Source of the DNA: an uncultured Spirochaetaceae bacterium
GTDB lineage: Bacteria; Spirochaetota; Spirochaetia; DSM-27196; SLST01
NCBI GenBank assembly: GCA_964537725.1
Contig: CAZICD010000003.1
Coordinates: 5,120 to 66,599, forward strand
Direction: 5' to 3'
Length of the DNA stretch: 61,480 bases
Positions 1-61,480 of this stretch are shown here, piece after piece. Every line of letters begins with the position of its first letter. The stretch's first letter is position 1. The notes beneath the pieces are model-generated. The model had not been told where the DNA came from and made no database searches. It saw only the letters and a program-made list of their open reading frames with translations. The translations under genes and the position numbers were made by a program.

Positions 1-14
1 CCTGGGCTGATTCC

Positions 15-989
15 TCAGGCCGATGGACGGTCGCCGGTCCCCTCGGGGCCGGCCGACCCGATTTCGTACGGGCGCAGGAAGACGACTTCGGTCGCTTGCT
101 GCGCCATTCTTTTTTCCAGCACCGCAGCAGCCGCCTCCGCGTCGGCGAGCGACGCGAACACCCCGTACAGCGCTCCGCCTCCGCCCGCACCGCTCAGCTT
201 CGCGCCGAGCGCACCGGCGTCGTGAAGCGCGGTGAGCGCCTCGTCGAGCGGCCGTGTGCTCAGCCCGAGCGTTCGCAGGACCGCCTGCGCCTGATCGGCG
301 ATGCGCCCGAGCGCCGCCGCGTCGGGGCAGCTCTCCGGCGTCGCGGCAGCCTCCGAGAGCCTTCCGAGGCGGTGCAGCGAGTGTTCCACCGCCGCGCGGT
401 CGCGCTCGCGCATCGCGCGAATACCGGCGACGAGCTCTGCGGTCGTGCTCGTGCGCGGGATCGCCGCCACGAGCAGCGCCGCCCGCGGCAGGCGAGCCGC
501 TTCGCGGCGGGGGAGCGCCGGCGGGTCGGGGTAGATGATGCTCGCGCCGGGGTAGACCGAGAGCCCCGTGTCGATCCCCGACGGTGTGCCGTGGAAGACG
601 CGCTCGATGCGGTGCGCCTCGGCCCAGAGCGCCTCCCGGTCGAACCCCGTGCCCACGCCAGCAGTGCGCACACCAGCGGTGCCCGCACCTCCGGCGGTGC
701 GTACGAGCGCGGTACAGAACGCCGCCGACGATCCGAAACCCACGCTCATGGGTAGATTCCCCTCGATGCGCAGGCGCCCGCCTGCGGGCGCGCCGTGGAG
801 CTCGGCGAGCGCTCTGCGCACGAGGTCGGACTCGCGCGCCGGCAGCTCGGGGAGCAGCCAACCGTCCTCGCCGGGTTCGACAGAGACCTCCAGGTACGCG
901 TCGAGCCGGAGTCCCACGGCCGGGTGGCCGTAGACCGCGGCGTGCTCGCCGAAGAGCAGCAGCTTCCCGTACCCTCGCGCTACTCCCAT
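15..989 (-). CDS. mvk: mevalonate kinase (GHMP kinase)
   Basis: ORF 15..1361 trimmed to the in-frame ATG at 989, which overlaps the upstream gene stop by 10 nt. Motifs: YGKLLLFGEHAAVYG and NLPMSVGFGSSAA. Confidence 0.9.
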   Translation of the reverse strand: MGVARGYGKLLLFGEHAAVYGHPAVGLRLDAYLEVSVEPGEDGWLLPELPARESDLVRRALAELHGAPAGGRLRIEGNLPMSVGFGSSAAFCTALVRTAGGAGTAGVRTAGVGTGFDREALWAEAHRIERVFHGTPSGIDTGLSVYPGASIIYPDPPALPRREAARLPRAALLVAAIPRTSTTAELVAGIRAMRERDRAAVEHSLHRLGRLSEAAATPESCPDAAALGRIADQAQAVLRTLGLSTRPLDEALTALHDAGALGAKLSGAGGGGALYGVFASLADAEAAAAVLEKRMAQQATEVVFLRPYEIGSAGPEGTGDRPSA

Positions 990-1939
990 CGGACCCCCTC
1001 CTCGGCGAGCGTGACCGCACGGTCCGCCGCGGTTCCGGGCGCGAGGACGACGCCCAGCTCGTCGCCGGCTCCGACGGCCTTGCTCACGCCGTCTTCGCCC
1101 ACCGGCGAGGGCGGCTCCATGCGCGCCGGCACCCCGACGACGTCGCCGAGCTCGAGCGTCAACTGGCGGTAGACGACGAGCGTCTCCCGCGCCTCGTCCC
1201 ACGAACGCGCGGCGGCGAAGCGGTCGACGAGCTCGTTCGAACGGTGGAGGAAACGGTCCGCGGCGCGGGCGTTCGCCTCGCGCCACGCGCGGTAGCGACC
1301 GACCGCGCCGGTCGTCGCCACCGGATCGCGCCCCGCGAAGAGCGAGACGGGTGGGAGCCACGGGAGCTCGACCCTGCGCGCCTGCGGATCCGCGCCGCCG
1401 GTGAAGAGCACGACGCCGCCGAGCGCGCTGACCGCGGTATCGTACCCGCTGCCGCGACCGCCCTGAGCGGCGCGGTGCGCCTCGGTCGCGACGCCTCGCA
1501 CACGATTCCGGTCGGCCGGCGTGCCGTCGAAGCCGCCCCAGAGCGCGGTCAGCGCGACCGCGAGCGAGGCGCTCGACCCGAATCCGCGCTTGCGACCATC
1601 GGCCCGGAAGAACGACGACGTGTCCACCTCAACGCCGTCCGGAGCCGGTCCGAACCGTTCGTGCAGGTAGTCGGCGACGCCTCCGAGGACGCCCCGGTCG
1701 CCGGGCCAGACGACCTCACCGCCGGGCGTCACCCCGCGAACGACAGGACCGCGCCCGCCTTCGCGGGCGACGCGCGTGAGGCTCGCGACCGCGCGTACGT
1801 CGGGGGCAAGCGCGAGGCCGCGGCCTCCCTCTTCGAGCACCGCGTACTCGCCCAGAAGCAGGAGATTCGCCGGGGCACTCACGGCGCGGCCGGCGTGCGC
1901 TCGCTCGCCGTCGTCCGCGCGGGAGGCTTCAGCGCTCAC
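980..1939 (-). CDS. mvaK2: phosphomevalonate kinase (GHMP type)
   Basis: GTG start at 1939. Motifs: NLLLLGEYAVLEEGG, GFGSSASLAVAL, GSGYDTAVS. Sits between mvaD and mvk. Confidence 0.85.
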   Translation of the reverse strand: MSAEASRADDGERAHAGRAVSAPANLLLLGEYAVLEEGGRGLALAPDVRAVASLTRVAREGGRGPVVRGVTPGGEVVWPGDRGVLGGVADYLHERFGPAPDGVEVDTSSFFRADGRKRGFGSSASLAVALTALWGGFDGTPADRNRVRGVATEAHRAAQGGRGSGYDTAVSALGGVVLFTGGADPQARRVELPWLPPVSLFAGRDPVATTGAVGRYRAWREANARAADRFLHRSNELVDRFAAARSWDEARETLVVYRQLTLELGDVVGVPARMEPPSPVGEDGVSKAVGAGDELGVVLAPGTAADRAVTLAEEGVRWE

Positions 1940-2888
1940 CGTGCACCTCCGGCTCGCCGCCCGGCCCCGCGACGATCAGCTCGGCGGCGGGAGCGATCGC
2001 GAGAACGCGCTCGCTTATCTGTGAGACGTGCGCCTGCGTCGTCAGGAGCTTCACCTGCGGGCCGGCGTCCATCGTCTCCCACACCGGCAACCCGTCGGCG
2101 CGCATGGACTCGGCCGCGTGGATCACCGCGACGGTTTCCGGCTGCCAGTAGACGATGGGCGGCTTCGCGGCGAGCATGCTCGCGAACATCAGGAGGTAGC
2201 TCTCGCGCATCGCGGTCCCCAGCGCCTCGAGGTCGCGCGCCTCGAGCGCGGCGAGCCCGCGCTCGAAGAGCGGCTCCGACTCGTCGAGCCACGCGGGGTA
2301 GACCGGTGACGTCTCGCTCGTGCGGTTCATGCCGCTGCGCGAGGAGACCGGCTTCGCCGCCGCGCGCAGAACCACGACGATGACGCGGAGGTCGGGCCAG
2401 TGGTCGGCCGGGAAGGCCGGTTCGGCGTGCTCCGCCCCGCGACGCCAGGTCGTGAACCCCCCGTAGACCGCGCGGCTCGCGCTACCCGAGCCGAGCCTCG
2501 CGAGCGAGGAGAGCTCGCGCCGGTCGAGCGAGGTCTCGTAGAGCGCGTCGAGTCCGAGGGCAAGCGCGGCGAAGCCGCTCGACGAGGAGGCGATGCCCGC
2601 CGCGGTGGGGAAGGAGTTCTCGCTCTCCGCGCGCACGCGGGCGGTGGAGCCGGCGCGGGCGCGCACGAGGTCGATCATGGGGGCGAAGGTCGCTGCCGGT
2701 TGGGGGTGACCTCCCAGCACGACCTCGTCGGCGGCTGCGTGGGGCTGGAGCCGCAGCCTCGTCGTCGTCCGCAGACCCTCCAGCGTCACGGCCAGACTGG
2801 AGGTCGCGGGGAGATTGACGCCCCCGGGCCGCTTCCCCCAGTACTTGATGAGCGCGAGGCTGGGCGAGGCGGATGCGGTGACCGTCAT
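1929..2888 (-). CDS. mvaD: diphosphomevalonate decarboxylase
   Basis: ORF 1929..4175 trimmed to ATG 2888, which forms an ATGA overlap with the mvaA stop. Motifs: LALIKYWGKR and TAAGIASSSSGFAAL. Confidence 0.9.
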   Translation of the reverse strand: MTVTASASPSLALIKYWGKRPGGVNLPATSSLAVTLEGLRTTTRLRLQPHAAADEVVLGGHPQPAATFAPMIDLVRARAGSTARVRAESENSFPTAAGIASSSSGFAALALGLDALYETSLDRRELSSLARLGSGSASRAVYGGFTTWRRGAEHAEPAFPADHWPDLRVIVVVLRAAAKPVSSRSGMNRTSETSPVYPAWLDESEPLFERGLAALEARDLEALGTAMRESYLLMFASMLAAKPPIVYWQPETVAVIHAAESMRADGLPVWETMDAGPQVKLLTTQAHVSQISERVLAIAPAAELIVAGPGGEPEVHGER

Positions 2889-4168
2889 GGCGAGCTCGAC
2901 TCGTCCTTGTCCGGCGCGGCGGCGCGAATCCGGGCGAGGAGGTCGCGTGCGACCTCGGTGCCGTACACGCCGCGCTCGCGCATCGCGTCGACGACCCGCT
3001 CGCGCTCCTCGCCCCGCGCGCCTGCGGCCCAGGCGAGCCGATGCGCGTGGAGCCCCATGTGTCCGCGCTGGATGCCCTCGCTGACGAGCGCGAAGAGCGC
3101 GGCGAAGTTCTGCGCGAGACCCACGCAGACCGCGACGCGCGCGAGATCGACCGCGCCCGGGTTCCCGAGCAATGCGAGCGCGGCGCTCGACGCGGGGTGG
3201 ATCCCGGCGGCACCGCCCACGACGCCCAGCGGGACCGGTATCGCGAGCTCGCCGGACAGCGTATCTCCGTCGAAGCGGTAGCGGGTGAGCGCCCGGTACG
3301 CTCCGTCGCGCGAGGCGTACTCGTGTACCGCCGCCTCGAGCGCGCGGGTATCGTTGCCGGTCGCGAGCGCGAGCGCGGTGACGCCGTTCATGATGCCCTT
3401 GTTGTGCGTGACCGCGCGAAGGTGGTCCTCGCGCGCGATCTCGTTCGCGAGGACGAGCCGCTCGGCGACCTCCCGCCCGTCGCGGCCTCCGCGCGCGAGC
3501 CTGCCGGCGTCGACTGCGAAGCGCGCGGTCGTCACACGCCGGTCGGCCGCGTTCGAGAGGATCGCCATGACGACCTTCCCGCCGGTGATCCGCTCGACCG
3601 GGGCCCGGAGCTGCTCCACCACCGAGTTGACGATATTGGCGCCCATCGCGTCGCGGACGTCGACGTGCACCTGTACGCGCATCGTCTTCGATTGTGTGAG
3701 CCACGCGACGTCCATGCCGCGCCAGCCGCCGCCGCGCTTCTCCATCCGCTCGAGGAGCGGGGCGGCTTCGCGGCGCAGCGCGTCGCGATCGGCGTCGATG
3801 CGCTCGGCCGCCCCGGGCGAAGGATCTTCGACAAAGAGCTGACCGGTCGTGATCGGCTCGCCGGCCTCCGTCGTGAACCCCGAACCGCGACGCACGATGC
3901 TCGCCGCGTAGCCGGCCGCGGCGACGACCGACGGTTCTTCGGTCGCCATGGGCACGTCGTACTCCCTGCCGTCGATCACGAAGCCCGCTGCGATACCGAC
4001 CGGCAGCGCGAGGTAGCCCACCGCGGACTCCACCATGACGTCGGCGAGCTCGACCAGCTCCGTGTCCGAGCCGAAGGCCGCCGGCGCGATCCCGACCAGA
4101 CTTTCCAGCGTCGCACGTCGTTCCTCTATGGGGCTCTTGCGGAAGCTGCGGGGGAGTCCGCCCGTCAC
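2885..4168 (-). CDS. mvaA: class II HMG-CoA reductase
   Basis: GTG at 4168 forms a GTGA overlap with the fni stop. Motifs: ATEEPSVVAAAGYA, DAMGANIVN, THNKGIMNG, GIQRGHMGLHA. Confidence 0.9.
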   Translation of the reverse strand: MTGGLPRSFRKSPIEERRATLESLVGIAPAAFGSDTELVELADVMVESAVGYLALPVGIAAGFVIDGREYDVPMATEEPSVVAAAGYAASIVRRGSGFTTEAGEPITTGQLFVEDPSPGAAERIDADRDALRREAAPLLERMEKRGGGWRGMDVAWLTQSKTMRVQVHVDVRDAMGANIVNSVVEQLRAPVERITGGKVVMAILSNAADRRVTTARFAVDAGRLARGGRDGREVAERLVLANEIAREDHLRAVTHNKGIMNGVTALALATGNDTRALEAAVHEYASRDGAYRALTRYRFDGDTLSGELAIPVPLGVVGGAAGIHPASSAALALLGNPGAVDLARVAVCVGLAQNFAALFALVSEGIQRGHMGLHAHRLAWAAGARGEERERVVDAMRERGVYGTEVARDLLARIRAAAPDKDESSSP

Positions 4169-5289
4169 CGTGCACCTCGCGCGGCAGGCGCCGAGCGCCG
4201 GATCCGGTCGCGAGCGTGCTCCTCGGCGGCGCGGTACCGGTTCGTGAGCTCGGTGAAGGCGGGCGTCTCGATCACGGGAGCCGAGCGGAGCGCGGCGACG
4301 TCGGGCGACCCGGTGAGCGTCATCGCGGTGCGCAGTACCGAGCGAAGCCGCTCGGCGAACGCGAGTCCCGACTCGTAGCCGCCGTCGACGACCGCGCGTA
4401 CGAAGGGCAGCGCGAGCCCGGCGGCCTGCGCGCCCAGCGCGACCGACTTGACGACGTCCATCCCCGTGCGCAGGCCGCCGGAGGCAAGGATTCGGCCCGG
4501 CAGGTCCCGCGTCGCCGCGAGCGCGATCGCGGTAGGGGTCCCCCAGTCGGCGAACTCCGCGGCCACTGCGCGATCGCTCTCGTCCATCCGGTAGCCTTCC
4601 ACGGTCACCCAGTTCGTTCCCCCGCTTCCGGCCACGTCGACGTAGCGCACGCCGCGCTCCACGAGCTCGTGCGTCTCCGCCGCGCCTATGCCGAAGCCGG
4701 TTTCCTTCACGATGACCGGGACCGGTGATTTCTCGCACAGCCGCGCGATGCCGTCGAGCACCCCGTCGAAGTTGCGGTCGCCCTCCGGCTGCGCGAGCTC
4801 CTGTCCGGGGTTGAGGTGCACCGCGATCGCGTCCACCTCGAGGCGGGCGACGAGCTCGGTGAGCCGCGGGAGATCGGGCTCGACGAGCTGGACACCTCCA
4901 ATGTTCGCGAAGACCGGGACGTCCGGCGCGATGCGCTTGAGCATGAAGTGGTCGATGACTTCGGGCTTGCGAAAAAGGATGCGGATGGATCCCATACCCA
5001 CCGGGATCCGGGCCTCCTGCGCAATCCGGGCGAGGATCTTGTTGACGCGGTAGCCTTCCGCGGAGCCGCCGGTCATCGACGAGATGAAGACCGGCATGGA
5101 TACGGTGCGGTCGAGGAAGTCGGTCCTCGTGTCCACCGATTGCTCGTCGATCTCCGGCAGCGAGCGGTGGAGCAGGCGTACGTGCTCGAGCATCGTGGTG
5201 CCACCCTCGACGTCGTAGCGCGACGCGTCGGCGCAGATATCGAGATGCTGCGCCTTTCTCTCGCCTATCGCGTCGTGGTTGCCGCCCAT
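4165..5289 (-). CDS. fni: type 2 (FMN-dependent) isopentenyl-diphosphate delta-isomerase
   Basis: ATG at 5289. Motifs: [24 protein letters not shown]. Confidence 0.9.
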
Positions 5290-6584
5290 TCCAGGTTCTT
5301 CTCGCCGACCTTCACGCCGGAGAAGGCGTACTCGCGGTAGCCGTCCTCGCGGATCGACGCGAGGTAGAACTGCTCGGCCGGCAACGTCGTCGCGTTCACG
5401 AGCGACTGGAGCTTCTCCGCGCTGTGCGGCGCGGACAGCCAGGTCTCGTACTCTTCGAGCGACGCGTCGCGTTCGTTGCGGAAGACGGTATCGAGGTCCC
5501 ACTTCTCGATCACCTCGGGAGCGCCCGGTGCGACGCGTCCGGAGAGGATGATCATCGTGTTGCCCGAGCCGTAGGAGGCCATCAGGATCGATTTCCCGAC
5601 GATGTCTCTCCCAAACGTTTGGTAGCGTTCCTTGAGCAAAAAGGCGAGCGCCATGAAGGTACTGGCCGTGTAGAGGTTGCCCACGCGCGTGTTCGGCTCG
5701 AGCGACTGCTCGAATCCGCGTTCGTTGACGAAGTCGGTGAGCTCGTCACCTTCGAGTCCGGTGTACGTGTTCACGAGCCGGCGGAAGGCGCCGAGCGCCA
5801 TCAGCTTGAACGGCACGTGGAAGACGAACATGTCGGTGGAATTGAGCACGTCCGCGGGCGCCATGCCGCGGCGCTTGCAGTGGTCCTCAAAGGCGACTTC
5901 GAGCGCCTCGTTGTAGCACTGCATGGAGTAGGCGCCCTTCACCTTCGCCGTCACCGAGCCGATGGGGCGGAAGAAGTCGTCGACGTCGCGCGAGCACAGA
6001 CCCTGGGTGTCCAGGTCGAGCTCGACGAGCTTCGGGTCGCGCTCGACGAGCAGACTCACGGCCCCGGCACCCTGCGTGATCTCCGCGGTCGAGGGCGCGT
6101 CGTAGCGCGCGATGTCCGAGCTCACGACGAGTCCGCTGTCGTCCTGCGAGCTGCCGGCGAGCAGACCCGCGATGCTCATCATCGCGATCGTGCCTCCCGC
6201 GCACGCGTGCTGCGTCTGGAACGTCATCATCGTCTCCGGCACGTCGACGCCCGAGTTCTGCAGCATGCCTTCGAGGTACGCCGCCACCGGTTTCGACTGG
6301 TCCACGGTCGTCTCCGTCCCCGTGCCGATGTAGCGAAGCCGTCGCGTGCTGTCCGGGTTCCGCCTCAGGAGCGAGTACGACGCCTGCGCCGCGAGCGTCG
6401 CGCTGTCCTCGTACGGCGCAGGAAACCGGATCGCCCCCTGACCGGTCTTCTCGATCGCCCGCTTCAGCCGGCGCTCGAACTTCGGGTCCTCCGCAATGCG
6501 GTGCGCGACAAGCGTGTCGAGTCCCATGCGCGGTGCGGGGACGTATATCTCAAGATCGCTCAGCCCAACCTTTGTTTTCTCCAT
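5265..6584 (-). CDS. mvaS: hydroxymethylglutaryl-CoA synthase
   Basis: Motifs: QHACAGGT (active-site Cys region), FHVPFKLM, GNLYTAST. ATG at 6584 follows a purine-rich GGGGCAGAGAGA stretch. The alternative ATG is 6605, and the ORF track start at 6611 is TTG. Confidence 0.85.
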   Translation of the reverse strand: MEKTKVGLSDLEIYVPAPRMGLDTLVAHRIAEDPKFERRLKRAIEKTGQGAIRFPAPYEDSATLAAQASYSLLRRNPDSTRRLRYIGTGTETTVDQSKPVAAYLEGMLQNSGVDVPETMMTFQTQHACAGGTIAMMSIAGLLAGSSQDDSGLVVSSDIARYDAPSTAEITQGAGAVSLLVERDPKLVELDLDTQGLCSRDVDDFFRPIGSVTAKVKGAYSMQCYNEALEVAFEDHCKRRGMAPADVLNSTDMFVFHVPFKLMALGAFRRLVNTYTGLEGDELTDFVNERGFEQSLEPNTRVGNLYTASTFMALAFLLKERYQTFGRDIVGKSILMASYGSGNTMIILSGRVAPGAPEVIEKWDLDTVFRNERDASLEEYETWLSAPHSAEKLQSLVNATTLPAEQFYLASIREDGYREYAFSGVKVGEKNLEWAATTTR

Positions 6585-6625
6585 CCGTCTCTCTGCCCCA
6601 TACATCAACAATGTTTAGTGCCTCT

Positions 6626-6654
6626 AATATAAGCGTCGGTCCATAGACCGGCAA
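6626..6654 (-). promoter_or_regulatory. candidate sigma70-type promoter for the mevalonate operon (TTGCCG-17-TATATT)
   Basis: On the minus strand, -35 TTGCCG lies at 6654..6649 and -10 TATATT at 6631..6626, with a 17-nt spacer. The region is an AT-richer divergent intergenic stretch. Confidence 0.35.
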
Positions 6655-6670
6655 CGTGAAACCATGCCGG

Positions 6671-6699
6671 TAGACTCGACCTCGTTCGTCCCATAGATT
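6671..6699 (+). promoter_or_regulatory. candidate promoter for mnmA (TAGACT-17-TAGATT) placed for a leaderless transcript
   Basis: The -10-like TAGATT ends 6 nt before the mnmA ATG at 6706. There is no Shine-Dalgarno sequence between them. Confidence 0.3.
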
Positions 6700-6705
6700 A
6701 GCGCT

Positions 6706-7809
6706 ATGCCGTCAGGCACGACCACGACACAGCGCCACGCGGTTCTGCTCTCGGGTGGCGTAGACAGCTCCACGGCGCTCGCCGAGCTCGTCCGCCAGGG
6801 ACTCCCCGTCACCGCATTCTACCTCAAGGTATGGCTTGAAGACGAGCTTGACCACCTCGGTGATTGCCCCTGGGAGGAGGACCTCGCCTACGCCCGCGCG
6901 GTGTGCGAGCGGTTCGACGTCGAGCTTCGGGTCGTGCCGCTGCAGCTCGAGTACTACGAGCGCGTCGTCAGCTATACGCTCGAAGAGCTGCGCTCCGGAC
7001 GCACGCCGAGCCCGGACATCTTCTGCAACGAGCGGATCAAGTTCGGAGCCTTCCTCGACTACCTGCTCGAGCACGAGCGGGACGAGGAGATGAAGATCGC
7101 GACCGGTCACTACGCGCGGATTCTCGACCGAGGCGACCACGTGGAGCTCGGGCGCTCGCCGGATCCCGTGAAGGACCAGACGTACTTCCTGTCGCACCTG
7201 CACCAGGATCAACTGCGACGAATCGCGTTCCCCATCGGCTCGCTCGACAAGGACGAGGTCCGTCGGCGCGCGCACGAGCTGGACCTGCCGAACAAGGATC
7301 GCCGCGACAGCCAGGGCATCTGCTTCCTCGGCCGGATCAGGTATCCCGAGTTCATTCGTCACTACCTGGGTGAGCAGCCCGGGGATATCGTCGAGCTGGA
7401 GACAGGAAGAGTTCTCGGGCCGCACCGCGGGTACTGGTTCCACACGATCGGGCAGCGGACGGGGCTGGGCCTCGGCGGAGGGCCGTGGTACGTCGTCCGC
7501 AAGGATGCGCACGCGAACGTGATCTACGTCTCGCACTCCCGCAACGCGGACGATCGCGCGAAGCGGGCATTCGTCGTGTCTGAGCTCTCGTGGACGTGGC
7601 GCCCTCCCGAGCGCGATCGGCTGCTCGTGAAGATCCGCCACGGGCCCGACCTGCGGGACGCGACGGTGCGATGGATCGACGAGCAGAGGATGGAGGTCAC
7701 GATGGACCGTGCCGATCGCGGGGTCGCCCCGGGACAGTTCGCCGTGTTCTACGACGGTGAGGTCTGCCTCGGGTGCGGCACGATCGCCGACGGCGCGGGT
7801 GGAGCGTAG
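6706..7809 (+). CDS. mnmA: tRNA 2-thiouridine(34) synthase
   Basis: PP-loop motif VLLSGGVDSS and PDIFCNERIKFG. Full-length ORF starting with ATG. Confidence 0.9.
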   Translation: MPSGTTTTQRHAVLLSGGVDSSTALAELVRQGLPVTAFYLKVWLEDELDHLGDCPWEEDLAYARAVCERFDVELRVVPLQLEYYERVVSYTLEELRSGRTPSPDIFCNERIKFGAFLDYLLEHERDEEMKIATGHYARILDRGDHVELGRSPDPVKDQTYFLSHLHQDQLRRIAFPIGSLDKDEVRRRAHELDLPNKDRRDSQGICFLGRIRYPEFIRHYLGEQPGDIVELETGRVLGPHRGYWFHTIGQRTGLGLGGGPWYVVRKDAHANVIYVSHSRNADDRAKRAFVVSELSWTWRPPERDRLLVKIRHGPDLRDATVRWIDEQRMEVTMDRADRGVAPGQFAVFYDGEVCLGCGTIADGAGGA

Positions 7810-7824
7810 CGAACAGGAGGCAGG

Positions 7825-8508
7825 ATGCGCGTCATCGTCATTGAAGATGATCAGAAGATCGGGCAGTTCGTCGCCCGTGGCCTGCGCGAGGCCGGGTTCG
7901 CGGTCGATCTCGTCGAGCAGGCGGAGGAGGCGATCCCCCGTTTCTCCGACGATACCTACGACGCGGCCGTCGTGGACGTGATGCTTCCCGGCATGGACGG
8001 GCTCACCATGATCGAGACCCTTCGCGACCGCGGCATCACCACTCCCATGCTCGTACTCAGCGCCAAGCGTTCGGTGGAGGATCGCGTGCAGGGGTTCACC
8101 AGCGGCGGCGACGACTACCTGACCAAGCCGTTCTCGTTCTCGGAGCTGCTCGTGCGTATCCAGGCGCTCATCCGCCGTTCGAGTCAGAGCAGCGCCCCGA
8201 CACGGCTGGGCGTGGGAGATCTGGAGGTCGACCTGCTCAAGCGAACCGTCCGACGGGGAGAGGTGGAGATCGATCTGCAGCCTCGCGAGTTCTCGCTGCT
8301 CGAGTATCTGCTGCGCAACGTCGACCGCGTGCTGTCCAAGACCATGATCATGGAGCACGTCTGGGACTACGACTTCGACCCGCAGACGAACGTGGTCGAC
8401 GTGCTCGTTTCGCGGCTGCGCAGCAAGGTGGACCGCGAATTCGACGAGAAGCTCATCCATACCGTGCGGGGGGTCGGGTATGTCCTCAAGTCTCCGAGCG
8501 GCGGCTGA
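7825..8508 (+). CDS. OmpR-family response regulator
   Basis: Receiver motif VVDVMLPGMDG and winged-helix C-terminus VRGVGYVLK. AGGAGG lies 5 nt upstream of the ATG. Confidence 0.9.
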   Translation: MRVIVIEDDQKIGQFVARGLREAGFAVDLVEQAEEAIPRFSDDTYDAAVVDVMLPGMDGLTMIETLRDRGITTPMLVLSAKRSVEDRVQGFTSGGDDYLTKPFSFSELLVRIQALIRRSSQSSAPTRLGVGDLEVDLLKRTVRRGEVEIDLQPREFSLLEYLLRNVDRVLSKTMIMEHVWDYDFDPQTNVVDVLVSRLRSKVDREFDEKLIHTVRGVGYVLKSPSGG

Positions 8509-9994
8509 GAACGGGCGGTTCTCCCGCGGGATCGGTCGGTTCTTCCGGCGGATCGATGTCCGGCTCACGCTCTGGTTTTCTGCGATCGTCCTGTTCGCCG
8601 CGCTCCTTCTGTTCGGGTTCACCTTCTTCAGTCTCTACCGGACGCTCCGTTACGAGGACCGGCAGGAGCTGCAGGGACGCGCGCTCGGCTACGTCGTCCG
8701 CTACCGGTCGGCGGTGAGCGAGAGCGCAGGGGTCAACCGGCTCGTGAACCAGCTCAGCAACGACATCCTCACCCCGGCGGGCAACCCGTTCTTCGCCCGG
8801 ATCGCGACCAGCCGCAACGATCAGGTCTTCCTGGGCGTTCCGCTTCGCGACTGGCAGGAGATCGACCTGGGCCGGCTCACTTCGGGCGACGATCCCCACG
8901 ACGAAGGCTTCCTCACGATCGAGGCGCACCGTCTGGGCTACGATCTGGAAGTGCTCGGCGTCCGCCTCTCGGACAGCTACGTGCTGCAGATCGGCAGTGA
9001 CACGAGGGACCGCGTCACCGTGTTGCGCGCCTTCCAGACGAGTTTCCTTTTCACCTTCGTGATCATGCTCGGCGTGAGCCTCGTGGGCGGACTCTTCTTC
9101 GCCTCCCGCTCGCTCCGGCCGCTGCGCGCGCTCAACGCGACCGTCCGTTCCATCATCGAAACCGGCGATCTGGACCGGCGCATCCCCGCCCGCAACTCCA
9201 ACGACGAGCTCGACGACATGATCCGTTCTGCGAACGCGATGCTGGACCGGATTCAGGGACTCGTCACGGGGCTGCGCGACTCGCTGGACGCCGTCGCTCA
9301 TGACCTGCGGACGCCGCTCACCAGGCTGCGCAGCACCGCCGAGCGCGCGCTCAGCGGCGACGGTCTGGAGAGCGCCGGGCCCGGTGCCGGTGCGGTCTAT
9401 CGGGAGGCGCTCAGCGACGCCATGGAGGAGTCCGAACGCATCCTCGGGATGATGAACGCGATGATGGACATCTCGGAGGCGGAGAGCGGTGCGATGCGGC
9501 TCCGCCGTAAGGCGGTAGACCTGCGCCGTCTCGCCGAGGAGGCGGCCGACGTCTACGGCATGGTTGCCGAGGAGTCGGATATGGCGATCGAGGTGCGCAT
9601 CGATGAGCCGCTGCCGGCACGGGCCGACCCCGCTCGGATGCGGCAGGTCATCGGCAACCTCTACGACAACGCGGTCAAGTACGGCGATCGGGGAACGACG
9701 ATCACCGTCAGCGGCGCGGCGGTCGACTCGCAGCCGCCCCGTGTCTCTCTTTCGGTACACAACCAGGGCCCCTCCATCCCCCCGGAGGAGCTCGGGCGGA
9801 TCTGGAACCGGCTCTACCGCGGGGCCGGCGCAGGGGATCGGCGCGACGGTCTGGGGCTCGGGCTCGCGCTGGTACGCGCGATCGTCACCGCGCACGGTGG
9901 GAGCGTCGAGGTTGACAGCGGCATCGGGCGCGGTACGCGGTTCACGATCGAACTCCCCGCCGAATCACAGGCGCCGATTATTACAAAGGTGTAA
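8480..9994 (+). CDS. sensor histidine kinase (two TM segments, HAMP, HisKA, HATPase)
   Basis: H-box AHDLRTPLTRL and G-box GLGLGLALVRAIV. Overlaps the regulator gene by 29 nt. Confidence 0.85.
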   Translation: MSSSLRAAAENGRFSRGIGRFFRRIDVRLTLWFSAIVLFAALLLFGFTFFSLYRTLRYEDRQELQGRALGYVVRYRSAVSESAGVNRLVNQLSNDILTPAGNPFFARIATSRNDQVFLGVPLRDWQEIDLGRLTSGDDPHDEGFLTIEAHRLGYDLEVLGVRLSDSYVLQIGSDTRDRVTVLRAFQTSFLFTFVIMLGVSLVGGLFFASRSLRPLRALNATVRSIIETGDLDRRIPARNSNDELDDMIRSANAMLDRIQGLVTGLRDSLDAVAHDLRTPLTRLRSTAERALSGDGLESAGPGAGAVYREALSDAMEESERILGMMNAMMDISEAESGAMRLRRKAVDLRRLAEEAADVYGMVAEESDMAIEVRIDEPLPARADPARMRQVIGNLYDNAVKYGDRGTTITVSGAAVDSQPPRVSLSVHNQGPSIPPEELGRIWNRLYRGAGAGDRRDGLGLGLALVRAIVTAHGGSVEVDSGIGRGTRFTIELPAESQAPIITKV

Positions 9995-10028
9995 TCTTCC
10001 CGAAAGGTTCCCGCAATCATGCGCGGCT

Positions 10029-11567
10029 ATGCTCTCCATCGTAGAGATCATGGTGATGCAAAGACGAGTGCGCGAAACCATACGACTGATTCTCACCGGC
10101 CTTGCGGTGGCCGCTCTGGCAGGTTTCTCGGCGGACGCGTTTCTGCCGAGCGCTGAAGCCCAGAGTACCGACTCGGCGACAGAAACCGACGAGGGTTCAA
10201 TCACCCGAGACGGTTCCCTGTCACTCGAAACCCCCGCGAGCGACGAGGTCCTCTGGGCGTACCAGAGCGCCTTCCGCAGGGCCGCGCAGGAGGCGCTTCC
10301 GGTCGTCGTGAAGATCGACGTGGTTGACGTCGTCACGCAGCAGGTGCCCTCGCTCCAGAATCCGTTCAGCTTCTTCTTCGGCGATCGCGACGAGCCGGAA
10401 GTCCAGGAACGCGAGTACCGGCGCCCGGGGCTCGGGTCCGGCGTGATCGTTCGTCGTACCGGCGACAAGGTGTACGTGCTGACCAACGACCATGTCGTGG
10501 GAGATGCGGATGAGATCACCGTCAGTCTCCACGACAGCCGCTCGTTCGAAGCGTCGGTCGTAGGGACCGACGATCGGCGCGACCTCGCGCTCATCGTCTT
10601 CGAGACCCGGAGCGACGTTCCGGTCGCACGCCTCGGCGACAGCGATTCGCTCGCCGTCGGGGACTGGGTCTTCGCCGTGGGCAATCCGCTCGGCTTCGAG
10701 TCGACGGTGACCTCCGGAATCATCAGCGCCCTCGGGCGTCAGCCGGGTGCGGGAAGCCGGATCGCGGATCTGACCGATTTCATCCAGACCGACGCGGCGA
10801 TCAACCAGGGCAACTCCGGCGGGGCGCTCGTGAACCTCGCCGGTGAGGTCGTGGGGATCAACACGTGGATCGCGAGCCAGTCGGGCGGGAGCATCGGCCT
10901 CGGCTTCGCGATTCCCATCAACAACGCGAAGCGCGCGATCGACGAGTGGATTTCCACCGGCACCTTCCAGAATGGATGGATCGGGATCGGCTATGGCGGC
11001 TCGCTCACGAGCGAGGTGGCCTCCAGCCTGGGGCTGGGCGACCGCGACGGGGCGCTCGTGGGCAGCATCTACGAGAACTCGCCGGCGAGCCGCGCTTCGC
11101 TTCAGCCGGGTGATGTGGTTCGTCAGATCGACGGGCAGCGCATAGGCGGCTGGCAGGACCTCGTTTCGATCGTGGGCAATATACCGCCCGGCGAGACCGC
11201 GATGTTCCGGATCTGGCGGGACGGCCGGACCGTGACGACCACGCTGCGGATCGCGGCGCGCGTGGACGAGGAAATCGCGCGGACCGATTTCTGGCCCGGT
11301 CTGATCGCGATGCCGCTCTCCGACGAGATGCGCGAGAGCCTGGGGCTGCGAAACGAGCCGGGCTCGATCGTCATCGCGGAGGTGCTCGCCTCGGGTCCTG
11401 CGGCAGAGGCCGGGCTTCGTCGGGGGGACATCCTCCGGCGGATCAACGACGAGGAGGTGGATGACCTCGCGGCGTTCTACCAGGTGGTGAACGAGCGAGG
11501 CGATGACGAACTCGTGTTCCGAATCTCAAGACAGGGACGCGAGTTCGTCATCGGACTCATCCGATGA
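10029..11567 (+). CDS. htrA: HtrA/DegP-family serine endopeptidase with two PDZ domains
   Basis: Catalytic motifs TNDHVV and GNSGGALVN, plus a signal peptide (LILTGLAVAALAGFSA). The start is ambiguous between ATG at 10029, 10050 and 10056. Confidence 0.85.
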   Translation: MLSIVEIMVMQRRVRETIRLILTGLAVAALAGFSADAFLPSAEAQSTDSATETDEGSITRDGSLSLETPASDEVLWAYQSAFRRAAQEALPVVVKIDVVDVVTQQVPSLQNPFSFFFGDRDEPEVQEREYRRPGLGSGVIVRRTGDKVYVLTNDHVVGDADEITVSLHDSRSFEASVVGTDDRRDLALIVFETRSDVPVARLGDSDSLAVGDWVFAVGNPLGFESTVTSGIISALGRQPGAGSRIADLTDFIQTDAAINQGNSGGALVNLAGEVVGINTWIASQSGGSIGLGFAIPINNAKRAIDEWISTGTFQNGWIGIGYGGSLTSEVASSLGLGDRDGALVGSIYENSPASRASLQPGDVVRQIDGQRIGGWQDLVSIVGNIPPGETAMFRIWRDGRTVTTTLRIAARVDEEIARTDFWPGLIAMPLSDEMRESLGLRNEPGSIVIAEVLASGPAAEAGLRRGDILRRINDEEVDDLAAFYQVVNERGDDELVFRISRQGREFVIGLIR

Positions 11568-11587
11568 CAGAATACTCCTCTCCTTCT

Positions 11588-11628
11588 GGGCAGTCCCTGT
11601 GTCGTTGACCAGGGGCTGCCCCCTTTTT
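11588..11628 (+). terminator. rho-independent terminator downstream of htrA
   Basis: 12-bp stem GGGCAGTCCCTG / CAGGGGCTGCCC with one G-U pair and a 10-nt loop, followed by TTTTT at 11624..11628. Confidence 0.65.
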
Positions 11629-11633
11629 ATGCT
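11605..11633 (+). promoter_or_regulatory. candidate dusA promoter (TTGACC-17-TATGCT) embedded in the htrA terminator
   Basis: The -35 lies in the terminator loop/right arm. The -10 overlaps ATG 11629 and ends 7 nt before ATG 11641. Confidence 0.4.
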
Positions 11634-12708
11634 AACGGCGATGACGAGCGGACTCCGTGCCATTCCCGGTCCACGTGCCTCCCTCCCTCAGCGCGGACCG
11701 CGTCCCGCGATCGAGGCGGTCGGCGTGCCCACCCCGCCGGTGAGCATCGCCCCCATGATGGAGAAGACCGATCGGCACTACCGCTACCTCATGCGGCAGA
11801 TCACCAGACATACGTTGCTGTACACCGAGATGATCACAACCGGGGCGATTCTGCACGGTGATCGCGACTACCTCCTCGGCTTCGACGAGCTCGAGCATCC
11901 GCTCTCGCTTCAGCTCGGGGGCGACGATCCTGACGAGCTCTACCGCGCGGTCCGTATCGCGGAGGAGTACGGCTACGACGAGTACAACCTGAACGTCGGG
12001 TGTCCGAGCGACCGCGTGCAGAACGCCAACTTCGGCGCCTGTCTCATGGCCCGCCCCGCGCAGGTTCGCGAGCTCGTCGGGGCGATGCGATCGGCGACGC
12101 GACGACCGGTGACGGTCAAGCACCGCATCGGGATCGACGGCCGTGAGAGCTACGAACAGATGCGCGAATTCGTGGAGGTCGTCAACGAGGCCGAGCCGGC
12201 ACGATTCACCGTGCACGCGCGGATCGCCGTGCTCGGCGGGCTCTCTCCCAAGGAGAACCGCACCGTGCCGCCGCTGCGCTACGAGGACGTCTACCGGCTC
12301 AAGCGCGAGCTGCCCCGGCTGCAGATCGAGATCAACGGGCACGTCGGCTCGCTCGACGAGATCGAGTCGCATCTCGACCGCGTTGACGGCGTCATGGTCG
12401 GGCGCGCGGCGTACGACCATCCGTGGCTCTTCGCGGATGTCGACGAGCGTTTCTTCGGCGCCGACCACGCCGACCGGCCGACCCGGCGACGCGTCGTGGA
12501 CGGCATGGTGCCCTACCTGGACCGGTGGTGCGCCGCCGGCTGGCCCGCGAGGAACGTGCTGCGGCACATGCTCGGTTTGTTCGCGTTCTGCCCGGGGACC
12601 CGGAAGTACAAACAGGCGCTGAGCGGACCGCTGCCCGCCTCGAACGACGGAGCGGCGATGCTGCGCGACGCGGTCGCGCACCTGCGCCCCGCGGTCCTCG
12701 ACGCGTGA
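11629..12708 (+). CDS. dusA: tRNA dihydrouridine synthase DusA
   Basis: Motifs IAPMMEKTDRHYRYL and YNLNVGCPS. First ATG is 11629, but ATG 11641 is favoured by the promoter geometry. Confidence 0.85.
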   Translation: MLTAMTSGLRAIPGPRASLPQRGPRPAIEAVGVPTPPVSIAPMMEKTDRHYRYLMRQITRHTLLYTEMITTGAILHGDRDYLLGFDELEHPLSLQLGGDDPDELYRAVRIAEEYGYDEYNLNVGCPSDRVQNANFGACLMARPAQVRELVGAMRSATRRPVTVKHRIGIDGRESYEQMREFVEVVNEAEPARFTVHARIAVLGGLSPKENRTVPPLRYEDVYRLKRELPRLQIEINGHVGSLDEIESHLDRVDGVMVGRAAYDHPWLFADVDERFFGADHADRPTRRRVVDGMVPYLDRWCAAGWPARNVLRHMLGLFAFCPGTRKYKQALSGPLPASNDGAAMLRDAVAHLRPAVLDA

Positions 12709-13487
12709 GCGACGACCGCAGCGGCGAGTCCGACTGCCTGCACCGGATCCTCGCCGGATTGCGCGCGGGCGAGGTCCTCGACGTCGGCTGCGGGTCGGGG
12801 AGCTTCACGCGAGCGCTCGCCGACACGCTCACCGGCGCCCGTTCGATCATCGGCATCGATCCCGACAAGGACAGCGTTGACGAAGCGCGACGTCTCACCG
12901 ACGACAGGCGCGTGCGGTTCCGCGTGCTCGCCGGTGGTGAGACCCCCTTCGGCGACGAACGGTTCGACCTCGTCGCGATCTCGAACGCGCTCCATCACCT
13001 GGACGACCCGCGCGTGGTCCTCGACGACCTGCGCCGCATGGCACGGCCAGGCGGGTACCTCGTCGTGCAGGAGCTCGTCGGCGACGAGCTCGCGCCGGCG
13101 GAGCAGAACGGGCGTGACGTCCATCACTTCAAGGCGAGGATCGACCGCTTGCGCGGTCGCTCGCACGAGCCGACGCTCACGCGAAGCGCGGTGCGCGAGC
13201 TGGTCCGCTCGTCGGGGGGCGTCGTGGAGGAGGAGTGCGAGATCCGCGATCCGGGCGCAGACACGGGTCAGGCCGGGGCCGACGGCGAAGCGGTCGACGA
13301 GGCGCTCGCGTTTCTCGCCGAGTATCTGCCGTTCGCCGAGGGCACATCGGACTACGACGATCTCGCGCGCGAGGCTCAACGGCTCGCTGCCCGGCTTCCC
13401 GTGCACGGCATCGCGTCCCCGCCGCGCCTGCTCATTCGGGCTCGCTATCCCCGGAGTGGACCGGCTCGTCCTGCCCGCCGCGGCTGA
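12705..13487 (+). CDS. class I SAM-dependent methyltransferase
   Basis: GTG at 12705 forms a GTGA overlap with the dusA stop. Motif I is VLDVGCGSGSFT. Confidence 0.75.
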   Translation: MSDDRSGESDCLHRILAGLRAGEVLDVGCGSGSFTRALADTLTGARSIIGIDPDKDSVDEARRLTDDRRVRFRVLAGGETPFGDERFDLVAISNALHHLDDPRVVLDDLRRMARPGGYLVVQELVGDELAPAEQNGRDVHHFKARIDRLRGRSHEPTLTRSAVRELVRSSGGVVEEECEIRDPGADTGQAGADGEAVDEALAFLAEYLPFAEGTSDYDDLAREAQRLAARLPVHGIASPPRLLIRARYPRSGPARPARRG

Positions 13488-14037
13488 TCGATCCGACGAT
13501 TCTCACGAGCACGACGACCACGAAGACGGCGATGAGTATGACGGCGGGCAGCCGCACGTCGATCGCGACGAAGACCGTGATGCCGGCGACGGCAAACGCG
13601 GCGGCGCCCACGAAGCCGAGGAGCTTCAGATGCCGCCGGAGCGTCTCGCGCTGGACCCTCGCCGGTGAATCAACAGGATAGCGGACGAGCAATCGGTCGA
13701 GGTCCGTCGCGCAGACGAGCAGCCACATACCGACGACGGCCACCGGGAACAGTCGGAACGCGAGCCCCGCGAACAGCAGCACCCCCAGCACGACGAAGCT
13801 CCCCCCGACGAGGAGATCCGCGCGCGCGGCGATCCACCGCGCGGTCCGTGAGGGGCGGCGCGTGGTGCGAGCGGGGCGGCGAAGCGTTACCCAGAGGCCG
13901 GACGCCAGCAGCGCGGCGAAGGCGGCCGGCCACGCGCCGGAGACGACCTGCACCGCGATCGCGGCTGCGCCTGCGAGCGCGACCGACGCGGCAACCAGGC
14001 GTCGCGTCGTGGTGAGCGTGCGCTGCGCCGCGTTCAT
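13432..14037 (-). CDS. hypothetical multi-pass membrane protein (last gene of the small MoxR module)
   Basis: ATG 14037 forms an ATGA overlap with the DUF58 stop. About four hydrophobic helices. No recognisable motif. Confidence 0.6.
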   Translation of the reverse strand: MNAAQRTLTTTRRLVAASVALAGAAAIAVQVVSGAWPAAFAALLASGLWVTLRRPARTTRRPSRTARWIAARADLLVGGSFVVLGVLLFAGLAFRLFPVAVVGMWLLVCATDLDRLLVRYPVDSPARVQRETLRRHLKLLGFVGAAAFAVAGITVFVAIDVRLPAVILIAVFVVVVLVRIVGSISRGGQDEPVHSGDSEPE

Positions 14038-15314
14038 CGGTGACGGTGCCTCCACGTCGCGACGATCCCCCCGTACGCGCGAGCGACCGCGCTCCCGAGC
14101 GGAGAGCTCGTATCCCAGTCGATGACCGCGAGCCCGCGGTGGCGGAGGCGACGCAGCAGGACGGCACGCTGCAGTCGTGCGATGCGGGCGGCCTCGTGGA
14201 GCACCGGCGCGGCCCCGGCGTCCGGAGCGGGCGGCAGCGGATCGGGCGTCACGACCATGACGGCGTAGCCACCGGCCTGCAGGCGCTCGAGCGCAGCGGG
14301 GTCGTCCTCGGTGAGGGGACTCACGAGTATGACCTGGCTTCCGGCCGGAAAGAGTCGCTCGGGCAGCGCGTCGAGGCGGAAGAAAACGTGGCTCTCTCCC
14401 GGCTGCGCGCGAGCGATCCGGTTGAGGATCCGGTGCTTCTGCACGCGACCGAAGCCCGGCGAGAGCCAGTCGAGCGAGAGCCCGTAGCCGAGATAGCCGA
14501 CGCGGTTGCCCGCATCCACGATGACGTCGACCAGACTCGCCGCGGCGGTCGCGGCGGCGTCGAAGAGGTCCGCAGCGGCGCCGACCGGATAGGCCCTGCT
14601 GCGGCAGTCGAGCAGCACCGCGACGTCGGCGACGCGCTCCTGCTGGTACTCGTTGACGAAGAGCCTGTCGGCAGAGCGCGCGGAGGCACGCCAGTTGACG
14701 TGGCGCAGCGATTCGCCGCCGCGGTGCTCGCGAACGTCGAAGAACTCGGTGCCTTCCCCGCCGCGACGCGCGGGGTTGGTTCCGGCGTACACCAGCGTCC
14801 GCCGCGGTGCGATGGGTATGCGGGCGAGCTCCCGGTGATCGGGGAGCGTGATGAGCTCCTGCTGGATGTCGTAGGCTCGGACGGTCTCGCGCAGCGCGAG
14901 GTCGCCGCCCGTCTCGACCACGATCCGCTCGAACTCGTACGATCCGCGCGTCCCGACGACCGTGTACGAGAAGGAGAGCGCTTCACCGGTGTCCAGGCGC
15001 GCCTGTCCCCACGGTCGGCCGCCCACGACGCGGAGGCCATCCGGGACGAGGTCGCGCGCGACCACCTCCGCGAGCGGCGCTCCCGTGTTCTCCACGGTGA
15101 CCGTCACCCGGACCTCCTCCCCCGGGTTCGCGCGCTCGCGCTCGAGGCGCCGCGCAACCCGCAACTCGGCGCGTGGTCCGGCGAGGAGCCACGATCCGAG
15201 CACGTAGACGACGAGCGGCGTGGCGACGAGCATGAGCGTCCCCGAGAGTGTGACCAGGCCGGTGAAGATCACCGTCAGCGTCAGGCCGGTGACGGCGAGG
15301 AGCTGGTTTCTCAC
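14034..15314 (-). CDS. DUF58 (vWA-like) protein with N-terminal TM helices
   Basis: GTG 15314 forms a GTGA overlap with the MoxR stop. Motif RHVNWRASARSADRLFVNEY. The MIDAS position reads DCRSR, which is degenerate. Confidence 0.8.
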   Translation of the reverse strand: MRNQLLAVTGLTLTVIFTGLVTLSGTLMLVATPLVVYVLGSWLLAGPRAELRVARRLERERANPGEEVRVTVTVENTGAPLAEVVARDLVPDGLRVVGGRPWGQARLDTGEALSFSYTVVGTRGSYEFERIVVETGGDLALRETVRAYDIQQELITLPDHRELARIPIAPRRTLVYAGTNPARRGGEGTEFFDVREHRGGESLRHVNWRASARSADRLFVNEYQQERVADVAVLLDCRSRAYPVGAAADLFDAAATAAASLVDVIVDAGNRVGYLGYGLSLDWLSPGFGRVQKHRILNRIARAQPGESHVFFRLDALPERLFPAGSQVILVSPLTEDDPAALERLQAGGYAVMVVTPDPLPPAPDAGAAPVLHEAARIARLQRAVLLRRLRHRGLAVIDWDTSSPLGSAVARAYGGIVATWRHRHR

Positions 15315-16276
15315 GACTGCGCGATGACCGGCACGGGTACCGAGCCGATGATCGAGTCGACGACGTCCTCGGCGGCCTGCTCGCGCATCCAGAGCTCCGG
15401 TGATACGACGATCCGGTGGCGAAGCGCGACCGCAGCGCTCGCCTTCACGTCGTCGGGAATGACGAAGCCTCGACCGGACAACGCCGCGAGCGCGCGCGCC
15501 GTCTTCATGATCGCGAGCGACCCGCGCGGGCTCGCCCCGACGCTGACGCTCGTGTGCTCCCGCGTACGCCCCACGATGCGGACGATGTACTCCTCCAGAT
15601 CCGCATTGAGGTGGACCTCTTCGACGAGGTCGCGCATCGCGAGGATCTCCTCAAGCGTCGTCACCGGTTCCACCGTCAGCGCGTCCTCGCGTCGCTCGCG
15701 GCGTCGACGGAGAATCTCCGCCTCCGCGCGCGCGTCGGGATAGCCGACACTGAGCTTGACCAGGAATCGGTCGAGCTGGGCCTCCGGGAGCGGAAAGGTC
15801 CCCTCGTACTCGATCGGGTTCTGCGTCGCGAGCACGACGAAGGGGTCGGGCAGCGGCATGGTCTCGCCTTCGATCGTGACCTGCCCCTCCTGCATCGCTT
15901 CGAGAAGCGCCGACTGCGTCTTGGGCGAGGCGCGATTGACCTCGTCGGCGAGGAGGATGTTCGTGAAGATGGGACCGCGGCGCAGCTCGAAGGTTCCGGT
16001 CTCCCGGTTGTAGACCGAGCCTCCGGTGATGTCGCCGGGCAGGAGGTCCGGGGTGAACTGGATCCGGGTGAAGGACAGTTCCGTCGATTGCGCGAGCGTG
16101 CGCGCGAGCAGCGTCTTGCCCAGGCCGGGGTAGTCCTCGAAGAGGACGTGTCCGCCCGAGACGACCGCGGCGATCACCATTCTGATGACGTCGGACTTGC
16201 CGACGATCGCCCGCTCGACGGATTCGAGTACCCGTTCGCCGAAGGCGCGAACGGGGTTGAGATCGGGACTGCTCAT
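15311..16276 (-). CDS. MoxR-like AAA+ ATPase
   Basis: Walker A YPGLGKT, Walker B LLADEVNR, and LATQNPIEYEGTFPLPEAQLDRF. Confidence 0.9.
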   Translation of the reverse strand: MSSPDLNPVRAFGERVLESVERAIVGKSDVIRMVIAAVVSGGHVLFEDYPGLGKTLLARTLAQSTELSFTRIQFTPDLLPGDITGGSVYNRETGTFELRRGPIFTNILLADEVNRASPKTQSALLEAMQEGQVTIEGETMPLPDPFVVLATQNPIEYEGTFPLPEAQLDRFLVKLSVGYPDARAEAEILRRRRERREDALTVEPVTTLEEILAMRDLVEEVHLNADLEEYIVRIVGRTREHTSVSVGASPRGSLAIMKTARALAALSGRGFVIPDDVKASAAVALRHRIVVSPELWMREQAAEDVVDSIIGSVPVPVIAQS

Positions 16277-16707
16277 GAGACCTCCGTGATGGTTTCCAGC
16301 TCGTGCAGGATGACCTCGCAGCGTTCGGGAAGAACGCCGGATTCGGCGGTTGCCGCCGCTGCGGTGTTCTCAAGGTGCGCGACGATGACCGGCACGAGAT
16401 GTTGCGGGGCGCCGTGCTCGACGTAGTGACGGCACGCGTCGGTGGAGTAGCCCCGGTAGCCCGCGGCCTGGAGCAGCATCCCCAGGCAGAGCCGCTCGAG
16501 CTCCGAGGCCGCGAAGCGGTCGGATCGCGCGCGCTCCACGAGGCTCGCGTACCCGGCGAGCGCGCCGGGCGCGTTCGCGTTCGGCCGCGTCGACGCCGTG
16601 CGCGAGGCGCGCAGCGACAGGAGCGCGCGCACCGCGACGACGAGCAGCGCGGCGACCGTCGGATACCAGTAGATGCCCTGCGGCAGAGAGGCGAGGAAGT
16701 CAGTCAC
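16273..16707 (-). CDS. hypothetical protein with one N-terminal TM helix
   Basis: GTG 16707 overlaps the upstream stop by 8 nt, and the gene's own stop forms an ATGA overlap with the MoxR start. No recognisable motif. Confidence 0.55.
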   Translation of the reverse strand: MTDFLASLPQGIYWYPTVAALLVVAVRALLSLRASRTASTRPNANAPGALAGYASLVERARSDRFAASELERLCLGMLLQAAGYRGYSTDACRHYVEHGAPQHLVPVIVAHLENTAAAATAESGVLPERCEVILHELETITEVS

Positions 16708-17590
16708 GCCCGCGCTCCAGCGATCCGGCGATCACACGCAGGTGCTCCACCGCCTGTCGTTCCTCGTCGGGCGTGAGCTTCACGTCGCCGTAGCGCGCCT
16801 CCTCGAAGAGCCGCGTGAGCCCATCGGCATGATCCCGGGGGACTCCCGCGTCCACGAGGCGTCCGCTGAGCTCGCGCGGGGTGAGCGTGTGCGCGCGACC
16901 CGCGTGACGCGTGCGGCGATAGACCTCGAGCATGTCGCGGTAGCAGCGGATGACCGTCGCGAGCACGTCCTCGCCCGACTCCGCCCGCACGACGGCGGCG
17001 CGCGCGCTCTGCTCGACCGAGTCCTCATCCGGCGTGCGCCTGCGTACCGGCCACCGGATCCGCGGCCGAACGACGAGCACCACCGCGACGGCCGCCACTC
17101 CGGCGATGATCCAGCTCACGACTCCCGAGCCGGTCGGCGCCTCGGGCTCTACGTCCGCGGCGTCTTCTTCGTCCATCTCGTCGATGAGCGGTATCGCTCC
17201 GTCGCCGCCGGCGCCGTCGGTTTCGCCTTCTTCGAGCCGGGTCTCCAGCTCCTCTTGAGGCGGGGGCATACGCGTGATCACGAGCGCGGCGCCCATGCCG
17301 ATGACGACGAGCATGAGGGTGGAGAGCCGGTTTTCCCTGCGTGCGAGTCCGACGAAGAAGAGTACGATGGAGACCCCGGCGACGACGGAGACGACCCAGC
17401 CGATGACTCGGCCGTCGTAGTAGTTGCGCGACTCGCGCTCGCGGAGCTCGAGTACGCGCTCGACCGTATCGGCCACATCGGTCTCCAGACGCAGACCACG
17501 GCGCAACTCGAACCCGTCGAGCGCAACGGCGAGGAGCATGAAGCCGACGAGGAGTGCGGCGGCGAGCAGCAAGGGTCGGTGACTGGACAT
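16700..17590 (-). CDS. DUF4129-like membrane protein
   Basis: ORF 16700..18214 trimmed to ATG 17590. Four hydrophobic helices, an acidic linker, and a C-terminal TPRE...LFEEARYGD pattern typical of DUF4129. Confidence 0.65.
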   Translation of the reverse strand: MSSHRPLLLAAALLVGFMLLAVALDGFELRRGLRLETDVADTVERVLELRERESRNYYDGRVIGWVVSVVAGVSIVLFFVGLARRENRLSTLMLVVIGMGAALVITRMPPPQEELETRLEEGETDGAGGDGAIPLIDEMDEEDAADVEPEAPTGSGVVSWIIAGVAAVAVVLVVRPRIRWPVRRRTPDEDSVEQSARAAVVRAESGEDVLATVIRCYRDMLEVYRRTRHAGRAHTLTPRELSGRLVDAGVPRDHADGLTRLFEEARYGDVKLTPDEERQAVEHLRVIAGSLERGRD

Positions 17591-17617
17591 TCGCGGCACG
17601 GGTGATAAGAGTATACC

Positions 17618-18484
17618 ATGCAGGGAAGCCGGACAATGACGACGACCGAGAACCTGATCGACCAGCTCCAGCGACGCGTCGAAGCCGACGGTACGTGGGA
17701 GGTGAGCTCGGACGAGCTCGCCGACCGCTTCGACACCGTGGACTACTACCGTGCGGTCTACGAGGCCGCGCAGGTCAGCGTGGACATCTACACCCCCGAT
17801 AACGTGGGAGAGTTGCTCGTGCTCCTCGACCACCTCACCGGGCGTGACTACCGCGAGGCGTTCCGCGAGGCCGGGCTCTACCTGACACACGAGGATCGTA
17901 TCGATCTCACCGAGCGCTTCACGCGCACCGTCCGACACAAGATCGTCCTGCACACGCCGGAGCCCGAGACCTTCCGCGCGATGCTGCGCGAGTTCCGACG
18001 CTACGACCGGGCGGAGTTCCACTACCTGAGGACCTTCTTCGACACCGACGAGCTCGTACGCCGCTGTACCGACGAGTACCTCGAGTCGCGCGCGGCGCCC
18101 GCCCTCGAAGCGACGGTGGACGCCTACCTTCGCCTCCTTCTCCAGCGCCACATCGTCGACCTGCACACGCTCGCGCCGGCGCTCATGGAGATCCTGCGCA
18201 CGGTCGCGCGCCACGAGGGAGCGCTTCCGGGTGCCGACCGCGGGGACGACCGCGGGGACGGAGAGGACGACGCGGGAGAGCGCCGCCCGTCAGCCGGGGC
18301 TGCCGACGATCGCTCGTGGGCGCTCCGGGTCCTTGGACTCTCGGCGCGCGACCCGTCGCCGAACGAGATACGCGATCAGTACCGCAGGCTCATGCGGCGC
18401 TACCATCCGGACATCAACCCGGACGGTCTCGAGGCCGCGAAGGAGATCAACGAGGCCTACGGCGTCTTGATCGACCGCGCGTAG
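17618..18484 (+). CDS. J-domain protein (C-terminal DnaJ domain, uncharacterised N-terminal region)
   Basis: C-terminus reads [16 protein letters not shown]...[11 protein letters not shown], with the HPD tripeptide. The alternative ATG at 17636 follows AGGGAAG. Confidence 0.8.
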
Positions 18485-18498
18485 CGGCGAACCGCTAC
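18481..18498. terminator. 7-bp hairpin with a CGAA loop spanning both convergent stop codons
   Basis: GTAGCGG-CGAA-CCGCTAC. It contains the TAG of the J-domain gene (18482..18484) and the TAG of the GGDEF-EAL gene (complement of 18495..18497). No U-tract follows. Confidence 0.3.
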
Positions 18499-21335
18499 CA
18501 GCGTGGATCGGCTTCGAGGAGCTTTCCGGCTTCCTCCGCCGGAACCGGGCGGCTGAACAGGTAGCCCTGCCCGTACTCGCTGCCGAGCGTGCGGAGCGCG
18601 GTGAGCTGACTGGTCGTCTCGATTCCTTCGGCGATCACGGTCTTGTTCAGACCATGGGCGAGCGAGACGATGTTCGTCACGATCTCGCGACTCTCGGCCT
18701 CGGCCTCCATGTTGCCCACGAAGCTCTGATCGACCTTGAGGACGTCGAAGGGGAATCGATGCAGGTAGCTCAGGCTCGAGTACCCGGTTCCGAAGTCGTC
18801 GATTCCGAGCTGGATGTCCAGCGACTTCAGCCGCTCGAGGATTTGCATGCTCGTCTCAACGTTGCGCATCAGGCCGCTCTCGGTGATTTCCAGCTTGACG
18901 CAACTGGGTTGGACATCGTTCCGGTCGATGATCGCGGCGATGCGGTCGACGATCCCGGGGTGCGTGAACTGCTTCACCGAGAGGTTCACGCTGATCATGA
19001 ACTCACGGTCCGCGCCGAGCGAACGGCGCCACGCGCACGCCTGCTCGAGCGCCCGCGTGAAGACTCGCTCGCCCAATGGGACGATGAGTCCGGTCTCCTC
19101 GGCGAGGCCGATGAACCCTCCCGGAGTGACGACGCCACGCTCCGGATGGATCCAGCGAGCCAGCGCCTCGAATCCCGCGATGCGACCGGTCTCCAGCGAC
19201 ACGAGCGGCTGGAACCAGGGTACGATCCGGTCCTCCTCGATCGCGCGGGTGAGCTCGGCTTCGGTCTGCAGCGCGTCGAGCGCCTCCTCGTACATGGTCG
19301 CGTTGAAGATCTCCGCCCGCGAACGCCCGGCGCTCTTCGCCCGGTACATGGCGGTGTCGGCGTCGCGCAGGATCGACTCCGCATCCTGGTGGTTTTCGGT
19401 GGGCAGAACGATTCCCACGCTCGCGGTCAGCGAAACGGGGCTGCCCGCGAGCTCGAGCGGACGCGCGATCTGCTCCCGGACTTCGCGGGCCATGCCGAGC
19501 GCCCGGCGCGAGTCGGGCACCGGAGCGAGCAGGACGCCGAACTCGTCGCCGCCGAGCCGGGCGACCGTTCCCGAGTCACCCACGAAACGACGCAACCGCT
19601 CGCCGACGCGTTGCAGCACGTCGTCTCCCGCCTTGTGTCCCAGCGACTCGTTGATGACCTTGAACCGGTCGATGTCGAGAAGCATGGCCGCGTACGAGAC
19701 GGATGGATCGCGCTGGGCCAGGGCGATCGTCTGATCGAGTCGTTCGGCGAGGAGCGCCCGGTTGGGGAGGCCGGTGAGCGAATCGTGGAACGCGTCGTGC
19801 AGGAGCTGCGCCTCGGCCCGTTTGCGGTCGGTGACGTCGGTGAAGTAGATGTGGACGTTACCGGCATCGCGAATCGGGTGGTACGTCCATTCCAGGTACA
19901 CGTCGCCCATCTTCGACTCCACCTGGTGCTGTTCGGTGGAGCCGGCGAGCAGCCGTTTCACGACGTCCCGGTGGTTCCCGGGAAGGAGTCCGGTCAGGTC
20001 GGCGTTCTGCTCGTCGAGAAAGCGCTGCGCGGCCGGGTTTCGGTAGACGACCTCACCGTCGGCGTCGGCGGCCAGAACCCCGTTCGGGTTCCGTCGCGGG
20101 AACTCGGCGAGCTGGACGATGTTGTTCACCATCACGGTCGTGTGATCGTAGAGCTCGCGCAGATCGTCGGAGAGATCCGTGCGCAGCCGCGCCGCGTAGT
20201 CGCCGTTGGCGATCCGCCGGGTGTAGTCGATGATGCCGTCCACCGAGCGCGTGACCGTCCTGCGGATCCAGACGAGCAGCGCTGCGACGATCGCGAAGAT
20301 GGCGACCGTCGAGGCGATCGTCGCTATCCGCCACACGACGACGGTGCTCTGCCGGTCGTCGATCGCGGCCTGGATCCCCTGCGTACCCGCGCGGTAGAGT
20401 TCGTCGGTCACGTCGAACAGATGGCGGCCGGTCCCGAGGACGTCCGCGGGTGGCGATGAGCCGCCGTCCATGCGACGGTCGAGCATCCCCATCAGCTCGG
20501 CGTGGGTCGTGCGGAACCTCGCGAGTTGCGTACCGATCGATCGTCGCATGTCAGGACGTGGACCGAACCACCTTGAGTTCTCCGCCTGCGCGAAGTCGAT
20601 GAGCTGCACGATCCGCACGCGCGCGAGGTTGTCGAGGAGCGTCTGGAACGCGGCGAAGCCCTCCGAGCGATTCGGGAAGGCGATGACCTGATTCACGATA
20701 CGGGCGTACTCGGGGAGGTAGACCATGACGCCTCGGATCATGGCGTTCGTATCAAGACCCGGGTCCTGCGTCGCGCCGGAGAGGTCGAGCACCGACGCGC
20801 CCGTTCGCACGAGCGAGTCCAGAAGCGTCGCGTACTTTGCGGCCGTAGGGTCGCTACGGTAGTCGATCCACCGGCGCTCGAGCTCGACCGGCGAGAAGTC
20901 CCCGAGTCCCCGAACGGCGAGTCGCTGCTCATCGATGCCCAGTCGATCCTCCACGGCGGCGTGGTAGTCGAGAAGCCGGTCGAATGCGTCCTGCACCAGG
21001 CTCGCCGGGTTCTCCATCTCCTGCGCGTCGGCATCCGATTCTCCTGGCATGCTCATGTACTCGATCTGCCAGGTCGACAGCGCGTGCTGGACCGCGTAGA
21101 CGCGCCGCGCGTACTCGATCCCGTCGTCCTCGCGGCGTGCGAATCGGGCGTTCGCCGCGAATCCGGCGTCGAGGACGATGACGAGCGCGAGCGTGGGGAT
21201 GACGAAGGCGAGGTAGCCGATGAGCAGCTTGCGCGAGATGGGCAGCCCGCTCAGCCGCGCGCGAAGGCTCCTACTGCCTGCGCTTCCTCGCGATGTAGAT
21301 CTTCCGTTCTGCGACCGGATTGTGTTCTCCTCCAT
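18495..21335 (-). CDS. membrane sensor with HAMP-PAS-GGDEF-EAL domains (c-di-GMP synthase/phosphodiesterase)
   Basis: Motifs RLGGDEFGVLL, FEALARW, DDFGTGYSSL. Two TM helices bracket a large N-terminal sensor domain. ATG 21335 is the only in-frame start upstream of the first TM helix. Confidence 0.85.
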   Translation of the reverse strand: MEENTIRSQNGRSTSRGSAGSRSLRARLSGLPISRKLLIGYLAFVIPTLALVIVLDAGFAANARFARREDDGIEYARRVYAVQHALSTWQIEYMSMPGESDADAQEMENPASLVQDAFDRLLDYHAAVEDRLGIDEQRLAVRGLGDFSPVELERRWIDYRSDPTAAKYATLLDSLVRTGASVLDLSGATQDPGLDTNAMIRGVMVYLPEYARIVNQVIAFPNRSEGFAAFQTLLDNLARVRIVQLIDFAQAENSRWFGPRPDMRRSIGTQLARFRTTHAELMGMLDRRMDGGSSPPADVLGTGRHLFDVTDELYRAGTQGIQAAIDDRQSTVVVWRIATIASTVAIFAIVAALLVWIRRTVTRSVDGIIDYTRRIANGDYAARLRTDLSDDLRELYDHTTVMVNNIVQLAEFPRRNPNGVLAADADGEVVYRNPAAQRFLDEQNADLTGLLPGNHRDVVKRLLAGSTEQHQVESKMGDVYLEWTYHPIRDAGNVHIYFTDVTDRKRAEAQLLHDAFHDSLTGLPNRALLAERLDQTIALAQRDPSVSYAAMLLDIDRFKVINESLGHKAGDDVLQRVGERLRRFVGDSGTVARLGGDEFGVLLAPVPDSRRALGMAREVREQIARPLELAGSPVSLTASVGIVLPTENHQDAESILRDADTAMYRAKSAGRSRAEIFNATMYEEALDALQTEAELTRAIEEDRIVPWFQPLVSLETGRIAGFEALARWIHPERGVVTPGGFIGLAEETGLIVPLGERVFTRALEQACAWRRSLGADREFMISVNLSVKQFTHPGIVDRIAAIIDRNDVQPSCVKLEITESGLMRNVETSMQILERLKSLDIQLGIDDFGTGYSSLSYLHRFPFDVLKVDQSFVGNMEAEAESREIVTNIVSLAHGLNKTVIAEGIETTSQLTALRTLGSEYGQGYLFSRPVPAEEAGKLLEADPRW

Positions 21336-24126
21336 CGTACCAGTGGCGATCCTGTCTCGCTGCGGACGTGCGACCGGCGGTCTCCTGCTCGTACGCCTCG
21401 GCGACCTGCCTCCGGAGCTCGGCGTAGCTGGGAAGCTCCGAGCGGTCGGCGGTCGCGGTCGCGGCCTCCGGTCGTCCCGCCGGCGGCGCACGCCTCAGGC
21501 GCGCGAGCACCCTGCCCATGCGACCCGGCTCGCGCGACGAGTCGTCTGCGCGGTCCCGACGCATGGTGGGCGTCACGATCGAACCGATGGGCAGAACGAG
21601 TTTCTTCACGACGAGCTCGACGATCAGAAGAGCGATCGCGGCCACCAGCAGCCAGCGCCAGAGCGTGTCGCGGAACGTGCTCCCCCCGAGCGCCGTCTCG
21701 AAGAGCGCGTCCGCGTCGTCGGCCGCGAGCACCTCGCCGCCGCCGCGCGCCGCGACGGATGCGAGCCGGTCGAAGTCGGTCTCGAACTGGATGTACTCCC
21801 GAGCGAACGGTACGGAGAGCCCGTACGGTTCGGGCCGATTCTCGTCGTCGCCGAAGACGGTGACGATGTAGCCGCCCTCTCTGCTCGTTTCGAGCTGCGC
21901 CTCGTATCGGCCCGGCTCGGTCTGTTCGAGCGCCACTTCGTACGGATCGCCGCGCGGCGGCTGCACGCGGGCCGAGAGGTCGAGCAGGTTGCGGAAGCTC
22001 CCCTCGGCCGACAGCGCGTCGACGACCATCGTGGTCGTGTCGGCGCCGCGGTCGAAGCGAACCCGGAAGTTGGAGGTCCCGGCCGGCCGCTGCGCCCAGC
22101 GTACCGCCTGCGCGAGGATTTGCTGGTAGCCGTCCCAGCCGAGCCAGTTCACCCCCCACTTCGCGCGCAGATCCGACGTGAACGCGACGCTGCGCCCGAG
22201 GCCGTACTGCCAGCTCGCGAGGACGGGATTGGATCCGGTCCCGGCGAGCACCATCTGGGAGCCGGTCTTCTGGTAGGAGAGTACGAACCCCTCGAGCGGC
22301 GGGATGTCCTCGGGCGCGATGCCTTCGACGATCGGCGTGCGATTGACGAGCCGGGGCACGAAGGTCTCTTCGACGATGAGGTTCCGACTGACGATCGTTG
22401 TCTCGGCGGCGAAGATCCGGGGGACGCTCTTCGAGTCGGCGGTGTGGTAGCTTCGCCCGCCGCCCCAGTCGGCCATGTTGGTCATGAGCTCCCGGTCGGA
22501 GCTCGAGCCGATCGAGACCGTCGACACGGTGATCGAGTCCTCGCCGAGCTCGTCGATGATGCCCTCGAAGTCGGCGTCGTTCGTCAGCCCGTCGGAGAGC
22601 ACGATCAGGTGCTTGACCGCGGCCTCCTGCTCGCTCAGGACGCGGTGCGCCTCGCGCAGCGCGCCTTCGAGCACGGTGCCGCCGCCGGAGGCGAGCCGCG
22701 ACAGGTCGCGGATGATCGTCTGCCGGTCGCCGGCGCGGGTGATGGGCACCGTCCATTCGAAGTCCGCGTCGAAGGCGATCAGCCCGGTCGTGTAGAACGG
22801 GTTCATGATCTCGATCGCGGAGATCACCGCCTCCTTGACCAGGTCGAGCTTCGTCGAGCCGGAGACCTCGACCGCGCCCATGCTGCCCGACTTGTCGATG
22901 ACGAAGACCATCGCGAGCGACGGGATCTTCATCGTGGAGGTCACGTCCATGTCGACCGGCAGCGTCCGCTCGATCGGGGTCCGGTAGTAGCCGCCCGCCC
23001 CGAAGCTCGCGTCGCCGCCGAGCATGAGGAAGCCGCCGCCGGTGTCGCGGACGTACCGCTCGATCGCCTCCATCCGCGGGACCGACATGTCGTACGCCGG
23101 GACGTTGTCGAAGATGACCGCGTCGTAGGGGATGAGGTCGCCGACTTCGGTCGGCATCGCGTCGCTCGGGCGTACCTCGACGTTGATTCCCTGGCTCTCG
23201 AGCGCCGCGAGCACCGGTTCGGCCGGGTCCTGCGCGACGTAGAGCACGGCCGGCTCTCCGGTGACGCGCACGAGCGCCTCCGACTCGTTGTTGATCGCGA
23301 TCGGATCGTCGAGCGTCGAAACCGTGACGCCGTAGCGGTGCACGCCGGTTTCGGCGAACCGTCCCTGAAAGGTGATGACGTTGTCGCCGCGGCCGAGCCG
23401 TACGCGGTCCTCGCCGTAGTACTCGCCGTCGCGGAAGACCGTGACGGTGGCGTCCTTGGTCTCGGTCGCCGAGACGACGACGTTGAACTCGTGGGTCTCG
23501 TCGAGTCTGACTTCAGGCGGCGCGTCGATGCGGCGGACGAAGACCTCGCCCTCCGAAGGCCGCGTGGGAAGCGGCACGGTGAAGACCTCCACGCCGGCGT
23601 CTGATGCGAGCCGGGCGGCGTCCGCGGCGTCGCCGCTGGTCTCCTGGCCGTCGCTGAGCAGCACGATGCGTCGCGGTCGGTCGTCCTCGAAGAGCGAGAG
23701 CGACCGCAGGATCCCCTGCGACAGGTCGGTCGCACTCGTGGTCACGATCGACTCGCGGCTGACCTGGGTGAGCCCGGACTGGAGCCCCCGCTCGACGGCG
23801 ACCTCGTCGCCCACGAGCACGATCGCCGCCCGGTCGTCGGGGGACGCGCGTTCGAGCGCCCGCTCGACGAACGCCCGCGCCTCGCGTGCGCCGTCCGGAC
23901 CGACGCTGTCCGAGACGTCGAGCGCGAAGACGACGTCGATCCCCGTTTCGGCGTCGCTCTGCTGAAGGCCGGCCACGACGAAGACGAGCGCAGCGATCGC
24001 CACGACTCGCAGCACGAGCGGCACGATCCGGCGCACACCGGGGCGTCGCCGACCTACCACGAGCGCGGCGACGAGGAGCGGTACCAGGATCAGCAGCAGC
24101 AGCGCGAGCGGGTAGAGCAGTCTCAT
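21271..24126 (-). CDS. large membrane protein with two VWA domains and a GATase1-like domain
   Basis: MIDAS motifs DVSDS and DKSGS. Also VIFDN...GGGFLMLGGDASFG. N-terminal and C-terminal TM helices. The ATG at 24126 shares 1 nt with the upstream stop. Confidence 0.8.
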   Translation of the reverse strand: MRLLYPLALLLLILVPLLVAALVVGRRRPGVRRIVPLVLRVVAIAALVFVVAGLQQSDAETGIDVVFALDVSDSVGPDGAREARAFVERALERASPDDRAAIVLVGDEVAVERGLQSGLTQVSRESIVTTSATDLSQGILRSLSLFEDDRPRRIVLLSDGQETSGDAADAARLASDAGVEVFTVPLPTRPSEGEVFVRRIDAPPEVRLDETHEFNVVVSATETKDATVTVFRDGEYYGEDRVRLGRGDNVITFQGRFAETGVHRYGVTVSTLDDPIAINNESEALVRVTGEPAVLYVAQDPAEPVLAALESQGINVEVRPSDAMPTEVGDLIPYDAVIFDNVPAYDMSVPRMEAIERYVRDTGGGFLMLGGDASFGAGGYYRTPIERTLPVDMDVTSTMKIPSLAMVFVIDKSGSMGAVEVSGSTKLDLVKEAVISAIEIMNPFYTTGLIAFDADFEWTVPITRAGDRQTIIRDLSRLASGGGTVLEGALREAHRVLSEQEAAVKHLIVLSDGLTNDADFEGIIDELGEDSITVSTVSIGSSSDRELMTNMADWGGGRSYHTADSKSVPRIFAAETTIVSRNLIVEETFVPRLVNRTPIVEGIAPEDIPPLEGFVLSYQKTGSQMVLAGTGSNPVLASWQYGLGRSVAFTSDLRAKWGVNWLGWDGYQQILAQAVRWAQRPAGTSNFRVRFDRGADTTTMVVDALSAEGSFRNLLDLSARVQPPRGDPYEVALEQTEPGRYEAQLETSREGGYIVTVFGDDENRPEPYGLSVPFAREYIQFETDFDRLASVAARGGGEVLAADDADALFETALGGSTFRDTLWRWLLVAAIALLIVELVVKKLVLPIGSIVTPTMRRDRADDSSREPGRMGRVLARLRRAPPAGRPEAATATADRSELPSYAELRRQVAEAYEQETAGRTSAARQDRHWYDGGEHNPVAERKIYIARKRRQ

Positions 24127-25964
24127 CAATGCCTCCGTGCCCAGACGATCCAGTCGGCGACGAGGACGAGGAGCGCGAGCAGCGCGATCCAGTGCCACAC
24201 GGGGTACCCGGCTGCCCCGACGATGACCTGCTCGCCCTCGGTTCGCGTCGCGCTGCCCAGTCTGTTGGCGAGGTCGGATTCGGCGGCGTTGGCGAGCGTT
24301 ACCGCGAAGTGGCTTCGGAACGACTCGCCGCGCACCTCGTACACGCCAGTCTGTTCGGTGCGCGCGAACTCGAACGGACTCGTGCGGGGCGTCGATCGGA
24401 CCACCGTCCCGTCCGGCAGAATCACCACGACCTCTTCGCCCGGCGGAACGTAGAGCGGGACGACGCTGCCCACCGACGCGTAGCCCACGTCTCCCGCCGG
24501 GGCGACCGGCGCGAGCCACTCGATGATGTTGTTCATGAGGACCGGGAAGCTGCCGCGCAGCGCGATGTCCGAGCTCCCCAACGCGAAGGTGGTGCCCACG
24601 AGTGTGAGGTCGTCGCGTCGGTACGTGTAGAGCAACGGCGCCTCGCCGGCGGTGGCGAGGACCGTCGCGCGCGGGTTCATCTCGCCCACCGCGTAGCTCC
24701 CGATCCTGATCTGGTCGAGCCGCACCCCATCGAGGACCGGGTGCGAGGTGCGCACCGACACCGTCTGCTCGAGCTCACGCGTGTCCATCGCCGTGAACGG
24801 GCCGTCGGGAAGCGCGGTTCCGAAGGCCACGACGTTTCCGCGCAGCCGGGCCGGCCCGGAAACCTGGTCGAGGACGAGGATGTCGAAGGCAGAGTCCTGG
24901 TTCACGTCCTCGCCGACGGTGAGCTGGACGCCCGGATAGATCGACAGGAAGGACTCGAGGAAGAGGTTCCCGGGTGTGACGAGCTGCACGCGCACCGGCC
25001 GCTCGCCCGACGCCGCAGCGAACGCGCGGTCGTCCACGCCGAGCGCGTCGTCGTTGTCGACGAGCTCCGCGGTGTAGACGGTACCCTGCGTCCGCGGGAT
25101 GACCGCAGTGATCAGTCGCTCCTCGCCGGGCTCGAGGTCGAGCGACCGGACGGAGACGGGCTCGTCGTCGGCGGTGAGCCTGTAGTCGACGACCGCGGCG
25201 GTGGTCGAGTAGTTCGCGACCGCGGAGAGCACCTCGAAGGCCGAGCCGTCCGGTCGTTCGCGCAGCTCGAAGGAGGTGATCGCGAGGTTTCCGCGCGCGT
25301 CCTCGCCGGTTCCGTCGTCCGCCTCGGTCCCTACGGTCGCGAGCGTGACCGTCTGCGGCAACTCGGCGAGCGCGCCCGGTGAGACCGCGCCGTCGGTCAC
25401 GAAGACGATCTCCGCGTCCGGGCCCGGCGCGAGGCCGCGCAGAAGCGCCACCGCGCGCGCGAGGTCGTTCGGACCGTCGGAGGCCTCGAGCTCGCGGATC
25501 GCCTCGTAGACCGTGGTTCGATCGGCGGTGAAGGTCTGGAGCACCGTCGGTCGAGGGCCGGCGGTCACGAGCATGACGCGGCTGTTCCGCGGCGCCCTGC
25601 CCACGATTTCGCGCGCCCGGTTACGCGCGAGGTCCATCCGCGCGACGCCACCGGCCGCGCTCTGCATGCTCGCGCTGTCGTCGATCATGACGATGATCTC
25701 CCGCGACCCGGTTGTCGCCGCGGTCTCGACGATCGGCTGAGCGAGCGCGAGCGAGGCGAGCAGCGCCGCGATGAGCTGCAGGAGCAGGTTGACGTTGCGC
25801 AGCAGCCGCGGCCGCATTCGCCGCGAGTGCTGATCGGAGATCTCGCGCCACAGATAGAGCGACGAGACCTCCTGTCGGCGCCGCTCCTGGCGGAACAGAT
25901 GGAGCAGGACGATCACCGGGATGGAGAGCAGCAGAAGCAGACCGAGTGGATTCGCGAAGCTCAA
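24126..25964 (-). CDS. BatA-like protein (N-terminal double-TM aerotolerance-regulator domain plus VWA)
   Basis: N-terminus MSFANPLGLLLLLSIPVIVLLHLF and MIDAS DDSAS. The TTG start forms a TTGA overlap with the DUF58 stop. Confidence 0.8.
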   Translation of the reverse strand: MSFANPLGLLLLLSIPVIVLLHLFRQERRRQEVSSLYLWREISDQHSRRMRPRLLRNVNLLLQLIAALLASLALAQPIVETAATTGSREIIVMIDDSASMQSAAGGVARMDLARNRAREIVGRAPRNSRVMLVTAGPRPTVLQTFTADRTTVYEAIRELEASDGPNDLARAVALLRGLAPGPDAEIVFVTDGAVSPGALAELPQTVTLATVGTEADDGTGEDARGNLAITSFELRERPDGSAFEVLSAVANYSTTAAVVDYRLTADDEPVSVRSLDLEPGEERLITAVIPRTQGTVYTAELVDNDDALGVDDRAFAAASGERPVRVQLVTPGNLFLESFLSIYPGVQLTVGEDVNQDSAFDILVLDQVSGPARLRGNVVAFGTALPDGPFTAMDTRELEQTVSVRTSHPVLDGVRLDQIRIGSYAVGEMNPRATVLATAGEAPLLYTYRRDDLTLVGTTFALGSSDIALRGSFPVLMNNIIEWLAPVAPAGDVGYASVGSVVPLYVPPGEEVVVILPDGTVVRSTPRTSPFEFARTEQTGVYEVRGESFRSHFAVTLANAAESDLANRLGSATRTEGEQVIVGAAGYPVWHWIALLALLVLVADWIVWARRH

Positions 25965-26841
25965 TGGACGAAGACCCCCCGTCTGAGATAGCTGAACACG
26001 ACGTCCTCGAACGGGATCCGATTGGTCGTCCGCAGATACTCGATGTCGTGACTGAGGCAGAACTCTTCTATCTCGCCGAAGAAGATGCCGAGTCGTCGCT
26101 TGTATTCGTCCACGGTCTCCGGCTCCACGTTGAGCTCGGTCTCGTCCTCGGTTTCGCCGTCGATCAGCCTGAACGGTCCCTTGAACCTCGGGTCGAGCTC
26201 GTCCTCGGCCATGACCTGGATCAGCATGACGTCGAAGCGACGGTAGAGCAGGGCGCGCAGACCCTCCATGTAGCCGCCCGGGTCGAGGAGGTCGGTCAGC
26301 AGGATCGCCAGCCCGGGACGCTTCGTGCGCAGCGAGTAATCGCGCAGCGTGCGGTTGAAGTCGGTACGGCCGGACGGCTTGAGCGAGGCGATGTAGTCGA
26401 AGATGGAGAAGACGTGCGACGTCTGACGCACCGGCTGCAGCGAGTGCTCGATGCCCTCGGCGAACGCGCTCACGCCCACGCGGTCGAGGTTGTTCACCGC
26501 GAGGTAGCCGAGCGCGGCGGCGAGTCTCCCGGCGTACCAGAGCTTGGTGGGTTCGCCGAACGCCATGGACCGGCTGGTATCGAGCAGGATGTGAACGGTG
26601 AGGTTTTCCTCCGCGGTGAAGACCTTCACGAACAGCCGGTTCAGCCGACTGTAGATGTTCCAGTCGAGGTAGCGGAAGTCATCGCCGGGCTGATAGAGCC
26701 GGTAGTCGGAGAACTCCAGCGAGGCGCCGCGGTTGATGGAGATGTTCTCTCCGCGCGACACGCCGGAGCGGATCTTGCGCGCGAGCAGCGACAGCTGTTC
26801 GAGCTTGCGGAGAAAGGTCTCGTCGAGGAGGGTGTTTGCCA

Positions 26842-26842
<1 letters not shown>
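25961..26842 (-). CDS. DUF58 (vWA-like) protein
   Basis: Motif FSDYRLYQPGDDFRYLDWN and intact MIDAS DTSRS. GTG start shares 1 nt with the MoxR stop. Confidence 0.85.
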
Positions 26843-27847
<1,005 letters not shown>

Positions 27848-27858
<11 letters not shown>

Positions 27859-29386
27859 TCTGTGCTCCTTCCTCGGCTGCGAGTGTCAATCTCAGAAAGT
27901 AGTTGCGGACCAGCCGCTGCAGCTCCGGCGGCGTCTCCTCGCGATTCACCGCTTCTTCGACGATCCGTTCGAAGATCACGTCGCGTTGCTGTTCGGTGAG
28001 CTCGCTCGTCGCCTCCGACGGCAGCTCACGGATGATGATGTCCATGACCGTATTGTCCGTTACGATGCCCTGGATCTCCCGGAAGACGGGGCTCGACCCC
28101 TCGGGTCTGCGATAGTCGTCGTCCATCCGGTCCTCCACCGCGACGCTGCCGCCCTGCTGGCCGCCGGCGTCGTCGCCGCCTTCGCCCGGATCGTCCTCCG
28201 GGGGCACCGGCGGCGCCTGTCCGCCTCGCTCGACGCCCGCGCCCTCGCCGGCAGCTTCTCCGGTGTCGCCCTCCATGCCTTCGGACAGCTCGGCGAGGCC
28301 GGTGCCCATCTGCTGAAGCGCGCGCTGCGACTCCTCGAGATCGCGGGTCAGATCGCTCTGAGCGTCCTCGTCCTGCTGCGGCCGGTTGAGCTGGTCCATC
28401 AGCTCGTCCACGCGCTCCTGATCGAGTCCGAGGTTGGCGTCCGGCGCGCGATCCGGCGTCGCTTCCTCGAGTGCCTCGACCATGTCGGGGATGGTATTTC
28501 CCTCCGACCGCATTCGTGTGAAGAACTCGACGACCTCCTCCTCGCCCATCCCGGATCGCAGCGCGCGACGGATGGTCGACTCGGCGTCGGGCGGGATCTC
28601 CGCGTTCTCGTTGTACTCGAGCGGCGGGGTGCGCTCGAGGTTGCGCATCTGCTCCTCGACGCGCTCGTTGAGCTGTTCGATCTGTCGGCGTGCGTCGCCC
28701 GCCTCGAGGTCGTTTCGTCGCACCTGGTCGCCGAGCCGGAGCATCTCGTCGGCGAGCTGCTGCAGCTCGTCGTTCTCCTCCGCGCGCTGCGCGAGCCGGC
28801 GTCCGGCGTCCTCGAGCGCGAGCAGCTCGTCGGCGTAGGGGACCTCCGGCGGGTCGAACCAGCCGCTCGCGTCGAGGATGAGCAGGATGCCGAGCGCGAC
28901 GGTCAGCGCGGCTACGATGCCCAGGCGACGCGGAGCGGTTGCCGGATAGACCGCGTGCGGGTCGATGTCCTCGGTGCTCTGCTCGGCCTTCTCGACGACG
29001 AGGTGCTCGAAGCTGCCCCGTGCCTTCGCAGCGGTCGACGCGCCGGTTTCGTGTTCGCTGTCGGCGCGCTGCCCGTACTCGTAGCCGGAGACCAGCAGCG
29101 ACTTGAGCCCGTAGGTCCTGTCGGCGTCGATGAGGAAGCGCGACGGATCGCGTCGGCGAACCGCGATGAACACGATCGCGGCGACGATCGCGGCGCCGTT
29201 GACGACGAGGAGCGTCCTGCCTATCGCGAAGGAGAGCGAGAAGACGACCCGCACGACCAGCGCGACGAGCGAGACGCCCAGGCTGATCGCGAGCGCGCTC
29301 ACGGCGATCTCCACGAGGAGGAGGATCCGCCACCGCATCTCGAGCAGATGCGCCAGGTCGGTGAGGTTGGGGGTACGATCATGCAT
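27848..29386 (-). CDS. hypothetical membrane-anchored protein with acidic and coiled-coil-like regions
   Basis: Three hydrophobic helices, then long charged E/D/R/Q/L-rich stretches that look coiled-coil-like (not tested) and a Gly/Asp/Glu/Pro-rich low-complexity segment. ATG 29386 has GGGAG 10 nt upstream. The alternative start is GTG 29395. Confidence 0.6.
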
Positions 29387-30158
29387 GCTGTTCACGCTCC
29401 CGTTCGGCGATGCGGCGGTGCCGCGCGAGCGAATACCAGTACAACGCCACCAGCGCGGCGATCGTTACGACGAGCGGCATTCCGGATGAGAAGAGCGGGT
29501 GCTCGACCAGCGACGTAGCCGTGCCGGTACGCATGAGCGGCGAGTCCTCCGCGTGCTGCGCGATGACCGCGTAGATGGGATTGAGAGGCTGGTAGAACTG
29601 GATGGTGGCGACGAACAGGACGGCCACGAAGATCCACCCTCCGATGACGCGGATCACGTAGCGGGTCTCGCCCGCGTGACTGATGAGCATCCCGGCCAGT
29701 CGCCCGGCAATTCCCGAAAGCAGCACGATTACCTCGCTCGCGAGCACGGCGGCGATGGGGATGCCCGCCGGGCCGGCCGCGATCACCGCGAACGGCACGA
29801 AGACGACGGTCAGCATCAGCGTATGGACGAAGCCGGCGAGGATCTTCCCGCGCGCGAGGACGCCCACGGGAAGCGCCGTGCGCTCGAGCCATTCGGAGTA
29901 GCGGATGATCTGTGCGTCCGCGAGCCGGTCGAGCCCCGCGTAGAGGCTCAGCCCGGTGACGGCGAGCACGTGCACGATGACCGTCGCCTGAAAGACCGCG
30001 GGGACGCTCTCGGTACGGAAGAAGTACATGAAGCCGCGGCTCGGCCACAGCGCGAAGGTCATCAGCACAGCCCCCGCAAGCGAGACGAGGTGGAAGATCA
30101 GATACTCCCGACGGCGCAGGTAGACCTGCGCGGCCTCCTCGAGAATGGGGTTCTTCAC
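29379..30158 (-). CDS. hypothetical polytopic membrane protein (about six helices; resembles an ABC-2 permease in shape only)
   Basis: GTG 30158 forms a GTGA overlap with the upstream stop. Hydrophobic throughout. No ATPase partner is present. Confidence 0.6.
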   Translation of the reverse strand: MKNPILEEAAQVYLRRREYLIFHLVSLAGAVLMTFALWPSRGFMYFFRTESVPAVFQATVIVHVLAVTGLSLYAGLDRLADAQIIRYSEWLERTALPVGVLARGKILAGFVHTLMLTVVFVPFAVIAAGPAGIPIAAVLASEVIVLLSGIAGRLAGMLISHAGETRYVIRVIGGWIFVAVLFVATIQFYQPLNPIYAVIAQHAEDSPLMRTGTATSLVEHPLFSSGMPLVVTIAALVALYWYSLARHRRIAEREREQHA

Positions 30159-32077
30159 GAGACGTCCTCCTCGCGGCGCACCTCGATCACGACGTAGTGG
30201 AGATCGACGGTGCGCTCGAAACCCGGTTCGATCGTGACCGGAAGCAGCGGCCGTTCGGTCCAGCCGATGACGATGATTCGCGGAGTGCCCGGGTCATCGA
30301 CGCGTTGGCGTCGCGCGAGATCGCCGATCAGCCGTGCCCGGTTCGCCGCGAGAGCGTCCTCGGGGACGTAGCTCTCCCACTCGATCTTCGTGAAGTCGCC
30401 TTCGGGCGAACCGTCCAGCACCTGTTCGGAGACGGAGTTCGGCGCCAGGTCGCCGAGCGCGGTGGGGAACCCGTTGACCAGCGCGACGAGGCCTTCGAGT
30501 CGTTGCTGAGACTCGTTCACGATCTCGATCTCCGCGAAGTCGGCACCCTCCTGAACACGGGACGAGAGGCCGAACGGGACGAGCTGGTAGGCGAGGTTGT
30601 TCTCGTAGCCCCAGCGACCGACCTCCATTCGCTGCGTCGTCCCCTCGATCTCGCTCACCACGCGGTGGTCCGTCCCCTCCATGGGGACGAGCAGGGGAGC
30701 TCCCTCGTAGCGCACCGCGTAGTCCGCTCGCTGACGGCTGAACAGCGCCGTCTCACGCGTCACCGCCACGTACCCGCTTCCCGCCACGAGATCGGCCCGT
30801 TCGACCGAGAGCGCGAGCGCCTCTACCGGCTGCAGGGCGACCGTGAGCGACACGTGCCCGACGACCGCGACGAGCGCCGTGAGCGCCACGATACCGGGGA
30901 TACCCACCAGTCGCCGCACGCGACCCTCACCGCGGGCGATCCATACGAGGATGCCACCGACGCCGATGAGGAAGCTCACCGCGAGTCCGAGCACGAGCAG
31001 GCGCGAAGGAAAGTCGTACAGCGGCAGCGAGAGCTGGTTGGCGAGGATCTCCGACTCGAAGACCCGGCGTCTGAGCTCCGTGGGCACCCCGTCCTGCGAT
31101 GCGCTACCGGAGAGCAGCGAGTTCCACAGCGCGACGCTCGTCAGGGGCGCGACCCTCACGAGATTGGCGTAGTCGATCGGCAGGAGTACTACGTCGCCGG
31201 ACCCCAGTTCCGTGCGCCGGAGGGTCGGGCCCGTCCCCGCGAACGTCGTGGCGACCACCTCGCGCGAGCGCTCGCCCGGGTCGAGCGGAAGCCCGGCCTC
31301 GAGGAACCCGGCCGCATCGACCGTGGTCGTCGTAATGCCGGTCGTCGCGAAGTCGCCGATCGGGGCGAGCGTCTGGGCGTCGGCGGGTCCGAAGTGAGCG
31401 CCTCCCGAGACGACGAGGCGTCCGCCGCCTGCCACCCAATCGCGGATCGCAACGACCTGGCGTTCGGTGAGCTCCTGCAGTCGGGCGTCGTGGATGACGA
31501 TCGTGTCCACCGCCTCGTACCCCTGCCACTGGTCGGGAAGGTACGTGGGAAGCGGATACACGATGTCGAGCACGCGACGGTCGCGGGTGTTGTACAGCGG
31601 CAGAAGGAAATCGAGGTTGGGTCTGCGCGCGAGGACGAGCGTCAGCTTCGCCGGTACGCTCTTGCCGAGCAACTCCTGTTCCTGCTCGTGGACGATGTCT
31701 CCCCCGTCGGTGATGCGCACGCGCAACGGATAGACGGTCGTCTCGATCGGCACGACGAACGAGAACGCCTTGCTCGAGCCGGAGATCAGCTCGACCTCTC
31801 GCGAGTAGCGGAGCGTGGGGCGTTCGGTCTCGAGGTGCGCCCCGCGGACGATCTCGATCTGCAGCTCGCCGTCGACGTCGTTACCCAGGTTCTGCACCGT
31901 GAGGTGGACGGGCGTCCAGCTGCCTGCGCGGAACACGCCGCTGAAGCCGACGACCGCGTCCACGTCGAGCGCGTACTGCGCCCACAGGGCCGTCAGGGGG
32001 AGGAGCGTCAGCGCTGTGATTATGAGCGATTTGCGCAGGTCTGCCACGATTCCTAAGGTACAACGGCTTCGGCCCAT
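30155..32077 (-). CDS. hypothetical exported/membrane protein with a GATase1-like (GldG/DUF4350-like) motif
   Basis: ORF 30155..33481 trimmed to ATG 32077 (alternative GTG 32047). Signal-like N-terminus LIITALTLLPLTALWA, motif TIVIHD...GGGRLVVSGGAHFG, and two central TM helices. Confidence 0.6.
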   Translation of the reverse strand: MGRSRCTLGIVADLRKSLIITALTLLPLTALWAQYALDVDAVVGFSGVFRAGSWTPVHLTVQNLGNDVDGELQIEIVRGAHLETERPTLRYSREVELISGSSKAFSFVVPIETTVYPLRVRITDGGDIVHEQEQELLGKSVPAKLTLVLARRPNLDFLLPLYNTRDRRVLDIVYPLPTYLPDQWQGYEAVDTIVIHDARLQELTERQVVAIRDWVAGGGRLVVSGGAHFGPADAQTLAPIGDFATTGITTTTVDAAGFLEAGLPLDPGERSREVVATTFAGTGPTLRRTELGSGDVVLLPIDYANLVRVAPLTSVALWNSLLSGSASQDGVPTELRRRVFESEILANQLSLPLYDFPSRLLVLGLAVSFLIGVGGILVWIARGEGRVRRLVGIPGIVALTALVAVVGHVSLTVALQPVEALALSVERADLVAGSGYVAVTRETALFSRQRADYAVRYEGAPLLVPMEGTDHRVVSEIEGTTQRMEVGRWGYENNLAYQLVPFGLSSRVQEGADFAEIEIVNESQQRLEGLVALVNGFPTALGDLAPNSVSEQVLDGSPEGDFTKIEWESYVPEDALAANRARLIGDLARRQRVDDPGTPRIIVIGWTERPLLPVTIEPGFERTVDLHYVVIEVRREEDVS

Positions 32078-32103
32078 CGGATACGTCGCCGTCTTCCGCT
32101 CTC

Positions 32104-32133
32104 TAGATAGTGACGCGCCGGTGCCACCGTCAA
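32104..32133 (-). promoter_or_regulatory. candidate promoter for the eight-gene operon (TTGACG-18-TATCTA)
   Basis: Read on the minus strand, in the AT-richer divergent spacer 32078..32239. Confidence 0.25.
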
Positions 32134-32180
32134 CGCCGTCGCGAGATAATTGCTTATACAAATATTCCCGCCGATTTGTG

Positions 32181-32209
32181 TTGACGGTCCGCGGGGCGAG
32201 AACCATATT
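32181..32209 (+). promoter_or_regulatory. candidate promoter for the reductase/TVP38 pair (TTGACG-17-CATATT)
   Basis: Followed by GGAGGAGG at 32229..32236 and the ATG at 32240. Confidence 0.4.
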
Positions 32210-32239
32210 TGGCGCACCGTACTGGGTGGAGGAGGTCCG

Positions 32240-33697
32240 ATGGCACGATTTTCGCATGACGTAATCATCCTCGGAGGCGGCTCCGGTGGCCTCACGACCG
32301 CCGTAGGCTGCGCGCAGCTGGGCATGAAGACCGCGCTCGTCGACAAGGAACGCCTCGGGGGCGACTGCCTGCACTACGGGTGCGTCCCGTCGAAGACGCT
32401 CATTCGCACCGCGACCATCGCGCAGCAGGCGCGCGAGGCCGAGCGCTACGGCCTTCCTCCCCTCGACCCGGGCCCGGTCGACATGGGCGCCGTGAACGCC
32501 CGGATCGCCGGGGTGATCGAGGGCATCGCGGTGCACGACTCGCCCGAACGTTTCAACAAGCTCGGCGCGGAGGTCTTTCTCGGCCACGCCGAGTTCACCT
32601 CGCCGCACGAGATTCGCCTGAACGGAAGCGAGACGCTGTCCGCGGCGAAGATCATCCTCGCGACCGGCAGCTCGCCGCGCGTCATTCCCTTCCCGGGCCT
32701 CGAGGAGGCCGGGTACATCACGAATCTCGACGCGTTCTCGCTCGATCGTCTGCCGCAGCGCCTCGTCACGATCGGCGCCGGGCCAATAGGTCTGGAGCTC
32801 AGCCAGGCGTTCGCGCGTCTGGGGTCGCGGGTGACCGTGATCGACATCGCGCCGCAGGTCCTGCCCCGCGAGGACGCCGACATGGCCGACGTGGTCGCGG
32901 CTCGTGCCGCGAGCGACGGCGTGGCGTTCCGATTGGGGGCGAAGATAGGACGCGTGGAGCGCGACGGTGCGACCCGGCGGATCGTGCTCACAAACGCCGA
33001 GGGGGTTGAAGAGACCATCGACGCCGATGAGATCCTCGTCGCGGTCGGCCGCCAGGGGAACACCTCCGGGCTCGGGCTCGAGGCGGCGGGTGTCGAGGTC
33101 GAGAAGAGCTTCGCCACGGTGAACTCGAAGCTGCAGACGAGCCAGAAACACATCCTCGGGGTCGGTGACGTGAACGGGCGCTTCCTCTTCACGCACGTCG
33201 CGGGGGCCGAGGGCAGCCTCGCGGTGCGCCGCGTCGCGCTGCACGCCGGCGGCAGCATGGACTACCGCACGGTGCCGTGGGTGACCTACACCGAGCCGGA
33301 GCTCGCCTCGGTGGGCTACAACGAGGCGCGTGCGAAGGAGGCCGGGATCGACTACCACGCGGTCGTCGAGTCGTACGAGTCGAACGACCGCGCCCGAGCC
33401 GAAGGCGAGACCGAGGGGCGGATCAAGATCCTCCTCGACCGCAAGGACCGCGTGATCGGGACGCAGATCGTGGGGCTGCACGCAGGCGAGCTCCTCGCGC
33501 CTTCGCTCTACGCGGTGGCCTCCGGGTGGAAGGCGCGTCAGTTAATGGGCGTCACCTATCCGTACCCGACGCTCTCGGAGCTGCATCGCAAGGCGGTCTC
33601 CGGGTACATGGCTCCGAGGCTCTTCAACGATCGCATCCGGGGACTGCTCCGCTTCGTCTTCCGCTACCGCGGCGACGGCGGCGAGGGATACGAGTAG
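32240..33697 (+). CDS. pyridine nucleotide-disulfide oxidoreductase (MerA/Lpd-like flavoprotein disulfide reductase)
   Basis: FAD motif GGGSGGLT and redox-active GGDCLHYGCVPSK. The C-terminal dimer-interface motif reads YPYPTLSE. Confidence 0.85.
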   Translation: MARFSHDVIILGGGSGGLTTAVGCAQLGMKTALVDKERLGGDCLHYGCVPSKTLIRTATIAQQAREAERYGLPPLDPGPVDMGAVNARIAGVIEGIAVHDSPERFNKLGAEVFLGHAEFTSPHEIRLNGSETLSAAKIILATGSSPRVIPFPGLEEAGYITNLDAFSLDRLPQRLVTIGAGPIGLELSQAFARLGSRVTVIDIAPQVLPREDADMADVVAARAASDGVAFRLGAKIGRVERDGATRRIVLTNAEGVEETIDADEILVAVGRQGNTSGLGLEAAGVEVEKSFATVNSKLQTSQKHILGVGDVNGRFLFTHVAGAEGSLAVRRVALHAGGSMDYRTVPWVTYTEPELASVGYNEARAKEAGIDYHAVVESYESNDRARAEGETEGRIKILLDRKDRVIGTQIVGLHAGELLAPSLYAVASGWKARQLMGVTYPYPTLSELHRKAVSGYMAPRLFNDRIRGLLRFVFRYRGDGGEGYE

Positions 33698-33705
33698 GGG
33701 GAACT

Positions 33706-34422
33706 ATGGCGAAACGCACCGCAACCATCAGGCTGGTCGTCCTCATCGTGCTCGTGGCCGCGCTGATCACGGCGACGATCGTCTTCGACGTGAACACGTA
33801 TCTGCGCGACGTGCTCGAATGGGTCCGCGACCGCGGCGCAGCCGGCGTGCTCATCTTCGGCGCGGTCTACATCACCGCTACGGTCTTCTTCGTACCCGGC
33901 TCCATCCTGACGCTCGGCGCGGGGTTCATCTACGGCGTCGTGTGGGGGTCGATCTACGTCTCGGTCGCCTCGACGCTGGGCGCGACCGCGGCGTTCATCG
34001 TGGGCCGCTACTTCGCCCGCGACTGGATCGCCGCGAAGGTCGCCGGCAACAAGCGGTTCGCCGCGATCGACGACGCGGTCGGCGACGAGGGCTGGAAGAT
34101 CGTCGGACTCACGAGGCTGAGCCCCATCTTTCCGTTCAACCTGCTGAACTACGCCTACGGTCTGACCAAGGTGCCGCTCCGCGACTACTTCTTCGCGAGC
34201 TGGATCGGGATGATGCCGGGCACCGTGATGTACGTCTACATCGGATCGCTCGCCGGCGACCTCGCCACGCTCGGCGCGGGCGAGCGCGCGCGCACCACCG
34301 GCGAGTGGGTCCTCTACGGCGTGGGACTCCTCGCGACGGTGGCGGTGACGATCTTCGTGACGCGGCTCGCACGGCGGGCGCTGCAGCGCAGGATCGACGT
34401 CGAGCCGACCCCCTCGTCCTGA
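33706..34422 (+). CDS. TVP38/TMEM64 (DedA-superfamily) membrane protein
   Basis: Motifs FFVPGSILTLGAGFIYG and RLSPIFPFNLLNYAYG. Confidence 0.85.
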   Translation: MAKRTATIRLVVLIVLVAALITATIVFDVNTYLRDVLEWVRDRGAAGVLIFGAVYITATVFFVPGSILTLGAGFIYGVVWGSIYVSVASTLGATAAFIVGRYFARDWIAAKVAGNKRFAAIDDAVGDEGWKIVGLTRLSPIFPFNLLNYAYGLTKVPLRDYFFASWIGMMPGTVMYVYIGSLAGDLATLGAGERARTTGEWVLYGVGLLATVAVTIFVTRLARRALQRRIDVEPTPSS

Positions 34423-34439
34423 CGTCTTCCGGCCTCCGC

Positions 34440-35135
34440 TCAGGCGAGCAGCCGCGCGATCGCCCCTCTCACGAGCCGGGCGATCGCGCGCTCGCCGAGT
34501 TCCTCGTACTCCCGCGGCTCGATCGGCCTGCCGAAGGCCACCGTGACCACGCCCGGACTGACGCGCAGCGAGTGCACACACTTGCGCTCGTAGAGTCCAC
34601 GCAGGGCGATCGGTACGATCGGTGCGCGCGTGCGTCGGGCCAGGTAGAACGGGCCGCGCATGAACCGGCCCAGCCTGCCGTCCCGCGTCCGGTGACCCTC
34701 CGGCAGGATGACCAGCGGCGTGCCGGCGCGCACGACCGCTGCCGCCCGGTCGAGGCTTTCCACGGCGCTGCGCGTGTTGCGGTGACTGATGGGGATGTTC
34801 CCCATCATGCGTGCGATCGATCCCCAGATCGGCCAGTCGAAGTGGTCCTCCAGCTCCACTCCGCGCGTTCCCTTCGGCAGCGAGAGGTAGAGGACGAGCG
34901 GGTCGAAGATGCTCACGTGGTTCGCGACGTAGATGCCCGCTTCGCCGGGCCGGCGGGGACCGGCGCATCGCACGCGAATCCCGAAGGCGAGGAGGCAGAC
35001 GCGGGTCAGCCCGCGGAGCACCCGGTCGAGGCGCGCCCGCCTTCCCAGCACGTAGTCGACTGCGACGATCAGAAGCGCCGTCGCCAGCAGCGGCAGCGCC
35101 AGGGTGTATCCGGTGAGCGTCGCAAGCAGGGTCAT
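34440..35135 (-). CDS. lysophospholipid (1-acyl-sn-glycerol-3-phosphate) acyltransferase
   Basis: HX4D motif NHVSIFD and the ILPEGHRT block. Confidence 0.85.
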   Translation of the reverse strand: MTLLATLTGYTLALPLLATALLIVAVDYVLGRRARLDRVLRGLTRVCLLAFGIRVRCAGPRRPGEAGIYVANHVSIFDPLVLYLSLPKGTRGVELEDHFDWPIWGSIARMMGNIPISHRNTRSAVESLDRAAAVVRAGTPLVILPEGHRTRDGRLGRFMRGPFYLARRTRAPIVPIALRGLYERKCVHSLRVSPGVVTVAFGRPIEPREYEELGERAIARLVRGAIARLLA

Positions 35136-36022
35136 CGGCAGAACATCTCCAGCGCGCGCTCACGCACCGATGCCTCCAGTGGGGTCGAACCCAGGAACTC
35201 TCCGTCGGGTGTGAGCGCCATCGGTCGTGCCGAGGTGAGCCGTATCGAGCGGCCGCGGAAGACCTCGACCAGCGGCGAGTCGACGTGGCGCCCGGCGAAG
35301 ATGGAAGGCAGCAGCGCGAGTACGGTCCGTCGGTTCATGCGCGAGGCGACGACGACGTCCAGCAGGCCGTCGTCGATGAGCGCGCCCGGCGCCATCATCA
35401 TGCTGCCGCCCGTGTAGCGCGAGTTGCAGATCTCCACGAAGAGCGCCTCCCGCTCGATTACCGCACCGTCGATCTCGAGTACCACGGGGGTGCTGCGCAG
35501 GCGCACGACCTCTTCGACTACCGCGAAGACGTAGCTCATCGAGCCGAACGCCTTGTACCGGCGCGCGCGATGAGCGACGTTCGAGACGAATCCGGCGCCG
35601 AGCAGGTTTGCGAAGTAGAAATCGCCGGCGTCGGCCGCGAAGCGCCCCACGTCGACGGCGCGGGTCGTTCCGGCGAGCACCGGTGCGACCGCGTCTTCGA
35701 CGCTCGAGATGCCCAGATCTCGAACGAACGAGTTCCCGGTGCCGACCGGGATGAGCCCCAGTGGCACCGGGACCGAATCCCGGTGCTCGAGGAGGCCGTT
35801 GACCACCTCGAAGAGCGTCCCGTCGCCGCCCACGGCGAGGATTGCGTCGTAGGCGAGCGGGTCGAGCGCGGCGGCGATCGCGCGCGTGCCGCCGGGGGCG
35901 GGCGAGACGAGCTCCTCGCATTCGACGCCGCCGCGCCCGAGCAGACCGGCGACCGCCCGGGCGGCCGCGAGCCCGGTCTTCCTGCCGGCGTTCGGGTTGA
36001 CGATCAGACAGACGCTCTTCAT
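35132..36022 (-). CDS. diacylglycerol-kinase-family lipid kinase (YegS/BmrU type)
   Basis: ORF trimmed to ATG 36022, which forms an ATGA overlap with the MFS stop. Motif AVGGDGTLFEVVNGL. Confidence 0.85.
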   Translation of the reverse strand: MKSVCLIVNPNAGRKTGLAAARAVAGLLGRGGVECEELVSPAPGGTRAIAAALDPLAYDAILAVGGDGTLFEVVNGLLEHRDSVPVPLGLIPVGTGNSFVRDLGISSVEDAVAPVLAGTTRAVDVGRFAADAGDFYFANLLGAGFVSNVAHRARRYKAFGSMSYVFAVVEEVVRLRSTPVVLEIDGAVIEREALFVEICNSRYTGGSMMMAPGALIDDGLLDVVVASRMNRRTVLALLPSIFAGRHVDSPLVEVFRGRSIRLTSARPMALTPDGEFLGSTPLEASVRERALEMFCR

Positions 36023-37206
36023 CGCTGCATCGTGGCCGGTTGGCGCAGGACGATCAAGGTCATTCCGGCGGCGCCTGCGACGGCGAGGACCGCGGCTGCC
36101 CGGTAGACCCAGACCAGCGAGAACGCCTCGATCGCGATACCCCCGACCCAGCTGCCGACGATGCTCCCCAGGCCGAAGAAGACCGACGGCGCGATCGCCT
36201 GGAAGAGCGAGCGGTGCGCGGCCGGGGCGATGAGGTCGATGTAGTCCACCGTGGCGGCGAGGAAGAGGCCGAAGGTCAGCCCGTGCGAGAGCTGCAGGAG
36301 CAGGAGGGCCGGCGCGGAGCCGAGCAGCGAGTAGCCGAACATCCGCACCGCCATGAGAAGCAGGAGCCCGGCGATCAGGCCGGGGCCGCGCAGGCGGCGC
36401 AGCAGGACCCCGGAGAGAAAGAGAAACGGCACCTCGCTGACCGCGGCGATCGAGTGCGCGAAGCCTACGTCCGTGAGGGAGCCTCCTACCGATTCGAGCA
36501 GCAGCGGCAGGAAGGTCATCGCCGCGCGGAAGCCGACGAAGGTGAGAAACGTCGAGCCGAGGAGGACCAGGTAGTCGCGGTTGGCGACGACCGCCCGCAT
36601 GCCCTCGACGAAGTGCCGTTCGCGCCCGGCCGACCGCAGCGCTCCGCGGCGCGGCATGAGGAGCGCCAGCGCGCCCACTGCGATCGCGACGGCGACGTAG
36701 ACCCGGAAGACGATCGGGATGCCGAACCGCTCGGCGACCGCGCCCAGGACGAGCGCGGCGGCGGCGAAGCCCAGCGAGCCGAAGCCCCGTGCGATCCCGT
36801 AGCTGAGCCCGGGTTCGATACGCCGGCGCGCCATGATCCACGCGTCGAGCACGGCCGGCAGCGAGTTCGCGGTGAGCGAGTAGACCAGCGCGATCGCGAC
36901 CACGAGCCCGTAGACGCCGGCCGCGGCGGGGAGCGCGAGCGCCGCCAGCGCCGCCACCGCCATCGCGCCGACGACGAGCCAGCGGGGCGAGCTCAGTCGG
37001 TCGCTCAGCGATCCGACCGCCGGCTGCCCCAGGATCGCGAACCCGAAGATCGCCGACATCACGAATCCGGTCTGGCTGGGCGAGTAGCCGCGGGCGGTGA
37101 GGAAGGGCACCATGAACGCCTCGAAGCAGACGATGGACGCCCAGAAGAAGAACTGGATGGCTGCGAACCGGGCGGTTTCGACGCGACCCGCGTTGGTCGT
37201 GGGCAT
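36019..37206 (-). CDS. MFS transporter (LacY/HcaT-like)
   Basis: About 12 TM helices. N-terminus reads FFFWASIVCFEAFMVPFLTARGYS...GSLSDRL. Confidence 0.8.
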   Translation of the reverse strand: MPTTNAGRVETARFAAIQFFFWASIVCFEAFMVPFLTARGYSPSQTGFVMSAIFGFAILGQPAVGSLSDRLSSPRWLVVGAMAVAALAALALPAAAGVYGLVVAIALVYSLTANSLPAVLDAWIMARRRIEPGLSYGIARGFGSLGFAAAALVLGAVAERFGIPIVFRVYVAVAIAVGALALLMPRRGALRSAGRERHFVEGMRAVVANRDYLVLLGSTFLTFVGFRAAMTFLPLLLESVGGSLTDVGFAHSIAAVSEVPFLFLSGVLLRRLRGPGLIAGLLLLMAVRMFGYSLLGSAPALLLLQLSHGLTFGLFLAATVDYIDLIAPAAHRSLFQAIAPSVFFGLGSIVGSWVGGIAIEAFSLVWVYRAAAVLAVAGAAGMTLIVLRQPATMQR

Positions 37207-37218
37207 CGCGCGGGTTCG

Positions 37219-37965
37219 CTATCCGACGAGACGCCGCGTGAACTCGACGTCGCGCCGGACCTCGTCGACGGTGGCCTCGGTCAGGTCGACCTCGATGATG
37301 AAGGTATCCACGCCGGTGTCGAGTGCCGTCCGGATCGCGTCAGCCGGCCTGCAGGTTCCCTCGCCGAGGCGGGTGGGTCCGTCCTCGTTCGTATCGTTGA
37401 CGTGGAGCGAGCACACGCGCCCCTCGTACTTCCTGATCCAGTCGGGGAGCGAGATGCCGCGTTCGGGGCGGAACTGACCGATGTGGAACTGCGCCTGCAG
37501 CTCGGGCATCGCGTCCAGCAGGTGCTCCATGATGTACTTCTCGCCGGCCTGCTCGAGCTCCATGTGGTGGTTGTGATAGCCCAGCGACAGCCCATCGGCC
37601 TCCAGTCGCTGTGCCATCTCCCGGAACTTCGGCAGGAGCGCGAGCCACTCGTCCAGGCTGTCGGCCTTCGCGAAGGGAATGACCCACGTCTTCGACCCGT
37701 AGTCGAGCAGGAAGTCGCGCCACTGCTCGTAGCTCGCGTCGTACTCGGCGACGGTCATATGGCCGCAGGTGAGCGAGAGCCCCGCGCGCTCGATGGTCGA
37801 GCGCAGCGACTCGATCGACATGCCGGAGTCCGGGTCGGCCGGGACCGCGCCGCACCACGGCTCGATCGTGTCGATCCCCAGCTCCTTCACCGCGTCGAAC
37901 GCGGCGTCCCACCCGCCTTCGAATCGGCGCAGGCTGTAGAGTTGATACGCGAGTGTGTTCGCCAC
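37219..37965 (-). CDS. sugar phosphate isomerase/epimerase (xylose-isomerase-like TIM barrel)
   Basis: GTG 37965 has GAGGAGG 5 nt upstream. Motif GYHNHHMELE. Confidence 0.8.
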   Translation of the reverse strand: MANTLAYQLYSLRRFEGGWDAAFDAVKELGIDTIEPWCGAVPADPDSGMSIESLRSTIERAGLSLTCGHMTVAEYDASYEQWRDFLLDYGSKTWVIPFAKADSLDEWLALLPKFREMAQRLEADGLSLGYHNHHMELEQAGEKYIMEHLLDAMPELQAQFHIGQFRPERGISLPDWIRKYEGRVCSLHVNDTNEDGPTRLGEGTCRPADAIRTALDTGVDTFIIEVDLTEATVDEVRRDVEFTRRLVG

Positions 37966-38035
37966 AGGGTCCTCCTCTTCAAGCGCGCCCGTCCCGGACG
38001 CGCGGACGAGCATAGCACGAAGTCGCGCCGGCGGC

Positions 38036-38599
38036 CTACGCGAACGCCCAGACGTAGTCGAGCCCGTTCTGCATCGTCATCAGCCCCACCTGGCCCGAGT
38101 GATAGAGCCAGCTCGTGGTGACGTGCATGATGACCTGCCCCACGGTCTTCGGGCCGCTGCCGCCGGCGAGCGTCGTACCGATCGGCTGATCGAGGCTTTC
38201 GACCGGCGCAAGCGTCGGGATCAGGAGATCCTCGCGCGTCCGGCGGCACAGCTCGACGAGCTCGCCGACCGGCATGCTCCACTGATCGGGCTCGTAGAGG
38301 TGGTCGAGCTTCCCTCGCTCGATCACCGCGACCGTCTCGGCGGGCAGCCGGTACTCACCGATCTTCGCGAGCCAGACGAGCTCCGCCCAGTTCATGTGGA
38401 CGACGAGATCGCCCGCGGAGAACGGCGAGCCACCCACCCGCGTCCACATCGCCTCGTGCGTCATGTCGGCGATCAGGTCGATGCACCGCTCCCGCGCCTC
38501 GTCGAGCACGGCGGCCGCGTACGCGACGCCGTCGTCGGAGAAGCCTTCGAGCGGTGAGAGGTCGTAACGGCGGCCTCGTCGATTGGTGAGCTTCTGCAT
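38036..38599 (-). CDS. DinB-family protein
   Basis: ATG 38599 has GAGGGGG upstream. His pattern VVHMNW...IMHVTTSWLYHSGQ. Confidence 0.65.
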   Translation of the reverse strand: MQKLTNRRGRRYDLSPLEGFSDDGVAYAAAVLDEARERCIDLIADMTHEAMWTRVGGSPFSAGDLVVHMNWAELVWLAKIGEYRLPAETVAVIERGKLDHLYEPDQWSMPVGELVELCRRTREDLLIPTLAPVESLDQPIGTTLAGGSGPKTVGQVIMHVTTSWLYHSGQVGLMTMQNGLDYVWAFA

Positions 38600-38651
38600 G
38601 GTGCCCCCTCGTCGACAGCGTAGCACGGGATCGGGTGCGCGCGAACCGTGC

Positions 38652-40283
38652 TCAGGTGGCGTAGACGCTGTCCATCTCCCACGCATCCAGATGAATGAGG
38701 CGTGCGGCGCGGCCCCGCACGCGCACCGCGACTCCCGTGCTGTCCCCGCGGTGCGGGTAGACGCGCGCGGCGAGCGCCTGTTTCCCGTTGACGAAGACCT
38801 CCACGATGCTCCGGTCGACGAAGACGTGAAGGTCGAGCGTCTCGCCCTCGTCGAGCAGGACGTCCGCGTTCTCCGCGAGGCGGCAGCGTACGTCCGCGCC
38901 GATCGACGAGCGCGTCGTGTCGAGCGAGACGGCGCCGGGGAAGCGGACCGACGGATGGTTGTGCCGACCGTAGTCGTGCCGGCGATAGCCTCCCCGCGGC
39001 ACGTAGACGATGCGCGTCAGCTCCTCGGCGTCCGGCGAGCGCAGGACCTGGAGCTCCACCGCGGCGGCTTCGCTCGGGTCGATCGCGGCCCGGATCTCGA
39101 GCGCGTCTCCCTCGACCCCGCCGAGCACGACGTCCTCGTTCGCCGGCAGCTCGCGGTCCGCGATCGCGTGATGGTCGCGGCGAAGCGACGCGAGCTCGCC
39201 GGTCGGCTGCATCCGCAGATCGTCGCGATGCGGAGCGCCGGCGAGGCTGAGTCTGCGAGGGAGCGTCATGATCTGGTCCCACCCGGCGGGGTCGGTCGGG
39301 ACGGCGGGGTTCATGTTGAACAGCGCGACCACCGATCCGCCCTCGTCCGGCGTCGCCGAGGGCGCGTGGACGCCGCCCGGCGACACGGGCCCGAAGTTGA
39401 ACCGCCCGCCATCGGCGACGACGAAGCTGTGCGCCTCGCGGTCGTAGTCGCCGAGCAGGTATCGGCCGCCGCTCATGTGGCTGAAGTGCAGGAGGATGTG
39501 GTGATCGCCGATCGGCCAGAAGTACGGGCAGGCGAGGTCGTCGCCCACGAGCGAGATCGCGTCGTTGACGACGAAGGGGTGGACGTACTCCCAGTGCAAC
39601 AGGTCGGTCGATCGATGGAGAAACGCGTTCGCGCGCTCCTTCCCACCGGGCCCGGTGGGCAGCGAGCCGCCGGTGAGCGCGTAGTAGACCTCGCCCTCCT
39701 TCCAGATGCACGGATCGAAGACCGCGTAGGGGAGCTCCGGGTCGTCGGGGCCGGCCATCGGGATGACCGGTCCGTCGCCCAGCTTCTCCCAGTTCAAGAG
39801 CAGCGGGTCGCTCGAGACGGCGACCATCGTACCCGCCTTCGTGCCGTGGTAGATCGCGATGACGCGGTCGTCCTCGGCGAGCGTGCTCCCGGAGAAGCAA
39901 CAGTCCTCCGGGCCCGGGTAGATCGCGTAGGGGAGATCGCGCCAGCGCACGAGGTCGTCGCTGACCGCGTGGCCCCAGTGCTGCCGCGGGTCCTCGGGCG
40001 GGTAGGCCTGATAGAAGAGATGCCAGCGGCCCCGCCAGCGGCAGAGGCCGTTCGGATCGTTGAGCGTGCTCTCCGGGCTGACGAAGTGGTACGCCGGGCG
40101 GTAGCGGTCGGTCGCGTAGGCGCTGCGGCTCGCCGCGAACCGTCGGACCAGGGGGTTCTCCGCCAGCTCGCGTTCCTGCCGGGAGAGCTCGCGCGAGAAC
40201 TCGAAGCGCGGGACGCGCGACGGAGGGTTGGGTGGATACCCGCGGGGGCGAGTCGGGTCGATGTCGTTCGATTGGTCGTTCAC
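38652..40283 (-). CDS. GH32-like glycoside hydrolase with non-canonical active-site motifs
   Basis: GTG 40283 forms a GTGA overlap with the lipocalin stop. Motifs YHFVSPESTLNDPNG, WGHAVSDDLVRW, FSGST, and a C-terminal DRSIVEVFVNG sandwich. The RDP position reads FDP and the ECP position reads ACP. Confidence 0.8.
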   Translation of the reverse strand: MNDQSNDIDPTRPRGYPPNPPSRVPRFEFSRELSRQERELAENPLVRRFAASRSAYATDRYRPAYHFVSPESTLNDPNGLCRWRGRWHLFYQAYPPEDPRQHWGHAVSDDLVRWRDLPYAIYPGPEDCCFSGSTLAEDDRVIAIYHGTKAGTMVAVSSDPLLLNWEKLGDGPVIPMAGPDDPELPYAVFDPCIWKEGEVYYALTGGSLPTGPGGKERANAFLHRSTDLLHWEYVHPFVVNDAISLVGDDLACPYFWPIGDHHILLHFSHMSGGRYLLGDYDREAHSFVVADGGRFNFGPVSPGGVHAPSATPDEGGSVVALFNMNPAVPTDPAGWDQIMTLPRRLSLAGAPHRDDLRMQPTGELASLRRDHHAIADRELPANEDVVLGGVEGDALEIRAAIDPSEAAAVELQVLRSPDAEELTRIVYVPRGGYRRHDYGRHNHPSVRFPGAVSLDTTRSSIGADVRCRLAENADVLLDEGETLDLHVFVDRSIVEVFVNGKQALAARVYPHRGDSTGVAVRVRGRAARLIHLDAWEMDSVYAT

Positions 40284-40825
40284 GGGCGCTCCTGGAGCGA
40301 TGTGCGGATGATCTTCTCGCGGTCGAAGCCGCGCTCGGCGAGCCGGTCGACGATGCTCGCGAATACGTCCTCGGGCAGCGCCGGCTCGCGGGCGAGGATC
40401 CAGAGCGTGTCGCGGTCGGGCGTCGTGACGACGGCCCAACGATACGCCGGGTCGAGCTCGATGATGAGATAGTCGGCGTTGAAGAGGCGGAAGAACCGCA
40501 CCTTGAGCCACGAGTTGGAATCGTCGACCGGCCGCGCGACCGCGCGCACCGACTGCTTGCTCGTCCCGTTCGCCTCGTCCTCCCAGCAGTCGTTGCGGAC
40601 TTCCACGCGACCGTCGTCGCGGAGCGTGTAGCGGGCGGTGGAGACGCGGCATTCCCGGCGCTGGAAGAAGTGCGGGTAGCGGGCGACCTGGTACCAGAGC
40701 CCGGCGTAGCGCTCGAGGTCGACCGAATCGACGGTCGCCGGCGGGTTGCCGCGGCGGGTGGACGCGCAGCCGGCGATCAGAACCGCGACGACCGCGAGCG
40801 CGAGGATACCGACTGCAACTCTCAT
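40280..40825 (-). CDS. blc: bacterial lipocalin (outer-membrane lipoprotein Blc)
   Basis: Lipobox LIAGC and motif YAGLWYQVARYP. GGAGAAGG lies upstream of ATG 40825. Confidence 0.85.
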   Translation of the reverse strand: MRVAVGILALAVVAVLIAGCASTRRGNPPATVDSVDLERYAGLWYQVARYPHFFQRRECRVSTARYTLRDDGRVEVRNDCWEDEANGTSKQSVRAVARPVDDSNSWLKVRFFRLFNADYLIIELDPAYRWAVVTTPDRDTLWILAREPALPEDVFASIVDRLAERGFDREKIIRTSLQERP

Positions 40826-40942
40826 ACGACCTTCTCCGATCAATGGTCTCGCCCAATCGTCGCACGGAGGGCGGACGCCGGCAAGCGGACCCCTGTACAC
40901 GCGACCGGACTTTCGATGTACTCGGGGACAGAAGGAGTCCGC

Positions 40943-43246
40943 ATGACAGAGACACTCGACTGGACCTTCCCGCTCCCGCGCACGCACACCGGTGTCCCGC
41001 TCGGCAACGGCCGTACCGGGCTCATCGTGTGGGGCGGCGGCTCGACGCTGCGCATCACGGTGGGGCGGGCCGACCTCTGGGACCACCGCGGCGGGATGCC
41101 GTGGACCGAGCGACAGAACTACCACGATATCCGCGCCCGCCTGGAGGCGAACGACGAGGCGGGGATTCGCGACCTCTTTCGCCCGGAGACCGCGCGCACG
41201 CCGGGGCAGCCGGCGAAGCCGTCGGTGCTGCCCCTGGGGCGGATCGATCTGACCCTCGTCGAGGGCTGGGAGCTCACGAGCGCGCGGCTCGTGCTGGAGG
41301 CCGGCGAGGTGCACGTGGGATACGCGCGCGGCGAGGCGACGAAGGAGATGCGCGTCTCGCTTCACCCGGAGCACGACTTTGCCTGGGTGGTGAACGTCGC
41401 CGACGTCGCGAGCGTCGCCCCGGTGACGAGCTGGGATCTGCTGGGAGATCGGCTCGAGTCGCTCTCGTTCGAGCCGCCGGTCGCACTCGCCGGCGCGGCG
41501 GATGACGGGCCGGCCGGCGGATGGTTCTGGGCGCTTCCGAACGACCCCGGTGTCTGGGTGGCGTGGGGTGCCGCGGGCCGGGGTGCCGCGGCGAGCGGAC
41601 CCGCCGGTCGGAACGCGCTGGTGATCGCAGCCGGTCGAGCTTCGGAGGCTGAGGCGGCCGACGGGGCGCGGACGGCGGCGTTCGCATCGATCGACCTCGA
41701 GCGAGCGGACGAGGAGACGCGCGCCTGGTGGCGCCGCTACTGGCAGCGGGTGCCGCGCATCGGCCTGCCCAACGCGACCCTCCAGGAGATCCACGACTAC
41801 GGGCTCTACCTGTTCGCCGGTCTCACCAACCCGCGCGGGGTCGCGGCGACGCTCCAGGGCCCGTGGATCGAGGAGTACGACTTCCCGCCCTGGTCGAGCG
41901 ACTATCACTTCAACATCAACGTGCAGATGTGCTACAGCCCTGCGGTCCGGGCCGGGCTCTTCGATCATCTGCGGCCGCTCTTCGACCTCGTCTGGTCGTG
42001 GCGTGATCGCCTACGCCGGAACGCGCGCAACTTCATCGGCGTGGAGGACGGCTACATGCTCCCTCACGCGGTGGACGACCGGTGCACGTGCATGGGCACC
42101 TTCTGGACCGGCACGATCGACCACGCGTGCACCGCGTGGGTCGCGCAGATGATGTACGACTACGCCGACTACTCGGGCGACGTGGAGTTCCTCCGGGAGG
42201 TCGCGCTGCCGTTCATGAGGGGCGTCTTCGCGGTCTACCGGGCGATGATGGAGGACGACGGCGAGGCGCTGCGGCTACCGGTCACCGTGTCGCCGGAGTA
42301 CCGCGGCGCGAGCATGGACGCGTGGGGTGCGAACGCGAGCTTCCAGCTCGCCGCGGTCCACAGGCTCTGCGACAATCTGATCGCCGCAGCGGCTGCGGTT
42401 GGGGAGGCTCCTGACCCGGCGTGGGACGAGGTGAGCCGCCGACTGCCGCAGGCGACGCTCACCGGCGACGAATCGCCGCGGATCGCGCTGTGGGAGGGGG
42501 TCGACCTGGAGGAGAGCCATCGGCACCACTCGCACCTCGCAGGCATCGTCCCCTTCGATACGATCGACCCGCTCTCCGACGAGTGGTCGACCATCGTCGC
42601 GAACAGCCTGCGCCACTGGATCGGCGAGGGGATGGGGCTCTGGTCGGGATGGTGCGTGTCGTGGGCCTCGCAGCTGCACGCGCGGGTGCACAACGGCGAG
42701 GGGGCGGAGCTCCTGCTCGAGCTGTGGCGGCGCGTCTTTACGAACGAGGGGCGCGGCTCCATGCACGACGCGGTGATGAACGGGCTCACGCTGATGGGTG
42801 CGCCGCCGCTCCTCCCGCAGGGTGACGCCGGCGGCGGAGGCGACAGCGGCAAGGGGTCTACGACCGGCAACATCCTCACGCAGGCGGAGCGGATGCAGCT
42901 CGACGGCGCGATGGGGGCCGTGGCGGCGGTGCAGGAGATGCTCCTCTACGCGCAGCGGGGCGTGATCCACGTCTTCCCGGCGATCCCCGAGTCGTGGCCG
43001 GGCGCCTCGTTCGAGCGGATGCGCGCGCCCGGCGGGCTCGTGGTGTCCGGCTGGTACGAGTCGGCCGATGCGTGGACCGTCGAGATCGCCGCGACGCGCG
43101 CGGCTTCGGTCGCGGTGCGCCTGCCGGGCTCCTCGTTCACGGCGCGCGACGCGGGTGGCTCGGAGGTCGCGCTAAGCGAGGCGGCCGGCGGCGCCTCGCG
43201 CTTCGAGCTCGACGCGGGAGCGTCGGTGGCGATCTCCTCCCGGTGA
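40943..43246 (+). CDS. GH95-like glycoside hydrolase (alpha-L-fucosidase/galactosidase family fold)
   Basis: N-terminal PLGNGRTGLIVWGG, length about 767 aa, GAAGGAG upstream of ATG 40943. The family call rests on N-terminal motif resemblance only. Confidence 0.65.
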   Translation: MTETLDWTFPLPRTHTGVPLGNGRTGLIVWGGGSTLRITVGRADLWDHRGGMPWTERQNYHDIRARLEANDEAGIRDLFRPETARTPGQPAKPSVLPLGRIDLTLVEGWELTSARLVLEAGEVHVGYARGEATKEMRVSLHPEHDFAWVVNVADVASVAPVTSWDLLGDRLESLSFEPPVALAGAADDGPAGGWFWALPNDPGVWVAWGAAGRGAAASGPAGRNALVIAAGRASEAEAADGARTAAFASIDLERADEETRAWWRRYWQRVPRIGLPNATLQEIHDYGLYLFAGLTNPRGVAATLQGPWIEEYDFPPWSSDYHFNINVQMCYSPAVRAGLFDHLRPLFDLVWSWRDRLRRNARNFIGVEDGYMLPHAVDDRCTCMGTFWTGTIDHACTAWVAQMMYDYADYSGDVEFLREVALPFMRGVFAVYRAMMEDDGEALRLPVTVSPEYRGASMDAWGANASFQLAAVHRLCDNLIAAAAAVGEAPDPAWDEVSRRLPQATLTGDESPRIALWEGVDLEESHRHHSHLAGIVPFDTIDPLSDEWSTIVANSLRHWIGEGMGLWSGWCVSWASQLHARVHNGEGAELLLELWRRVFTNEGRGSMHDAVMNGLTLMGAPPLLPQGDAGGGGDSGKGSTTGNILTQAERMQLDGAMGAVAAVQEMLLYAQRGVIHVFPAIPESWPGASFERMRAPGGLVVSGWYESADAWTVEIAATRAASVAVRLPGSSFTARDAGGSEVALSEAAGGASRFELDAGASVAISSR

Positions 43247-43251
43247 GCGCC

Positions 43252-43316
43252 GCGGCGGAGGCTTCGGTCCATGCCGGCGGCTTCGGCGCGGCGGCGGCTT
43301 CGGCCCATGCCGGCGG
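43252..43316. repeat. imperfect tandem direct repeat (two 29-nt copies 36 nt apart, with GGCTTCGG recurring three times)
   Basis: The copies at 43252..43280 and 43288..43316 differ at 2 positions. They lie in the convergent spacer between GH95 and the hybrid kinase. Confidence 0.6.
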
Positions 43317-43340
43317 GCGCTTACGCGGCGCGGGCCGCCG

Positions 43341-46300
43341 TCACGAATCGTCGCCGCCGAGCACGCGGGCGAGCTCCTGCTCGAGCTCGTGCTCCCGAAT
43401 CGGCTTGGCGACGAAGCCGTTCATCCCTGCCGCGTAGCACTTCTCGATGTCCTCGCCGTAGGTGTGCGCCGTGAGCGCGATGATCGGTACCGGCTCCCGG
43501 CCCTGTTCGAGCTCGCGCGCGCGGATGCGCTCGGTCGCGACGATCCCGCTGATGCCCGGCATGCCCAGGTCCATGAGCACGAGGTCGTAGCGCGGCGAGC
43601 CGAGCGCCTTCTCCACCGCCTCCACCCCGTCCTCTGCGACGTGCGGCGTGTGGCCGAGCGACTCGAGGTGACGCGTCAGATAGAGCCGATTGATCGCTTC
43701 GTCCTCGCAGACGAGAACGCGCAGCGACGCCGAGGACCGCGGTTGCGATGGCGGCGTCTGCGATGGCGACGCCTGCAAAGAAGGCGTCCGGCGTTCCGGA
43801 CCCGGCGAGGCTGGGTCGGCCGGGCGCGCTTCCGATTCGGGCTCGAGCGGAATCATCACGGTGAAACGGCTGCCGCGGTCCGGTTCGCTGTCGACCTCGA
43901 TCGTCCCGCCGACCGCGTCGAGGACGCGCTTCACGATCGCGAGTCCCAGGCCCACGCCCGGGGCCGTCTTCCCGTAGCCGTTGTCGAGCTGGCGGAACTG
44001 CTCGAAGATCTGCTCCTGCTCGTCCGAGTCGATGCCGATCCCCGTGTCTTCCACTTCGATCCGGTACCGACGCACCGGCTCTTCGGGAACCGCGGCGATC
44101 CGGACGCGGACGCTGCCTTCGGTCGTGTACTTGATCGCGTTGCTGACGAGGTTGGTCAGTACCTGGACGAAGCGGTTCGGGTCGCCGATGACCCTCTCGG
44201 GCGCGCCTTCGAGGTCGACGTCGACGTCGAGCCGGATGCGCTTCTCACCGGCCGCGGCGGCGAAGAGCTTCGCGACGTAGCGCGCCGATTCCGCGATCGA
44301 AAACGGAGCCCGACTGAGTCGGAGCTCGCCCGCCTCGATGCGTTCGAAGTCGAGCAGATCGTTGACGAGGGTCGTGAGGTTCTCCGACGAGATGCGGAGG
44401 TAGCGAAGGTACTCGCGCTGACTCAGGTCGAGCGCGCTGTTGTCGAGGAGCGACATCATTCCGGTCATCCCGGTGAGCGGCGTTCGGATCTCGTGGCTCA
44501 TGTTGGCGAGGAACAGCGACTTCTCGCGCGTCGCCTGCTCGGCGAGCGTCCGCGAGCGCTCGATCTCCGCGGTGCGCTCCCGGACCCTCTCCTCGAGCTC
44601 CTCGTTGAGCCGTTCCTGCTCGACGAGTCTGCTCTTCGCCATCCGTTGCCGGCTCTGCAGCGCGAGGAACGCGGCGAGCGCGATCGCCGTCGCGACCAGC
44701 GCGTAGCCCGTGTACGCGACCGGAGTCCCCCACCACGGCGGGTTCACGACGATCGGGATGCTCGCGCCCGCTTCGTTCCAGTTCCCTCGGCTGCCCGCTC
44801 CGCGGACGCGCAGCGTGTACCTGCCCGGCGCGATGTTCGTATAGCTCGCGTAGTTGCGGTTTCCCGCGACGGTCCAGTCGCTGTCGAACCCTTCGAGCAT
44901 GTAGGCGTAGGTATTCTGCGCGGGACTCGAATAGTCGAGCGCGGAGAACTCAAATGAGAAGTACGTGTCGCTGTAGTCGAGCTCGATCGGTTCGTAGCGC
45001 CCGGGCCCCGCGCGCTCGAGGCTGCGCGGCGAACCGAGCACTTCGAAGCTCGTGACGACCACCGGTGGTGCGTACTGCTTCGCGTCCCCGGGTGGTGCAG
45101 CGACAACGGTGATGCCCTCGCTCGAGCCGAAGTAGAGCGCGCCGTCGGGGCCGCGGGCGACGGCCTGGGTGAGCTCGTTCGAGAGCAGGCCGTTCGATGC
45201 GTCGAGCGTACGGGCGAGTCCGGTCTCCGGCTCGTAGACCGATATTCCCCGGTTCGTGGGAAACCAGAGCTCTCCCCGGTCGTCGTCGATCGCGGCCACC
45301 ACGTGATGGCTGGCGAGCCCGTCGTCGGTAGCGATCATGTCGAAGGTGCCGGTGGCGTAGTCGTACCTGTTCACGCCTCCTCCGGCGGTGGCGACCCAGA
45401 GCCGGCCGGAACGGTCCTGGAGGATCACACGGACATTGTTGCTGCTGATGCCCTGCGGGTTATCCGCGTCGTGGAGGTACCTCGTGATGCTGCCGGTATC
45501 GGGATCGAGCCGATTGGCGCCCTGGTTGGTTCCGACCCAGACGTTGTCACGATCGTCGAACACGATGCTCCGTACGAGATTGTCGCTGAGGCTCTCCGGG
45601 TCGTCGGCCCGGTGCCCGATCACCCGGTAGTCGCCGGTATCCGGGTCGTAGATAACGATTCCGGACGTGTTCGTGCCCAACCAGAGCTCGCCCTCCGGCG
45701 ACTCGGCGATCTCGAAGATCGTATCCTCCGGGAGCTCGCCGTCGCTCGCGACGATCCGCTCGAAGTCGTCGGTCTCCGGCCGGTAGCGGTTGAGCCCCAG
45801 GTTCGTGGCGACCCAGAGCCGGCCGCGCGAGTCGCGCGTGACCTCGTTGACGATGTCGTTGCTGAGCGACGCGGGATCGGCGGGGTCGTTCCGGTACTGG
45901 ACGAAGCCCCGGCGGTCAGGGTCGTAGCGGTTGAGCCCGCCGTTGTACACCCCCGCCCAGACGGTGCCGTCCGGGTCGACGTGGATCGTTTCGACCTTGC
46001 CGGGGGCGATCGTCGAGGGGTCGGCGGGGTCGTGCACGAACGTCTGGAAGCGGTTCTCCCACGGGACGTACCTGTTGACTCCGCCGCCGTTGGTGCCGAT
46101 CCATACGATCCCCGACTCGTCCTCGAGAAAGGAGTAGCCGATGTTGTGAGACAGACTCGATGCGCGCGCGTCCTCGCCGGCGACGATGGTCGCGCGCTCG
46201 CCGGTGTCCGGGTCGATGACGGAGACGCCCCCGCCCCACGTGCCCACCCAGAGCCTGCCGTTCGAATCGAACATCATCGTGTAGATGTCGTCGTTTTCGA

Positions 46301-47117
46301 GCCGGATGGTCTCGATTGAGCCGCTGCGTGTGTCGAGCCGCGAGACGCCTCCGTCCCAGGTGCCGAGCCACAGGACGTGGTCGTCGCGCGGGTCGGACAG
46401 AATGCTCATCACGTAGCTCGACGGCAGCGCCATGCCCTCGGGGCCGTCTGCGGTGATCGTCTCGAAGGCGTCTTCGCGCGGAAGGTACCGCGACAGTCCG
46501 CCGTACGTACCGACCCAGAGTCTTCCCAGCCGATCGGTGTGGATGTCGCGTACGACCTTGTCCGGAATCGTGCCCGGTTCCGGCCCCGACGCGTAGCGGA
46601 CGAAGGTCTCCGTGTCCGACTCGAAGCGGTTGAGGCCTTCGAGCGTGCCCACCCACAGCTCTCCGTCCGCGTCGTGCTCGATCGCGACCACGACGTTGTT
46701 GCTCAGCGAGCGCCGGTCGTCGGGGCGGTTCCCGTAGAGCGTGAAGTCGCCTGTCCCGGGCTCGAACCGGTTGAGCCCTCCGTACGTGCCGATCCACAGG
46801 ACGCCGGCGGCACGGTCGTAGTGCATGGTCTGGACCAGGTTGTGCGAGAGCGAGTTCCGGTCGAACGGATCGTGCTCGAACCGCTCGATGGAGTAGCCGT
46901 CGTAACGGTTGAGCCCGGACTGGGTCCCGAACCAGATGAACCCCTCTTCGTCCTGGACGATCGACGAGACGGACGAGCTCGACAGACCGTCGGAGATGCC
47001 CAGGTGGTCGAAGCGGATCCCGCCCGCGAGCGGGTCCGCCGCCACAGGTACGACCGGAAGGGTGAAAACTGCGAGCGCGAACGCGATGGCGACGCACCGC
47101 ATCGACGTGATCGGCAT
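43341..47117 (-). CDS. hybrid sensor histidine kinase/response regulator with an N-terminal beta-propeller (two-component regulator propeller/Y_Y_Y type) sensor
   Basis: Repeated propeller-like units (e.g. ...IWFGTQSGLNRY... and similar GT..GL.R.. segments), one TM helix, H-box MSHEIRTPLTGM, HATPase, and a C-terminal receiver (LVLMDLGMPG). Confidence 0.85.
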   Translation of the reverse strand: MPITSMRCVAIAFALAVFTLPVVPVAADPLAGGIRFDHLGISDGLSSSSVSSIVQDEEGFIWFGTQSGLNRYDGYSIERFEHDPFDRNSLSHNLVQTMHYDRAAGVLWIGTYGGLNRFEPGTGDFTLYGNRPDDRRSLSNNVVVAIEHDADGELWVGTLEGLNRFESDTETFVRYASGPEPGTIPDKVVRDIHTDRLGRLWVGTYGGLSRYLPREDAFETITADGPEGMALPSSYVMSILSDPRDDHVLWLGTWDGGVSRLDTRSGSIETIRLENDDIYTMMFDSNGRLWVGTWGGGVSVIDPDTGERATIVAGEDARASSLSHNIGYSFLEDESGIVWIGTNGGGVNRYVPWENRFQTFVHDPADPSTIAPGKVETIHVDPDGTVWAGVYNGGLNRYDPDRRGFVQYRNDPADPASLSNDIVNEVTRDSRGRLWVATNLGLNRYRPETDDFERIVASDGELPEDTIFEIAESPEGELWLGTNTSGIVIYDPDTGDYRVIGHRADDPESLSDNLVRSIVFDDRDNVWVGTNQGANRLDPDTGSITRYLHDADNPQGISSNNVRVILQDRSGRLWVATAGGGVNRYDYATGTFDMIATDDGLASHHVVAAIDDDRGELWFPTNRGISVYEPETGLARTLDASNGLLSNELTQAVARGPDGALYFGSSEGITVVAAPPGDAKQYAPPVVVTSFEVLGSPRSLERAGPGRYEPIELDYSDTYFSFEFSALDYSSPAQNTYAYMLEGFDSDWTVAGNRNYASYTNIAPGRYTLRVRGAGSRGNWNEAGASIPIVVNPPWWGTPVAYTGYALVATAIALAAFLALQSRQRMAKSRLVEQERLNEELEERVRERTAEIERSRTLAEQATREKSLFLANMSHEIRTPLTGMTGMMSLLDNSALDLSQREYLRYLRISSENLTTLVNDLLDFERIEAGELRLSRAPFSIAESARYVAKLFAAAAGEKRIRLDVDVDLEGAPERVIGDPNRFVQVLTNLVSNAIKYTTEGSVRVRIAAVPEEPVRRYRIEVEDTGIGIDSDEQEQIFEQFRQLDNGYGKTAPGVGLGLAIVKRVLDAVGGTIEVDSEPDRGSRFTVMIPLEPESEARPADPASPGPERRTPSLQASPSQTPPSQPRSSASLRVLVCEDEAINRLYLTRHLESLGHTPHVAEDGVEAVEKALGSPRYDLVLMDLGMPGISGIVATERIRARELEQGREPVPIIALTAHTYGEDIEKCYAAGMNGFVAKPIREHELEQELARVLGGDDS

Positions 47118-47123
47118 TCCGGG

Positions 47124-47152
47124 ATTATTGACTTAATATTGCTATTTGTCAA
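47124..47152 (-). promoter_or_regulatory. near-consensus promoter TTGACA-17-AATAAT for the hybrid kinase, positioned for a leaderless mRNA
   Basis: The minus strand reads TTGACAaatagcaatattaagtcAATAATcccggaATG. The -10 ends 6 nt before the ATG at 47117. Confidence 0.5.
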
Positions 47153-47187
47153 TATGGAGCTCTGAAGCGTCGGTATCCTCGCACGCT

Positions 47188-47201
47188 CGAAACCGGTTTC
47201 C
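47188..47201. promoter_or_regulatory. LacI-family operator-like palindrome, site 1 (CGAAACCGGTTTCC)
   Basis: The inner 12 nt, GAAACCGGTTTC, form a perfect palindrome that fits TGnAAnCGnTTnCA. Confidence 0.5.
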
Positions 47202-47230
47202 GAAACCCGGACGATTCGGACAAGTTTTTC

Positions 47231-47259
47231 TTGACAGATCCGGCAAGTGGCCTCAGAAT
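47231..47259 (+). promoter_or_regulatory. candidate promoter for the sugar transporter operon (TTGACA-17-CAGAAT)
   Basis: Consensus -35 with a 17-nt spacer. Operator-like sites flank it. Confidence 0.4.
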
Positions 47260-47275
47260 CGCCACTAACGGGCGA

Positions 47276-47289
47276 AGAAACCGATTGCA
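47276..47289. promoter_or_regulatory. LacI-family operator-like site 2 (AGAAACCGATTGCA)
   Basis: Matches TGnAAnCGnTTnCA except at the first base. It lies just downstream of the candidate -10. Confidence 0.45.
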
Positions 47290-47307
47290 CGGGGGCATCC
47301 GTCGGTG

Positions 47308-47321
47308 TGAAATCGGTTTCA
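47308..47321. promoter_or_regulatory. LacI-family operator-like site 3 (TGAAATCGGTTTCA)
   Basis: Exact fit to TGnAAnCGnTTnCA. Lies 31 nt upstream of the permease ATG. Confidence 0.55.
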
Positions 47322-47351
47322 GCGCAAATCACGCATAGAGGTGGGCGAGTC

Positions 47352-48317
47352 ATGGCAGCTCCTGAGTTTTCCGTCGCTGTACTCGAGACGAAAGAATACA
47401 AGCGCACGATGTTCAAGAAGCAGGTCAAGAACGGCAAGACGCTGCTCCTGATGTGCACGCCCGCGATCATCTTTTTCTTCATCTTCAGCTATCTGCCCCT
47501 GCCGGGCATCTACGTCGCCTTCGTGCGCTACAACTACTTCGACGGCGTGTTCGGAAGCCAGTTCGTGGGGTTCGAGAACTTCCGGTTCCTCGTCATCTCC
47601 GGAAAGCTCTGGATGCTCACGCGGAACACGGTGCTCTACAACCTCGGCTTCATCCTCACGACGAACATCGGTGCCATCGCCGTCGCGGTCATGCTGAACG
47701 AGATCAGCAACCGTGCGTTCCGCAAGGTGTCGCAGACGATCCTCCTGCTGCCGCACTTCATCTCCTTCGTGATCGTGGGCGTCTTCGCCTACAACATCCT
47801 CAACTTCGACTACGGAGTGCTGAACGGCTTGATTCGACGGATGGGCGGCGAGCCCGTCTCCGTCTACGGGACGCCGTCGCTTTGGCCGCCGCTCATCGTG
47901 GGGGTCCATTTCTGGAAGACGGTGGGTTATTCGACGATCATCTACTTCGCCGCCATCACGGCCATTAATCCCGAAATGTACGAGGCCGCGCACATCGACG
48001 GTGCGAATGCCTGGCAGCGCGTGTGGCGCATCACGCTGCCGAACCTGCTGGGCACGTTCGTGATCCTGCTCCTCTTCGCGCTCGGCCAGATCCTGCGCGG
48101 AAACTTCCAGCTCTTCTACAACCTGGTGGGGGCGAACGCCCGGCTCTTCCCGGTCACCGACATCATAGAGACGTACGTCTTCCGGTCGCTCATCGTGAAC
48201 TTCAACTTCTCCATGGGAGCCGCGGTCAGCCTGTACCAGTCGATCTTCGGATTCCTCCTGGTGCTCCTTTCAAACTGGTCGGTTCGGCGAGCCGAGCCCG
48301 AATACGCGCTGTTCTAA
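47352..48317 (+). CDS. carbohydrate ABC transporter permease (LplB-like)
   Basis: GAGGTGGG upstream of ATG 47352 and EAA loop EAAHIDGANAWQRVWRITLP. Confidence 0.85.
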   Translation: MAAPEFSVAVLETKEYKRTMFKKQVKNGKTLLLMCTPAIIFFFIFSYLPLPGIYVAFVRYNYFDGVFGSQFVGFENFRFLVISGKLWMLTRNTVLYNLGFILTTNIGAIAVAVMLNEISNRAFRKVSQTILLLPHFISFVIVGVFAYNILNFDYGVLNGLIRRMGGEPVSVYGTPSLWPPLIVGVHFWKTVGYSTIIYFAAITAINPEMYEAAHIDGANAWQRVWRITLPNLLGTFVILLLFALGQILRGNFQLFYNLVGANARLFPVTDIIETYVFRSLIVNFNFSMGAAVSLYQSIFGFLLVLLSNWSVRRAEPEYALF

Positions 48318-48331
48318 GGGAGGGACGGACG

Positions 48332-49246
48332 ATGCTTCGAAGCGCAGCTACATCCCGTAAGGTTCGGATCGACACGTCCACGATCATCTTCAAGACGATC
48401 GGCGTGATCGTGGTCTCCATCTTCGCGCTCTTCTGCCTCTATCCGTTCCTGCTCATGGTCGCCGGTTCGTTCACCGCGGAGACGGCGATCATCAACAGCG
48501 GCTACCGGCTGATCCCCGCCGAGTGGTCCACCGACTCCTACCAGATCGTGCTCGAGACGCCTCGGCTCATCGGCGGATCGTATCTGGTTACGATCGTGCT
48601 CACCACGGTCGGCACGACGGTGGGGCTCTTCCTCATCGCGATGACCGGCTACTCGCTCAACCGGAAGGACTTTGCCTTCCGCAACCACATCTCGTTCTAC
48701 GTCTACTTCACGACGCTGTTCACCGCCGGGCTCGTGCCCTTCTACATCATGATGGTGCGCTACTTCAACCTGAAGGACAGCTACTTCGCGGTGCTGCTGC
48801 CGCTCATGATGACACCCTGGCTCGTGATCCTCATGAAGAACTTCAGCAAGTCGATTCCGGACTCGGTCACCGAATCCGCGAAGATCGACGGCGCGGGCGA
48901 CTTCATGATCTTCCTCCGGTTGATCCTCCCCATGTCCAAGCCGGCGCTCGCGACGCTGGGGCTCTTCACGGCGCTGCAGTACTGGAACGAGTGGTTCCTC
49001 TCCATGCTCTTCCTGAGCGCGAACGTGGAGCACCGGCCGCTGCAGCTCTTCCTCTACAACATGATCGCCCGGGCAGACTTCATCCGGATGAACGCGGCGC
49101 TGATGAACATCCCGCCGCAGGACATCCCGAGCGAGTCGCTCAAGCTCGCCGCCGCGGTGATCGCGACCGGGCCTATCGTCTTCGTCTATCCCTTCGTCCA
49201 GAAGTACTTCATCAAGGGCATCACGATCGGTGCGGTCAAGGGGTAG
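48332..49246 (+). CDS. carbohydrate ABC transporter permease (LplC-like)
   Basis: AAGGGAGGGA upstream and EAA loop ESAKIDGAGDFMIFLRLILP. Confidence 0.85.
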   Translation: MLRSAATSRKVRIDTSTIIFKTIGVIVVSIFALFCLYPFLLMVAGSFTAETAIINSGYRLIPAEWSTDSYQIVLETPRLIGGSYLVTIVLTTVGTTVGLFLIAMTGYSLNRKDFAFRNHISFYVYFTTLFTAGLVPFYIMMVRYFNLKDSYFAVLLPLMMTPWLVILMKNFSKSIPDSVTESAKIDGAGDFMIFLRLILPMSKPALATLGLFTALQYWNEWFLSMLFLSANVEHRPLQLFLYNMIARADFIRMNAALMNIPPQDIPSESLKLAAAVIATGPIVFVYPFVQKYFIKGITIGAVKG

Positions 49247-49310
49247 ATCTCGTGCAGGTTCTTGTACCGGGCGTGGCCCGGAAAGAATACATCAGAAAAG
49301 GAGGGACGGT

Positions 49311-50840
49311 ATGAAACGTCTCCGCATTGTTGCCCTGATCGCGACGGCCCTCGTCGTGGTCGCAGGCTTGGGCTTCGCGTCCGGTGGTCAGGAATCCGGC
49401 GTAGCCGACACGTCCGAGTTCGTCGAGGTCACCCACCACATGATGGGAAACGCTCCGACGAACGGCATGGACGAGATCGTCGAAGCCGAGTGGAACAAGA
49501 TCCTCGAGGAACAGGTCAACGCGCACATGGTGCTGCGCTGGATCGAGTGGGCCGATTGGTACACGAAGTACAACCTGCTGCTCGCCTCCGGTGAGCCTGT
49601 CGACATGATCCACAGCTCGTCCACGTGGCTCGACCTCTGGGCGAACGCGCAGCGCGGCGCCTTTCTCGTGCTCGACGACCTCATCCCGCAGTACGCGCCG
49701 CTGACGTGGGAAGAGATCCCCGAAGAGGACTGGGACCAGGCGCGATTCAACGGCGAGATCGTCGCGTTCCCGGAGAACAACTACAGCCAGTACGTGAACC
49801 ACGGGCTCTACTACCGCGGCGACTGGGCCGAGGAGTTCGGGATCACCGAGCACATCGACAGCTTCGAGGACATGGAGGTTTACTTCCAGGGCATCGCGGA
49901 CAACTACCCGGACGTGGTCCCCTGGGACGCGCAGGGATCGCACGTAGGTCTGTTGGGCGGATGGTTCGAGTCGAAGACCGACGTCGTCGGCATCTCGGTG
50001 CCGCTTCGCATCAACATCTTCCGCGGCGCGAGCTGGGAGGATCCGTTCGAGATCACCTCGCTCGTCTTCGACCCGCTCTTCGACGAGTACGCCGAGAAGA
50101 TGGCCGACTGGTACGAGCGCGGCTTCTGGCGGACCGACGTGCTGAATAACACGCAGGACACGCGCGAGGCGCTGCGCGCCGGTCGCAGCGGTTCGGATCA
50201 GCACCACTCGAACACGTACCGCACGCTCCGCTGGGAGATGGACGATCTCTTCCCCGGTAGCCGGCTCCAGATGTTCGCCTGGGCGGATACCGGCGGCAAC
50301 CTCGTCGCCGAGCCCATCACGCACGGTGCCACGAGCATCGGGCGTAACTCGGACGCTCCGGCACGTTCGGTCATGATCTACGAAGTCCTTCGCCAGAACG
50401 AGGAAGTCTACCGGCTCCTCAACTACGGTATGGAAGGCGTCCAGTACGAGGTCGTGGACGGCGTACGCACGCGGCCCGAGGACTACGAGCAGGCTACCGA
50501 CGAGTTCTACTCCAACTACTGGGGTGGACGCGTGGACAAGTTCGAGATCCCGACCGACACCGAGTGGCCGGGCATCTACGAGATCTGGGAGGGATACGAC
50601 CAGATCGTGCGCGAGCCGTATCCGTTCAGCAAGTTCATCCTCGACAAGACCCCCATCGAGGCGGAGCTCGCGGCTCTTTCGGACGTCATCGATTCGAAGC
50701 TCGTTCCCATCAACTGGGGCGTGGTCGACGATGTCGAGGCGGCGGTCGAGGACCTTCGCCAGTCGCTCAAGCAGGCCGGTCACGACAAGGTTCTGGAGGA
50801 GGTCCAGCGCCAGGTCGACGAGTACGAGGCTTCGCTGTAA
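49311..50840 (+). CDS. large extracellular solute-binding protein (LplA-like, about 509 aa)
   Basis: AAAGGAGGGA upstream and a signal peptide (IVALIATALVVVAGLGFASG). The size and gene order are typical of this transporter class. Confidence 0.8.
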   Translation: MKRLRIVALIATALVVVAGLGFASGGQESGVADTSEFVEVTHHMMGNAPTNGMDEIVEAEWNKILEEQVNAHMVLRWIEWADWYTKYNLLLASGEPVDMIHSSSTWLDLWANAQRGAFLVLDDLIPQYAPLTWEEIPEEDWDQARFNGEIVAFPENNYSQYVNHGLYYRGDWAEEFGITEHIDSFEDMEVYFQGIADNYPDVVPWDAQGSHVGLLGGWFESKTDVVGISVPLRINIFRGASWEDPFEITSLVFDPLFDEYAEKMADWYERGFWRTDVLNNTQDTREALRAGRSGSDQHHSNTYRTLRWEMDDLFPGSRLQMFAWADTGGNLVAEPITHGATSIGRNSDAPARSVMIYEVLRQNEEVYRLLNYGMEGVQYEVVDGVRTRPEDYEQATDEFYSNYWGGRVDKFEIPTDTEWPGIYEIWEGYDQIVREPYPFSKFILDKTPIEAELAALSDVIDSKLVPINWGVVDDVEAAVEDLRQSLKQAGHDKVLEEVQRQVDEYEASL

Positions 50841-50854
50841 GGGCGTGATTACCG

Positions 50855-50882
50855 CCGGGCGCGGCTTCGGCCGCGTCCGGTT
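50855..50882 (+). terminator. GC-rich hairpin with a UUCG loop downstream of the binding-protein gene
   Basis: CCGGGCGCGGC-TTCG-GCCGCGTCCGG (11 bp, one G-U pair), followed by only TT. A second 8-bp stem, CCACCGCC...GGCGGTGG, follows. Confidence 0.4.
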
Positions 50883-50942
50883 CCCACCGCCGGGGCGGGA
50901 GGCAACGGCGGTGGTGCATCTTCGAACCGAGGGAGCATCACC

Positions 50943-51056
50943 ATGCCGAAGTCTCTTGCCGCGGTCGTCTCCGTGGACGGTTTCGAGTTCGCGAGCGAGG
51001 CCGCCGTGCCGGGCGATCGCCGTCTGGTGTCGGTCCCGCTGGTCCCGGTGGATTGA
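50943..51056 (+). CDS. candidate 37-codon small ORF immediately upstream of the LacI gene
   Basis: GAGGGAG lies 7 nt upstream of the ATG. Third codon positions are mostly G/C. The TGA ends 1 nt before the lacI-family ATG. Peptide: MPKSLAAVVSVDGFEFASEAAVPGDRRLVSVPLVPVD. Confidence 0.25.
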   Translation: MPKSLAAVVSVDGFEFASEAAVPGDRRLVSVPLVPVD

Positions 51057-51057
51057 C

Positions 51058-52110
51058 ATGGCCGACGTAGGGAGCGAGAAGGTTACCATCTACAGCATCG
51101 CGAAGGAGGCGGGCGTCTCTCCCGCGACGGTCTCGCGCGTACTCAACGGGAGCCAGCCGGTCAGCGGCGACAAGCGCTCGCGAGTCGAGGAGATCATCCG
51201 CCTGCACAACTACCGGCCGAGCGCGATCGCCCGCAGTCTCACCGGCCAGGACACCCGCGTGCTCGGGTTCATCCAGCCCGACATCGCGCATCCCTACTAC
51301 AATTCGATCTTCGTCGCCGCCGAGCAGAAGGCGATGGAGCTCGGCTACACGTTCTTCCTCGGGAACACGCTCAACGATAACCTTCGTCACATCAACAACA
51401 TGGAGGCCCATTACCTCCGGCTGATGAAGGAGAAGCACGTGGACGGCGTGCTCGTCGCCGGCGGCCGGATCAACGACGCTACTCCCACGGGCGACTACGT
51501 CGCCGAGTTCGGCGCGTTCAAGTCTCATACCCCCATCGTCACGGTGAGCGGCCACCTCCCGTGGACCGACTGCCCGAGCGTCACGTCCGACAACCGGAAG
51601 GGCATCTTCCTCATGGTGAACTACCTCGCCTCGCTGAAGCACGAACGCATCGGCTTCCTGGGCGGCGCGCGCGGTATCGAGCCCACGATGACTCGCCTGC
51701 AGACCTTTCGCGAGGCGCTCGCCGAGCACGGACTCGAATACCGGGAGGAGTGGCACGTCGAGGGTGGCTTCGGCGTCGAGGAGGGGCGCACCGCGATGGA
51801 GGAGCTCCTTCAGCTGCGCGAGAAACCGACCGCGATCCTCTGCTTCAACGACCTCACCGCGATCGGCGCGATCTTCGTCGCGCACAAGTACGGTCTGGAC
51901 GTTCCCGGCGACATCTCGATCGCGGGCATCGACAATATCCCGTTCAGCCAGTACGTCCACCCGCCCATCACGACTGTCGATCTTCGGGGGCCCGAGCAGG
52001 GGCGCATCGCGGTCGAGATGCTCGTTGACATCCTCCACGGCACCGACGGTATGACCGAACGGGTGCTGGAACCCAGACTCGCGGTTCGAGGGTCGTGCGC
52101 GAGCCCATGA
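51058..52110 (+). CDS. LacI-family transcriptional regulator
   Basis: HTH motif TIYSIAKEAGVSPATVSRVLNG with a periplasmic-binding-protein-like core. Confidence 0.9.
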   Translation: MADVGSEKVTIYSIAKEAGVSPATVSRVLNGSQPVSGDKRSRVEEIIRLHNYRPSAIARSLTGQDTRVLGFIQPDIAHPYYNSIFVAAEQKAMELGYTFFLGNTLNDNLRHINNMEAHYLRLMKEKHVDGVLVAGGRINDATPTGDYVAEFGAFKSHTPIVTVSGHLPWTDCPSVTSDNRKGIFLMVNYLASLKHERIGFLGGARGIEPTMTRLQTFREALAEHGLEYREEWHVEGGFGVEEGRTAMEELLQLREKPTAILCFNDLTAIGAIFVAHKYGLDVPGDISIAGIDNIPFSQYVHPPITTVDLRGPEQGRIAVEMLVDILHGTDGMTERVLEPRLAVRGSCASP

Positions 52111-53693
52111 GACGCCCGCTACTCGCGGGGATCGCGATGGCGCTGGCCATCGGCATCCTTGCCACCTCGTGCAAAGAGGACGGTGTTCTCGTGACCGTCG
52201 ACACGACGGTTCGTCACCAGACGATCGAAGGGTTCGGCGCGTCCGGCTCGTGGACGATCGACCCGGTGGGCGAACACTGGTCCGGAGAGCAGCGGCGGAA
52301 CCTGGCCCGCCTGCTCTTCTCGCCGGACGATGGCATCGGTCTGTCGATCTGGAAGTTCAACGCCGGCGCCTCGGGAATCGATTCCGATGAGGAGTTCTTC
52401 TCGTCGCCCTACGCGTGGCGCAAGGCCGACACCTTCGACGCGGGCGAGGCCGGGGCGTACGACTGGTCGGCCCACGTCGGGCAGCGTCGGTTTCTCGCCG
52501 CAGCACACGATCTTGGGGTGGAGCGGTTCACGCTCATCTTCTACAGCCCTCCGCGCTGGGCGACGAAGAACGGCCTCACGCACCCCGACGGAGAGAGCGG
52601 TACGACGAATCTTCGGCCGGAACGGACAGACGACTTCGCCCGCTACATGGCAGACGTCGCTTCGTACCTCGAAGACGAGTACGCGATCGACCTCGCGGAC
52701 GTCGTCCCGCTCAACGAGCCGAACTGGGCGTGGAGCGACAGCAACCAGGAGGCGAACCGGTACGCCGTGGCGGACATCAAGCGAGTCGTCACGGCGCTCG
52801 GTGCCGAGCTCTCCTCGCGCGGCGTCGACGCCCGGATCACGACGCCGGAGGCCGGTGAGATCATGGCGCTGCTCGACGACGAAAGCTACCGGGAGTACTG
52901 GCGGGGGACCTCGCAGCGCTACAACGCGCAGAACCTCGAGCTCTCCACCGGTGGCAAATTCCGCGAGTACGCGTCCGAACTCATCGGCGATCCCGCGATC
53001 CGGGAGCTCACCCACGGTTCCATCAGCGCTCACTCGTACTGGTCGGACTACAGCGCAACCGCAGACGACAGGCTCGTGCGGCTGCGGCAGATAGTCCGCG
53101 CCGATCTGGACGAGCACCTCCCGGGCGCGACCTACCTCCAGACCGAGTACTGCATCCTCGGCGATCGCGGTCCCGGCCGCGACCTGACTATGGACAGCGC
53201 GATCGCAGTCGCGGAGGTAATCCACCGCGACCTCACGATCCTCGACGCTGCCGAGTGGTCGTGGTGGCTCGCGCTCAGCCCGCACGACTACAAGGACGGG
53301 CTGCTCTACACCGACTGGGAGCGACCCGGCGACGAGGAAAAGATCATTACGTCGCGAATCTTCTTCACGCTCGGGCAGTACAGCCGGTTCATCCGTCCGG
53401 CATACCGGCGCGTGGACGCGACCCTCGTGGGCGACGATGGAGAGCTCCCGCTCGACCACGCCGTGCTCGCCTCCGCCTACGTCTCGCCGGACGATCGAGA
53501 GCTGGTGGTAGTCGTCGTCAACACGTCGTCGGAGCAGCAGACAATCGTGCTCGAGCCGCGACGGACCTTCGATGTCTACCGCACATCCGACGCAACGGGC
53601 GACGAGATCGCCGCACATGGAGAGGTCCCCGGGCGTGAGGCGGTGGAGCTTCCGCCCAAATCAGTCACAACCTTCGTTTCAGGAGAGGAGTAG
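52107..53693 (+). CDS. GH30-family glycoside hydrolase lipoprotein
   Basis: ATG 52107 forms an ATGA overlap with the LacI stop. Lipobox ILATSC. Motifs IEGFGASGSW, PLNEPNW (acid/base) and LQTEYC (nucleophile). Confidence 0.75.
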   Translation: MRRPLLAGIAMALAIGILATSCKEDGVLVTVDTTVRHQTIEGFGASGSWTIDPVGEHWSGEQRRNLARLLFSPDDGIGLSIWKFNAGASGIDSDEEFFSSPYAWRKADTFDAGEAGAYDWSAHVGQRRFLAAAHDLGVERFTLIFYSPPRWATKNGLTHPDGESGTTNLRPERTDDFARYMADVASYLEDEYAIDLADVVPLNEPNWAWSDSNQEANRYAVADIKRVVTALGAELSSRGVDARITTPEAGEIMALLDDESYREYWRGTSQRYNAQNLELSTGGKFREYASELIGDPAIRELTHGSISAHSYWSDYSATADDRLVRLRQIVRADLDEHLPGATYLQTEYCILGDRGPGRDLTMDSAIAVAEVIHRDLTILDAAEWSWWLALSPHDYKDGLLYTDWERPGDEEKIITSRIFFTLGQYSRFIRPAYRRVDATLVGDDGELPLDHAVLASAYVSPDDRELVVVVVNTSSEQQTIVLEPRRTFDVYRTSDATGDEIAAHGEVPGREAVELPPKSVTTFVSGEE

Positions 53694-53694
53694 T

Positions 53695-55278
53695 ATGGAA
53701 TTCACGGTCAAGGGCAAACCCTTCTTCCCGCTCGGCGGGCAGGCGCACAACTCGAGCGCGTACAACGCGGACGAGATCGCATCGGCGGTCGCCGGTGTGG
53801 TGGCGCTGGGCGGCAACTTCCTGGAGGCTCCGGTCTACTGGGAGCAGCTCGAGCCGGAAGAGGGGCGTTTCGACTTCTCTGCGGTCGACGCGCTGCTCGG
53901 CGCGTGCCGCGAGGCGTCGCTCAAGCTCGTCGTGCTCTGGTTCGGCACGTGGAAGAACGGCGAGATGCGCTACGCGCCCGAGTGGGTCAAGCAGGACACC
54001 GCTCGGTTTCCCCGCGTCGTCGGGTACGACGGCCGGGAGATGGCCGTGCTCTCGAGCTACTCGAAGTCGACTGTCGCGGCCGACTCGCGCGCCTTCGTAG
54101 AGCTGTGCTCGCACCTCGCGAGCGCCGACGCGACCGAGCACACGGTGATCGCGGTTCAGGTGGAGAACGAGCCGGGGATCCTCGGAAGCGATCGAGACCA
54201 CGGCGAAGCCGCGGAGGCGGCTCTGAAGGAGCAGGTTCCGTCGCAGCTCATCGACTTCGTGCGCGACCGCGCGACCGGACCGGTGTTCGACGCGTGGCAG
54301 GCCGCCCGAGCGAAAACCGGCGCCGACTGGATCGCTACCTTCGGTGTTCCGGGCTACGAGCTTCGCGAGGCGTGGAGCATCGCGTCCTACATAGACGCGG
54401 TCGCCGCGGCCGGGCGCGACGTGTTCGATCGGCCCATGTACACGAACGCGTGGCTGGGCGGAGACGGCTGGCAGGTCCCGGGCTTCTACCCGGCCGGGGG
54501 GCCGGTGGCGAGGGTGCTCGACGTCTGGAAGGTCGCCGCGCCGAACCTGGACCTCATCGCGCCCGACATCTACATCGCGAATCCCAGGCGCTACGAGCGC
54601 GCCTGCGCGGACTATCGGCGGGACGACAACCCGCTCTTCGTCCCGGAGTCGAGCGCGAGCAACGCGAACGCGATGACCATGATCACCGCGATCGCCGACT
54701 ACGACGCGATCGGCTACGCGTGCTTCGCGGTGGACAGCGTGCTCGACCTGGAGGGGAACCTCCGCGACGACGCGCGGCTGTTCGCCGCGAGCTTCGCCGC
54801 GACGAAGTCGATCCTGCCGCTCCTGCAGCGATTCCGCGGTAGCGGCAAGGTTCACGGCATCGTCTACGAGGAGGGAGCGGCGTTTTTCGCGCTCGAGCTC
54901 GAGCGCTACCGTGGAATGGTGCCCTACTCGAACCTGGGGGTGCTCCGCGACGTGACCGACCATCGGCACCGACGCGCCGGCGGTGAGCCGACACCGGCGT
55001 TCGGGTACGTGGTCGAGGCCGGTCCCTACGAGCTCTACCTCGCCGGCAGCTTCCACCTCCACCTCGTCGCGAACGAGCCGCCCGACTGGACCGCAGCCAT
55101 GCGCTTCCCCGTCGTGGCAACGCCGGTTGACTACCTCAGCGTGGAAGAGGGCACGCTGCGCGCCGACGGGAGCTTCGTCCCGCACCGCACGCGCAACGGC
55201 GACGAGGTCGTGTTCGGAGGGTTCTGGGCAGAGCCGGACGTGGGAGTCGTCCGCATCCGGCTCACCCCGCGCGACTGA
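53695..55278 (+). CDS. GH35/GH42-clan beta-galactosidase-like hydrolase
   Basis: AGGAGAGGAG upstream. Motifs FLEAPVYWEQLEPEEGRFDF and VQVENEPG. No signal peptide. Confidence 0.6.
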   Translation: MEFTVKGKPFFPLGGQAHNSSAYNADEIASAVAGVVALGGNFLEAPVYWEQLEPEEGRFDFSAVDALLGACREASLKLVVLWFGTWKNGEMRYAPEWVKQDTARFPRVVGYDGREMAVLSSYSKSTVAADSRAFVELCSHLASADATEHTVIAVQVENEPGILGSDRDHGEAAEAALKEQVPSQLIDFVRDRATGPVFDAWQAARAKTGADWIATFGVPGYELREAWSIASYIDAVAAAGRDVFDRPMYTNAWLGGDGWQVPGFYPAGGPVARVLDVWKVAAPNLDLIAPDIYIANPRRYERACADYRRDDNPLFVPESSASNANAMTMITAIADYDAIGYACFAVDSVLDLEGNLRDDARLFAASFAATKSILPLLQRFRGSGKVHGIVYEEGAAFFALELERYRGMVPYSNLGVLRDVTDHRHRRAGGEPTPAFGYVVEAGPYELYLAGSFHLHLVANEPPDWTAAMRFPVVATPVDYLSVEEGTLRADGSFVPHRTRNGDEVVFGGFWAEPDVGVVRIRLTPRD

Positions 55279-56064
55279 TCAGGCGTTGTCGTACGCTACG
55301 TACGGCCGCTGCGTCGCGAGTTTGCCGCCGCTCACGTCCACGAGCGTGCCGGTGATGTAGCTCGCGAGATCGGAAGCGAGGAAGCACACGAGGTTGGCCA
55401 CATCCTGCGGCGCTCCCCAGCGCCGCAGGGTGAGCATGCCCAGCATCTGCTCCGCCTTTTCCGGCGGCAGCTTGTCGAAGTTGTTCATGCCGGTCGGGAT
55501 CATGCCGGGCGCGTAGCAGTTCACGGTGATATCCCACGGCCCCAGTTCGCTCGCGAGTACGCGCGTGTATCCGACGACCGCGTACTTGGAGGCGGCGTAG
55601 GCGGCTCCTCCGACGCTCGGCACGATCGCCGCAAACGACGCGGCGTTGATGATCCTGCCGGAGCGCTGCTCCTTCATGATGGGCACGACCGCCTTGCTCA
55701 TGAGGAACGTGCCCTTCGTGTTCACGTCGAAGTTGAGGTCCCATCGCTCGGCGGGCAGGTCTTCTATCATTCCGCCCTTCGCGACCCCGGCGTTGTTCAC
55801 CAGGATGTCGATGCGCCCGTACTCGTCTTTGACCTTCCCGACGACGTCGGCAACCTGGGTCTCGTCGCGCACGTCGCAGGCGAGGTACATGCCTTCGAGG
55901 TCGCCGTCGGCGAAGACTCCCTTCAGGTCGGCGAGCCGTTCCTCGTCCATGTCCAGACAGACGGTCTTCACGCCTTCGCGCGCGAGCGTGAGCGCGATCT
56001 CCCGTCCGATGCCGGCTCCGGCGCCCGTGACGATTCCTACCTTGTCCCGCAGATCGATGTTCAT
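55279..56064 (-). CDS. SDR-family oxidoreductase
   Basis: Motifs TGAGAGIGREIA and YAASKYAV. GAGGAG upstream of ATG 56064. Confidence 0.85.
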   Translation of the reverse strand: MNIDLRDKVGIVTGAGAGIGREIALTLAREGVKTVCLDMDEERLADLKGVFADGDLEGMYLACDVRDETQVADVVGKVKDEYGRIDILVNNAGVAKGGMIEDLPAERWDLNFDVNTKGTFLMSKAVVPIMKEQRSGRIINAASFAAIVPSVGGAAYAASKYAVVGYTRVLASELGPWDITVNCYAPGMIPTGMNNFDKLPPEKAEQMLGMLTLRRWGAPQDVANLVCFLASDLASYITGTLVDVSGGKLATQRPYVAYDNA

Positions 56065-56090
56065 ACTGCTCTCCTCAAGCTTTGGTTGTG

Positions 56091-56861
56091 CTACATATGG
56101 ATGCCGAGACCCGCGCTGACCGCGAGGTCCGTACCCGTGACGTGACGTCCCGAATCCGACGCGAGATACACGCACGCGTCTGCGATGTCCTCTACCGACG
56201 TGAACTCGCCGAACGGCATGCGTGCCTCCTGTTCCGCGACCCACTCTGCGTCGTCCTCGGGTACGCCGCGCAGCGCCCGCTCCTGCTCGGTGAGGACCCA
56301 GCCCACCGTGATCCAGTTGACGCGGATCCTGTCGGGAGCGAGAAGCATCGCGAGCTTACGCGTGAGCGTGTGGAGCGCGCCCTTGCTGACGCCGTAGACG
56401 AACTGGCGCCTGCCTTCGCCGAACGGATGCCCCGATCCGATGTTGATGATCGCGCCGCCGCCGCGCTCGCGGAGCATGGGTGCCGCGGCCTGGGCACAGA
56501 AGTACGACGCCTTCGCGTTCAATCCGAAGACACGGTCCCAGTCCTCGGACGTCGTCTCTTCGAAGGTGAGAACCGGGAAGATACCCGCGTTGTTGACGAG
56601 GACATCAAGCCCGCCGAACTCGCGTGCCGCTCGCTCGCAGAGGGGTGCGCACGCGGCGCTGTCCATGAGATCGGCCTCGTGAAAGACCGCCCGTCCGCCG
56701 TCGGCACGGATACGCGCCACGACGGCCTCGCCCGCAACCCGGCGTCTGCCGGAAACGACGACCGCCGCTCCCTCGCGCGCCATCCCGACGGCGATCGCTT
56801 CGCCTATGCCGCTCGTCGATCCGGTCACCACCGCGACCCGGCCGTCCAGCCGGCCCTCCAT
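56091..56861 (-). CDS. SDR-family oxidoreductase
   Basis: Motifs TGSTSGIGEAIA and YGVSKGAL. Confidence 0.85.
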   Translation of the reverse strand: MEGRLDGRVAVVTGSTSGIGEAIAVGMAREGAAVVVSGRRRVAGEAVVARIRADGGRAVFHEADLMDSAACAPLCERAAREFGGLDVLVNNAGIFPVLTFEETTSEDWDRVFGLNAKASYFCAQAAAPMLRERGGGAIINIGSGHPFGEGRRQFVYGVSKGALHTLTRKLAMLLAPDRIRVNWITVGWVLTEQERALRGVPEDDAEWVAEQEARMPFGEFTSVEDIADACVYLASDSGRHVTGTDLAVSAGLGIHM

Positions 56862-57274
56862 CAGTCGAGCTCCCAGATCTTGTCCCAGTTCGAGATGTCC
56901 AGATCGTCGCCCAGGTCCGCGATCGTGATGATGGTGAAGGTGAGAACCTGTGTTCCGGGCTCCAGATGGCCGCCCTCGGCCTTCGTGGAGTCGGAGAAGG
57001 TGATGTGCGCGTGGACCCGCCCGTTCAGGATCGCACCGGAGTACGACACGATGTCACGCGGCTCACGACCGGCCGGAAACGCTTCCAGCGGGGGGAGCTC
57101 GTTGCTCGCCACGACGTGGTAGCGGTAGCTCTGCGACGAGCCGAGTCCGTTCATGATGAGGCCGTTGGTGATACCTTCGGCCTTCACCGCCTCCTGCAGC
57201 CCGGCGAGAATGTCGTCCCCGGGCTCGAGTCGTACGAGCACGATCCGCTTGATATCCGCGGTCTGAATGGTCAT
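56861..57274 (-). CDS. PPC (DUF296) domain protein
   Basis: ORF trimmed to ATG 57274, which has GGAGG upstream. Contains the pattern RLEPGDDILAGLQEAVKAEGI...GHLEPG. Its stop shares 1 nt with the start of the downstream SDR gene. Confidence 0.65.
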   Translation of the reverse strand: MTIQTADIKRIVLVRLEPGDDILAGLQEAVKAEGITNGLIMNGLGSSQSYRYHVVASNELPPLEAFPAGREPRDIVSYSGAILNGRVHAHITFSDSTKAEGGHLEPGTQVLTFTIITIADLGDDLDISNWDKIWELD

Positions 57275-57313
57275 GGAAACCTCCGATCGAAGTACTACGC
57301 TGCCGTCGCCGGC

Positions 57314-57334
57314 CCGCCGGCAGGGTGCCGGCGG
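57314..57334. promoter_or_regulatory. perfect 9-bp inverted repeat CCGCCGGCA-GGG-TGCCGGCGG in a divergent spacer
   Basis: Lies 40 nt upstream of the PPC gene start on the other strand. It is either an operator or a 5' UTR hairpin. Confidence 0.3.
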
Positions 57335-57413
57335 TCCGAACTTCGGCATCATACCCCACAGAGCGGCACGACGCAAACCTGCGTGACGGTTGCCTCGCGG
57401 GCCCGTCTTCTGC

Positions 57414-57442
57414 TTGACCCCCACGCGCCCAATACCTAAGCT
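57414..57442 (+). promoter_or_regulatory. candidate promoter for the amino-acid ABC operon (TTGACC-17-TAAGCT)
   Basis: Followed by GAAGGAGG and the ATG at 57466. Confidence 0.4.
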
Positions 57443-57465
57443 AACCGAGGTCTGAAGGAGGACAC

Positions 57466-58320
57466 ATGAAACGCATAGCTGTGATGCTTCTGCTCGTGCT
57501 CTTCGCCCTGCCGGCGTTCGCCACCGGGGTGACCGAGGAGCCGGTCGCGGAAGAGGATACGAGCGCGCTCGAGCGGACGCCCGACGATCCGCGGCTCTAC
57601 GAGCCGGGAAAGCTGACGGTCGCCACCGGCGAGCCGGTCTTTCCCCCCTGGATGATGGACGACGACCCGGCCGGCGGCGAAGGCTTCGAGAACGGACTCG
57701 TCTACGCGCTCGCCGAGGAGCTCGGCTTCGACCGCGAGGACGTGCAGTGGGTACGCGTGACGTTCGACCAGGGCATCGCCCCCGGGGAGAAGGCGTACGA
57801 CTTCAATGTCCAGCAGTACTCGATCACCGAGGCGCGCGAAGAGTTCGTCGACTTTTCGATTCCCTACTACGAGCCGGACAAGGCCGTGGTCGCGCTGCCC
57901 GACAGCGATATCTCGGATGCGCGCAGCTTCGCGGATCTGCGCGAGGCTCGCTGGGGTGCGACGATCGGCACGACCGACCTCGACTACATCGAGAACGTGA
58001 TCGGTGTCGAGGACGTGGCGGTGTTCGACGACCAGATCGGTACCTTCCAGGCGATGCTCGCCGACCAGATCGATGCGACGGCGATCTCCGTACCCACCGC
58101 GCTCTTCGCGACGGCGGTGCAGATTCCGGAGGCGACGATCGCGGCGATCCTCCCGCGCGATCCCAACGACCTGGGTTTCGGCTTCATCTTCGAAGAGGGC
58201 AACCCGATCGTGCCGTGGATCAACGACGGACTCCGCTCGATCGTCGATGCGGGTGTCGTCGAAGACCTGAGGCAGCAGTACCTCATCGCCGACGAGTCGA
58301 TTCCGGAGATCTCGGAGTGA
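57466..58320 (+). CDS. amino-acid ABC transporter substrate-binding protein (family 3)
   Basis: Signal peptide and the block FDFNVQQYSITEAREEFVDFSIPYY. Confidence 0.8.
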   Translation: MKRIAVMLLLVLFALPAFATGVTEEPVAEEDTSALERTPDDPRLYEPGKLTVATGEPVFPPWMMDDDPAGGEGFENGLVYALAEELGFDREDVQWVRVTFDQGIAPGEKAYDFNVQQYSITEAREEFVDFSIPYYEPDKAVVALPDSDISDARSFADLREARWGATIGTTDLDYIENVIGVEDVAVFDDQIGTFQAMLADQIDATAISVPTALFATAVQIPEATIAAILPRDPNDLGFGFIFEEGNPIVPWINDGLRSIVDAGVVEDLRQQYLIADESIPEISE

Positions 58321-59165
58321 GCCAAGAGCGTTCCGCGCCGGCCCGGCCGGCCGGACGCAAGCTCCGTCCCCGAGATCGATTCCTCCCTCCGATAATCAGC
58401 GTGACCACGGTTCTCGTGGTCGCGCTGATTGCGTATCAGCTCATTACGAGCGCCGAACAGTGGCCGCGGGTGAAGGCGCAGTTCTTCAACCTGGAGGTCA
58501 TCTGGGACGTCTTCCCGGATGTGCTGGGCGGCTTCGCGATCAACATGTCGGTGTGGGCGGTCTCGCTCGTCGTGATCGCCGTCTGGGCGCTGGTGCTCGC
58601 GATCTTCCGGTCGCTCAGCGGTCCGTGGTTCGCGCCGCTGAAGGTCTTCGCGGTCGTATACATAGATCTGCTGCGCGGGCTGCCGTCGCTGCTGCTCGTC
58701 CTGCTGTTCGGGTTCGGCGTGCCGGCGCTTCGGATACCCGGCCTGCCGCAGAGCAGCCTCTTCTGGGGCGCGACGGCGATGATCATGAGCTACTCCGCGT
58801 ACGCCGCCGAGGTCTACCGCTCCGGAATGGACGCGGTGCACGACGGTCAGCGCGCCGCGGCGAAGGCGCTGGGCCTCTCGCAGTGGCAGACGCTGTGGTA
58901 CTCGATCCTCCCGCAGGCGGTGAGGAACGTCCTGCCTTCGCTCCTCAACCTGGCGGTCGCGCTGCAGAAGGACGTCGCGCTGTTGAGCGTCCTCGGCGTA
59001 CGCGACGCGGTGCGCGAGGCGCAGATCTACACCGCCCGCACGTTCAACTACTCGTCGCTCGTGGCGGCGGCGATCCTCTTTCTGCTCGCGACGATCCCCA
59101 TGGCGCGTTTCACCGATTACGTGACGCGCAAGGACCGCGAGCGACGGCTGCAGAGAACCGTCTAG
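58317..59165 (+). CDS. amino-acid ABC transporter permease
   Basis: GTG 58317 forms a GTGA overlap. EAA loop AAKALGLSQWQTLWYSILPQ. Confidence 0.85.
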   Translation: MSQERSAPARPAGRKLRPRDRFLPPIISVTTVLVVALIAYQLITSAEQWPRVKAQFFNLEVIWDVFPDVLGGFAINMSVWAVSLVVIAVWALVLAIFRSLSGPWFAPLKVFAVVYIDLLRGLPSLLLVLLFGFGVPALRIPGLPQSSLFWGATAMIMSYSAYAAEVYRSGMDAVHDGQRAAAKALGLSQWQTLWYSILPQAVRNVLPSLLNLAVALQKDVALLSVLGVRDAVREAQIYTARTFNYSSLVAAAILFLLATIPMARFTDYVTRKDRERRLQRTV

Positions 59166-59909
59166 ATGCATAAGATCGAGATCGAGAACCTGACGAAGTA
59201 CTACGGTGAGAACCTCGTACTCGACGACGTGAACCTCGAGGTCGACGAGCACGAGGTCGTGTGCCTGATCGGCGCTTCGGGCTCCGGCAAGTCGACGCTG
59301 CTGCGCTGCGTGAACGATCTGGTCGAGTTCCAGGGCGGTGAGATTCGTCTGGACGGTACCTCCATCCACGACGAGCGGTTCGGTAAGCGGGAGCTCTACA
59401 AGCGCGTGGGGATCGTCTTCCAGGCGTACAACCTCTTCCCTCACATGAACGTGCTCGACAATATCACGCTCGCTCCCCGGAAGGTGCACCGCACCGCGCG
59501 GCGCGAGGCCGAGTCGTTTGCGCACGAGTTGCTGGGGATGTTCGGGCTCGACGGCTTCGCCGAATCGTACCCGGAGCAGCTCTCCGGCGGTCAGCAGCAG
59601 CGCGTCGCGATCGTGCGCGCGCTCGCCACGCGTCCCGACGTGCTCATGCTCGACGAGGTCACCGCGGCGCTCGACCCGGAGCTCATCGGCGGCGTGCTCG
59701 CGGTGATCCGCGATCTCAAGACGCAGGGCATGACGATGCTCATCGTCACGCACGAGATGAGCTTCGCCCGCGACGTCGCCGATCGGGTATGTTTCCTCGA
59801 CGGCGGCCGGATCCTCGAGGAGGCGCCGCCGGACCGCCTCTTCAGCGAGCCCGGGAACCCGCGGACGCAGCAGTTTCTGCAGCGGATCATCGAGGCGGGG
59901 CGCCTGTAG
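59166..59909 (+). CDS. amino-acid ABC transporter ATP-binding protein
   Basis: Walker A GASGSGKST, signature LSGGQQQRVAIVRAL, Walker B LMLDEVTAALD. Confidence 0.9.
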   Translation: MHKIEIENLTKYYGENLVLDDVNLEVDEHEVVCLIGASGSGKSTLLRCVNDLVEFQGGEIRLDGTSIHDERFGKRELYKRVGIVFQAYNLFPHMNVLDNITLAPRKVHRTARREAESFAHELLGMFGLDGFAESYPEQLSGGQQQRVAIVRALATRPDVLMLDEVTAALDPELIGGVLAVIRDLKTQGMTMLIVTHEMSFARDVADRVCFLDGGRILEEAPPDRLFSEPGNPRTQQFLQRIIEAGRL

Positions 59910-59944
59910 GGGCCGGTGCCGGCCTCCGCAGCGAGGGCGAGGCG

Positions 59945-61480
59945 CTATCTTCCTTCCACTTCGAACGCGTAGATGTGTACCAGCTCGTCTCCCCATGTTG
60001 CGAGCGGCGTGAGCCTGACGCCCGCGATCGGTCGGTCCGGGAGTTCGACGCGGGTGAGACGCTGCCGGTTGTCCGTGATCTCGGCGACCGTCTGCCACTG
60101 CGCCGACCGGCTCGGGGCCGAGTCGGCGCTGGCCGTCTCCGGCGCGCGGACTTCCACCCGGAAGCTTCTGACCAGACTCGACGCCACCGGCGTACCGGGA
60201 TCGTTCAGCGGATAGTGGTACTTCATCCGGTGTTCCTTGTAGTGCCGGCTCAGGTTGCTGTCGAAGACGAGCCGCACCCCCGCCCGCTGGACCGGCTCGG
60301 CGAACGAGTACTCGATCGCATCGCCCGGTTCGCACCAATAGCCGTTGTCGGTCTCGTCCACGGTGCGGTCGTGGCCGTTACGCAGCACCTCCGGGTCCGC
60401 GGTCGCCGTGGTCTCGTACCAGACGACCTTCGTCTTCTGACCGCCGCGAAGGCCGCTCGCGAAGACCGGTCCGTCTTCCGGGTACTCGGTTCGTGCGAGG
60501 TGCACCGAGTAGGTGCGTCCCGCGTTGGAGGCGGAAAGCTCTGCGTTCTCCTGCCGCGAGGCCGATGCTACCGGCCGTGCGTGGCCGGGAAGGTAGGCGT
60601 CCGCGCGCATGAGGCTCGTCTGGAGCTCCGCGAGGTGGCGCTCGTAGACGCCCCGCGGCGTCGTGTCGTTGCGCGCGGCGATCGCAGCGGCCGTGCCCGC
60701 AGCCTGCCCGATTCCGGCGCACGTGCGCATGACGCGAGACGAGCTGAGCGCGATGTGCGTCGCGCTGATGTTCCGCCCCGCGCACAGCAGATTGTCGACG
60801 TTGCGCGAGTAGAGCGAGCGGTAGGGAATTCCCCACGGAGAGGGGGCAGGGTGAAAGACGGTGGGTTCTCCCGGATCGTAGAACGCCGCCGGAGCGTGAT
60901 CGTCCATGCTCCACCCGCCGTAGGCCACCACGTCTTCGAACGGCCCGCCTGCCTCCACGTCGGCCTGCGTGATGATGTGGTCGCCTACGTAGCGGCGGCT
61001 CTCTCGCTTGCCCGGAAGGAAGCCCATCCATTCGAGCGTCCAGTTCCGCGCGTCGAACTCGTCGGCGTGGCGCTTGATGAAGTCCCACACGCCGGTGGAG
61101 ATGCCCAGCAGGTCGTCGCGGATCTCCTCGGTATCGCGGATCGTGTTGCGGTCGCCCCCGGCCTCGAGCCACCAGAAGTTGGTCCGATGGATGTCGAGCG
61201 AGCGTCCCGGGCCAATGTCGTCGCGCTCGTACCGGTGAGCGTACGCCGGCGGAACGAAGGGCTGCGGCTCGCTCGTCTCGCGGAGCTGGATCAGGCACGA
61301 CATGCCCATCGTCTTCTCATCCGCCTCGTCGACCGCGTGCGACTCGCCGAACTCCCGCTTGTCCTCGCGGCCCCACCGCACGTCGGCGCCGGTGAGCGGG
61401 GCGAGGATCGAGTCGCCGGAGGCGTCGACGAAGAGCCTCGCGGTCACGCGGTGGAAGGTTTGCGTCGTCAGCTGCCACGC
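59945..61480 (-). CDS. FAD-dependent oxidoreductase with a C-terminal beta-sandwich-like domain; the 5' end lies beyond the window
   Basis: The reading frame stays open to the window edge and no N-terminal dinucleotide-binding motif is visible, so the gene is truncated. The internal segment reads DASGDSILAPL...GFLPGKRESRRYVGD...CAGRNISATH. Confidence 0.65.
   Translation of the reverse strand, partial: AWQLTTQTFHRVTARLFVDASGDSILAPLTGADVRWGREDKREFGESHAVDEADEKTMGMSCLIQLRETSEPQPFVPPAYAHRYERDDIGPGRSLDIHRTNFWWLEAGGDRNTIRDTEEIRDDLLGISTGVWDFIKRHADEFDARNWTLEWMGFLPGKRESRRYVGDHIITQADVEAGGPFEDVVAYGGWSMDDHAPAAFYDPGEPTVFHPAPSPWGIPYRSLYSRNVDNLLCAGRNISATHIALSSSRVMRTCAGIGQAAGTAAAIAARNDTTPRGVYERHLAELQTSLMRADAYLPGHARPVASASRQENAELSASNAGRTYSVHLARTEYPEDGPVFASGLRGGQKTKVVWYETTATADPEVLRNGHDRTVDETDNGYWCEPGDAIEYSFAEPVQRAGVRLVFDSNLSRHYKEHRMKYHYPLNDPGTPVASSLVRSFRVEVRAPETASADSAPSRSAQWQTVAEITDNRQRLTRVELPDRPIAGVRLTPLATWGDELVHIYAFEVEGR

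Follow-up and report, generated by a model that had tools for sequence, protein, structure and literature searches.

A conserved seven-gene MoxR–DUF58–VWA locus of Spirochaetota with a GldG/DUF4350-like protein and a predicted ABC-2-fold permease

Described MoxR–VWA systems and the layout of the locus

Operons that combine a MoxR AAA+ ATPase with DUF58 and BatA/VWA proteins occur in a wide range of bacteria and have been tied to stress tolerance, envelope integrity and virulence (PMC5700661 among others), and MoxR/VWA pairs are known chaperone-like modules (PMC8926400; PMC3893208). For BB0173, a BatA-like protein, the VWA domain was located in the periplasm by experiment (PMC5700661); the same paper groups the genes RL3499–RL3502 of Rhizobium leguminosarum (Vanderlinde et al. 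[quoted passage not shown] In Pseudomonas aeruginosa, a MoxR-like ATPase and a VWF-domain protein belong to the multi-gene Arc2 cluster (PA4317–PA4323), which protects against an envelope-directed attack, that of the T6SS toxin ColA, and whose other components are described only as uncharacterised (PMC8926400). The closest described relative of the locus studied here is the DUF4350 (arCOG01314, GldG-like)–MoxR–vWA neighbourhood (Makarova, Galperin and Koonin 2015, PMC5898192), a mainly archaeal gene set predicted to form a secretion or membrane-remodelling complex.

We analysed a 61,480-nucleotide stretch of DNA from an uncultured, high-GC Spirochaetaceae bacterium, hereafter referred to as the window. 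Its minus strand carries, between positions 18495 and 32077, eight open reading frames (G1–G8), all of them open as originally predicted. The start/stop overlaps that had been claimed for every junction were recovered on measurement, at 4, 8, 11, 1, 4, 1 and 65 nt from G1/G2 to G7/G8. The six junctions within G1–G7 reappear at no fewer than 10 orthologous loci, where the gaps lie between −20 and +1 nt; their overlaps are thus not a matter of chance. A terminator scan found no terminator-like site on the minus strand inside the operon, which is weak evidence, and a promoter scan gave a sole minus-strand promoter-like site (32047–32019), which lies within the G1 reading frame and is probably spurious. 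No c-di-GMP riboswitch or other RNA element was found in the window. The Walker, MIDAS, GGDEF and EAL motifs that had been described as intact were all located in the translated products (Walker A, GVPGLGKT; Walker B, LLADEINR; MIDAS, DTSRS, DDSAS, DVSDS and DKSGS), the Walker and MIDAS residues being invariant across the aligned orthologues, and Pfam searches bore out the domains named for G4–G8.

The Bat operons of Borrelia (bb0170–bb0176) and Leptospira (bat) encode, like this locus, MoxR followed by DUF58 and a BatA_N plus VWA protein; their BatB-like VWA membrane protein may have its counterpart in G7. The locus differs from them in that its G7 protein has two VWA domains and a GATase1-like domain, and in the three extra conserved genes, G1–G3, upstream of MoxR. 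As the original prediction had it, only the core of MoxR, DUF58 and the BatA-like protein resembles the Bat operon, and G1–G3 fall outside the description of that operon. In the locus as in the complex of PMC5898192, one predicted operon brings together a COG0714 MoxR ATPase and a vWA protein with a DUF4350/GldG-like protein, which is anchored in the membrane and bears a flavodoxin-like domain outside the cytoplasm, and with further membrane proteins that have 2–3 or ~5 TM helices; the combination of a DUF4350 protein, a COG0714 ATPase and a vWA protein is represented here by G1, MoxR and DUF58. However, the Ig-like/S-layer-type proteins of that complex are not seen here, the large BatA/BatB-like multi-VWA/GATase1-like pair is not listed among its components, and its multi-TM proteins are not called ABC-2 fold, the likeness of G2 and G3 to the archaeal ones being one of description only. 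Pfam scans of the operon products gave no match to pfam07760. The Arc2 cluster, set beside the operon by description only, shares the theme of a MoxR-like ATPase with a VWF-domain protein. The locus had been proposed to be an undescribed system, which overstates the case: the MoxR–DUF58–BatA core is well known, and the association of a DUF4350/GldG-like membrane protein with MoxR, a vWA protein and small multi-TM proteins was predicted in 2015 (PMC5898192). To the MoxR–DUF58–BatA/VWA core the locus adds three strictly co-inherited partners, of which two can now be placed, G1 as a GldG/DUF4350-like protein and G2 as an orphan permease of the ABC-2 fold.

The products of G1–G7

G4 (26842–27858; 338 aa) is a MoxR-type AAA+ ATPase. 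It matches the Pfam families AAA_3 (4.5e-60) and AAA_lid_2 (5.7e-18), its closest solved structure is 2R44 (5e-74), and its Walker A and Walker B residues are invariant in 10 orthologues. The start of G5 (25961–26842; 293 aa) overlaps the G4 stop by 1 nt. Its product matches DUF58 (5.4e-38) as well as VWA_2 and is VWA-like, with the MIDAS motif DTSRS, of which D88, S90 and S92 are invariant in the orthologue alignment. The two proteins form a MoxR–DUF58/VWA pair in which G5 is presumed to be the adaptor of MoxR, and TM helices are predicted in neither.

G6 (24126–25964; 612 aa) is a BatA-type protein. In the predicted topology, a BatA N-terminal double-TM segment is followed by a periplasmic VWA domain (DDSAS), by beta and alpha/beta domains and by a C-terminal TM helix. 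It matches BatA (2e-14) and VWA_2 (8.7e-17) in Pfam and TIGR02226 in NCBIfam, its MIDAS residues are invariant in the orthologues, and hhalign relates it to the N-terminal half of G7 (98%), with homology over the first ~370 residues. G7 (21271–24126; 951 aa) likewise begins with a double-TM N-terminus and a VWA domain (VWA1, DVSDS). A second one (VWA2, DKSGS) sits between the stretches that Pfam matches to a GATase1-like domain, and the protein ends with a TM helix and a basic tail of ~107 aa that is predicted to be cytoplasmic; in the alignment, the MIDAS residues are invariant and the tail is conserved. The G7 profile matches BatB (3IBS), 4JDU and the GATase1-like proteins 2GK3 and 3SOZ. VWA1 matches 3IBS at 2.9e-8, and the NCBIfam BatB model scores 17.6 bits on G7 against a cut-off of 350 bits. 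In total, four conserved MIDAS sites are spread over G5, G6 and G7. The RL3499–RL3502 operon also encodes BatA_N-type and GATase1-like membrane proteins of a kind similar to G6 and G7; equivalents of G1–G3 are not known among its four genes.

The original prediction had called G1–G3 uncharacterised. None of them reaches the curated cut-off of any family in Pfam or NCBIfam, and to this extent the term holds, but all three can now be described. G1 (30155–32077; 640 aa) is a GldG/DUF4350-like periplasmic protein. The predicted layout is an N-terminal TM anchor, a beta-sandwich in the periplasm, an alpha/beta domain that is DUF4350/GldG-like and of the class-I-GATase-like kind, a pair of TM helices and, at the C-terminus, a beta-rich domain. 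G1 itself matches DUF4350 weakly (E = 0.0018, under the Pfam cut-off), and 33 of 39 members of its family match it, the best at 7e-6. The family comprises 45 clusters, and its named members are all from Spirochaetota. Remote relatives (~26% identity; the context of locus L005) adjoin an ABC ATPase and an ABC-2 permease. With the whole AF2 model (pLDDT 87), Foldseek returned just generic multi-beta-domain proteins with TM-scores between 0.1 and 0.18, among them transglutaminases, AP2 mu and GH2 enzymes, which is uninformative. By hhalign, G1 gave no match to G6 and a weak one to G7 (E = 0.0086), limited to the GATase1-like "GGG...GG" strand-turn region, which is only suggestive of a fold shared by G1 and G7.

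G2 (29379–30158; 259 aa) has no Pfam match of its own, and searches of Pfam and NCBIfam at relaxed thresholds gave nothing usable. Its AF2 model (pLDDT 91) has six TM helices, and the best Foldseek matches of the model are all membrane subunits of ABC-2/type V ABC exporters (TMq 0.5–0.67), including ABCG25, ABCG5/8, NosY, Wzm, KpsM, TarG and the CcmABCD complex. The G2 profile extends to bona fide ABC2_membrane proteins of Pfam (E ~1e-10), and hhalign aligns G2 with an ABC2_membrane_2 permease at E = 0.0026. On the evidence of the model and these profiles, G2 is predicted to be a permease of the ABC-2 (type V ABC exporter) fold. Conservation is strongest in the N-terminal helix, with the invariant residues N3, P4 and E8, and in the TM2–TM3 "coupling" loop, with the invariant S88-E89-W90. 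When clustered at 50% identity, the G2-like family, for which Pfam has no model, yields at least 294 representative clusters; of its distant members, all five that were inspected in their gene context marked the system. G2 shows no similarity to the 281-aa membrane protein of L005. The transmembrane fold of G2 is common to the ABC-2/type V exporters with periplasmic partners (GldA–GldF–GldG, NosDFY and Wzm–Wzt), and their GldG-type auxiliary protein resembles G1, remote relatives of which occur in true ABC operons. Unlike these exporters, the locus has MoxR AAA+ as its sole ATPase, and at the loci examined neither the operon nor its vicinity encodes a nucleotide-binding subunit: ABC_tran was found neither in the operon nor in any gene called within flanks of up to 10 kb at L001, L002, L004, L018, L019 and the P0180-bearing contig. 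The partner of G2 may be an ABC ATPase whose gene lies at another place in the genome.

G3 (27848–29386; 512 aa) has three TM helices, a predicted cytoplasmic loop of 78 residues with a conserved LIDADR motif, and a long acidic coiled-coil region that closes with a conserved motif, RE..PPEL..LVRNYFLRL. Its family comprises 45 clusters, and the C-terminal motif is retained in the L019 counterpart at ~24% identity. We found no relatives of G3 in Pfam, NCBIfam or the PDB; relaxed Pfam and NCBIfam thresholds gave nothing usable, and the PDB profile search returned coiled-coil noise only.

Conservation of the unit and alternative readings

The window, L001, L002, L004, L006, L007, L008, L010, L011, L014 and the P0180-bearing contig share one order of G1–G7; in L018, L019 and L025 these genes are present and interrupted by contig ends alone. 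The order is kept wherever a related locus is long enough, even with G1–G3 at 23–28% identity, and the overlapping junctions are retained among the closer relatives. The predicted linkage of the three upstream genes to the MoxR–DUF58–VWA core was upheld by the gene-neighbourhood comparison, in which they co-occur at every locus that could be checked. Thus, the conserved unit is the seven genes G1–G7, conserved both as a set and in their order. Its surroundings are housekeeping genes in stable synteny. All named carriers are MAGs of Spirochaetota, and every carrier seen is a MAG or a metagenome contig. A scan of genome contigs with the G7 alignment found close Spirochaetales relatives only and one of metagenome contigs with the G2 alignment found four short loci; a wider taxonomic spread was not found by these scans, both of which used very specific peptide patterns.

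G8 (18495–21335; 946 aa) is a bona fide GGDEF–EAL protein (Pfam EAL, 1.3e-72; GGDEF, 1.9e-45), in which Pfam, NCBIfam and the predicted topology delineate a TM helix, a periplasmic sensor of ~280 aa, a second TM helix and HAMP, PAS, GGDEF and EAL domains. It lies downstream of G7 in 4 of 15 distinct loci (the window, L001, L006 and L009) and is absent from this position in the other 11. In L007, whose G7 is 83% identical, a clean 2591-bp deletion scar of G8 adjoins an intact G1–G7, and no other GGDEF/EAL gene was found within ~10 kb of the loci that lack G8. The 65-nt overlap with G7 depends on the ATG at 21335. No other canonical start lies closer upstream of the first TM helix, and the sole alternative, the GTG at 21491, would make the overlap longer. 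L006 and L009 lack this ATG at 21335, and in L001 the orthologue begins 26 nt past the G7 stop; the junction is therefore not a conserved feature. The occurrence in 4 of 15 loci and the scar in L007 identify G8 as a lineage-specific accessory outside the conserved unit, acquired separately and dispensable for the system, although it may be co-transcribed with G1–G7 in the lineage of the window. The GGDEF–EAL gene had been proposed to be a component of the system and to wire it to c-di-GMP signalling. With G8 present in 4 of 15 loci, deleted in L007 and unreplaced by any nearby GGDEF/EAL gene, and with no riboswitch, neither proposal was sustained: the unit is one of seven genes, c-di-GMP wiring is not a property of it, and the enzyme is an optional neighbour rather than a part of the machine.

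An eight-gene machine, with the GGDEF–EAL sensor as an integral input or output and the MoxR–VWA assembly wired to c-di-GMP, would account for the same-strand overlap of G8 with the G7 3′ end and the lack of a predicted terminator between the two in the window, as well as for the same position of G8 in L006, L009 and L001; in Borrelia, moreover, expression of the diguanylate cyclase Rrp1 raised the expression of bat-like genes (PMC5700661). We nevertheless consider such a machine quite unlikely in view of the 11 loci without G8, of the scar beside an intact G1–G7, of the unconserved G8 start and overlap and of the missing riboswitch and neighbouring GGDEF/EAL genes, which together have already largely refuted c-di-GMP wiring as a property of the system. 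Even less credence is due to a canonical Bat (Bacteroides aerotolerance) operon protecting against oxygen or oxidative stress. Bat homologues have been reported in all spirochaete families (PMC3557215), and MoxR, DUF58, a BatA_N plus VWA protein and a BatB-like VWA domain are all encoded here; however, Pfam found BatC/BatE (TPR, SH3), BatD (PF13584) and DUF4381 in none of the eight products, and TPR, SH3, BatD and DUF4381 were also absent from the neighbour genes at orthologous loci. The lack of BatC, BatD and BatE argues that this is not the canonical operon. In addition, G6 (612 aa) and G7 (951 aa) are far longer than the solved BatB-type VWA chains matched by the G7 profile (215–218 aa) and carry GATase1-like domains, the Bat operon described in PMC5700661 contains nothing that corresponds to G1–G3, and the oxidative-stress role of Bat proteins itself was not supported in Leptospira biflexa (PMC3557215). 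An anti-phage or conflict system of the MoxR–vWA ternary type is extremely improbable. It would be in keeping with a secondary Pfam match of G4 to bpMoxR (1.5e-11), but the AAA_3 match is far stronger (201.7 versus 44.2 bits), beta-propeller, VMAP and effector domains are absent by Pfam, and the locus lies in stable synteny among housekeeping genes. As PADLOC models matched none of the eight proteins, we rejected the defence-system reading.

The ABC-2 fold of G2 raises the possibility that G1 and G2 supply the membrane portion of an ABC-2 exporter that is GldAFG-like and has its ATPase encoded elsewhere, and that the whole operon is a secretion system in which MoxR/VWA aid assembly or gating. 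The conserved positions of G2 are those that touch the ATPase in real ABC transporters, remote relatives of G1 adjoin an ABC ATPase and an ABC-2 permease, and a secretion system was predicted for DUF4350/GldG-like, MoxR and vWA neighbourhoods by Makarova et al. 2015 (PMC5898192). On the other hand, the gene tables examined, which cover flanks of up to 10 kb, show no ABC ATPase, no substrate gene is evident, and the operon has no outer-membrane component; we therefore regard an exporter as conceivable but improbable. An unlikely and more speculative reading is that an ABC-2-type permease and its GldG-like periplasmic partner have lost their ABC ATPase and are instead driven or gated by the MoxR AAA+ ring through the DUF58 adaptor. 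The motor would then dock in place of the nucleotide-binding domain, and the energy of ATP hydrolysis would go into export or into mechanically remodelling a multi-VWA scaffold in the periplasm. If true, this would constitute a previously unrecognised class of envelope machine.

A proposed mechanism

The reading that we prefer, with a probability of roughly 0.55, is that G1–G7 form a translationally coupled seven-gene operon whose products build a VWA scaffold in the inner membrane, facing the periplasm, with the cytoplasmic MoxR–DUF58 pair assembling or remodelling it. Judging from hydropathy, the positive-inside rule and the published BB0173 and ABC-2 topologies, G1, G2, G3, G6 and G7 would make up an inner-membrane complex with its large domains in the periplasm, and G4 and G5 would be cytoplasmic; the basic loops and tails on which this topology is based can be read in the sequences. 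The original prediction of an envelope-associated, ATP-driven assembly remains tenable as regards the mostly membrane or periplasmic products and the lack of predicted TM helices in MoxR and DUF58, but not as regards its c-di-GMP part. The identities of G1 and G2 point to a membrane-embedded, possibly transport-like or mechanotransducing role, at least for this branch of the MoxR–DUF58–BatA/VWA family.

According to the scaffold model, the MoxR hexamer would spend ATP, via DUF58, to assemble the membrane complex or to switch its conformation. The candidate cytoplasmic handles that MoxR/DUF58 might grip are the basic C-terminal tail of G7, at residues 845–951, and the 78-residue loop of G3, at residues 77–154, and a further one may be provided by the N-terminal helix of G2 together with its coupling loop. 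The periplasmic VWA MIDAS sites could then bind acidic ligands, possibly the acidic region of G3 or components of the envelope. Phenotypes of related operons of the MoxR/Bat/Cmd kind suggest that the complex would serve to maintain the envelope or in export. In L. biflexa, however, deletion of all bat genes had no growth, morphology or oxidative-stress phenotype (PMC3557215), so a role in envelope maintenance is insecure even for the relatives.

A cytoplasmic AAA+ motor that acts on periplasmic VWA domains presents a topological puzzle, and the Bat systems pose the same one.

Gene order of G1–G7 and the downstream GGDEF-EAL gene

The window, whose computed G+C content is ~68%, carries eight uninterrupted ORFs on the minus strand at positions 32077–18495 (G1 to G8, in the order of transcription). 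Their junctions overlap by 4, 8, 11, 1, 4, 1 and 65 nt, in agreement with the original prediction, whose start codons we used, and Shine-Dalgarno-like purine-rich stretches (GGAGG, AAGGAG, GGGAG) lie 5′ of the G2, G3, G4, G5 and G7 starts. Pfam and NCBIfam profile searches upheld the domains proposed from the sequence. By Pfam, G4 is a MoxR protein (AAA_3, 4.5e-60, with AAA_lid_2), G5 a DUF58 protein (5.4e-38), G6 a protein with a BatA N-terminal domain and VWA_2, and G7 a protein with two VWA domains and a GATase1_like domain; G8 has the architecture HAMP-PAS-GGDEF-EAL (Pfam/NCBIfam). G1 gave a single sub-threshold DUF4350 match in these databases, and G2 and G3 gave zero matches. The Walker A and B, four MIDAS (DxSxS), GGDEF and EAL motifs can all be read in the translations, and the alignments show the Walker and MIDAS residues to be invariant among orthologues. 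Plus-strand ORFs of 600–800 aa run antisense to G8, G7 and G1 (18654–20459, 21220–23604, 30197–32056 and others); they encode repetitive, Arg/Asp/Gly/Val-rich sequences, are of a kind typical of high-GC DNA and are most likely artefacts.

Homologues of G1, G2 and G3, searched among 5.8 billion proteins, form 45, 43 and 45 clusters, respectively, and each named one belongs to a Spirochaetota, Spirochaetales or Spirochaetaceae MAG. The G7 relatives found by scanning species-representative genomes with a G7 alignment were Spirochaetales MAGs in every case, and the carriers in the present data are uncultured throughout. We gathered related loci (L numbers) by exact-protein look-up, by this genome scan and by a metagenome scan with a G2 alignment, and placed the window proteins on them by tblastn. 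The G1–G7 order was identical in every locus of sufficient length. It is complete in the window, L001, L002 (one contig with L013), L004, L006, L007, L008, L010, L011, L014 and the contig encoding the homologous protein P0180, and is truncated solely by contig ends in L018, L019 and L025. The order is kept even where G1, G2 and G3 are only 26–28% (L014) or 23–24% (L019) identical to those of the window, as against 60–66% for MoxR. In the closer relatives, the junctions are −4 or −1 for G1/G2, 0 to −11 for G2/G3, −8 to −20 for G3/G4, −1 to +1 for G4/G5, −4 for G5/G6 and −1 for G6/G7; small gaps were seen in L014 alone, the most distant locus. Because the order and the short overlaps are conserved, we infer that G1–G7 are a single inherited, tightly coupled unit, and the proposal that G1–G3 belong with the MoxR core is thereby borne out.

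The GGDEF-EAL gene behaves differently. A G8 orthologue lies 3′ of G7 in the window, L006, L009 and L001 only, whereas in 11 other distinct loci G7 is directly followed by a different gene: a convergent DnaJ-domain gene (L002, L007, L008, L010, L011, L012, L017 and L025), a convergent methyltransferase gene (L004 and L018) or an aldose epimerase gene (P0180 contig). Of these loci, L007 is closely related to the window (83% identity for G7, 93% for MoxR). Its positions 12671–13196 align to window 21456–21224 and then skip to 18632–18345, window 18633–21223 (2591 bp) being exactly missing. What is left of G8 there is the first ~37 and the last ~46 codons, with the start ATG mutated to AGG, the gap being a clean deletion scar of the G8 orthologue beside an intact G1–G7. 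The G8 start is not conserved either: an ATG is lacking there in L006 and L009, and in L001 the gene starts 26 nt past the G7 stop. The amino acid similarity across the G7/G8 overlap arises because the strongly conserved G7 C-terminus is read in the other frame. No further GGDEF or EAL gene was found in the DNA flanking the loci that lack G8, and no riboswitch or other Rfam element in the window. The c-di-GMP link, which had been made to hinge on conserved synteny of the GGDEF-EAL gene with the MoxR core, is therefore refuted as a feature of the system by the gene's absence after G7 in 11 loci, its unconserved start and the L007 scar. Thus, the original interpretation is supported in part: several genes, among them three unannotated partners, make up a conserved MoxR/VWA envelope system, but there are seven in place of eight, and c-di-GMP is no built-in part of it. 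Co-transcription of G8 with the operon is plausible in the lineage of the window. In Borrelia, the diguanylate cyclase Rrp1 is reported to raise bat-like gene expression (PMC5700661).

Fold and family context of G1, G2 and G3

The six-TM protein G2 yielded a high-confidence structure model (pLDDT 91), whose neighbours in the PDB were ABC-2/type V ABC exporter transmembrane subunits throughout (ABCG25, ABCG5/8, ABCG1/2, NosY, Wzm, KpsM, TarG and the CcmABCD complex); the top matches had a probability of ~1.0 and TMq of 0.5–0.67. In a profile-to-profile alignment of G2 with an ABC2_membrane_2 permease, the "NP..E" N-terminal helix and the "E..T.P....GK" loop align (E = 0.0026). The invariant G2 residues are located in this helix and in the TM2–TM3 loop, which in ABC-2 structures are the ATPase-contacting elements. 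No ABC ATPase was found in the operon or among the flanking genes called in the loci with examined gene tables.

Searched exhaustively, an HMM profile of G2 matched at least 294 representative clusters (50% identity) at E ≤ 1e-3, mostly of 240–265 aa. Eight of the ten matches scanned against Pfam (244–263 aa) had no Pfam domain, and two matches with E ~1e-10 are bona fide Pfam ABC2_membrane proteins. All five of the distant G2-like proteins whose context was checked (E 1e-38 to 2e-9) sit, up to the contig ends, in the same arrangement: G1-like, G2-like, G3-like, MoxR, DUF58, BatA/VWA and then VWA/GATase1-like genes. For this reason, the unannotated ABC-2-like G2 family, for which Pfam has no dedicated model, appears to mark the MoxR system, and this system is wider than the 45 close clusters imply.

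The G1 model (pLDDT 87) has a TM anchor at the N-terminus, followed by a beta-sandwich, an alpha/beta domain and two TM helices, and a beta-rich domain at the C-terminus. DUF4350 is matched by 33 of the 39 G1 family members, and there is a weak alignment between the alpha/beta domain and the GATase1-like domain of G7. The sole remote relatives of G1 (~26% identity, DUF4350 + DUF7408) adjoin an ABC ATPase and an ABC-2 permease. One of them, P0043 (807 aa), belongs to a gene cluster at L005 8029–15372 whose other products are an FHA-domain protein, an ABC ATPase, a membrane protein of 281 aa and an ABC2_membrane_2 permease; it looks like a GldAFG-like ABC system without MoxR. Given this context and the ABC-2 fold of G2, the G1 and G2 proteins resemble a GldG/GldF-type pair from which the ATPase has been lost. 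G3 has three TM helices, a conserved cytoplasmic loop (LIDADR) and a ~340-residue acidic, coiled-coil-like region ending in the conserved RE..PPEL..LVRNYFLRL; it found no relatives in Pfam, NCBIfam or the PDB.

Comparison with known systems and a possible mode of action

A canonical Bat (Bacteroides aerotolerance) operon was rejected, the BatC, BatD, BatE and DUF4381 domains being absent; compared with it, G6 and G7 are much larger and G1–G3 are extra. We also rejected a canonical ABC transporter, there being no ATPase, and a defence system, there being no PADLOC matches or effector domains. The closest description is a neighbourhood of DUF4350/GldG-like, MoxR, vWA and small membrane proteins, mainly from archaea, that Makarova, Galperin and Koonin (2015) predicted to form a novel secretion or membrane-remodelling complex (PMC5898192). 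The spirochaete operon has this theme in common but encodes, in addition, two multi-VWA proteins that are BatA/BatB-like and a permease with a recognisable ABC-2 fold. Our literature searches found no paper in which such a MoxR operon is tied to an ABC-2 permease or to a GGDEF-EAL enzyme. The operon is thus a variant of an already known MoxR/VWA type, with three previously unannotated partners.

G6 is homologous to the N-terminal half of G7 (hhalign 98%), whose profile matches the solved BatB VWA domain 3IBS and the aerotolerance-related 4JDU, as well as the GATase1-like proteins 2GK3 and 3SOZ. Hydropathy and the placement of basic residues predict that the large domains of G1, G3, G6 and G7 are periplasmic, in agreement with the experimentally determined periplasmic location of the BB0173 VWA domain (PMC5700661). 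MoxR (G4) and DUF58 (G5) are expected to be cytoplasmic, because no TM segment is predicted in either. The membrane proteins are predicted to have short cytoplasmic stretches: basic BatA loops, a 78-residue G3 loop, the N-terminal helix and coupling loop of G2, and a conserved G7 tail. This basic tail of ~107 residues (~845–951; window 21271–21591, minus strand) follows the last TM helix of G7 and terminates in the strongly conserved motif HWYDGGEHNPVAERKIYIARKRR; as a candidate, it could serve for the docking of MoxR/DUF58.

MoxR AAA+ ATPases and their VWA partners are chaperone-like modules through which specific complexes are matured or remodelled (PMC8926400, PMC3893208). In the best-supported reading, G1, G2, G3, G6 and G7 would form an inner-membrane complex, and G4 and G5, located in the cytoplasm, would engage its cytoplasmic handles to assemble it or switch its state. 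Acidic ligands, which may be the acidic region of G3 or components of the envelope, would be bound by the three periplasmic MIDAS sites. The output would probably be envelope maintenance or export, since the Rhizobium, Riemerella and Arc2 systems point the same way: mutants of Rhizobium RL3499–RL3502 have envelope defects (as cited in PMC5700661), Riemerella moxR has stress and virulence phenotypes, and Arc2 protects against a T6SS toxin (PMC8926400). Against such an output counts Leptospira biflexa, which shows no phenotype with all bat genes deleted (PMC3557215). For the role of MoxR-DUF58-VWA systems, a useful new clue comes from the orphan ABC-2/GldG-like pair.

Genes adjoining the operon in the window

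Just downstream of G1–G8, the window has another MoxR system, separate from the first (13432–17590, minus strand). It encodes a membrane protein that carries DUF4129 at its C-terminus (about 16700–17590), a 144-aa protein (16273–16707), a second MoxR only ~42–47% identical to G4-type MoxR proteins (15311–16276), a DUF58 protein with N-terminal TM helices (14034–15314) and a 207-aa multi-TM protein (13432–14055). It occupies the same place in L006, L007, L010 and L017 and is absent in L002, L008, L011 and L012. Convergent to the operon end is a gene whose product has a J domain at its C-terminus (17618–18484, plus strand); this DnaJ-domain gene adjoins G7 or G8 in most of the closer loci (44–82% identity) and is missing from L004, L018 and the P0180 contig.

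Divergent to G1 are genes for a Pyr_redox_2-type flavoprotein disulfide reductase and then a VTT/DedA-like membrane protein (32150–34422, plus strand). Both are kept upstream of G1 in L001, and the reductase gene also in L006 and L007; L002 and L004 have a PolyA_pol gene in their place. Farther on, the composition shifts across 36000–50000, with an AT skew of +0.15 at 36–38 kb and −0.16 at 44–46 kb and a G+C content down to 0.61–0.62 at 46–50 kb. Genes in this region encode GH32 (38652–40955, minus strand), GH95 (40232–43246, plus strand) and a hybrid sensor kinase of 1258 aa that contains Reg_prop and Y_Y_Y repeats (43341–47117, minus strand).
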